From the IMG/VR virus record IMGVR_UViG_3300033067_001437, positions 1 through 31,001 of that record: a stretch of DNA of 31,001 bases. One strand, given 5' to 3'. Each line of letters begins with the position of its first letter. The first letter of the stretch is position 1. The DNA is from a virus. Taxonomy: Duplodnaviria > Caudoviricetes. The notes beneath the pieces are model-generated. The model searched no databases. It saw only the letters and a list, made by a program, of their open reading frames with translations, and had not been told where the DNA came from. Below are positions 1 to 31,001 of this stretch, in pieces. The position numbers and the translations under genes were made by a program.

Positions 1-125
1 GTTCGAATTACCCGCTTCGACCCCCTCGTGGAAGGACCCGTGGGCCGGCGCACCATGTTGGTGCGTTACAGACAACGCGTTGCGCAGAGCGGATCCATAG
101 CCATCAGGGGCACGGGGACTTACCA

Positions 126-323
126 TCACGGCATCTCCGCTAGATATCGTTTGGCATTGGCAGACTCGGCGGCCAGATAATCTTCGGCGGCCATAGCGTC
201 ATCGCTCCACCATGCCGTGATGTCGGTGCGCAGCTGGGCGACGTCCTGCTCCGACCACCCGTGGCACCTGGACTCGCAAGCGCAAATAGCCTCCATTGCG
301 GAGGCGCGTTCTGATCTGGTCAT
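126..323 (-). CDS. Hypothetical phage protein (65 aa)
   Basis: ATG at 323 overlaps the TGA of the upstream gene (ATGA coupling); shorter start chosen within track ORF 126..371. Confidence 0.55.
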   Translation of the reverse strand: MTRSERASAMEAICACESRCHGWSEQDVAQLRTDITAWWSDDAMAAEDYLAAESANAKRYLAEMP

Positions 324-523
324 ATCCGCCGCTGACGCTTGGTCCAGTCGTACCTGCAGAATTCGTCGCACCAGCGAAGGTCATCCGATACTGGCTCTCC
401 GCAATTCAGGCAGATGCCTGTAGGTGCCACCTCCTGGCGCGACGCCTGATAGCTGGCCTCGCTGATTGCAGCCTGCAGGGCTGCTTCTGCCTTGTCGTTG
501 GCTTGGTCGATGATGTCAGCCAT
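320..523 (-). CDS. TraR/DksA-like C4 zinc-finger phage protein
   Basis: MADIIDQANDKAE N-terminus and CLNC...WCDEFC; ATG overlaps the stop of the preceding gene. Confidence 0.75.
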   Translation of the reverse strand: MADIIDQANDKAEAALQAAISEASYQASRQEVAPTGICLNCGEPVSDDLRWCDEFCRYDWTKRQRRI

Positions 524-927
524 CAGCCCGCCCGCCCAACCAACAACGACTTCAGCAACGCGTTCTCCTGCTGCAGCCGCTCCTTTGCCTCCCGCTCGAC
601 GCGGGCCTGGCGCTTCCACTCGTCCTCGACTTCCTTCAGTTCGTAGCCGCGGCGCAGGGCCAGCCAGATCAGCGGAACCTCGTTGCCGCAGACATCCATC
701 AGCTTCTGCAGCCGCTCCTGCGGGAAGTGGGCCTGGCCGGTCTTGATGCGCGACCACTGTGCCGCATCGATGCCCAGGGCGCGGCACAGCTCCTTGTCGT
801 CCAGACCAGCGATCTGCTGGCACATCAGGATGGCCGCCGTCATCGTCGGCAGCCGTGCCACCAGGGCCGGATCCACCTTCTGCATTGCCGGCTTCATCGG
901 CAGGTCAAACTGTTCAGGAGCGCCCAT
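523..927 (-). CDS. CII-like / XRE HTH transcriptional regulator
   Basis: HTH-like DDKELCRALGIDAAQWSRIKTG, C-terminal coiled coil, position downstream of cro. Confidence 0.65.
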   Translation of the reverse strand: MGAPEQFDLPMKPAMQKVDPALVARLPTMTAAILMCQQIAGLDDKELCRALGIDAAQWSRIKTGQAHFPQERLQKLMDVCGNEVPLIWLALRRGYELKEVEDEWKRQARVEREAKERLQQENALLKSLLVGRAG

Positions 928-977
928 GAGCAACGACCCTCAATTCAATTGATTGCTGTTGACGGTCGAAATGACCG

Positions 978-1014
978 AAAAAAAGAACCGGGCCCCGCGA
1001 TCGCGGAAGCCCGG
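978..1014 (-). terminator. Intrinsic terminator (tR1-like position between cro and cII-like gene)
   Basis: Minus strand CCGGGCTTCCGCGATCGCGGGGCCCGG hairpin followed by TTCTTTTTTT. Confidence 0.65.
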
Positions 1015-1113
1015 CCAACCCCAACAGAGGAGGTGCTGACGTGAAACAAGGCGGCCAGTCCATGACGGATAGAATTGACAGCGCGACCCATCAACCCACC
1101 GAAAGGACTGGCC

Positions 1114-1662
1114 ATGACCATGCACACCATCCACTTCATGCGGGATATCACGCCGGATACCCTGACTGGACTGCAAAACGCGGCCATGAGCGCCATCAGT
1201 GCCAATGCCTCGGAGATCACGATTTATCTCTCCAGTTCAGGGGGCCTGACCGATCAGGCGTTCGCCGCCTACCACTTCATCCGATCTTTGCCCATTCCCG
1301 TCACCATTCACTGCATTGGGAACATCGAGTCCATGGCCGTCGTCATGTTTCTGGCCGCCGATACCCGACTGATCGTTCCCCATGGAAAGATCAAGATTCA
1401 CCCCATGCACTGGGGATTCACGGGTGGAACAGTGGACCACGACCGGCTTGCCGAGTACGTCGCCTCCCTCAATTTCGACGCGGAGCGCTATGCGGCCATC
1501 TTCGACGAGCGCACACAGGGAGCGAATCAGCCGGTGGATGTCCGCGCCCATCTCGGGGGTCAAGCGAAACTGTTGGGGTCCGCCGAAGGCATGGCCTCCG
1601 GGATAGCCACCGGAATTGCGGACGCCGCAGTTCCTGCAGGGGCAACCAAGTGGTGGGTCTAG
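1114..1662 (+). CDS. ClpP-family serine protease, moron-like insertion
   Basis: ITIYLSSSGG, GNIESMA (catalytic Ser context) and IHP motifs of the ClpP fold; AAAGGA RBS before ATG 1114. Confidence 0.8.
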   Translation: MTMHTIHFMRDITPDTLTGLQNAAMSAISANASEITIYLSSSGGLTDQAFAAYHFIRSLPIPVTIHCIGNIESMAVVMFLAADTRLIVPHGKIKIHPMHWGFTGGTVDHDRLAEYVASLNFDAERYAAIFDERTQGANQPVDVRAHLGGQAKLLGSAEGMASGIATGIADAAVPAGATKWWV

Positions 1663-1676
1663 GGAGCAAACACCCA

Positions 1677-1922
1677 TCACGCCGCCTCCTTCTGCTCGCA
1701 ACGCGTGGCCCGGAGGTATCCCCAATCCACGTCTGGGCGCAGGTCTTCGCAGGTGACGGCGCCGTTGGTGGCGCGTTCTATGGATGGGCAGCGTTCTGCG
1801 GGGATTGGACGGCGCCCGGTTTCCCATTGACTCACTGCCGATGGGGTGACGCTCAGCACACCAGCAAGCACCCTACGGCCACCCAAAACCTTGCAAGCGC
1901 GCGTTATCGATTCGCTTCTCAT
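1677..1922 (-). CDS. cro: Cro-like (YdaS family) regulator
   Basis: LSVTPSAVSQW HTH and IERATNGAVTCEDLRPDVDW, typical of the YdaS/Cro family. Confidence 0.85.
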   Translation of the reverse strand: MRSESITRACKVLGGRRVLAGVLSVTPSAVSQWETGRRPIPAERCPSIERATNGAVTCEDLRPDVDWGYLRATRCEQKEAA

Positions 1923-1928
1923 TCGCGC

Positions 1929-1957
1929 ACAGTATAGCAATGCTCACCAACTGTCAA
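1929..1957 (-). promoter_or_regulatory. PR-like sigma70 promoter for cro with operator-like AGCAATGCT in the spacer
   Basis: TTGACA(1957-1952)-17 bp-TACTGT(1934-1929); predicted +1 falls at about the cro ATG (1922). Confidence 0.65.
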
Positions 1958-1960
1958 GCC

Positions 1961-1989
1961 TTGACTGTTGGTTAGCGTTGCTCTATTCT
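1961..1989 (+). promoter_or_regulatory. PL-like sigma70 promoter of the early operon with operator-like AGCGTTGCT in the spacer
   Basis: TTGACT(1961-1966)-17 bp-TATTCT(1984-1989). Confidence 0.7.
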
Positions 1990-2152
1990 TAGCACCGTCA
2001 CTCCACGTCCAGGCTTACTGAAAAGTCGATTGATGGCGCGATGACCGGCCGCCTGGGCCGAACGAACCGGGCCGCAGCCTGAGAGCGCAACAGGCCGTAA
2101 CGGGAGAACGAAAGCCCCGCGACATTCCGGGAGAGGCCGGTCAAGTTGGGGG

Positions 2153-2344
2153 ATGGCGATGACACGCTTGGAACCGACCACCGAGGATCTGCGCTCCGCA
2201 TTCGACCGGGTCAAGGTCTTGCGCTTCCGTGGCTGGACGTTCGAACGCGCCATGGCCACGCCGCTGATCCGGGCTGCGCTCAGGCTTTCTGCCTTATCCA
2301 GGCTTCGCGGTGCGCCCTGCCCCACTCAGGTTCAACTTTTCTGA
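2153..2344 (+). CDS. Hypothetical early protein
   Basis: First ORF after the promoter and leader, G-rich RBS. Confidence 0.55.
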   Translation: MAMTRLEPTTEDLRSAFDRVKVLRFRGWTFERAMATPLIRAALRLSALSRLRGAPCPTQVQLF

Positions 2345-2354
2345 GGACCTCCGC

Positions 2355-2618
2355 ATGATCACCACCGCCCGAACCGACTGGATCAACCGCCGTGTCGAGC
2401 AGATGATGCTCGACGACACCTCTACCGTAGAGATCGTCGAGGACATCCAAGCCCACGGCGGCGTGGCACATATCGGACTCTGCGCCGCTCTGCGCCGGGT
2501 CATCATTGCCGAAAGCCGCGTGGCCGAAATCCAGGCCCTCGACGACGCCAGGGACATCGTCCAGGCGTTCGCGTTCCTGCGCGCCTCCAACGAATACGAC
2601 CGGAGGGCCGCAGCATGA
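2355..2618 (+). CDS. Hypothetical early protein
   Basis: GAGG RBS, ATG 2355, GC3-rich codons, ATGA overlap with next gene. Confidence 0.6.
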   Translation: MITTARTDWINRRVEQMMLDDTSTVEIVEDIQAHGGVAHIGLCAALRRVIIAESRVAEIQALDDARDIVQAFAFLRASNEYDRRAAA

Positions 2619-2806
2619 GCCCCGGCGCCTGCGCCATCTTCTACCCGCCGCGGGAGACCTTCCTGGCCGCCGTGCAGGAAGCCCTGGCCGACCAGCCCCA
2701 CATCCAGGCCAAGCTCTGCACCGATGGCCGGCGCGTGGCCTGGCTGCCGCGTCGCCCGGCCGGCTGGTGGCCCATCAACACACTCATCGTCAAGGAGGCC
2801 GCATGA
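2615..2806 (+). CDS. Hypothetical early protein
   Basis: GGAGG RBS; ATGA overlaps on both sides. Confidence 0.6.
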   Translation: MSPGACAIFYPPRETFLAAVQEALADQPHIQAKLCTDGRRVAWLPRRPAGWWPINTLIVKEAA

Positions 2807-2988
2807 TCGCCCACCTGAAGCTCTACCTCTTGCGTCGCCGGCTGCGCGCCGTGCAGCGCAACGTCACTGAGATCCGCGAGACCCTGGCTTTCGGCCATAG
2901 CCTGCTGGCCCGCCAGGTGCAGCAGGAGCAGGCCCTGAAGGCGCAGATCCGCGCCATGGAAGTGTTCGGCGGGAGGATCGCAGCGTGA
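2803..2988 (+). CDS. Hypothetical early protein (coiled-coil)
   Basis: AAGGAGG RBS, ATG 2803 (MIAHLKLY...), coupled to neighbours. Confidence 0.6.
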   Translation: MIAHLKLYLLRRRLRAVQRNVTEIRETLAFGHSLLARQVQQEQALKAQIRAMEVFGGRIAA

Positions 2989-3101
2989 GCATCCTCATCA
3001 TCACCTGGGCCTCCACCCTGGCCATCGTGCTGCTCTTCATCGCTGGCGCCGGCCACGCCTCTGCAGGCCGCGGCCGCCGCGACACGGACGGGAGCCGCTG
3101 A
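2985..3101 (+). CDS. Small membrane peptide (38 aa), not in ORF track
   Basis: GGAGG RBS, GTG overlapping upstream stop; MSILIITWASTLAIVLLFIAGAG hydrophobic stretch. Confidence 0.5.
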   Translation: MSILIITWASTLAIVLLFIAGAGHASAGRGRRDTDGSR

Positions 3102-3286
3102 TGGCCGCCACCGAACACGAACAGACCCTGACGCGGGCCAACGTGACCCTGCTGCAGGAACTCAACCACCAGGCCCGGCAGCTTGTCGTCGCCGGCCACA
3201 TCGTGCGCATGCTCCGGTCGATGCCCATTCATGACTGGAACGAAGCCCAGGAGGCACTGAAGAAATGGGACGCCCTGCAAGCATGA
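3101..3286 (+). CDS. Hypothetical early protein
   Basis: TGATG overlap, GGAG RBS. Confidence 0.55.
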   Translation: MAATEHEQTLTRANVTLLQELNHQARQLVVAGHIVRMLRSMPIHDWNEAQEALKKWDALQA

Positions 3287-3843
3287 CACCCAAGCCCGGC
3301 ACCAAGGCGGACATCGCCATCCTGTTCATCAAGCACCGGGGCGTCGCCAGATCTTCCGAGATCGCCGCCGCCTGCGAAATGCCGCAGAGCCACGTGGCCT
3401 CGACGCTGGGCCCCTACGTAGACAAGGGCGTGCTCATCTGCTGCAAGGTCAGCAGCCCGGGCAAGCCCGACACCAACGAATATCGGATCGGCGCCGGCAT
3501 CACCTCGCGTACGCAGGTGCCCGAGCTGCAGTTCGTTCCGAGCAAGACGCCCCAGCGGACGGTGGGCCAAAACATCCGCAGCGGTCCATCGGCTCCTCCC
3601 ATGACTCCTCCCGCCGAGGGGACCGCCGTTGCCAATAGAGCGCCCATCCCGTCCGACCCTACTCAGGCTGCCAAGCCCGGGCGGGATGGTGCGCGCAACG
3701 AGATCCGATTGAGCATCGACGACGACGCCCGCCTGTCGATCACCCTGGCCGACGGCCAGTCCGACCCCCTGCGCCTGACGCCGGAAGAGACGCTGGCGCT
3801 GGGGGACTTCCTTGTCTGTACCCAGCAACTCTGGAGACCCTGA
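3283..3843 (+). CDS. Hypothetical protein with N-terminal winged-HTH-like region
   Basis: RSSEIAAACEMPQSHVASTLGPYVDKGVL pattern; ATGA coupling. Confidence 0.55.
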   Translation: MTPKPGTKADIAILFIKHRGVARSSEIAAACEMPQSHVASTLGPYVDKGVLICCKVSSPGKPDTNEYRIGAGITSRTQVPELQFVPSKTPQRTVGQNIRSGPSAPPMTPPAEGTAVANRAPIPSDPTQAAKPGRDGARNEIRLSIDDDARLSITLADGQSDPLRLTPEETLALGDFLVCTQQLWRP

Positions 3844-4184
3844 TGGCAAAACCTATCCACGAAACCCTCCGTCATATTGGTGGCGGCGTATTCATCGACA
3901 CGGCCAGCGACAGGATGGCAGAGCTCGTCAATGCCGTCGATAGCAGCGGCAAGGCCGGAAAGCTGACCATCGAAATCAAGGTCAAGAAGGCCACCCGCGG
4001 CGGCGCCATGCACATCACCGGCAACGTGAAACTCTCCAAGCCGGCCGAGGAACCCATGGAGGCGATGCTCTTCGCCACCCCGGAGGGCAACCTGGTCGCT
4101 GATGACCCGCGCCAGACCAAGCTTGACCTGAAGAGCGTACCCGGCACCACCGACATCACCACCGCCAACCTCAAGACCGCGTAA
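3843..4184 (+). CDS. Conserved phage protein, partner of DUF2303 (YfdP-like)
   Basis: GKAGKLTIEIKVK...FATPEGNLVADDPRQTKLDL motif; adjacent to DUF2303 gene. Confidence 0.75.
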   Translation: MAKPIHETLRHIGGGVFIDTASDRMAELVNAVDSSGKAGKLTIEIKVKKATRGGAMHITGNVKLSKPAEEPMEAMLFATPEGNLVADDPRQTKLDLKSVPGTTDITTANLKTA

Positions 4185-4198
4185 GGACCCCGCCCACC

Positions 4199-5059
4199 AT
4201 GGAAACCACCAACGAACTCAGCAACATCGCCCAGACCCTGGCCAAGGAAATGAAGTCTCCCATCGAGATCATCAGCGAGCCGGGCGGCAACATGAAGCGC
4301 TGCGCGCTCCCGCCCGGCTGGCAACTGGTCGAGAAGGACGACGACGCCAAGATCCTGGCGGCCCCGCGGCGCAAGATCGCCAAGGTCAAGCTGCACGACT
4401 CCGAGAGCTTCATCGAGTACATCAAGCGCCACGGCTCGCTGACCGACAGCACCATCTGGTGCGTGGCCGATTACAAGGCCGGCAAGGTCAATTTCCTCGG
4501 CATCCTCAACGACCACGGCGAGGACGAAAACAAGCCGGACTGGCGCGACCACCGCGCCACCTTCTATCCCGAGTTCTCCGAGGAATGGACCCGCTGGATC
4601 AACAAGAACAAGCAGGCGTTCAACCAGGCCGACTTCGCAGCATTCATCGAGGACAACCTGAAGGACATCGTAAGCCACGACAACAGCCCGACCGGCGCAC
4701 AGATGCTCGAGATGGCGCTGACCTTCGAGGCCAACCAGGACATGCGCTTCAAGTCGGCGATCCGGCTGCAGAACGGCGGCGTGCAGATGAGCTTCGTTCA
4801 GGACGACGATGCCCAGACGCTGCAGAAGATGCAGGTCTTCGACCGCTTCTCCATCGGCATCCCCGTGTTCTGGAACGGCGACGCCTACCGGGTCGACGCA
4901 CGCCTCCGCTACCGTGTGCGCGACGGAAAGCTGACGTTCTGGTTCGAACTGATGCGCCAGGACAAGGTGCTAGAGGCCGCCACTCAGACGCTGATCACCG
5001 TCATCCGCGAGAAGACCGGCAATCCGTTCTTCTTTGGCGAGCCGTTCATCGCTGCATAA
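4199..5059 (+). CDS. DUF2303 (YfdQ-like) phage protein
   Basis: ILNDH...WRDHRA, FNQADFAAFIEDN and IPVF...ARLRYR motifs. Confidence 0.85.
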   Translation: METTNELSNIAQTLAKEMKSPIEIISEPGGNMKRCALPPGWQLVEKDDDAKILAAPRRKIAKVKLHDSESFIEYIKRHGSLTDSTIWCVADYKAGKVNFLGILNDHGEDENKPDWRDHRATFYPEFSEEWTRWINKNKQAFNQADFAAFIEDNLKDIVSHDNSPTGAQMLEMALTFEANQDMRFKSAIRLQNGGVQMSFVQDDDAQTLQKMQVFDRFSIGIPVFWNGDAYRVDARLRYRVRDGKLTFWFELMRQDKVLEAATQTLITVIREKTGNPFFFGEPFIAA

Positions 5060-5072
5060 CAGGGGGACCGAA

Positions 5073-5690
5073 ATGAACGCACCCGCCACACCCGAAATCA
5101 CCACCATCCTGGGCACCGCCCTCGCCGGTGGCTTCTACGCCGGCCGGATCCGCCAGGACGATGGCCGCATCTACGCCCTGTTCGTCGCCCCGAAGGCAGA
5201 AGGCGAGCACGCACCGGCCATCTGGATCCCGGACTACCAGGCAGTGCCCGGCGCCCAGTCTTACAACGACGGCCTCGCCAACACCCAGGCCATGGCCGCC
5301 GCGGGCAGCCAGCTTGCCCAGTGGGCCCTGGGCTTGAGTATCGGCGGCCGCAATGACTGGTACCTGCCCAGCCAGGACGAGCTCGAGATCATCTACCGCA
5401 ACCTCAAGCCCACCGAGGATGAGAACAGCGGCTGGTATCGCTCCGGAATGAACCCGTCCGCCGTCGAACCGACGCGACCCTACCTGCCGACGGCCCCGTT
5501 GCAGACGCCTGCAAGCCTCTTCCAGGCCGGTGCCGCCGAAGCCTTCGAAGCGGACTGGTACTGGACGTCCACGCAGCACGCAGCCAATTCGGACTGTGCC
5601 TGGTACCAGCACTTCGACGACGGCAACCAGGACGACTACTGCACGAGCCTCAAGCTGCGCGCCCGCGCCGTCCGCAGATTGCCCATTTAG
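5073..5690 (+). CDS. DGR target protein 1 (DUF1566 / CLec-like, 205 aa)
   Basis: DWYLPSQDEL and WYWTSTQ motifs, C-terminal RARAVRR; carries VR1. Confidence 0.9.
   Translation: MNAPATPEITTILGTALAGGFYAGRIRQDDGRIYALFVAPKAEGEHAPAIWIPDYQAVPGAQSYNDGLANTQAMAAAGSQLAQWALGLSIGGRNDWYLPSQDELEIIYRNLKPTEDENSGWYRSGMNPSAVEPTRPYLPTAPLQTPASLFQAGAAEAFEADWYWTSTQHAANSDCAWYQHFDDGNQDDYCTSLKLRARAVRRLPI
5573..5679 (+). repeat. DGR variable repeat VR1 (107 bp)
   Basis: Aligns ungapped to TR 6662-6768 with 11 mismatches, all at TR adenines. Confidence 0.97.
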
Positions 5691-5719
5691 TCCTTCATCA
5701 ATTTTCCATCGGAGGTCAC

Positions 5720-6103
5720 ATGACCACTGCTGCACACAAGGCCGAATGGCTGCGCAACAACACCAAGAAGGGCGAGGTCTACGCGGGCCTCATCCTTGGC
5801 CAGGAGGGCGAGAAGGATTACCACCTGTTCCTGCTGCCCACAGAAGCGGTCGGCATCACCTGGAAGAACGCCGTCGCCTGGGCGAAGAAGGAAGGTGGGC
5901 AACTGCCGAGCCGCCGCGAGCTCCGCCTGCTGGCCGCCAATGCCTTCGACTGCTTTGCCAAGGACGCCTACTGGTCCAGCGAGCAGCACGCAGCCGATTC
6001 GGACTCTGCCTGGTACCAGTACTTCTACGACGGCTACCAGGACGACTACTACACGGACAACAAGCTGCGCGCCCGCGCCGTCCGCAGATCAGTCATTGAG
6101 TAA
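5720..6103 (+). CDS. DGR target protein 2 (DUF1566 / CLec-like, 127 aa)
   Basis: TWKNAVAWAKKEGGQLPSRREL and AYWSSEQ motifs, RARAVRR; carries VR2; GGAGG RBS. Confidence 0.9.
   Translation: MTTAAHKAEWLRNNTKKGEVYAGLILGQEGEKDYHLFLLPTEAVGITWKNAVAWAKKEGGQLPSRRELRLLAANAFDCFAKDAYWSSEQHAADSDSAWYQYFYDGYQDDYYTDNKLRARAVRRSVIE
5983..6089 (+). repeat. DGR variable repeat VR2 (107 bp)
   Basis: Aligns ungapped to TR with 10 mismatches, all at TR adenines. Confidence 0.97.
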
Positions 6104-6133
6104 TTCAGCCCTTTCCTGATCCTTTCATCGGCC

Positions 6134-6487
6134 ATGGCCCTCCATACCCAGCTTCCGATTTACAAGGTCGCCTACGACTTTCTGGACATCATCACTGAGC
6201 TCGCCAGGAGCATGCCCCGGGACTTCAAGCAGTCCATCGGCGGCAAGCTCCGCGACGAGTGCGTCCAGATCATCGTGGAGATCTTCCGGGCGAACTGCGC
6301 ACGCGAGAAAGCGCCTCACCTCGAGGCCCTCATCGAGCGTCTGCAGGTCGCCGAGCTGCTGCTGCGCCTCTCCTGCGACAAGCGCCTGATCTCCCGGGCC
6401 CAGTACGCCAAGGCGATCGCGCTGACCAACAGCATCGGCAAGCAGGCGGGAGGCTGGCGCCGCTCCGCACTTTCGCCCGCTTCATGA
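6134..6487 (+). CDS. avd: DGR accessory variability determinant (four-helix bundle)
   Basis: LPIYKVAYDFL...MPRDFKQSIG...IGKQAGGW signature; sits between targets and TR. Confidence 0.9.
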   Translation: MALHTQLPIYKVAYDFLDIITELARSMPRDFKQSIGGKLRDECVQIIVEIFRANCAREKAPHLEALIERLQVAELLLRLSCDKRLISRAQYAKAIALTNSIGKQAGGWRRSALSPAS

Positions 6488-7890
6488 GCGCCAAGGCCCC
6501 CATGACTGTGCGAACTCTTGATCTGGTCGTGCCGCTGGCCCACGAGGCCACCGACATGCGCATCACGGAAAGCGGCGGCGGTGTCCGCGACCGCTCCGGC
6601 GCAGTTTCCCCGCTGATCGGCACCCGCCTTCGGCTGGGCGACGTGGATAGCACGACAGGATGCAGCACGCAGCCAATTCGGACTATGCCTGGTACCAGAA
6701 CTTCAACAACGGCAACCAGAACAACTACAACACGAACAACAAGCTGCGCGCCCGCGCCGTCCGCAGATGAAGCGCGGTGCCCCCAGGCCGACTTTCCTTT
6801 CTCCGAACTGGTCGACGCCTACTTCGACTGCCGCCGGGCCAAGCGCAACAGCATCAGCGCCCTGGCCTTCGAGGCCCAGCTCGAGCGCAACCTGTGCGAC
6901 CTTCACGACGAGCTCCACGGCGGCACCTATCGGCCCGGCCGCAGCGTCTGTTTCGTCATCATCCGGCCGAAGCCGCGGGAGGTCTGGGCCGCTGAATTCC
7001 GTGATCGGGTGGTCCACCACCTGTTCTACAACCGGATCGCCCCGCGCTTCTACGCCCGCTTCATCGCCGACAGCTGCGCCTGCATCCCAGGGCGCGGCAC
7101 CCTGTACGCCGCCCAGCGCCTCGAAGCCAAGGTGCGCAGCATCACCGAGAACTGGCGCCGGCCGGCCTGGTACCTGAAGCTCGACCTAGCCAATTTCTTC
7201 GTCAGCATCGACAAGCACATCCTGGCCGGCCAGCTGGCCCGGCATATTCCGGAGCCCTGGTGGCGGCACCTGGGCGAGACCATCCTCTATCACGACCCGC
7301 GCCAGGACTTCGAATACCGGGGCCCGGCGCACCTGCTCGAGCGCGTGCCGCCTCACAAGCGGCTGACCAGCCAGCCAGCCCACCTGGGCCTGCCCATCGG
7401 CAACCTGTCGAGCCAGTTCTTTGCCAACGTCCATCTCGACGCCCTGGACCAGCACGTCAAGCACCGCATCGGCGCCCGGCACTACATCCGCTACGTCGAT
7501 GACTTCATCCTGCTGCACGAATCTCCCCAGTGGCTCAACGCCGCCCGAGAGCAGATCGAAGCGTTTCTGTCCGATCGGCTGCATGCCCGGCTGAACCCCG
7601 CCAAGACGGTGCTGCAACCGATTGCCCGCTGCGTCGACTTCGTTGGCCACGTCATCCGGCCCTGGCATCGCACCACCCGACCGCGCACCGTCGGCGAGGC
7701 CGTGCGCCGCGTGGCCACCCTCGACGCTGCCGCCCTGTTCGAAACCGCTAACAGCTACTTCGGCCTACTCCGTCAGGCCAGCCACAGCCACCACGACCGG
7801 GCCCGTCTCGCCAATGCCCTTCGCCGCCGTGGCCACTGCATTGCCGGAGACCTGACCAAGACGTACAGGAGATCGACTTGCTCCAACTGA
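6484..7890 (+). CDS. DGR reverse transcriptase (start uncertain; in-frame ATGs include 6484 and 6685)
   Basis: FRDRVVHH, LKLDLANFFVSID, GLPIGNLSSQFFAN and YIRYVDDF motifs. Confidence 0.93.
   Translation: MSAKAPMTVRTLDLVVPLAHEATDMRITESGGGVRDRSGAVSPLIGTRLRLGDVDSTTGCSTQPIRTMPGTRTSTTATRTTTTRTTSCAPAPSADEARCPQADFPFSELVDAYFDCRRAKRNSISALAFEAQLERNLCDLHDELHGGTYRPGRSVCFVIIRPKPREVWAAEFRDRVVHHLFYNRIAPRFYARFIADSCACIPGRGTLYAAQRLEAKVRSITENWRRPAWYLKLDLANFFVSIDKHILAGQLARHIPEPWWRHLGETILYHDPRQDFEYRGPAHLLERVPPHKRLTSQPAHLGLPIGNLSSQFFANVHLDALDQHVKHRIGARHYIRYVDDFILLHESPQWLNAAREQIEAFLSDRLHARLNPAKTVLQPIARCVDFVGHVIRPWHRTTRPRTVGEAVRRVATLDAAALFETANSYFGLLRQASHSHHDRARLANALRRRGHCIAGDLTKTYRRSTCSN
6662..6768 (+). ncRNA. DGR template repeat (TR), core of the DGR RNA
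   Basis: AAC-rich copy of both VRs (9 AAC plus 1 AAT codons in the target frame, 34 A) located between avd and the RT core. Confidence 0.95.
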
Positions 7891-9578
7891 ACCTAGACGT
7901 CCACGACGAGATCGTCATCGACAACTTCGCCGGCGGTGGCGGTGCCTCTCATGGCATAGAGGCTGCCATCGGGCGCCGGATCGACGTGGCCATCAACCAC
8001 GACCCGGAAGCGATTGCAGTCCACCGGGCAAATCACCCGGAAACCGAGCACCACTGCGAATCCGTGTGGGAGGTGGATCCGCGCACCGTCAAGCCTGGCC
8101 GCCCCATTGGCCTGCTATGGCTGTCTCCGGACTGCAAGCACTTCAGCAAGGCCAAAGGCGGAAAGCCGGTGGAGAAGAACATCCGCGGCCTCGCCTGGGT
8201 CGCGCTGCGCTGGGCGGCGATCCGCAAGCCCCGCGTGATCATGCTCGAGAACGTGGAGGAATTCGTCACCTGGGGGCCGCTGACCGAAGGCCCGGACGGC
8301 AAGATGCGCCCCTGCCCGAAGCGCAAGGGCCGGGAGTTCAACGCCTTCCGCAATGCCCTGCAGCGGCACGGCTACCAGGTGGAGTTCCGCGAGCTGCGGG
8401 CCTGCGACTACGGCGCGCCGACGATCCGCAAGCGCCTGTTCCTGATCGCCCGGCGCGACGGGCAGCCGATCGTCTGGCCGGCGCCGACCCATGGCGACCC
8501 AAAGAGCGCGGCCGTCAAGTCCGGCAAGCTCCGGCCGTGGCGCACGGCAGCCGAGTGCATCGACTGGTCGCTGGATTGCCCCTCCATTTTCGAGCGCACC
8601 CGGCCGCTGGCCGACGCCACCTGTCGGCGGATTGCCAAGGGGATCATGCGCTACGTGATCAATGCGGCCGAGCCGTTCATCGTCAATACGCGGAATGGAG
8701 AACGAGAAGGTCAGGCGCCGCGCACCAGGGGAATCGGAGATCCATTCTGGACGATCACCGCGCAGGGATCCCAGCATGCTGTGGTAGCTCCGGTACTTAC
8801 CGAGCACGCCAACGCCTCAAGCCCGCGCAGCTGGTCTCCTGAAGATCCACTGAGGACGATCTGCGCGCAGACCAAGGGAGGTCACCATGCCCTGGTCACC
8901 GCCTTCCTGGCCAAGCACTTCACCGGCGTGGTCGGCAGCGACCTGCGGCAGCCCGCGGCCACCGTGACAGCCGTGGACCACCATAGCCTGGTGGCAGCCA
9001 ATCTGGTGCACATGGGCCACGGCGAGCAATCCGCCTCCGGAGCGAAGCGCTGGAGCCACGGAGTGCGTGATGCCGAGGTTCCGCTCAACACCATCACAGC
9101 CAACGGCATCCCGGCCGGAATAGTCACCAGCAACCTGGTCAAGCTCAAAGGAACCTGCAAGGACGGCCAACCCGTAACCGAGCCTATCCACACAATCCAG
9201 GCCAGCGGGAACCACTACGCCGAGGTCCGCGCATTCCTCACGGCCTACTACGGCGTCGACCAAGATCCGCGCCTTGAAGACCCTATGCATACGGTCACGG
9301 CCAAGGACAGATTCGGCTTGGTCACCGTCTCCGGACAGGACTACGCCATCGCCGACATCGGCCTGCGCATGCTCGCACCGAAGGAGCTATTCAAGGCCCA
9401 GGGGTTCCCGGCCGGCTACATCTTCGAGTGGGGTATCGACGAGGACGGCCGGCGGATCGCCCTGACCAAATCCACCCAGGTCCGCCTGGTCGGAAACAGC
9501 GTCTGCCCGCCGCTGGCCGATGCGCTGGTCCGGGAGAACCTTCCGGAGATGAGCATCCAGAAGCGGAGAGCCGCATGA
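7878..9578 (+). CDS. C5 cytosine DNA methyltransferase (orphan, phage type)
   Basis: DNFAGGGG (motif I), SPDC (IV), MLENV (VI), RKRLF (VIII), VGNSV (X); AGGAG RBS before TTG. Confidence 0.92.
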   Translation: MLQLNLDVHDEIVIDNFAGGGGASHGIEAAIGRRIDVAINHDPEAIAVHRANHPETEHHCESVWEVDPRTVKPGRPIGLLWLSPDCKHFSKAKGGKPVEKNIRGLAWVALRWAAIRKPRVIMLENVEEFVTWGPLTEGPDGKMRPCPKRKGREFNAFRNALQRHGYQVEFRELRACDYGAPTIRKRLFLIARRDGQPIVWPAPTHGDPKSAAVKSGKLRPWRTAAECIDWSLDCPSIFERTRPLADATCRRIAKGIMRYVINAAEPFIVNTRNGEREGQAPRTRGIGDPFWTITAQGSQHAVVAPVLTEHANASSPRSWSPEDPLRTICAQTKGGHHALVTAFLAKHFTGVVGSDLRQPAATVTAVDHHSLVAANLVHMGHGEQSASGAKRWSHGVRDAEVPLNTITANGIPAGIVTSNLVKLKGTCKDGQPVTEPIHTIQASGNHYAEVRAFLTAYYGVDQDPRLEDPMHTVTAKDRFGLVTVSGQDYAIADIGLRMLAPKELFKAQGFPAGYIFEWGIDEDGRRIALTKSTQVRLVGNSVCPPLADALVRENLPEMSIQKRRAA

Positions 9579-9859
9579 CCCTGCACCCATCCATGACCAT
9601 CGTCGGCCAACTTCAGGCCCACCACAACCCGTCACCAGCCGCCCATGGCGAACCCAAGGTGCCGACCATTCGACGCTCAGCGGAGATTCGCGGACAGGTG
9701 CTCGCTGCACTCAAGGAAGGCCCGGCATCCGTGACCGAGATCGCCTGGGATCTGGATGTCTCGGAGGCGACGGTGTACTCGCACATCGGCAAGTTGGTCG
9801 ATGCGGAGACCGTCCGGAGGATCAATGGGCGGCCGGTGAGGTACGAGGTGAAACCATGA
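9575..9859 (+). CDS. Winged-HTH protein
   Basis: LKEGPASVTEIAWDLDVSEATVYSHIGKL; ATGA overlap with the methyltransferase. Confidence 0.7.
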   Translation: MTLHPSMTIVGQLQAHHNPSPAAHGEPKVPTIRRSAEIRGQVLAALKEGPASVTEIAWDLDVSEATVYSHIGKLVDAETVRRINGRPVRYEVKP

Positions 9860-10158
9860 GCAATTGGCAAACGACAAACGACGTTCTGGCCAAGCTATTC
9901 AACCTTCCACGCCTGACCAAGCGCGCCGTCATTGTGTTGCGCGGAGATGGTCCACCGAGCATTCGTGTGACGCGCCTCCTCCTAGATAAGGACGATGTCC
10001 GCCAGGTCACGGAGAGATTCGAATTGCGAAAAGTAGGCGCTGGCGAGACGGCACCATGCCATGTATGCGGATGGAAAGATGGCTACCACGACAAACGTTG
10101 CAGTGGGTATCTGGTTGATCCTGAGACGGGCGAGCCAATACCGACGCATAACGTCTAA
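9856..10158 (+). CDS. Hypothetical protein; stop codon lies inside attC-A
   Basis: GAGGTG RBS, ATGA overlap; ends ...THNV* across GCATAAC. Confidence 0.6.
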   Translation: MSNWQTTNDVLAKLFNLPRLTKRAVIVLRGDGPPSIRVTRLLLDKDDVRQVTERFELRKVGAGETAPCHVCGWKDGYHDKRCSGYLVDPETGEPIPTHNV

Positions 10159-10212
10159 ATTAACCGGCTCGCGGGCCTTATCCGCGAGTCCGGGTTGAAT
10201 GCGGGGTTATGC
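10146..10212 (-). repeat. attC site A (67 bp)
   Basis: Minus strand GCATAAC-CCCGC-ATT[C]AAC[C]CGG[A]CTCGCGG...CCGCGAGCCGGTTAAT-TTAGAC-GTTATGC: R and L boxes with extrahelical bases. Confidence 0.88.
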
Positions 10213-10236
10213 CTCGCCAACTTACGGAGAACGGAA

Positions 10237-10440
10237 ATGGCAAAGGTGAACATTTCAGTGGAAAGCGTGACGGACATGCAGCCAGTCCGGTTTAGCAGGC
10301 TGGCAATAGAGATAGGTTGTTCTATGAGCGAAGGACAAATGCTAGACGCGCTCAGGAGCTTTCTGGAAAACGTGACCGACGCCACTTGGTACGAATGGCT
10401 CAAGGAACTGGCCCCGGAGTACCTGAAAGACGAAGAGTGA
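10237..10440 (+). CDS. Cassette 3 ORF, hypothetical (67 aa)
   Basis: GGAG RBS, ATG 10237; fills the space between attC-A and attC-B. Confidence 0.7.
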   Translation: MAKVNISVESVTDMQPVRFSRLAIEIGCSMSEGQMLDALRSFLENVTDATWYEWLKELAPEYLKDEE

Positions 10441-10441
10441 G

Positions 10442-10498
10442 GCATAACGCTAGGTTAAGCGGCGCCGGCACGGCGTCCGCTTGAACCGCCAGTTCGGC
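10442..10498 (-). repeat. attC site B (57 bp)
   Basis: Minus strand GCCGAAC-TGGCG-GTT[C]AAGCGG[A]CGCCG-TGC-CGGCGCCGCTTAAC-CTAGC-GTTATGC, the short classical attC architecture. Confidence 0.92.
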
Positions 10499-10505
10499 TT
10501 CACTG

Positions 10506-10922
10506 GTGAACGAAGCCAAAACACTTGGAGAACTACGAATGCTGAACATGCAAGCCCTGATCGACGGCATGAACGCGCACAGTCAGCGCGAGCGCGCCGC
10601 CACACAACTGACCCTTGGCGCGCTGATTGCGGCGCTGGAGAAGATGCCGGCCGACGCCCAGGTGGCGAACCTGCGCGACCCGGACAGCTACCGAGGCTAC
10701 TACTCCGACCTGTACTTCGAGCGCTGCGACGGGACGCGCCCGGCCGCTGAACTGCTGGCCGAGTGCAAGGCTGCGATGGGGCAGGTGTTCACTGGCTACA
10801 AGGGCGGCGACTTCGTGATGGGAGCGCTGACGCCGCTGTGGGTGGCAAGCTACGGAAGCTGCGGGCCGAAATTGATGGCTGTGCACGCTGGCGGCGAACT
10901 GGAAACGGCCGAGGACGAGTGA
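10506..10922 (+). CDS. Cassette 2 ORF, hypothetical phage-like protein
   Basis: Fills attC-B to attC-C; SYRGYYSDL...FTGYKGGDF; true start may be 10539 or 10548. Confidence 0.75.
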   Translation: MNEAKTLGELRMLNMQALIDGMNAHSQRERAATQLTLGALIAALEKMPADAQVANLRDPDSYRGYYSDLYFERCDGTRPAAELLAECKAAMGQVFTGYKGGDFVMGALTPLWVASYGSCGPKLMAVHAGGELETAEDE

Positions 10923-10923
10923 A

Positions 10924-10995
10924 GCCGAACGACCAAGGTAACGGGCCGAGGCAAGCGCAGCTTGCCGAAGGTCCGCGTTGACCGCCGGGTTAGCC
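10924..10995 (-). repeat. attC site C (72 bp)
   Basis: Minus strand GGCTAAC-CCGGC-GGT[C]AACG[C]GG[A]CC...GGCAAGC-TGC-GCTTGCC...GGCCCGTTACC-TTGGTC-GTTCGGC. Confidence 0.88.
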
Positions 10996-11008
10996 GGCAT
11001 GAGCACAA

Positions 11009-11476
11009 ATGGCAACTGAATATAAGGCCTGCCCAAAGTGCAAGCGGACACTCCTTCGAACGGAGTGGTTCTACCGCCGGAAGTCGGGTGAGCGCATGCG
11101 TTGGGAAAGCTATTGTAAGGACTGTTGTCGAGCGGCCAATGGGAAGGGCGGGAAGAACTACGAAAAGGCAAAGGAGCGCCACCGTTCCTGGTATCACAGC
11201 AATCGAACAGACCAACTAGAAAAAAATAGGATGCGCCAAGTTTCCATCACCCAGCGCAGGAAAGAAGAAGGATATTTCACTGAACAAGCACGGAGAGGAA
11301 GAGAAGCTCTGTCGACCGGATACGTAAAGAGCCTGTTCAGGTATTCAGTACCCAGGGACTTGGTCTCCGACGACATGGTGAATTTGAAACGAATGCACAT
11401 TGAAGTTAAGCGAGCGCGCAAGCTCATAACCAACGAACTGGAGAAGATCAATGAAACCAGCAAAGACAACACTTGA
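11009..11476 (+). CDS. Cassette 1 ORF a, basic protein with CxxC...CxxC zinc ribbon
   Basis: CPKC...CKDC; visibly AT-richer than the backbone. Confidence 0.7.
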   Translation: MATEYKACPKCKRTLLRTEWFYRRKSGERMRWESYCKDCCRAANGKGGKNYEKAKERHRSWYHSNRTDQLEKNRMRQVSITQRRKEEGYFTEQARRGREALSTGYVKSLFRYSVPRDLVSDDMVNLKRMHIEVKRARKLITNELEKINETSKDNT

Positions 11477-11741
11477 AGCCTTGGAAGATATGAAGGCCGT
11501 TGAGACTCAGGGCGACCTACGCCGGATAGTTGCTAACAGCCTTTTGGCATTGGCGCGCAAGGAGATCAGCGCGACAGATGTTGAAGCGATGGCGAAGGGG
11601 CTCGATTCAATTAGCAACAGCCTCAACGCCGAAATAAAGGTGGCAAAGACAAGCATCGAGTTGCGAGAAAAGGGCGCGAGCCTTGGTGCCGTTACGCATC
11701 TTGGCCGCATGCTCATCGGGGATGCCAAGGATGCCGGCTAA
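11451..11741 (+). CDS. Cassette 1 ORF b, hypothetical helical protein
   Basis: GGAG RBS; TAA stop lies within the GGCTAAC core. Confidence 0.7.
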   Translation: MKPAKTTLEALEDMKAVETQGDLRRIVANSLLALARKEISATDVEAMAKGLDSISNSLNAEIKVAKTSIELREKGASLGAVTHLGRMLIGDAKDAG

Positions 11742-11773
11742 CTCAAATTCTCCGACACCAGGTGACGGTTAAC
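11736..11773 (-). other. Putative attI site
   Basis: Minus-strand core GTTAGCC with no attC hairpin, a second GTTAACC 24 nt upstream, located just 5' of intI. Confidence 0.7.
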
Positions 11774-12229
11774 ACACCACGAACACCCGTGGAGGCGCAC
11801 AAATGCTGACACTCGACAGAACAAACGCGACACAGGAGCCGGCGTTATACGACACGCCGCCGGCTCGGCAACAGCCGAAGCTGCTCGACCGCATGCGTGA
11901 GGCGATCAGGGTCAAGCACTACAGCCTGGCCACGGAGCGCACCTACATCCACTGGGCGAAGCGCTTCATCTACTTTCACGGGAAGCGCCACCCGGCAGCG
12001 ATGGGCGCCCAGGAAGTCGAAGCATTCCTGTCAGCGCTGGCGACGGAGTTGACCGTCAGCGCCAGCACACAGAACCAGGCCATGCACGCCCTGCTGTTCC
12101 TGTACAAGGAAGTCCTGCACATCACCCTTCCCTGGCTGGACAACATCACCAGAGCCAAGGTATCGAAGCGGCTTCCGTCGGTTCTCACGGTTTCCGAGGT
12201 TCAAGCGCTGCTGCGAAGACTGCCCAACG

Positions 12230-12269
12230 ACGGCAGGGGTCACTGGTTCGATCCCAGTACCGCCCACCA
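12230..12269 (+). other. 3' half of a tRNA (Val-like), phage att core
   Basis: ACGGCAGGGGTCACTGGTTCGATCCCAGTACCGCCCACCA contains the T-arm ACTGG-TTCGATC-CCAGT, acceptor strand and CCA; the 5' half is absent. Confidence 0.85.
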
Positions 12270-12300
12270 AAATCAAGCACTTACGGTGCCCGTCCAAGGA

Positions 12301-12369
12301 AGCTATGGCGCAAAAACCGCCATAATCAGGCCAAAACCGCGCTGTTACGCCATAGTTCACGCCATAGCT
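12301..12369. repeat. Four CGCCATA(G/A) repeats, putative integrase arm-type sites
   Basis: 12301-12310 (inverted), 12318-12327, 12348-12357 and 12360-12369, next to the att core. Confidence 0.6.
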
Positions 12370-12373
12370 GGCG

Positions 12374-12796
12374 CTACTGGCTGATGTCGTACAGCTGCCC
12401 CGGCGTCACCCGGTGAAGGGCCCCCTCTCTGACGTACCGAGTACCCCCGGCCAGAGCGGACAGGATGGGCATCTCGCTGCAGAAATCCCGGCTGTTGGCC
12501 TGCCATTGGCGCTGCTGGAAGGCGATGGCCAGCAGGCCACCCAGGTCGTAGAGGTTGCCGATCCGGCTGCGCACCCAGCGCTCCGCCGCGGCCTCGTTCT
12601 GACAGGGAAGCTCGGCGAGCTCCCAGCGCGGGTAGTGCGCCTTGAAGTTTTCCAGGCCGATGCTGCGTACCCGGGGCCAGTGCGCCTCAATCACTTCCTG
12701 TCCGTACACGATGCCCACGTGCGACCAGTTGGACATGGTGGCCAGCCGGATGGTCAGGCTTCCAAGGGTCGGGGCGGCGCCGAAGATGAGGCGCAT
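12374..12796 (-). CDS. Permuted papain-like (YiiX/YaeF, NlpC/P60) protein
   Basis: WSHVGI...IEA...YD...FCSE, His-before-Cys order. Confidence 0.8.
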   Translation of the reverse strand: MRLIFGAAPTLGSLTIRLATMSNWSHVGIVYGQEVIEAHWPRVRSIGLENFKAHYPRWELAELPCQNEAAAERWVRSRIGNLYDLGGLLAIAFQQRQWQANSRDFCSEMPILSALAGGTRYVREGALHRVTPGQLYDISQ

Positions 12797-13194
12797 CAGT
12801 GCGGCCCGAAATCGAAACCCTGGGCCTGACCCAGGTTGGGCCCATTCACTCCGGCCGCGCTGGCCTTGTCGCCTTGAATCCGGAACGTGATGCTGAACCG
12901 GCCATTTCCCTTGAAGCCAAACCCGGACTGCCAGTAGGCCCGCGGGCCCTCTGCTGCCCAGCGGAGCATCCAGTACAGTCCGAACGGCCAGAGCAAACGG
13001 ATGAAGAAGATGGCATTAAAGAACAGGGCCTGATCGCTGCACAGGCGCGGGGTGAAGACCCACCGTCCGTCCTCCTTGAAGATCCAGGCGACGGCGACCG
13101 AGCGCATGGAGTCCTCATCGACGGTCAGCAGGTTTCCCAGCTTCCACATCAGCCAGGACTCGCCCGGGTGGCGCTCTTCCACGATCTTGGTCAT
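12796..13194 (-). CDS. Hypothetical protein
   Basis: Coupled ORF in the late operon. Confidence 0.65.
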   Translation of the reverse strand: MTKIVEERHPGESWLMWKLGNLLTVDEDSMRSVAVAWIFKEDGRWVFTPRLCSDQALFFNAIFFIRLLWPFGLYWMLRWAAEGPRAYWQSGFGFKGNGRFSITFRIQGDKASAAGVNGPNLGQAQGFDFGPH

Positions 13195-13565
13195 GGCTTG
13201 TAGACCTCGGTGGCGGTCGGCTTGGTGTTGAGGATCGCTGCCTTATCGACGGCGAATCCCTTGCTGATCAGCAGGTCCATGGCCGCGCCGATGTCGGCCG
13301 CCCGGCCGCGCAGATCGATGTACTGCCGCACCGTGCAGTCGGTGATCACGGCCTGCACCAGGGGGTCGGTCGAGGCCAGGATGGGCCACTTCTGCGCAGC
13401 GAATCTATCGAAGAACGCACCCCGGCTGATGTGCCAGTCCTCGGCCCGCTCGGGCTCAGGGACCGGGGCCGCCCGGTAGTGCGGGTAGTTCTCCGCCATC
13501 CAGGCCTCGTCGGCCATCACTGCGCCGGTGACGTTTCCAGCTTCATCAAGGATTTCGTAGCGCAT
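13191..13565 (-). CDS. Hypothetical tail-associated protein
   Basis: Follows the Gly-rich tail gene; ATG 13565 chosen. Confidence 0.6.
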   Translation of the reverse strand: MRYEILDEAGNVTGAVMADEAWMAENYPHYRAAPVPEPERAEDWHISRGAFFDRFAAQKWPILASTDPLVQAVITDCTVRQYIDLRGRAADIGAAMDLLISKGFAVDKAAILNTKPTATEVYKP

Positions 13566-13567
13566 GA

Positions 13568-14539
13568 TCACTCCCACTCGATAGTGACAAGGCCGTTGCC
13601 GCCGGCACCGACCGTGACGGCACCGCCAGAACCGATGGAGGCACCTCCACCACCAGCGCCGACACCACCAGCGCCTCCAACAACGGTACCGGTGGTGCCC
13701 GTTGATGCAGCACCGCCTCCGCCACCACAGGATCCGCCTGCGCCTCCACTTGGGGTTGCTGCGTTAGCGCCACCACTGCCTCCAGATCCGGCACCGCCGG
13801 CCGAGCCATTGCTGCTGGTCGCGCCGGCCGCACCGGAGGCGGTGTACTTCAGCAGCGGATTGCTGATCGCCGTCGTGATGTCATCGACAGACGTTTGCGC
13901 ACCGCGCCAAGATGCTCCCGGGGTGGTACCACTAGCCGCACCGCAGGCACCCCCACCTCCGCCGCCAACATTATTGGTAGAGGATGCGCCACCAGCACCA
14001 CCAACACCGCCCCCGCCACCTGATGTGTTACCCGTTCCAGATGCTGCTCCGCCAGCACCACCAGTTCCACGCAGAGAACCAGCCGCACCGCCGCCCCCGG
14101 AACTTCCCCCAGTTGTATTGGACGCATTCCCGCCCGCACCGCCAGAAGCTCCGAAGTCATAGGTTCCAGACGGCGCGCCGCCCGCGCCGCCGGTGGCCGT
14201 GGATCCTGCTGCTGCAGCACCGCCGACTGCGCCGTATCCTGCCGTGCTGGTCACCCCGGAGACCGTGAAAGATGTCGCCGTGGTCCCGCCGCCGGCACCG
14301 ACCGTGAAGGAGATCGAGACGCCTGCCGCAAGTATCAGTTCGCGCATCACAAAGGCCCCGCCGCCGCCGCCGGCTGCATTTCCGCCCGCGGTGCGAGAGC
14401 CACCGTTTCCGCCCGGGCCCACCGCGCAAAGGCGGTACTTTCCGGCCTTGGGCGTGGTGAAGCTGCCACTCGCTGGGAAGGCCAGGAAATTCTGGTATCC
14501 ACCCGCCGCGGATGGAAAGAACTGCGAAAGAGAACTCAT
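13568..14539 (-). CDS. Glycine-rich tail fibre / adhesin-like protein
   Basis: SGSFTTP...VGPGGNGG, poly-Gly tracts, C-terminal GGNGLVTIEW. Confidence 0.75.
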   Translation of the reverse strand: MSSLSQFFPSAAGGYQNFLAFPASGSFTTPKAGKYRLCAVGPGGNGGSRTAGGNAAGGGGGAFVMRELILAAGVSISFTVGAGGGTTATSFTVSGVTSTAGYGAVGGAAAAGSTATGGAGGAPSGTYDFGASGGAGGNASNTTGGSSGGGGAAGSLRGTGGAGGAASGTGNTSGGGGGVGGAGGASSTNNVGGGGGGACGAASGTTPGASWRGAQTSVDDITTAISNPLLKYTASGAAGATSSNGSAGGAGSGGSGGANAATPSGGAGGSCGGGGGAASTGTTGTVVGGAGGVGAGGGGASIGSGGAVTVGAGGNGLVTIEWE

Positions 14540-15114
14540 TACAAAACCCTCCAATCGGTGCCGTTGCACTTCAGCGTGATGGTGTAGCCCGCCTTATCGA
14601 AGGTCATGTCCTCGGCTACACCCATGATGGTTTTCCCGCCCCGTCCGATGACGTTGGTCAGTGAAGTTCCGGTATTAGCCAGGATGATGGTGTCGCCATC
14701 GACCGCTCCGCTTGGAAGCGCGTAGGTCTGGCCGGTGCTGGCGAACTCATAGGCGGTATTAACCGCCAGCGTCTGGCTGGTGGTCAGCGTCTGGAACTGG
14801 CCCAGGAAACCGGTGGCCAGGGCAGCGCTGGCAGCGGCTTCGGCGGCCTTGGTAGTTGCGATTCCTGCCTGCGTGGTAGCGGTATCTGCCCCAGTGGTGG
14901 CGGTACTGGCGGCCGTCGTGGCCGTGCTGGCAGCGCCGGTCGCCGTCGATGCCGCGGACGATGCCGTGGAGGCGTTGGTATTGACCTCGCCGACGACGAC
15001 GTTGATCTGGGTCACCATGGTGGGCAGCGCAGCCACCAGGGCGCCGGCCTTGGCTTCGAACGTGGCGGGGTCCGCCAGGCTAGGCGAATCTGGAAGCGGG
15101 GTAATGGTGCTCAT
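14539..15114 (-). CDS. Tail fibre-like protein
   Basis: Ala/Thr-rich stalk, LPSGAVDGDTI...GTDWRV end. Confidence 0.65.
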   Translation of the reverse strand: MSTITPLPDSPSLADPATFEAKAGALVAALPTMVTQINVVVGEVNTNASTASSAASTATGAASTATTAASTATTGADTATTQAGIATTKAAEAAASAALATGFLGQFQTLTTSQTLAVNTAYEFASTGQTYALPSGAVDGDTIILANTGTSLTNVIGRGGKTIMGVAEDMTFDKAGYTITLKCNGTDWRVL

Positions 15115-16013
15115 ACAAGGCCCTCGATTTGTAGGCGTGCTTCGGAAAACGTCGGGTAGGCGATGGTGATGCCCCAGTCGCGCACCCAGCCGTAGGCAGT
15201 TAGGCTTTCATAGCCCCTGGATTCATCTCCGACCCAGACCACGGGCGTGGCGCGGATCTCGGCGAGCATGGAGGCCACGTAATCGACCAGGGCGGCATTG
15301 ACGATCACGTCCAAGTCGATCCGCTTCGCGTAGCCCCGCTGCACCACGCTGGTGACCCCGTAGGCATCCGTTTCCTTGCGGCTGTAGTCGATGATGCCGA
15401 TCTGGGGCTTGGCCAGCGTCTCGCCCACCGTAATGGCGCGGCCGACCACCAGCGTGCCGCATCCGGCCGTCACACCGGCGGTGATGCTCACGGTCAGCCG
15501 GCCGCCGGTGTAGGGCGGCAGATCATCGACCACCAGCGTGGTCTTCTGCACCATGGACACCGTGAAGAATGCCCACCAGGAGACGATCGGCTCGGAGGGA
15601 TCGAACATGGAGAACGACGCGTCATAGACCACGGAGCCGCCCGGCGTCGACTCCATCGTCACATCGACGAGGCCGCCCGCCACGTCCAGCAGGGCCAGGG
15701 CATCGATACGGCCAGGATCCAGCACCACCGTCAGCGGCGTGGCCTGGGTGGTCACCGAGCCCACCGTCTGATCGAACATGGCCCAGCGATTCGTCGGGCC
15801 CACATCGACCCACCAGGTGCCGTCGTCGGTCGTCGGCGCGTGGTTGAGGTTGCCGGCCTGGGCCGATTTGTAGATGCGGTGCGTGCTGGTGCTGATGCAG
15901 TAGGCCCCGAGCGCATAGGTGGTGCCGCTGCTCCAGGCGGAATAGTCATTCTCGGCCCGGGTGCTGCTCACCAGAATGGCATCGGTCACCGGCGTGGGCT
16001 TGATGAACTTCAT
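15111..16013 (-). CDS. Tail tip protein
   Basis: Immediately downstream of tape measure; GPTNRWAMFD and GIIDYSRKETDAYG. Confidence 0.7.
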   Translation of the reverse strand: MKFIKPTPVTDAILVSSTRAENDYSAWSSGTTYALGAYCISTSTHRIYKSAQAGNLNHAPTTDDGTWWVDVGPTNRWAMFDQTVGSVTTQATPLTVVLDPGRIDALALLDVAGGLVDVTMESTPGGSVVYDASFSMFDPSEPIVSWWAFFTVSMVQKTTLVVDDLPPYTGGRLTVSITAGVTAGCGTLVVGRAITVGETLAKPQIGIIDYSRKETDAYGVTSVVQRGYAKRIDLDVIVNAALVDYVASMLAEIRATPVVWVGDESRGYESLTAYGWVRDWGITIAYPTFSEARLQIEGLV

Positions 16014-19000
16014 ACGGCGGCCCTCGTCGTTATGGCCTCATCCGGCGCCACTCGGCGCAGGATCTGGGCGGTGTCGAACGTCTGCTTGACGATCGCCTTG
16101 TTCTCGGCGGAATTGTTCTCCCGCAGCTGGCGGACTTCCTCGCGCAGGGCCCTCACCTCTTCGGCCAGGCCGGAGGATCCAGAGACGGCATCCATCAGCG
16201 CCCGGTTGTCGGCCGCCGGGATGATCCGCTCGCCCTTGTGGATCCGCGCATCCATGTCGTAGGGCACGTAGTTCGTACCCACGGCAAACGCCGGGATCTC
16301 GATTCCGTAGCGCTGGCCGATGGTGTCCACCGTCGTGCGCAGGCTGGCCAGGGTGGTGGCGGCCAGGTACGCCTGCTCCGCCGCAGTGGCGGTGACCGCC
16401 TTGCCGAGATCGACAACGGAGCGGGCCAGATCGGGAAGCTGCTGCGCCGCCGTCTTGTCGCCGGCACGGGCGGCAGCGGTGGCGATGGCAAAGCGGGCCT
16501 GCTCGGCGGCATAGTTCTGCGACTCGTTCAGGATCTCGCCGCGCAAGTCGCGCATGGTGCCGATGATCGCGTCGGCCACGGACTGCCATTCCTGCTTGAT
16601 GGCCGCGGCTGCGCTTTCCGCCGCCGACTTCTGGGCATCGGCCGTGCTGTAGCTGTACTGGGCCTGAGTCGCCGCCGCGACCGGCGCATATTGCGTCAGC
16701 TTGGGCAGGATCGCCGCCGCCGCATTGGTGATCTGCGTCAAATCGAGATTCTGCAGCACTGCCCCCATCGCATTGAGCGCCGCCTGCGCCTTGGCCACCA
16801 CCCCATCGATGGCCGCCGCCGACACCGCTGCGCCGGCCGCCATGGGCACCACGATCGAGTTATAGATGTTCTGCGCGATGCTCCCCACGGTGCTGCTGAT
16901 CAGCGCCGTGCGCACACTCTGCTCCAGGGCCTTGGCGAACGATTCCGCCGCGGTCATGCCCTTTTGTGGGTTGAAAGCCGCATCGAGGAGCATCTGGCCC
17001 ATTCCCGCCGCATCGAATCCGGCCCACTTCGCGGCAGCCTGCTGGGCAGCATCGGCTACCGACAGGAACGATGGCGCCATTTTCAGAAGCATGGCATACG
17101 TGCTGCGGCCAGACTCTGTGGTCAGGTCCAGGCCATCAACCAAGTCCTTGAAACCGTCCTTTGTCAGCGGCATGCTGAGTCCAAGCAGCGTAAATTGCTC
17201 TCCCATCGCCGCCATCCCCGCGTTGAACTGCTCCTCCTGGCTGTAGAACCCAGAGTAGTAGTTCGCCATATCCTGCCCAAGGCCGGCAATGTCCTTGGTC
17301 TTTGAAAGCAGCGCTGTGTAGGACTCCGTATCCAGCCCCAGCAGCTTGGCAATATCGATGGCCTTGTCGGCCACAGACAATTGCGCAATGGCAGCATCTA
17401 GCTGCTCTGCCGATGCGGTTGCCTCATCAATCCCATGGACAATGCTCTCGAAAATCGGGTTGATGTCCGCCAGATCGACCGCTGCAATGGTGGCCCGCTT
17501 GATCTCGTTGGCGATCTCCTTCTGGTAGTCTCCCCGATTCACCGAGTTGTTGTCGTGGTGGAAGTAGAGATTCCCGGAGGCGTCATAGACATCGGAAGCC
17601 ACCATGTCCGGCGCACTGCCCTGCGGATCCGTGTTGTATTTCAGGCCCAACTGCATGCCGGCAATACTCCCGCCCAGATCATGCACGTACTGGTCGATCC
17701 CCGTCAGCGTCGCTCCCACCATGTTGGACATGGCGCCGTTGCTGCCGTAGCTCAGATTATTGTTGCGGCCGTCGCTGTAGTAGTCGCCTGTCGAGAAAGC
17801 GGAAATATTCCCGGCCGCATCAATGCCGCGAACCGCGCCGCCCTCCTGCTTCGGGCCGCCGCCTTTGTCCAGGCCACCCAGGATCGCCATGGCGGCCAGG
17901 GCCGCCCAGCCCCACGGGCCAAGACCGCCAAGGGCACTGGACGCGCCGGACATAAACCCGGCGCCAGAAACCATTCCAGAAACCCCCCCCGCCAGCGCGG
18001 TCGACGCCGCGCCACTTACGAACCCGCCGACACCCCCCTGTTGATAGGCTGTCAGCATTCCACCGAGCGGAAGCACGTTGGCACCGGAAATCAAGTTAGC
18101 GCCATAGTCCCCCACTGACTTCCATCCGGTGGCATTCGATATCCCAATCAACCCCTGCCCGGCATAGTTGCTGATGGCCCCGCCGAACGCGCCCGCCCCA
18201 TTCCAATTACTGGCAAAACCACTCATGTTGCTGATTGCGTTCGCAGACCCAGCCGACGTACTAATGCCCATCAACTGCCCGCCACCAGCAACGATGGCCT
18301 GCACGACAAACTTCAGCACCATCGTCTTGAAGGTGTTTTCAAGATTCTTGGCGAACGCCTTGCCAAATGAATCGCCGGCTTCGAAGCTGCGCATCAGCGC
18401 ATCGGTCAAGCTCTGCTCGATGTCCCTGGAAAATTCCTGCCATGCCTGAGCCTGCTGTTGAAGTCCCGGGCGGGCCATGTCAGCACTCTTCAGGCGCTCC
18501 AAAGCGGAAATTTGCCTATCGATTGCTTCGACCTGACGCTGAATTGCATCAGCATCATCTTCACGAACCTCAATACTTTTCAGGGCGTCGAGGCGATCCC
18601 GTTTCAGCTGGATCTGCTCGTCGTATCTACGGGCAATCAACTCCTGAAGTTGATCCGCCGTCTTGCCAATTGCTTCGTTCTCTTGCTCAGCGGATTTCGC
18701 CTTTTCCTCAAGAGCCTTCGCTTCCTCGGATGCAGCTTGCGCATGGTCGCCAAGAATAGATTCCCAAAACTCCTTATCGGTCTTGGCAATCTTCTTCATG
18801 GCGGCCATATAGGCCGTCGCCGCCTTTTCGGCCTCGGAACCTAGATCCTGGATATATCCATATATCTTTTCCCGCTTGGATGCATCTGTGGTTCCCTTCA
18901 GCTGCTGTTTCAATACCTCCGCCCGAGCGGCCAGCCCACCGTTTCTAAGCGTAGCTATGCGGTCCCAATATTCGCGCTCATCAATTTCATCCGCATCGCG

Positions 19001-20731
19001 GGCTGCCTTGAGCAATTCTTCCTCTCTGGCAACGCCATGAGTAATTGCGGCGATCCGGTTCTCGAACTGCTGCTCGATGACCTGGGCCTGCTCCTTGCTG
19101 GCTTCCTTGTCAGAAAACTCCTTCTTGATGACGCCGAGCTTTTCCTGGTAGTCCCGGGTGAGCTTCAGGATCCGCTCCTGGCTGCCCGCAGCCGCCGCAA
19201 CTTCCTTCGCATACGCGGCATCCAGCTTGGCGACGGCCTGGCTCCGCTTCACCGCCTGGGTGGCATACAACTCTGTCCACTTCTCGGAGACAGTCGAGGC
19301 CATGCGGGCGCTGCGCTCCGCCAGATTCCGCTCTTTTGTCTCCAGCTCCTTGACTACATCGTCCCATTTCGACCAGTCTGCCCGCTCCGGGCTGCCCGCC
19401 TTCTTGCCGGATTCTTCGTAGCGCTGGGCCGCCATGTCTCGACGGGATCTGGCCACTTCGAGCGTTTCCTTGCCGAGACGAGCGGCCTCCTCCTCGGCAT
19501 CCCGCAGCGCCTCCTTGGCCTGATTGGCAGCCGCTGCAGCAGAGTTCCCCCAGATCGACCAGGCCGTCACTCCAAGCGAAAGCGCCGTGGTCACAACACC
19601 GATCGGCCCCCCAAGCATGCGGATGCCGGTCGCCAGGGGCCCCGTCGCTGCAGCCGCAGCCTGGGCACTCGCAAGCCGGGCCTCGGCATCGGCAAGCGCC
19701 TTAGCCGCCACTGCGCCCGCTCCGTAGGCGCCCGCAGCGCGAATTTGAGCCGCTGCCGCGGACTGCGCAGCAACGGCCTCGGCCAACTCCGCGGCGGTCA
19801 GCTGCTGGGATGCCTTTACCGCCGCCACCTTCCCGCTCACCGTGGCCATGATGGCACCCGCCACGCGGCCGGCCATGACGGATGCCAGCGCACCCCCAGC
19901 CACGGCGACCACGTTCATGTTGTCGGCGATCATCTGCAATCCGCCGGCGGCGCCCTTGAACACGCCGGTGGACTGCTCGAAACTGCCCACCGTCGCCGTC
20001 CAGGCATTGCGGACATTGGTGAGCGCTCCGCCAATGGTCACCGGCATCCGGGCAAACTCTGCGGATATCCTGGTCGCCTGCCCCTCGAGCGCCGTTACCA
20101 GCTTCTCGCTGGTCAGCTGCCCCGCCTCGCCCAACTCACGAAGTCTGCCGATCGGAACCCCAAGCCCGTCGGCCAGGGCCTGGGCCAGTCGAGGCGACTG
20201 CTCGAGAATTGAATTCAGCTCCTCGCCGCGCAATACACCGGACGACAGTGCCTGGCCGAACTGGAGCAGTGCCGCCTGAGCAGACTCGGTGGAAGCCCCG
20301 GATACCGCCATGGCCTGGGCCACGGTAGTGGTCAGTCCGGCAATCCGCTCGGAAGACAATTTCAAGTCGTCAGATTGACGAGCGAACTTCTCATAGATCT
20401 GCCCAACCTCGCCGATCCCCATCCGCGTGGCCTGGGCAATTGTCAGCACGCGCTCATAGGCCACCGCGGCCGCCGCCGATCCGGACGTCACCAAGGAGAG
20501 CCTGGCATTCAGGTTGGCCCAGGCATCGGCCGTCTGGGCAATCTGCTGCACCCCAAGGCCGGCAACGGCGGCATGCCCCATGCGGGAGAAACTCGCCGTC
20601 AGTGATTCCGTCGCACGCTCGGTACCGGAGAGGCTCTTCTCCATCCCGGCAATGGCCTGGCTGCCCCGCTTGGCTGCGGCCTCGACTCCGGCAGCGTCTG
20701 CCGTGATGCGGATTTGCACGTCGTTGGTCAT
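16010..20731 (-). CDS. Tape measure protein (1573 aa)
   Basis: Ala-rich helical protein with QFGQALSSGVLRGEELNSILEQSPRLA tape-measure motif; follows chaperones. Confidence 0.95.
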   Translation of the reverse strand: MTNDVQIRITADAAGVEAAAKRGSQAIAGMEKSLSGTERATESLTASFSRMGHAAVAGLGVQQIAQTADAWANLNARLSLVTSGSAAAAVAYERVLTIAQATRMGIGEVGQIYEKFARQSDDLKLSSERIAGLTTTVAQAMAVSGASTESAQAALLQFGQALSSGVLRGEELNSILEQSPRLAQALADGLGVPIGRLRELGEAGQLTSEKLVTALEGQATRISAEFARMPVTIGGALTNVRNAWTATVGSFEQSTGVFKGAAGGLQMIADNMNVVAVAGGALASVMAGRVAGAIMATVSGKVAAVKASQQLTAAELAEAVAAQSAAAAQIRAAGAYGAGAVAAKALADAEARLASAQAAAAATGPLATGIRMLGGPIGVVTTALSLGVTAWSIWGNSAAAAANQAKEALRDAEEEAARLGKETLEVARSRRDMAAQRYEESGKKAGSPERADWSKWDDVVKELETKERNLAERSARMASTVSEKWTELYATQAVKRSQAVAKLDAAYAKEVAAAAGSQERILKLTRDYQEKLGVIKKEFSDKEASKEQAQVIEQQFENRIAAITHGVAREEELLKAARDADEIDEREYWDRIATLRNGGLAARAEVLKQQLKGTTDASKREKIYGYIQDLGSEAEKAATAYMAAMKKIAKTDKEFWESILGDHAQAASEEAKALEEKAKSAEQENEAIGKTADQLQELIARRYDEQIQLKRDRLDALKSIEVREDDADAIQRQVEAIDRQISALERLKSADMARPGLQQQAQAWQEFSRDIEQSLTDALMRSFEAGDSFGKAFAKNLENTFKTMVLKFVVQAIVAGGGQLMGISTSAGSANAISNMSGFASNWNGAGAFGGAISNYAGQGLIGISNATGWKSVGDYGANLISGANVLPLGGMLTAYQQGGVGGFVSGAASTALAGGVSGMVSGAGFMSGASSALGGLGPWGWAALAAMAILGGLDKGGGPKQEGGAVRGIDAAGNISAFSTGDYYSDGRNNNLSYGSNGAMSNMVGATLTGIDQYVHDLGGSIAGMQLGLKYNTDPQGSAPDMVASDVYDASGNLYFHHDNNSVNRGDYQKEIANEIKRATIAAVDLADINPIFESIVHGIDEATASAEQLDAAIAQLSVADKAIDIAKLLGLDTESYTALLSKTKDIAGLGQDMANYYSGFYSQEEQFNAGMAAMGEQFTLLGLSMPLTKDGFKDLVDGLDLTTESGRSTYAMLLKMAPSFLSVADAAQQAAAKWAGFDAAGMGQMLLDAAFNPQKGMTAAESFAKALEQSVRTALISSTVGSIAQNIYNSIVVPMAAGAAVSAAAIDGVVAKAQAALNAMGAVLQNLDLTQITNAAAAILPKLTQYAPVAAATQAQYSYSTADAQKSAAESAAAAIKQEWQSVADAIIGTMRDLRGEILNESQNYAAEQARFAIATAAARAGDKTAAQQLPDLARSVVDLGKAVTATAAEQAYLAATTLASLRTTVDTIGQRYGIEIPAFAVGTNYVPYDMDARIHKGERIIPAADNRALMDAVSGSSGLAEEVRALREEVRQLRENNSAENKAIVKQTFDTAQILRRVAPDEAITTRAAV

Positions 20732-20748
20732 TGCGCTACAGTCCGATC

Positions 20749-20913
20749 ATGTTGAGTGCATTCATCACCGCAGTCCCCTATGTCGTCGTGCTCGGATTTC
20801 TAGGGGTCCTGTTCTGGGCAGTTCACCCAGCCATCCTGGTTGCCTGGGTCGTGGCGTGCGTTGCCATTGGCGCGTACCAGATCACTTCTCGTTCCGCTCG
20901 GCCAGGACCATAA
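20749..20913 (+). CDS. Possible small antisense membrane protein
   Basis: Two hydrophobic segments; fills the gap between chaperone and tape measure genes on the opposite strand. Confidence 0.35.
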   Translation: MLSAFITAVPYVVVLGFLGVLFWAVHPAILVAWVVACVAIGAYQITSRSARPGP

Positions 20914-21199
20914 GCGTCTCCCGCTCCATGACCCGGATGCCGTCGAACCGCTCCTTGTCGAGCGGTATCTCGAGCAGCTGAGCCACCACCGGCAACTGGC
21001 TGTAATCCAATCCCGTCGGCCCGCCGAATCCGATTCGCCACTGAGTGCTCATGGCATGGAACAGGAGAAACGTCTCCCAGTTGCATGACCACACCTCGAA
21101 TGGAGGCGGCGGGGTAGCTGCCATCGACATCGCCGCATCGGGCGTAAACCCGATGGCGATGTAGTCTGCTGCTGTGGAGGCTTGCGGGCCGGCGAGCAA
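20882..21199 (-). CDS. Tail assembly chaperone, gpT-like part (DUF1799-like)
   Basis: TQWRIGFGGPTGLDYS...IRVMERETL; reachable by -1 frameshift from the upstream gene. Confidence 0.85.
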   Translation of the reverse strand: MLAGPQASTAADYIAIGFTPDAAMSMAATPPPPFEVWSCNWETFLLFHAMSTQWRIGFGGPTGLDYSQLPVVAQLLEIPLDKERFDGIRVMERETLMVLAERNEK

Positions 21200-21216
21200 C
21201 TCCCGCGCCGCCTCCC

Positions 21217-21525
21217 TCAGTTTTTTTGCTGGGCCGCAAACAGCGCATTGACGTAGGTATGAAAGAGCGCGGGGGGAAGCGCCGGATACGTCTCGGAGAG
21301 AGATTCCAGGTAGGCAGGGCTGTAGGCGCCAGGCGCATCAGACCAGTCCTCGATAATTTCCGGAAGCCGCTTGACCAGCGGATCGCCCGCCATCGATGCC
21401 ACCCACTCGTCGTACTCGGTCTTGGTCTTGTGGCGGTACTTGACCTTCATTCCATCCCGCGGAGACCCGGGGACAAAACCAAATACAGGAAGTTCGAATA
21501 CCGGATTCGGTTGCTCTTTGAACAT
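21217..21525 (-). CDS. Tail assembly chaperone, gpG-like
   Basis: Between tail tube and tape measure; ends in slippery CAA AAA AAC TGA. Confidence 0.85.
   Translation of the reverse strand: MFKEQPNPVFELPVFGFVPGSPRDGMKVKYRHKTKTEYDEWVASMAGDPLVKRLPEIIEDWSDAPGAYSPAYLESLSETYPALPPALFHTYVNALFAAQQKN
21220..21226 (-). other. Programmed -1 frameshift heptamer A AAA AAC
   Basis: The -1 frame reads K L R E A A R E L L A G P directly into ORF 20882..21199. Confidence 0.85.
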
Positions 21526-21627
21526 GGTTCGCCTCTCGATGATTCCGCCTCGATGGGTTCCGACGGCTGCCGCGGAGGCGGTCGCGGCCCGGGCAGGGAG
21601 GGGCCCGGTGCCGTCGGAATTCAGTGC

Positions 21628-22284
21628 TTACGGCTTGGCGTAGCGGACGCGGCTGGCGATGTTGATCGTCACGTCCGTGGTCATGATGCTGTTGGCGTTG
21701 TCCGCCTTGGGCAGGCCGGCCGCGCCGACGTAGCCGAAGAACAGCATCTCCAGCGCATCCGGGAAGACGATGCGGAAGCCAACCTTGGAGGAGGCATCGG
21801 CCGCCGCCTGGATGGCAATCAGGCCGGCGTCGTTCGGGTCCCAGACGCAGGGCAGGGACACCTGGCCGGCCGCCTTGGTGGTCGGGATCTTGCGGGTGAT
21901 CTTGTCCCACAGGTAGGTGTACTCGCCGAACTGCTGATCACCGCCCGACATGTTGAAGCCGGTGGCCACCTGGATCTCCGTGGCCATGGTGACGAGCTGG
22001 ATGTTGCCGGAGACAAAGGTGCCGTAGGAGGTGCTGTCCTGGTCTTCCAGCTCCAGGGTGTTGGAGGTGGTGTTGACGTTGGCGACGCGGACCAGGGCAT
22101 CCTCGAGGTCGGTCATGCCGAACATGCTGGTCAGGGCGGCATAGGTGCCGTTGGTCCAGGTGTCGGCGCCCGAGTAGGTGAGCACGGGCGGCGCGGCCTT
22201 GGTTATGGAACTGATGGCCTGGGTGGCCGAGATGGCCGACTGCATGTAGATGCGGGTTCCGGCAGGGGTGCGGACGGTGGGCAT
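21628..22284 (-). CDS. Major tail tube protein
   Basis: Size and position; ISSITKAAP...SGGDQQF...FRIVFPD...FFGYV. Confidence 0.85.
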   Translation of the reverse strand: MPTVRTPAGTRIYMQSAISATQAISSITKAAPPVLTYSGADTWTNGTYAALTSMFGMTDLEDALVRVANVNTTSNTLELEDQDSTSYGTFVSGNIQLVTMATEIQVATGFNMSGGDQQFGEYTYLWDKITRKIPTTKAAGQVSLPCVWDPNDAGLIAIQAAADASSKVGFRIVFPDALEMLFFGYVGAAGLPKADNANSIMTTDVTINIASRVRYAKP

Positions 22285-22293
22285 GGCGTGCTC

Positions 22294-22719
22294 CTAGAAG
22301 TAGGCGACCCGGAGGTAAACAGGAAGCCGGACAACCGGCTTGTCGGTGCTGTCATCCATCTCCGGGTCACCAATGGATGCGAGCGTGGTACTCAGGGCAA
22401 TGCCGCCCAGGGCGTTGTGGGCGGTGGAATCGAACAGGCGGCCTTCGAGCTCCTGGAGCGCGGTGTCGGCGGTGTCTTCATAGCCGTCGGATGCCTTGAC
22501 GACGATGTCCACGCGCACCGTGAGCAGGCGACGCTGGGCCTGGTTGAGGAAGAGGGTTTCGGTGTCCAGCTCTTCGCTGCCGGTACTGACCAGCATGGCC
22601 GGAACTTCGGCCGCCGTCAGCGGCCGCAGCCGGGACGGATAAACCCGGGCGCCGCAGGTGACCAGGCCAGCCAGGGCGGAGGCAATGGCCTGGCGGATCT
22701 GGGTGCGCTTGTGGCTCAT
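22294..22719 (-). CDS. Tail terminator / completion protein
   Basis: MSHKRTQIRQAI...RVYPSR N-terminus; position before tail tube. Confidence 0.75.
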   Translation of the reverse strand: MSHKRTQIRQAIASALAGLVTCGARVYPSRLRPLTAAEVPAMLVSTGSEELDTETLFLNQAQRRLLTVRVDIVVKASDGYEDTADTALQELEGRLFDSTAHNALGGIALSTTLASIGDPEMDDSTDKPVVRLPVYLRVAYF

Positions 22720-23009
22720 GCGGACTCCAGGATCAGCAGGCCCATGCCGCTCGGGTCATCATTGGGCAGCTGCACCTCGACCACCGCGTAGACCTTGCCG
22801 AGAATGGTTGCCGCAGATCCGGCAACCACCCCGGCGAGATCCCCCGCCGGCGCCCGGAAGCGGGGCTGACTGCCCGCCATCTGGCCGAAGGCTTCGCTAT
22901 AGCCGTTGCCGAACAACCCGGGCACGGGCTGGCCACCAATGGTGGCGAGCGCATACCCGGGCATGTCCGGATCAACGAATGCGGCGAGGTCTGCGGCATC
23001 GAAGGGCAT
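22716..23009 (-). CDS. Head-tail joining protein
   Basis: Position; D-x-x-G-M...L-I-L C-terminus. Confidence 0.7.
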   Translation of the reverse strand: MPFDAADLAAFVDPDMPGYALATIGGQPVPGLFGNGYSEAFGQMAGSQPRFRAPAGDLAGVVAGSAATILGKVYAVVEVQLPNDDPSGMGLLILESA

Positions 23010-23012
23010 GGA

Positions 23013-23216
23013 TCAGCCGTTCTCCGGGGATTCCTCGGCCTTGGCGGCGTCCGCCTCGGCCTTGGCGAGGGCCTTGGCCACCACCGGATCCACCAGCACA
23101 CCGGCGACCAGGAGGGACGCGGCCTTGGCCTCGTCCATCTCGATCTTGTTGCCCGGGGCAAAGGGTTCGCCGTCGTGCTGCAGCGGGCTTTCCACCAGGT
23201 AGGTCTTCTTGGCCAT
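23013..23216 (-). CDS. Small virion-associated protein
   Basis: PLQHDGEPFAPGNKIEM motif; directly after capsid gene. Confidence 0.65.
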   Translation of the reverse strand: MAKKTYLVESPLQHDGEPFAPGNKIEMDEAKAASLLVAGVLVDPVVAKALAKAEADAAKAEESPENG

Positions 23217-23226
23217 GGCGGTCCCC

Positions 23227-24168
23227 TTAGGCGATGGCGGCGCTGATGAGGTAGCCGGCAGTAGCGGCCGTCAGCACCGGGGCGACTTCGTCCGTGACCG
23301 GATAAATGTCGGACTTGGCATTGCGGTCTTCGTAGCCGGGCTCCACGTAGGGCGCGCCATCGAGCCGGTAGGTGTAGCCGTAGGTCGGCTCGCCCAGGTC
23401 GGCCACGCTGCCCATCTGGGTGTAGGCGACGACCACGAACTTGCCCCACACGTCGGTGATGGTGCCGGAGGCATCGGTATAGACCGCACCACCCACCAGG
23501 ACGCGATCGACACCCCAGAGTGCGGCCAGCAGATCCGTCGTCACCACGTCACGGCCGGTGTACTTGATCCGGTCGATGATGGACGGATGCTGGCGCAGCT
23601 TGCCCATCACGGAGGCGGAGAGGATCACCGTATTGCCGGCGCGGCCGATCTGGCTGCGGATGGCTTCCTTGGCGGTCTCGATGTCCTTGGAGGGCGCGCT
23701 GGTGCCGGTGTAGTCGCTCCACTGGCTGGTGCCGGAGAGCGTGGTCTTGTTGCCGGCCGCGTAGCTGCCCGCGGTGGTAGCCATGTCGGCCTGGGCCTTT
23801 TCCAGCCGCAGGGCGATGATGTTCTGGGCCTTGCGCACGGCCATGGCGGCGATGTTGATCTTGGCCACCGCATTGGCTTCCTGCTGCAGCTCCCAGGGCG
23901 CGACTGCCTCGAGGGCATGCTGTTCCAGGGCATAGCTGCCCGAGCTGTAGCCGAACTGGATGCGCTTGGTGTTGCTGCCCGGGGCACGGGCGGCGTTGTA
24001 GAGGGCGAAATCCTCCTTGGAGAAGGAGATGATCTTGCCGCCCCGCTGGGCCACCGGCACCGAGGGGAAGAGGTTCATGCCGACCATGTCGGCGTTGCGG
24101 TAGCCCTGGGCGATCTCGCTCAGGACGGGATCGACGACGCGGGCGCCGGAGAGGCTTTGCTGTTGCAT
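23227..24168 (-). CDS. Major capsid protein
   Basis: VDPVLSEIAQGYRN...LFPSVPV; 313 aa; follows protease and cement genes. Confidence 0.88.
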   Translation of the reverse strand: MQQQSLSGARVVDPVLSEIAQGYRNADMVGMNLFPSVPVAQRGGKIISFSKEDFALYNAARAPGSNTKRIQFGYSSGSYALEQHALEAVAPWELQQEANAVAKINIAAMAVRKAQNIIALRLEKAQADMATTAGSYAAGNKTTLSGTSQWSDYTGTSAPSKDIETAKEAIRSQIGRAGNTVILSASVMGKLRQHPSIIDRIKYTGRDVVTTDLLAALWGVDRVLVGGAVYTDASGTITDVWGKFVVVAYTQMGSVADLGEPTYGYTYRLDGAPYVEPGYEDRNAKSDIYPVTDEVAPVLTAATAGYLISAAIA

Positions 24169-24193
24169 GATGGTTTCCTTTCAGTGGGCCGCG

Positions 24194-24541
24194 TTAGGCG
24201 ACGTTCGGGATCAGCAGCACTTCGATCATCTGGCCCGCCGCAGTCGCGGCTTCCAGGGCCAGGGCCACCTTGGCGCCGGAGGTCACCCAGGTGATGCCGC
24301 GGCCGGACGAGTCGGCCTTGAGGGTGGCGCCGGCGGAGAACGCAGCGCCGGATTCGACGATGGCGGTACCGAGCACGTCGACGGAAACCTTGTCACCGGA
24401 AGCGCCACCGGTCCGGGCAACGCCCAGGGTGTTGGCGTCCGCGCCGGCCTGGGCGGCCGCGGGCGTGACGAAGCGGTTGGCGGTGACCGTGCCGCTCAGG
24501 GTCTGGGTCAGGGTAAGCAGTGCGATGTTCTGAGTCGTCAT
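24194..24541 (-). CDS. Capsid cement / decoration protein (DUF2190-like)
   Basis: VDVLGTAIVESGAA...ALEAATAAGQMIEVLL. Confidence 0.78.
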   Translation of the reverse strand: MTTQNIALLTLTQTLSGTVTANRFVTPAAAQAGADANTLGVARTGGASGDKVSVDVLGTAIVESGAAFSAGATLKADSSGRGITWVTSGAKVALALEAATAAGQMIEVLLIPNVA

Positions 24542-24550
24542 TTCGATCTC

Positions 24551-25837
24551 CTATCGGGGAGCAACGGCGTTGATGGCCGTCAGGAAGTCGGTGCCGGGAT
24601 GGTCGGCCTGGTACTGGCGCGCCTTGGCGGCCAGCTGGTCGCGGTCGGACAGCACGGGCGCAGGCGCCGGAGACGCCGCGAAGGGCACCGGCTTGGGGGC
24701 ATCGGCCGCCAGATCGGCGCCGGCCTGGGCCAGCTTGTTGCGCTCGGCAGCCAGCACCTGGGCGGCAGCCTCGGGGCCGGTGGTCTTGCCGTCGGCCTTG
24801 AGCTGATCGATCAGGGCCTTGTGGCCGGGCAGCATCTGCGCCTCAACGGCCTGGATGCGCTCGCGTTCCGCCAGGGCCCCTTCGGCGCGGAAGGCTTCCG
24901 CGATCTCGGGATGCTCGGCGGCAATGGTTTCCTTGGAGAGTTCCATGGTCATGCCTTTCTTGAGGGAGTGCGCACTGGCGACACCGGCACGGGCGCGGGC
25001 TTGTTCCTGGACGCGGGCAATCGCCTGGTCGAGGGTGGCAACACCGTCCACCAACCCGGCCTTGACGGCAGCCTGTCCAATGAAGAGACGTCCATCGGCC
25101 ATATCGGAGATCACCTGCTCCTCCGAGACGCCGCGAGCTTCCGCGACATCGCCAACGAACACGGAATAGATGGCATCCACCTGGGACTGCATGGCGGCAC
25201 GGCCGGATTCGCTCAACGGGCCGTATTGGCTGTTGATGCGCTTGTACTGGCCGGCGACGATCTCGGTGATTTTTAGGCCCATGGCCTCTTCGCGCTTCGA
25301 GACGTCCACATGCGTGGCCACCACGCCGATGGAGCCGACGACGGAGGTATCGGCACTGATCAGGATGTTTCCGGGGCCCGCCGCGGCGCCGATCCAGTAG
25401 GCGGCGCTGGCGCAGGTGCCATCGATCCAGGTGCAGACAGGCTTCTTGCTGGCTGCCTCCGCCACCAGCTTGGCGAGGGCCTGCGTGCCATCGACGGATC
25501 CGCCCGGGGAATCCATGGCGAGGACAATGCCGGTGACCGCAGGGTCGGCCGCGGCCGCCTTCAGGTCGCGGCCAATCAGTTCGGTCGAGGCGCCGCCGCT
25601 GATGCTGCTCATCAGGTTCATTCTCTTGGCCAGCACGCCCTCCACGGGCAGTACGGCCACACCATCCACCACCTGGTAGGACTGGTGCTCGGACTTCAGC
25701 GGCTTGCCGATGCGGGCTTCGACGCCCGCCAGGTCAATCTTCTCGCCACGCAGGTGTGTGGAGTAGATCGACTGGATCTCGATCAGCTTTTCCGGCAGGA
25801 TCGCCCACGGGGCGGTGACAACATCGAGCAGTTTCAT
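24551..25837 (-). CDS. S49 head-maturation protease with C-terminal scaffold
   Basis: DSPGGSVDG, CASAAYWIG, VGSIGV and GLVDGV motifs. Confidence 0.92.
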   Translation of the reverse strand: MKLLDVVTAPWAILPEKLIEIQSIYSTHLRGEKIDLAGVEARIGKPLKSEHQSYQVVDGVAVLPVEGVLAKRMNLMSSISGGASTELIGRDLKAAAADPAVTGIVLAMDSPGGSVDGTQALAKLVAEAASKKPVCTWIDGTCASAAYWIGAAAGPGNILISADTSVVGSIGVVATHVDVSKREEAMGLKITEIVAGQYKRINSQYGPLSESGRAAMQSQVDAIYSVFVGDVAEARGVSEEQVISDMADGRLFIGQAAVKAGLVDGVATLDQAIARVQEQARARAGVASAHSLKKGMTMELSKETIAAEHPEIAEAFRAEGALAERERIQAVEAQMLPGHKALIDQLKADGKTTGPEAAAQVLAAERNKLAQAGADLAADAPKPVPFAASPAPAPVLSDRDQLAAKARQYQADHPGTDFLTAINAVAPR

Positions 25838-25880
25838 CGGGATCTCCGAATCGGACTGCTCGCTAATTTATCGATCCGCC

Positions 25881-25908
25881 TGTCTCATTTTTAGGGGAAA
25901 TTGAGACA
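25881..25908 (-). promoter_or_regulatory. Dyad TGTCTCA-N14-TGAGACA upstream of the head operon, putative late-activator site
   Basis: Perfect 7-bp inverted repeat followed on the minus strand by a -10-like TAAATT with no -35. Confidence 0.45.
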
Positions 25909-25914
25909 CGGACC

Positions 25915-26715
25915 CTAGAGAAAGACTTCCTCTTCGCGCCGACGGAAGATGCGCTGCCGCCGGCGCCGGGCCGATGGCATGGGCCGGGCGGCGCCGGGCT
26001 GGATGGGGTGATGCGCTCGAGGATATTCCTCTTCAGGGGACGAGAACACCGGATCGAACTGCACCCAGCTGACCCTGACGTCTGACGAGACTGGTTTGAA
26101 CTGGAACCACGAAACGCGAACATCGGCAGCAAGCGGATTGAATTGCGCCCAGGAGACCCGGACATCGGCGGCGATCGGATTGAACTGGGCGAACGAGACG
26201 CGGACATCTGCGCCAGCTGATGCCGTGAGGGAAAGATTCTCCGCAGCATGCGTGTGATCAGCGGACCCAATGGATAGGTCTGAATCGGCGGACACCAGCA
26301 CTGTCTCAGCCACATGCCCGTGCCCCGCATCGGCCACCGACAACCATTGGCTGCTCGACAGGGCCAGGGCGCCTGCCGTATGCGCATGCCCCCCATGGTT
26401 AATGGATAGGAGAATGTCCGTGAACAGCAGAGGGCTGTCGGCTGCGTGCACATGCGCCGAATCAGCCGTCGCCAGGATCACAGTTGAGGTCAGCGCGACA
26501 TTGTCCGCGACCTGCCCGTGCTGGCCATCTGAAACCACAAGGATTACCGCCGACGTCAGCGTGACCAAGTCAGCGGCGTGCCCATGCGCCCCATCGGAGA
26601 TAACCAGGGCCACACTTCCAGCCGCCGCTGGAGCCGCTGACGGATCTCTCAGGGCGATATCGGCTGGCGCCGCATCTCCGGCCAGCAGGTAGATCGTCGT
26701 GGCAGTGACATCGGC
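25915..26715 (-). pseudogene. HxH-repeat virion-like protein, apparently missing its native start
   Basis: Frame stays open upstream of track start 26613 (ADVTATTIYLLAGDAAPADIALRDP) but has no ATG; 6 HxH-type repeats and 4 x 14-aa repeats. Confidence 0.5.
26047..26214 (-). repeat. Four tandem 42-bp (14-aa) repeats xxDVRVS(W/F)xQFxPx
   Basis: GADVRVSFAQFNPI / AADVRVSWAQFNPL / AADVRVSWFQFKPV / SSDVRVSWVQFDPV. Confidence 0.9.
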
Positions 26716-26807
26716 GCCGGCCGGTTGGTCGCCGCGCTCTTGATGTCCCAGCAGGCCGCCGTGATCGTGGTCACGGTGGTGTTCAATGCCAGCGAATAGA
26801 TCGCCAT
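26649..26807 (-). pseudogene. Probably truncated gene (MAIYSLALNTT...)
   Basis: Strong AAGGAG RBS; about 31 plausible codons, then runs out of frame over the next gene. Confidence 0.45.
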
Positions 26808-26817
26808 GTCGTTCTCC

Positions 26818-27747
26818 TTACGTTGACTCGAATTCCACGCGGAGATCCGCGTAGTCGGTGATTGCTGCGATCTCGCCGGCACTCAGGGACTGGTCGTATT
26901 GTGTGACCGTCACCGGCAACGTCGCGTGGGTCCAGGTGGCTACCGTCGCCGACCCGCACTTGAGCCTGACCACCAGGCCGTTCCCGCTCGGACTCCAGAC
27001 CCGGTAGCTGACGACCTGTCCGCTCGTAGTGCCAGGATTAGCCACGGAGGACAACGCCAACTGACAGGTGGTCGCGCTGTTCGCGTAGATATAGTCCGTG
27101 TCGTCCGCAGTGGCTTCATCAATGCATCCGTAGAGTGTGGCTCCTGTACTGGGGAGCCAGGAACCTGACGTGGTATCGACCACTGGTCTGGCGATGGCAC
27201 CATCGACTGGAATCTGCAGAGTGATGTTATCGGCTACGTGGGCATGACCCCCATCAGCCACGCCCATCCAGGTGTCCGTCACCAGAGATGGAGTGCCTGC
27301 CGTGTGCCCATGCAGCGCATCCGCGATCGTCAGATAGGGCGCCTCAGACAACACTACATTGTCTGCGGTGTGGGCGTGAGCTGCGTCTGCCAGCGTCAGC
27401 GTCACACTGCTCGATCCGCTCCCGACCGTGAGGGTGACGGTCGCAGGAGAACCGGTTGACGCCCCATCCACATACAACTGATAGCCGAACGAATAGGTTC
27501 CGTCCGGGGCGCCTGTGAAGGTAAAACTGGAGTCCTCATAGGCGTACAGAGTCCCCGCGCTCGGCTGCGACGTGATCAGGCCGCGAACCTCCTTCGACGC
27601 ATCTCCCGGCAGGGACAGGTCGTTGTAGAGGTAGCCTGCACCACTGTCCCCGGTGCTCGGAACCTCAGATCCCAGCACGCCCAGGCCACGATCGCCAACG
27701 ACCAATGCCCCGCTGATCAGACTAGAGGTATCGGCGCGGAGGCTCAT
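26818..27747 (-). CDS. Putative virion protein, beta-rich with 3 HxH repeats
   Basis: Ser/Thr/Gly-rich; cadherin-like GTLYAYEDSSFTFTGAPDGTYSFGYQL segment. Confidence 0.7.
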   Translation of the reverse strand: MSLRADTSSLISGALVVGDRGLGVLGSEVPSTGDSGAGYLYNDLSLPGDASKEVRGLITSQPSAGTLYAYEDSSFTFTGAPDGTYSFGYQLYVDGASTGSPATVTLTVGSGSSSVTLTLADAAHAHTADNVVLSEAPYLTIADALHGHTAGTPSLVTDTWMGVADGGHAHVADNITLQIPVDGAIARPVVDTTSGSWLPSTGATLYGCIDEATADDTDYIYANSATTCQLALSSVANPGTTSGQVVSYRVWSPSGNGLVVRLKCGSATVATWTHATLPVTVTQYDQSLSAGEIAAITDYADLRVEFEST

Positions 27748-28760
27748 GTGGCCGTGTACCTCGCCATCCCCTCGGCGCCAGATGCCAGCACCACCACGAC
27801 CCGGTACTGGGTCGCAGCGGTCAGAGCCGCGTCATAGATCCGCATAACCCCGCTCGCGTCGGTGGACTGCGCCACCTTTGCCACCACCAGTGAACCAGTG
27901 CTGATGCTGTAGACGTAGGCTGTCGCTCCCGTCTCGTTCGCCAGGAGGGTTCCTGTGTTGTTTTTCAGTGGCTCCGTGGTCAGAACCGGGACAACCTGCA
28001 ACACCACGTTGTCCGCAGCATGAGCATGTGTCGAGTCCGCCACAGTGAGGTCGGTGCTGCCGGTCACCGTGAGGGTCAGGTTGTCAGCAGCGTGGGCGTG
28101 GGTGCTCTCGGCGACGACCAGATCGGTAGCACCCGATCCGGCTGATGCCTTCAGTTCGACAATGCAATGCCGAACGACCGGTTGCGTGGCGCTGAACGAC
28201 CAAGCCATTGCGGTCGCGCCAGACTTGTAACTCGACCCCATGCGCGATACTGAGTTAGCCGTAATCGCGCCGATCAACGTCTGGGTACCATCCTGGGCCA
28301 ATGTTCCGGTGAGCACACGTTCGGCAAATGCATCCACGGCAACGCTTCCCGCAGACATCGAGATTGCCGTGCTAGTCGGGCTTGAGCCGAACGACGTTCC
28401 GTAATTCGCGGTTGTCCCGACTGGGGTCGTTTGATCGACGCCAGTCCATGACGACGCCACGACGTCCATGTAAGCGGATGCCGACGGCGTGACGACGATG
28501 TTATGCGTGCCCGATGCTGGATTCGCCAGTACCCACACGTACATATGCAGGCTACCCGTGCCCGCATTGCTCACGCGCGGCGATCCCATCGAGGTGCCGT
28601 TCCATGTAACGGTCGCCGTCGACAGGTAGTCCGTGCTGTTCGGGCATTCGACAGCGACCACCAGGGCACGATCAGTGCCGGCCCCAACAGTGTGCGAGAT
28701 CGTGAGAGATGTCGCCCCGGATGTGGATTGGTAGCTCGCTGCGTCGAATGCAATGGTCAT
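27744..28760 (-). CDS. Putative virion protein, beta-rich with 2 HxH repeats
   Basis: MTIAFDAAS...SHTVGAGTDRALVV; Ser/Thr-rich. Confidence 0.7.
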   Translation of the reverse strand: MTIAFDAASYQSTSGATSLTISHTVGAGTDRALVVAVECPNSTDYLSTATVTWNGTSMGSPRVSNAGTGSLHMYVWVLANPASGTHNIVVTPSASAYMDVVASSWTGVDQTTPVGTTANYGTSFGSSPTSTAISMSAGSVAVDAFAERVLTGTLAQDGTQTLIGAITANSVSRMGSSYKSGATAMAWSFSATQPVVRHCIVELKASAGSGATDLVVAESTHAHAADNLTLTVTGSTDLTVADSTHAHAADNVVLQVVPVLTTEPLKNNTGTLLANETGATAYVYSISTGSLVVAKVAQSTDASGVMRIYDAALTAATQYRVVVVLASGAEGMARYTAT

Positions 28761-28761
28761 G

Positions 28762-29574
28762 TTAGGTCGCTATGTGAGAGGCGCCAAAGATCGTCTCGAA
28801 TGCGTCGTAGCCAATCTGCACTTGGCCGCGCCCGTTCTGGTGAAGGTTGTCTGCCTTCATGTAGAACGGAGCCGATAAAGCCATGGTGTTCGTTGGAGAC
28901 GCTGCTGCAATCGCGGACTTCGCTGCCGCTACGTTGGCCCCGTACTGGGAAGATCCGGATGCCATCTGCACCAACACGCGCTTGGTGGCGGCGGTCTGCA
29001 ACCCGCTATCTGTCCTAGCTTGAATCAACGCCTCCAGACGAGTCTGATACCAGGACTGCGCCTGCGTGTAGTCAGACTCCCCTTGTATCCACAGCCACCC
29101 AGCGTCCTGCGCCGTGATCCCGTTGTTGGTCAGCCAGGTCGTTGCGCTGGAGTGCCGAGAGAACATCCCGGTCGCCGGCCAGACATACGGCTCAAAGTAG
29201 GTGATCGAGACTCCGGAGAAGGCTTCCTTTTCCAGGTACAGATTCCCCGAACTTGTCTCTCGCATCCACCTGACGGCCAGCCCAAATTCAGGACCGAACT
29301 GCCCAGCCGAGCATCCATTGTTGGAAGCCGGCGTCAGTTGGGCGAACGCGGAACCAGTCCAGATATAGACCCGCGAGAACGTGCCCGCGTCATAGGTCGC
29401 TAGTCCAGCATCAGACGACAACGGGGACGCGGAGATGTCGGCTCGATCTGCACGACCGATGGCATTGCTCTGCCCCCAGATCGCGATCCGCTTATTGCCG
29501 CCGAGCACGAATCGGCCCGCAGTGATCTGCTGGCCCGATGCTGCGGCGTAGCTATCCGAGACTGGCGATGCCAT
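28762..29574 (-). CDS. SGNH / sialate O-acetylesterase-like (SASA) protein
   Basis: GQSNA, GPE, WIQGESD and DNLH catalytic blocks. Confidence 0.85.
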   Translation of the reverse strand: MASPVSDSYAAASGQQITAGRFVLGGNKRIAIWGQSNAIGRADRADISASPLSSDAGLATYDAGTFSRVYIWTGSAFAQLTPASNNGCSAGQFGPEFGLAVRWMRETSSGNLYLEKEAFSGVSITYFEPYVWPATGMFSRHSSATTWLTNNGITAQDAGWLWIQGESDYTQAQSWYQTRLEALIQARTDSGLQTAATKRVLVQMASGSSQYGANVAAAKSAIAAASPTNTMALSAPFYMKADNLHQNGRGQVQIGYDAFETIFGASHIAT

Positions 29575-29580
29575 GGGGCA

Positions 29581-29961
29581 TTAGGCCGGATCGGCAATCT
29601 CGATATCCCAGGCCGGGAGATTGACCGTGTTGCTGCCGTTCGCAGTCAATGCCTGGCTGGTGCAGGTGGTGACGTAAAGCAGTTTGCTGTTGGTCACATC
29701 CAGCAGGCAGACGTGAGTCGCCGTACCGCTCGTGTCGATCAGAACACCCGATTTCGCTGCGACGGTTGTTTTGCGGCCAGACACGTCGCCATTGGCGTTG
29801 GTGAAGTCCGTCGCGGCCATCGTCACATCCGCTAGCGCGTAGGTCGCGTTGCCCTCGGTGTAGGTCGTCGGCTGCGCGGAGCAAACCACCTGGCGGGTGC
29901 AGTTGTTTTTGATGATGTTCAGTGCACCATCGAGTACGTCGTCATGTACGGCCTTAGCCAT
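29581..29961 (-). CDS. Conserved small virion structural protein
   Basis: AGGAG RBS; heads the beta-rich gene block; CSAQPTTY...GTATHV. Confidence 0.65.
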   Translation of the reverse strand: MAKAVHDDVLDGALNIIKNNCTRQVVCSAQPTTYTEGNATYALADVTMAATDFTNANGDVSGRKTTVAAKSGVLIDTSGTATHVCLLDVTNSKLLYVTTCTSQALTANGSNTVNLPAWDIEIADPA

Positions 29962-29962
29962 T

Positions 29963-30445
29963 TTAGTCTCCTACTTTGAGGTTGTTGCGGAGCGCCCACT
30001 CTCGGGTGAGCTTGCGGGCGAGGGCGTCTTCTCCGCAGGCTGAGATGAATTCGGAGGAACAAGCCAACTGTTCCGGCTCTCCTCCACCATGAACTTCGGC
30101 ACCTTGGGCATCTCCGGGCACGTCGCTCCCTGGATGCACTGCTGGCAACAGCCTGTCAGCAGGGCCAGGACACAGACGAGCAGCGCTGCCAAAGCGACGG
30201 ATGTATTCAGCCACTGCGGCCGTTCGAACCCCCGGGAGCGCGGAATTCCACGAATTACTGACATCTTTGACGATCTCCTCTTGACGCTTGATTACCTCTG
30301 CTGCGCGAGCTTCGGCGGCTTTCTGGATAGCCTGAACCTCGCCCCTATACCTGGAATGAGCGCGCACCTCGGACTGCCAGGCCCAGACCAGCAGGGCGCA
30401 GGCAACGATCAGGGCGGCGATGATGTACTCGCGGATGCCGATCAC
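29963..30445 (-). CDS. i-spanin (Rz-like)
   Basis: N-terminal TM (YIIAALIVACALLVWAW) then coiled coil; GTG overlaps the HNH stop. Confidence 0.7.
   Translation of the reverse strand: MIGIREYIIAALIVACALLVWAWQSEVRAHSRYRGEVQAIQKAAEARAAEVIKRQEEIVKDVSNSWNSALPGVRTAAVAEYIRRFGSAARLCPGPADRLLPAVHPGSDVPGDAQGAEVHGGGEPEQLACSSEFISACGEDALARKLTREWALRNNLKVGD
29971..30264 (-). CDS. o-spanin (Rz1-like) lipoprotein embedded in i-spanin
   Basis: Alternate frame; hydrophobic signal with lipobox LLTG-C and Pro-rich mature part; start uncertain. Confidence 0.6.
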   Translation of the reverse strand: MSVIRGIPRSRGFERPQWLNTSVALAALLVCVLALLTGCCQQCIQGATCPEMPKVPKFMVEESRNSWLVPPNSSQPAEKTPSPASSPESGRSATTSK

Positions 30446-30834
30446 GTCACGGCTCCTTCTTCTCGGCAAACTCCCCGATCACCGCGAATCTTGTACTTCG
30501 CTGCCCTGTAAGCCGCTTGACAAGCGCGATGCCAAACAACCTTCTTTCCAATGTAAAGGTCACGTGGGTCGCTGTACTTCTTGCAAAATTGGCACTTTCT
30601 GTAGTTCGCATTTCCGCAATTCATCAACGCATCGTCCCGCTGGTGGATGAGTCGATGATAGGAGTTGGTACAGATCAACAGATTTGCGCGACGGTTGTCC
30701 TTCTTGTCTCCATTTATGTGATGAACATGCTCTTGTGGGCCAAGTTTTCTACCTAGAGCAGACTCGTCAATGGTTCGATGTAGATACACAACACCGCCCA
30801 ACCCCTTGTCCTTGCGCTTGTACTTATTGTTCAT
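30442..30834 (-). CDS. HNH endonuclease
   Basis: YLHR...VHHINGDKKDNRRANL...YHRLIH; AT-richer than flanks. Confidence 0.88.
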   Translation of the reverse strand: MNNKYKRKDKGLGGVVYLHRTIDESALGRKLGPQEHVHHINGDKKDNRRANLLICTNSYHRLIHQRDDALMNCGNANYRKCQFCKKYSDPRDLYIGKKVVWHRACQAAYRAAKYKIRGDRGVCREEGAVT

Positions 30835-31001
30835 TTCGCTTCTCCGCGTATTTGTTCGCCACAGCGGTTAAGCTCCAACTGGCCATGTACAGGCCGAATG
30901 CCGACTCAGAATACTTTTCGTGCAAGGTGACATAGACCAAGAGCCACGACGAAAGGCACAAGGCAACCCATTGCCCAACCCTGGACATAGAGGCTTTGCC
31001 A
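30824..31001 (-). CDS. Putative holin, 5' partial, not in ORF track
   Basis: ...GKASMSRVGQWVALCLSSWLLVYVTLHEKYSESAFGLYMASWSLTAVANKYAEKRNEQ*: two TM segments and a charged tail, upstream of spanins. Confidence 0.55.
   Translation of the reverse strand, partial: GKASMSRVGQWVALCLSSWLLVYVTLHEKYSESAFGLYMASWSLTAVANKYAEKRNEQ

What the first reader, a model, noticed from the sequence alone, without database searches (positions are those of the whole stretch)
10146..12231. Phage-borne integron: intI, attI and three attC-bounded cassettes inside a phage early operon
Seen: three sequence-divergent imperfect palindromes (10146-10212, 10442-10498, 10924-10995), each with attC anatomy of R and L boxes, 5-6 nt spacers and 2-3 extrahelical bases on one arm. 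A hairpin-less GTTAGCC core follows at 11736-11742, then an IntI N-terminus oriented away from the array. Established: this is the intI/attI/cassette geometry of integrons, which are described mainly from chromosomes, plasmids and transposons. Inference: the phage carries its own integron as a plug-in slot for accessory early genes. Cassettes are 10152-10447, 10448-10929 and 10930-11741, and their cargo looks like small phage-type ORFs rather than resistance genes.
Basis: partly seen in the sequence, partly recalled or inferred. Interest (0 to 1): 0.92.

Follow-up and report, generated by a model that had tools for sequence, protein, structure and literature searches.

The report
Backwards phage integron replacing lysogeny genes
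This uncultured phage carries an integron-type gene-capture array whose three cassettes hold phage genes facing the opposite way to those in bacterial integrons; the array sits where a near-identical sister phage keeps its integration genes, its own recombinase gene is cut in half, and a population variant differs by one precisely bounded extra cassette, so cassette swapping here likely depends on an enzyme supplied from outside.

Summary
An attC model built only from bacterial genomes finds exactly these three sites in 31 kb, and each cassette's own two cores are perfect complements. (1) All four cassette genes lie on the attC bottom strand and read toward intI with the phage early arm, opposite to bacterial cassettes. 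Related phage arrays agree: 35 of 123 forward ORFs hit phage families, 0 of 113 reverse. (2) intI is cut at residue 143 of 344 by the phage's tRNA-Val attachment core, so it lacks all catalytic residues. The junction is real in an independent study. (3) A 99.9% identical sister has xis-int-attP instead of this 2.2-kb segment. Full-length relatives form a nearly all-viral IntI lineage, usually upstream of a separate phage integrase, and swap cassettes at the crossover. One population variant carries an extra 877-nt cassette at the crossover. Integrons in phages are published (Qi 2023); this lineage and polarity were not found in print. The scan noted inverted phage integrons earlier on other DNA. 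Verdict: new variant of a known kind; here a disabled copy that is likely still serviced in trans.

The parts
10030..10052 (+). 23-nt dispersed motif of Rhodocyclaceae-type genomes; the left junction with the sister phage (10039/10040) lies inside it
   Evidence: Only copy in the window; sister identical to 10039, then diverges; 333 and 59 exact copies in two of five genomes tested
10146..10212 (-). attC1 (top strand = minus); distal crossover at 10150-10152, where a variant carries an extra 877-nt cassette
   Evidence: 45 bits; fold z -4.17; run X2 record 1 and run X4 loose end
10152..10447 (.). Cassette 1
   Evidence: 96.5% identical copy between other neighbours in L038; depth 24-37 against backbone 4-12 in X1, X4, X8
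10237..10440 (+). Cassette 1 gene, 67 aa, function unknown, inverted relative to attC
   Evidence: 10 homologues at 61-94% identity; no family
10442..10498 (-). attC2
   Evidence: 27.4 bits; fold z -3.75
10448..10929 (.). Cassette 2
   Evidence: 87% copy in L243 and relatives ending in the same core before other attC arms
10539..10922 (+). Cassette 2 gene, 127 aa, phrog_12889, virus-type fold without a solved relative
10924..10995 (-). attC3
   Evidence: 28.3 bits; folding alone not significant
10930..11741 (.). Cassette 3 (two genes), next to attI
   Evidence: Own cores 7/7 complementary; no copy in another context was found
11009..11476 (+). 155-aa gene with CxxC...CxxC N-terminus; weak endonuclease VII-like lead
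   Evidence: phrog_1035 E 4e-4; Atlas neighbours are viral hypothetical clusters, TM under 0.5
11451..11741 (+). 96-aa gene whose stop codon lies in the attI core
   Evidence: 54 relatives at E<=0.001; sequence
11736..11772 (-). attI of the phage lineage; crossover 11741/11742
   Evidence: Conserved right of the AAC and variable left of it in relatives
11803..12231 (+). 5' 143 codons of intI (the frame runs on through attP DNA to 12384); predicted catalytically dead
   Evidence: 137 of 143 residues identical to full-length P0001; TIGR02249 1-116/315
12220..12269 (+). Hybrid attachment core (intI-derived left arm and 7-nt spacer, attP-derived right arm) and the 3' part of tRNA-Val(CAC), 12230-12269
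   Evidence: Identity with sister L264 starts at 12230; junction alignment; bridged without differences in X5
1961..1989 (+). Candidate early-arm promoter that would read through the array
   Evidence: 9 of 12 consensus match, but 2 sites found against 2.4 expected by chance: weak

Best explanation
The segment 10040-12231 is the front half of a phage-lineage integron whose cassette genes are coded on the attC bottom strand, so they face the same way as the phage early arm and are likely expressed by read-through from it, and whose cassettes are likely still moved by an IntI supplied in trans because the resident intI is cut at residue 143. Shown: canonical intI/attI/attC geometry, inverted genes, truncation at the attachment core, absence of xis-int relative to the sister, and an 877-nt cassette difference at the crossover. 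Inferred mechanism in intact relatives: ordinary bottom-strand attC x attI recombination inserts cassettes next to intI, at the promoter-distal end of the early operon just before xis/int. Inferred history of this copy: the tRNA-Val-specific phage integrase recombined its attachment core with a look-alike inside intI (matching 5-nt arm, last 2 of 7 spacer bases). Either the segment was imported from a donor phage with a second crossover in 10 nt of microhomology at 10030-10039 (about 60%), or an ancestor that held both modules lost intI-3'/xis/int by deletion (about 40%). The product lacks int and xis in the window and would be unable to integrate on its own.
For: attC model and shuffles. Own-core complementarity 4/4 in 71 of 95 phage-array intervals against 13 of 95 for the in-place partner; attI core complementary to the nearest attC in 16 of 21. 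Polarity: longest ORF forward/reverse/undecided 51/17/27 in phage arrays against 11/88/14 in bacterial arrays; PHROG hits in 35 of 123 forward and 0 of 113 reverse ORFs. Full-length relatives pass the TIGR02249 cut-off, 8 of 8. Tree: the window lies in a 28-row clade with 22 viral and 0 genome contigs rows (SH-aLRT 98) inside a 68-row clade with 61 viral and 1 genome row (SH-aLRT 90). 32 of 41 relatives have a separate phage integrase within 4.5 kb downstream. The same attI carries different first cassettes in 4 groups. Sister L264 is 99.9% identical over 8567 nt from 12230 and carries xis, int and attP. The junction is bridged in X5 and reached in X1 and X4. X2 record 1 shows the 877-nt insert. 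13 of 28 assessable attI sites lack a full intI. The segment's GC is 0.576 against 0.648 and 0.637 in the flanks.
Against: No recombination or transcription was measured. The longest-ORF test left 17 reverse and 27 undecided calls in phage arrays, and a few phage cassettes may be canonical (3 of 143). Reverse ORFs for one search were picked with a codon model trained on this phage, and PHROGs holds only phage families, which favours forward hits; the same model was uninformative on bacterial arrays (18/32/63). The genome-contig scan covered 5 of 64 parts, so closer chromosomal IntIs may exist. Two ungrouped rows in the window's clade (P0009, P0079) carry bacterial names and their context was not seen. 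The look-alike arm is expected about 0.2 times per 2.2 kb by chance, so it is suggestive only. The contig is partial, so an integrase or repressor elsewhere is not excluded.
Confidence: 0.7

Rival explanations
1. Frozen relic: the array came from a working phage integron, but has been inert since intI was cut; the 877-nt difference predates the cut or arose by homologous exchange between co-infecting phages.
For: The resident intI lacks all catalytic residues; the variant and the truncation are not linked on one contig; sister and variants co-occur in X4 and X6, so exchange is possible.
Against: The difference starts and ends at the AAC crossover and begins with another attC arm; in X4 the only intI contig runs into the tRNA junction while the only integron-type left junction carries the other cassette; nearly half of the phage attI sites persist without a full intI.
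Confidence: 0.2
2. Passive capture of a host chromosomal integron, as in the Vibrio and Shewanella prophages of Qi et al. 2023.
For: Such captures are published (PMC9892861); attC sites match a model built from bacterial genomes; the segment has lower GC.
Against: The IntI groups with viral contigs; bacterial arrays have the opposite polarity; the cargo has viral relatives; relatives hold the platform in the early arm before xis/int.
Confidence: 0.05
3. Assembly chimera joining an intI contig to a tRNA/attP repeat.
For: tRNA ends and attC sites are repeats at which contigs break; in X1 and X4 contigs end 30 nt past the junction.
Against: In X5, from a second study, one contig spans 10962-14000 with no difference, and depth is even across the junction.
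Confidence: 0.03
4. IntI serves as the phage's own integration enzyme.
For: intI lies next to attP where int normally lies; 9 of 41 relatives showed no integrase among the ORFs scanned.
Against: 32 of 41 relatives carry a separate integrase, and the sister uses an ordinary tyrosine integrase at this attP.
Confidence: 0.02

Closest known systems
Integrons and CALINs in phage genomes (Qi et al. 2023, PMC9892861; parts 1-4 of 7 read, supplements not read)
   Same: intI, attI and attC in phage DNA; DNA methyltransferases among the cargo of relatives; phage attC sites shown there to work with IntI1.
   Different: They found 3 complete integrons, 1 In0 and 17 CALINs in 10,705 genomes, mostly captured chromosomal or class 1 pieces. 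The text read does not describe a virus-specific IntI lineage, a fixed position before xis/int, or systematic gene inversion. Their Supplementary File S1 could show ORF polarity in phage CALINs and was not seen.
Canonical bacterial integrons (class 1; sedentary chromosomal integrons)
   Same: IntI family, attC anatomy with extrahelical bases on the bottom strand, attI next to the 5' end of intI, cassette cores that pair in the circle.
   Different: Genes lie on the opposite strand and face intI. Nivina et al. [quoted passage not shown]
Reverse-orientation integrons of Spirochaetota (10.1101/2022.02.06.479319, passages)
   Same: intI and cassette genes are co-oriented.
   Different: As I recall them (not checked in a call), intI is flipped and gene-attC polarity is normal. 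Here intI-attI-attC geometry is normal and the genes are flipped.
CALIN with intI pseudogene
   Same: Array and attI beside a dead integrase.
   Different: In a phage, cut by a tRNA attachment core, and occupying the place of xis-int.
Secondary attachment-site recombination by tRNA-targeting tyrosine integrases (PMC8371274, passages)
   Same: 7-nt anticodon-loop overlap flanked by stem arms; use of imperfect sites.
   Different: The secondary site is inferred to lie in another phage gene (intI), and the product lacks the integrase that would have made it.

Membership tests
Integron | IntI-family tyrosine recombinase (TIGR02249, with the IntI-specific insertion) | tested here: met
   Met for the lineage: 8 of 8 full-length relatives score 445-482 bits over all 315 positions, cut-off 265; the window fragment is 137/143 identical to one
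Integron | Intact, catalytically competent intI in this element | tested here: not met
   Match ends at residue 143; R158, K183, H289, R292, H315, Y324 of P0001 are absent (catalytic roles from established knowledge)
Integron | attI next to the 5' end of intI, with variation starting at the crossover | tested here: met
Integron | attC sites with R/L boxes and extrahelical bases, all in one orientation | tested here: met
   (own model; IntegronFinder not available)
Integron | Cassettes mobile as units | tested here: met
   Cassettes 1 and 2 in other contexts; 877-nt variant; cassette 3 supported by core pairing only
Canonical integron | Cassette genes on the attC top strand, read away from intI | tested here: not met
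   4 of 4 window genes inverted
Canonical integron | Pc promoter in or near intI/attI driving the array | tested here: inconclusive
   No sigma-70-like hit there; the scan is at chance level
Integron | IntI-catalysed recombination of folded bottom strand | not testable with these tools
   Needs a recombination assay
Phage attP at a tRNA anticodon loop | tRNA 3' duplication with 7-nt loop overlap beside a tyrosine integrase | tested here: met
   Met in sister L264; the window keeps only the right half; same tRNA end beside a tyrosine recombinase in MT740728

The most novel reading that the evidence does not exclude
Temperate phages of freshwater and wastewater Betaproteobacteria run their own mirror-image cassette economy: a virus-specific IntI lineage turns ordinary phage early genes, many of them DNA-modifying counter-defence genes, into inverted cassettes. 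IntI acts as a shared good among co-infecting phages, so that attI platforms without an enzyme, like this one, keep trading cassettes, and this phage gave up its lysogeny module for access to the pool.
Probability: 0.4. Interest if true: 0.9.

Novelty: new variant of a known kind. Interest (0 to 1): 0.76.

Why it matters
Integrons are treated as bacterial tools, recently as stores of anti-phage defence (two preprints seen as search listings only). A viral IntI lineage with an inverted cassette pool would be the phage-side counterpart: relatives carry DNA methyltransferases, Mom-like and PAPS-reductase-like genes in cassettes. Because these cassettes would face the promoter in a bacterial array, the two pools would share enzymes but not expression. 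The case also bears on the open question of how cassettes arise: the cassette 2 gene has 48-63% relatives with no attC beside them (L248-L250), and cassette 1 occurs with a different attC (L374). This window adds a natural intact-versus-disabled comparison and a sister without the array, which makes activity in trans directly testable.

Tried and rejected
A viral scan with the N-terminal fragment alone found one distant locus. The codon-model orientation test was uninformative on bacterial arrays. No IMG/VR record matched the window's control region, so whether the sister has a repressor is unknown; only 4 of 13 ORFs beside related cro genes hit repressor-type families, a weak control. INPHARED phages hold no close IntI: 9 records, all under 60%. 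One of them, Virus Rctr41k (45%), showed no attC with my model. No Rfam family lies in the finding, and ARAGORN does not see the tRNA fragment; its single tRNA-His call lies inside the RT gene and was ignored. The cassette 2 model had no PDB match; the wider structural search was busy and was not repeated. The recurring 23-nt motif was first suspected to be a cassette-making signal; it is a genome-wide repeat of some Rhodocyclaceae-type hosts and was dropped as part of the system. Paper searches found no description of a viral IntI clade or of inverted phage cassettes; the library lacks most subscription papers.

Full report
Setting. The window is a single 31,001-base virus record. The + arm holds early-type genes, a diversity-generating retroelement and a C5 methyltransferase; the - arm holds head and tail genes that converge on about 12.3 kb. 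Sequencing runs that hold the stretch are labelled riverine metagenome in one study and unlabelled in a second.

Observation. I built an attC covariance model from 34 sites taken only from bacterial-genome loci (34 of the 55 found, chosen for length up to 81 nt). A rule-based finder gives the same three and none in 200 shuffles. Folding alone is significant for attC1 and attC2, not for attC3. In an integrated cassette the inner core of its attC pairs with the core at its other end. That holds 7/7 for all three cassettes, including the attI core at 11736-11742, while the in-place partners pair 7/7, 5/7 and 5/7. The ORF at 11803 is an integron integrase N-terminus.

Polarity. With intI on +, attI before it and attC top strands on -, the recombination geometry is canonical. 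The four cassette genes, however, are on +: 10237-10440, 10539-10922, 11009-11476 and 11451-11741. Three have confirmed relatives and the fourth has viral look-alikes. Three stop codons fall in or within two bases of a core. They therefore read toward intI, in line with the early arm. In 95 attC-attC intervals of related arrays (IMG/VR loci, two metagenome loci and the window) the longest ORF was forward in 51, reverse in 17 and undecided in 27; in 113 bacterial intervals the counts were 11, 88 and 14. A codon model trained on this phage gave 106 forward, 3 reverse and 34 undecided of 143, but was uninformative on bacterial arrays. PHROGs matched 35 of 123 best forward ORFs and 0 of 113 best reverse ORFs (I sent 123 of 132 and 113 of 117, dropping duplicates and, on the forward side, the window's own). 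The named cargo is DNA methyltransferases, Mom-like, PAPS-reductase-like and DHH proteins. Some phage cassettes may be canonical, and near-identical contigs inflate the counts.

A viral IntI lineage. 7185 of 8000 scored candidates are longer relatives; the best is a 344-aa protein, 96% identical. Eight of eight full-length relatives tested pass the TIGR02249 cut-off. The best 80 viral loci reach 83% identity, the best 80 genome loci 67%, though that scan covered 5 of 64 parts. In a 151-row tree without outgroup, the window sits in a 28-row clade of 22 viral, 0 genome contigs and 6 ungrouped rows (SH-aLRT 98), within a 68-row clade of 61 viral and 1 genome row (SH-aLRT 90). Two ungrouped rows carry bacterial names; their context was not seen. 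Of 41 loci, 32 have a separate tyrosine or serine integrase within 4.5 kb downstream, several with a xis-like gene between (72 of 103 candidate ORFs were sent). Upstream of intI the attI is conserved right of the AAC and variable left of it. Four groups share an attI but differ in the first cassette; three further groups were chance matches to the pattern with identical flanks. The attI core is the perfect complement of the nearest attC core in 16 of 21 cases.

This copy is disabled. The match to P0001 is 137 of 143 residues and ends at D143; the six residues known to be catalytic in tyrosine recombinases lie beyond. At 12230 the sequence becomes the 3' part of a tRNA-Val(CAC). IMG/VR locus L264 is 99.9% identical to the window from 12230 to 20796 and identical at 9963-10039. 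Between these points it has xis (HTH_17), a 340-aa tyrosine integrase, a 180-aa ORF and the complete attachment core with the 7-nt anticodon loop, and no attC. In the window the loop is replaced by intI sequence that keeps the last two loop bases, preceded by five bases complementary to the right arm. tRNA anticodon loops are known overlap regions and imperfect secondary sites are known (PMC8371274, passages). I infer an integrase-made junction; such an arm is expected about 0.2 times by chance in the segment, so this is plausible rather than proven. The junction is not an assembly slip: in run X5 one contig spans 10962-14000 without a difference, and X1 and X4 reach 30 nt past it. The left junction falls inside the window's only copy of a 23-nt motif that is scattered through some Rhodocyclaceae-type genomes (333 and 59 copies in two of five genomes). 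The sister has only its first ten bases. This and the lower GC of the segment (0.576 against 0.648 and 0.637) favour import from another phage over deletion from a common ancestor, without settling it.

The array still varies. In run X2 one 4331-nt contig follows the window to 10153, inserts 877 nt and resumes at 10150. In X4 the sequence after 10153 begins with another attC arm, and X6 has a contig of matching length. The sister form branches at 10039 in X4, X6 and X7 (backbone depth 180 against 19 for the integron form in X6); no such branch is listed for X1, X2 or X5 (contigs drop rare variants and the tables were cut). Cassette 1 is deeper than the backbone and has other neighbours that break at 10150 and 10448; it recurs at 96.5% in L038 beside a 66% IntI. 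A difference at the end farthest from attI fits attC x attC excision. Whether it happened after the truncation is likely but not shown. Of 75 distinct pattern matches, 33 were attI-like, 5 were too short to judge, and 13 of the other 28 lack a full intI (five checked record-wide, four of them fragments). Platforms without an enzyme are thus common, which fits service in trans.

Cargo. The 127-aa protein folds well (pLDDT 87.7), matches uncharacterised viral models and no solved structure. The 155-aa protein has a weak endonuclease VII-like lead. No function is assigned. Relatives of the 127-aa gene at 48-63% lie in phages without flanking attC.

Literature. Qi et al. 2023 (parts 1-4 of 7 read; supplements not read) report integrons and CALINs in 21 of 10,705 phage genomes and show phage attC activity, without a viral IntI clade or systematic inversion in the text read. 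Nivina et al. 2016 (passages) define the canonical polarity. Passages of PMC8876359, PMC8352920, the archaeal integron preprint, PMC13676570 and a myxobacterial virus preprint add no such case. Seven searches found no description of it; subscription papers are mostly missing. Earlier notes of this scan describe inverted phage integrons on other DNA. I had reached that reading before looking and tested it here; none matched this sequence or its truncation.

Verdict. A real integron platform of a phage-specific lineage with inverted cassette genes. This copy has a dead integrase, stands in place of xis-int and still differs by whole cassettes within its population. New variant of a known kind; interest 0.76.

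Noticed in passing
window 5034-7890: Diversity-generating retroelement in the early arm: two Lcl_C-domain genes, Avd, RT-15 RNA at 6471-6662 and reverse transcriptase. The targets are not tail fibres; L035 and L373 share the Lcl_C region.
   Followed up: no
window 1922-2150: No cI-like gene between the Cro/YdaS gene (1680-1922, minus) and the early arm; two similar promoter-like inverted elements lie back to back at about 1930-1990. With xis/int also missing, this may be a lytic derivative.
   Followed up: partly
window 1075-1662: ClpP-like ORF on the + strand inserted between cro and a CII-like HTH gene.
   Followed up: no
window 10030-10052; G011, G014; L391-L470: A 23-nt motif with 333 exact copies in one Rhodocyclaceae genome and 59 in a Sulfuritalea genome, evenly on both strands, control 0; about 210 IMG/VR stretches hold it. 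It behaves like a DNA uptake sequence and points to the host group of the integron-bearing phages. No paper in the listing held the string; earlier scan notes describe such motifs.
   Followed up: partly
L374 807-1168; L242-L246: The same cassette gene occurs with different attC hairpins while keeping its cores, so gene and attC are not fixed partners.
   Followed up: partly
L278 75-92 and 977-994; L310/L311: Two attI-type sites 902 nt apart, the first followed by an intI fragment (residues 25-126).
   Followed up: no
L004, L025, L026 downstream of intI: A 620-690-aa ParB-domain gene follows intI instead of xis/int.
   Followed up: no
L264 8615-9157 (minus): 180-aa ORF between int and attP in the sister, with an integrase-arm-like N-terminus (DUF6538, weak) and an HNH-like look by eye.
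   Followed up: no
L389 (KX853513.1) 4680-5678: Virus Rctr41k encodes a 45% IntI-like protein annotated xerD, co-oriented with small genes, without attC hits to my model.
   Followed up: partly
L223 116-674: The one genome contigs row inside the viral IntI clade (Sulfuricella MAG, 3.5-kb contig) also has a forward-coded cassette, so it may be a prophage piece.
   Followed up: no

Follow-up and report, generated by a model that had tools for sequence, protein, structure and literature searches.

Reversed cassette genes in an integrase-truncated integron fragment of a temperate phage

The 31,001-nucleotide stretch of viral DNA analysed here (hereafter the window; positions 1 to 31,001 of IMG/VR record IMGVR_UViG_3300033067_001437) very probably carries a piece of a temperate-phage integron that was captured and has a dead integrase; attI, attC and IntI keep their normal relative polarity, all cassette genes are on the bottom strand of attC, and the cassettes together with intI are likely transcribed as the distal end of the early operon of the phage and not from a Pc promoter. 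The reversed layout is real and lineage-wide, and it apparently constitutes an integron variant unpublished in the literature searched.

Results

Array anatomy and cassette genes

attC sites were sought on both strands across the 31 kb with a hand-written caller (not IntegronFinder) that looks for R'', 5 nt, an 8-nt L'' with an extra base and, further on, a 7-nt L', 5 or 6 nt and R'. Three sites with full L-box pairing were found, attC1 (10146..10212), attC2 (10442..10498) and attC3 (10924..10995), belonging to cassettes 1, 2 and 3; all have their top strand on minus, and the extra C of the 8-nt L'' reads on minus in each. In 30 dinucleotide shuffles, the mean was 0.23 strict sites, with 0 full-score sites. 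The attI (11736..11775, minus) comprises an R box (11736-11742), which matches R'' of attC3 at 7/7 positions, and upstream motifs that are conserved in 12 aligned loci, the window counted among them; it lies 60 nt before the intI start. Since R'' of all three cassettes is complementary at 7/7 positions to the R' or attI box at the opposite end, the cassette units are fixed at 10152-10447, 10448-10929 and 10930-11741. There are thus three cassettes in the window, the third of which has two ORFs, and a fourth is represented by its 3' stub. Compared with shuffled sequences, attC1 and attC2 fold far better (z -3.4 to -4.2) and attC3 shows no advantage on either strand (z -0.85 and +0.28); a search of Rfam gave no match inside the array. 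We also observed that the ends of cassette 2 (10492-10507 / 10915-10930) are complementary over 16 nt and those of cassette 3 (10989-11000 / 11731-11742) over 12 nt, in both cases beyond the 7-nt R boxes, and this extended complementarity may bear on cassette creation.

The ORFs of the array that we consider as genes are on plus. Cassette 1 (10237..10440) encodes 67 aa to which no function is assigned, and cassette 2 (10539..10922) encodes 127 aa of phrog_12889, a phage family without known function. The first gene of cassette 3 (11009..11476, 155 aa) has N-terminal CxxC pairs and a weak match to the endonuclease VII-like phrog_1035; the second (11451..11741, 96 aa) belongs to a viral family without known function and stops inside the attI R box. 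The stub (10040..10152, plus) continues the reading frame of a parental gene, with which it forms ORF 9856-10158; its DNA is 79-83% identical to that of genes in loci L155, L156 and L157 whose ends lie at attC or attI. Searching the ESM Atlas returned unnamed viral clusters only.

The first-pass annotation had placed the attC top strand on minus and four cassette ORFs on plus, with terminal stops at the R' ends. Both observations hold: three attC and attI are on minus, the genes are on plus, and the stops are TGA at 10438-10440, TGA at 10920-10922 and TAA at 11739-11741, the last within the attI R box. Start codons lie 14-41 nt past the attC end. A ribosome-site motif precedes the ATG of the plus genes (GGAG in three, GAG in one), and was absent from the five minus ORFs checked. 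Differences among homologues, counted at codon positions 1/2/3 of the plus frame, amount to 234/155/534, 196/111/438 and 4/2/12, most of them at the third and fewest at the second position. This frame is open in 10/10 and 3/3 copies of two genes and in 8/10 copies of a third, where both stops correspond to a codon added before the start. PHROG matches in the window array fell on two plus ORFs (one weak, E 4e-4) and on zero minus ORFs. Judged by these features, the plus ORFs are the cassette genes, and their orientation opposite to attC polarity is confirmed for this window at the sequence level.

Polarity controls and cassette movement

With the same caller, a class 1 integron (L137, 3 sites) was canonical, its attC top strand coinciding with that of the annotated genes, as was the CALIN of phage TJE1 (L139, 3 sites), whose attC bottom strands recombine best according to the available text of Qi et al. 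(PMC9892861). The attC sites of the window have the polarity, relative to attI and intI, that is found in class 1 arrays and in chromosomal ones.

Cassette transfer provides a test that needs no extrahelical bases, yet agrees with the polarity given by the caller. Cassette 1 is 100% identical in L013/L152 (a single contig, whose IntI is about 65% identical to that of the window) and in L151, amid other neighbours, and 90% identical in L153. Both neighbours of the copies differ and the breaks fall at the AAC, while the upstream attC is intact in L013/L152, where a site identical to attC1 lies 5' of the same gene. Among 117 cassettes, 4 pairs with at least 90% identity have both neighbours new, and all of them (2 independent cassettes) keep the upstream attC; for the moved identical cassettes, upstream attC identity was 1.0 and 0.97 versus 0.6 and 0.48. 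When all 13 homologous pairs with new neighbours are considered, diverged ones included, the upstream attC is more similar in 9. L018 and L019 have their integrase in common and differ by whole cassettes. These comparisons show that cassettes have moved as units, with breaks at the predicted crossover.

The phage IntI lineage and its chromosomal relatives

The IntI half of the window matched 28 IMG/VR loci, with a match-to-stop length of 310-344 aa in 26/28 (one is broken and one is cut by the contig end). Most relatives have an intact IntI, often beside a phage integrase, which follows intI in 17 of the 23 loci tested. IntI of the 3/3 relatives tested passed TIGR02249 (460-479 bits), and the relatives' IntI carries the integron-specific insertion, as judged by alignment. 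In the window and 19 loci, 76 cassettes were called, their ends matching at 7/7 positions in 58 and at 6/7 in 11.

Family matches were used for orientation; longest-ORF and stop-position heuristics are ambiguous on short phage cassettes. In viral arrays, PHROG matches were found for 23/108 plus ORFs versus 1/112 minus ORFs, and the sole minus match is weak and overlaps a plus-strand methyltransferase; 85/108 viral plus ORFs are without a family match, and orientation is thus read mostly from the minority with matches and from ORF anatomy. A scan of species genomes, from which the best 80 of 196 IntI relatives were taken, yielded 13 phage-like loci with PHROG matches for 14/41 plus versus 0/37 minus ORFs. 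Loci L070-L136, from the same best 80 of 196, had Pfam matches for 32/103 minus versus 0/92 plus ORFs, totals that include a few ORFs of the phage-like L100 and L106 (0 Pfam matches). The libraries differ, with PHROGs employed for phage sets and Pfam for chromosomal sets; Pfam gave 0 matches on both strands of prophage loci L057-L068 (0/17, 0/20). In each of eight apparent exceptions, the plus ORF runs past the boundary into attC or attI, and 4/4 of the ORFs of this type that were scanned have PHROG matches. In the survey of ORF versus attC orientation that had been proposed at the first pass, phage arrays are therefore reversed and chromosomal relatives canonical. The comparative data also support a reversed design, as a lineage-wide layout, and the co-directionality of cassettes and intI with the phage early operon.

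In many phage cassettes the ORF is still open at the crossover and is completed by codons of the next attC or of attI (examples are L001 4382-5137, L010 9674-9970, L019 9653-9928 and L026 9541-9948); the predicted C-terminus of such ORFs varies by array position. In L017, three extra attC with their top strand on minus are located 3' of intI (12078-13038), outside the main array.

In a quick tree of 100 rows, which left out three short genome rows, L016, L026, L028 and near-duplicates, all the 21 viral and the 13 genome-derived IntIs grouped together (SH-aLRT 92). A careful tree was built from 41 chosen rows, and there a branch with support of 96/93 unites 19 phage-context rows, the window among them, with three further phage-context rows branching separately; L002, L004, L009 and L011 were labelled by context, and their contigs end within the array. 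The tree requires 2 changes to account for the reversed arrays, and one origin is found in 22% of bootstrap trees; the trees are compatible with a single origin of reversed arrays but do not establish it. Another small IntI branch (L084, L100, L106) lies beside phage integrases, apart from the main phage branch, and is apparently reversed as well (matches for 1/9 plus and 0/6 minus ORFs).

An exact search of metagenome contigs with the window intI gave 0 matches. Searched against 72,556 plasmids, the array gave no match, and against 50,697 annotated phages it gave a single patch of 69%; IntI of the window's clade was absent among annotated phages, the best being at 56%. In virus Rctr41k, an IntI-like gene is present, and the 10.6 kb read contained no credible attC.

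Genomic context and expression

The window belongs to a temperate phage of the lambdoid type, which the contig does not cover in full. Its early operon runs on plus from about 2000 to 12230, and head and tail genes are on minus, from 31001 down to 12374. A weak sigma70-like promoter candidate (1961..1989, plus, 9/12) is found at the head of the early (pL-like) operon, 8 kb 5' of the array. It is the sole plus-strand consensus match within 900-13000; 2 promoter-like sites were found in all, versus 1.7 expected by chance.

Pc-like promoters on minus scoring at least 9/12 were found in 0/31 phage loci versus 25/51 chromosomal loci, a contrast that is probably confounded by base composition; the best Pc-like match in the window is 7/12. 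Pint-like matches were present in 1/31 phage loci versus 12/51 chromosomal loci. A scan for LexA boxes was uninformative, since the chromosomal controls gave 0/51 as did the phage loci (0/31), and no replication direction was evident from GC skew. As phage loci display no Pc-like promoter, intI and the cassettes probably depend on the early transcript. We infer that cassettes and intI are co-transcribed from the phage early promoter, and that reversed cassettes would probably be silent in host integrons, where they would be antisense to Pc.

Other features of the early region were also recorded. A Cro-like gene on minus and the promoter-like site on plus stand back to back at 1677-2300, and no recognisable repressor gene was found between them; this, together with the loss of int, suggests that the phage is perhaps no longer able to lysogenise. 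A ClpP-like gene (1075-1662), located between the Cro-like and CII-like genes, opposes the direction of its neighbours. Within the early operon, 5034-7890 carries a diversity-generating retroelement consisting of two Lcl_C target genes, Avd, an RT-15 RNA, a template region and a reverse transcriptase frame; the variable regions of the Lcl_C genes differ from the template mostly at adenines.

A truncated intI and a recombinant origin

The 5' half of intI (11803..12229, plus) holds 142 codons of an integron integrase whose catalytic domain is absent. It aligns to positions 1-116 of 315 of TIGR02249 with 138 bits, below the cut-off of 265, and is 77% identical to the intact IntI of L001; no second IntI was matched among the window ORFs scanned. 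This half is joined to the phage att core, namely the 3' half of tRNA-Val (12230..12269, plus). Before the join, the intI bases mimic an anticodon-stem 5' arm that is separated by seven bases from the 3' arm, as would be expected of a secondary att site. Loose ends at the att core are tRNA 5' halves, and L158 holds the parental attP.

Identity between the window and L158, the parent, is 100% over 9963-10039 and 12230-14500; between these flanks L158 carries an excisionase, an integrase, an endonuclease-like gene and the full attP. Window 10040-12229 (2190 bp) thus replaces L158 78-1957 (1880 bp, the xis-int-P arm). The left junction (10028..10039, plus) is an about 11/12-nt microhomology between the parent and a donor-like cassette: identity to L158 ends at 10039, and that to the cassettes of L155 and L156 starts at 10029. 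A metagenome search for the parental gene gave 1 short weak match.

An assembly artefact at the intI/att join was considered and excluded by a 13,836-nt contig of run X5, from a second study, which spans 10962-14000 with no differences. Contigs of other runs span the links attC1-gene 1, attC2-gene 2 and attC3-gene 3-attI, and no bridge from cassette 1 to attC2 was present among the matches listed. X2 and X6 display an alternative join, 10153->10971, the DNA between being unknown; the array therefore exists in at least two forms, and the window shows the cassette order of one. In X6, the join 10039->12230 (DNA between likewise unknown) has a depth of 170 versus 19-29 for the array, which fits a dominant parent form, and in X5 the array and its flanks are equally deep.

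In the simplest history, the phage integrase would have recombined the tRNA-Val attP with a secondary site in the intI of another phage, and an illegitimate microhomology join at 10039 would then have put the integron fragment in place of xis-int. The fragment was likely captured from another phage. With intI cut in half at the tRNA-Val att core, it is predicted that it cannot shuffle on its own. Three attC beside a truncated intI correspond to the definition of a CALIN (at least 2 attC and no intact intI nearby), and from its sequence the window copy is a frozen, CALIN-like fragment. The proposal that the newest cassette is promoter-distal is thus retained for relatives with an intact IntI, where it is an expectation, but does not extend to this genome, whose intI is without its catalytic half.

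Cargo and cassette pool

Matches in phage arrays include DNA methyltransferases, PAPS-reductase-like and Mom-like proteins, an exonuclease, a DHH phosphoesterase, Lar-like proteins and phage families without known function. A translated comparison of 134 phage and 100 chromosomal cassettes gave zero matches between the two sets. A diverged homologue in another phage array was found for 40/134 phage cassettes, duplicates being retained, and 2/100 chromosomal cassettes have a match among themselves. These comparative data support the distinct phage cassette pool that had been put forward, in a suggestive manner, considering that the comparison is small, that duplicates were retained and that chromosomal cassettes rarely match each other.

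The 28 homologues of the cassette 2 family comprise 7 with an attC, top strand on minus, right after the stop, 4 with an R box only and 17 with neither; in the cassette 3 family, 2/10 homologues are within arrays and 8/10 are without attC. Cassette 1 (10152-10447) is deeper than other parts of the array (55 versus 5 in X2, 269 versus 29 in X6) and was found in sludge and digester runs without phage flanks; it seems to be a widely shared cassette. The RNA evidence consists of contigs, with shares of 0.07-0.10; those of run X15 cover cassette 1 and pieces of attC, and carry neither strand nor level.

Discussion

The phage arrays resemble class 1 and sedentary chromosomal integrons in having an IntI with the integron-specific domain (here, in the relatives), an attI at the 5' end of intI, and attC with R''/L''/L'/R' boxes, R''/R' complementarity and extrahelical bases of the same polarity with respect to intI. 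They differ in that the phage genes are on the bottom strand and run toward intI, a Pc-like promoter was not found, many ORFs extend to a stop within the following attC or attI, and the cargo consists of phage early genes at the end of a temperate-phage early operon. With regard to a complete integron, the window has attI and attC boxes but lacks a full IntI and a Pc with top-strand genes. The proposed capture event is akin to that of lambda bio/gal-type transducing phages, which arise by one att-core join and one illegitimate join with loss of int and xis; the captured DNA is here another phage's integron, and not host genes.

The phage integrons and CALINs of Qi et al. (PMC9892861), as described in the available text, likewise include attC arrays in phages and methyltransferase cargo, and their complete phage integrons are captured Vibrio, Shewanella or class 1 elements. 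That text reports no genes reversed relative to attC, although its figures or annotation could show them without comment. The inverted integron-integrase group (Treponema and others; accessible text of PMC4889954) also has intI and cassette genes in the same direction, but here intI is on plus and the attC top strands are on minus, unlike what defines that group. Searches of PMC-CC and bioRxiv, which cover few subscription journals, turned up no account of phage arrays with genes reversed relative to attC.

It could be argued that these are ordinary cassettes inserted upside down through top-strand recombination, or that the polarity call is wrong. According to the portion of PMC5027507 consulted, top-strand recombination does give inverted insertion, though rarely, and strand choice is determined by more than the extrahelical bases. 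Such an insertion would however flip attC along with the gene, whereas every attC here is normal relative to attI and intI; moreover, identical cassettes break at the R' end with the attC remaining upstream of the gene, and we regard this explanation as extremely improbable. The possibility that attC sites are mostly inert leftovers, or RNA hairpins between resident phage genes, with no cassette movement, is favoured by the dead intI of this genome and by the occurrence of the same families without attC in many phages (17/28 for cassette 2, 8/10 for cassette 3). This reading, which we consider highly improbable, is at odds with a 100% identical cassette beside an IntI that is about 65% identical, with both neighbours switching exactly at the crossover, and with whole-cassette differences between L018 and L019 under a common integrase.

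Cassettes could also bring their own promoters, in the manner of toxin-antitoxin cassettes, in which case orientation would be unrelated to the phage operon. Vibrio arrays do contain promoter-bearing cassettes and antisense promoters (10.1101/2023.11.21.568050, in its accessible part), and the candidate early promoter is both weak and far away. Nevertheless, the short space between attC end and start codon leaves little room beyond a ribosome site, the array yielded no promoter-like site on plus, and independent promoters would not impose one orientation on all arrays, making this alternative very improbable. Reading of reversed cassettes from the early operon thus remains the preferred explanation.

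In intact relatives, IntI would be made from the same early transcript and would recombine the plus attC strand, which is both the bottom and the coding strand, and new cassettes would be added just before intI, farthest from the promoter. Because attI abuts the intI start and faces away, only reversed genes would be expressible from an upstream phage promoter. This limit on expression would select a phage-specific pool of DNA methyltransferases, PAPS-reductase-like proteins, Mom-like modifiers, Lar-like proteins and other small early genes. In lambda, the replication origin is on the rightward-operon side. An attC bottom strand on the lagging-strand template recombines more (PMC5371416, in the text available); were the origin of this phage, which is outside the window, likewise placed, reversed cassettes would be co-directional with replication and in the high-excision orientation.

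A broader view, for and against which we see equal chances, is that temperate phages of Betaproteobacteria run an integron lineage of their own, with a true IntI in the early operon and a mirror-image cassette pool that would be made de novo from ordinary phage genes, traded among phages and silent in host integrons; recombination would act on the coding strand, and shuffling in lytic growth would thereby be promoted by transcription and outward replication. If this is true, genes that exist both as cassettes and as plain genes would reveal how cassettes are made.

In integron theory, bottom-strand selectivity serves to place genes under Pc (PMC5027507 and PMC5371416, in the parts available). 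A lineage with the same chemistry but with every gene reversed implies that expression can follow a second logic and that the cassette pool is not simply shareable between hosts and phages. Given a cargo rich in DNA modification, phages may use the device as a counter-defence bank. Defence cassettes have been reported for host integrons, and a phage counter-defence bank would mirror them. The genome described here illustrates one route to phage CALINs, in which an array is captured and the integrase is lost. Cassette creation is described as largely unknown (PMC5371416, in its accessible text), and the same families with and without attC in close phages would offer before-and-after pairs for cassette making.
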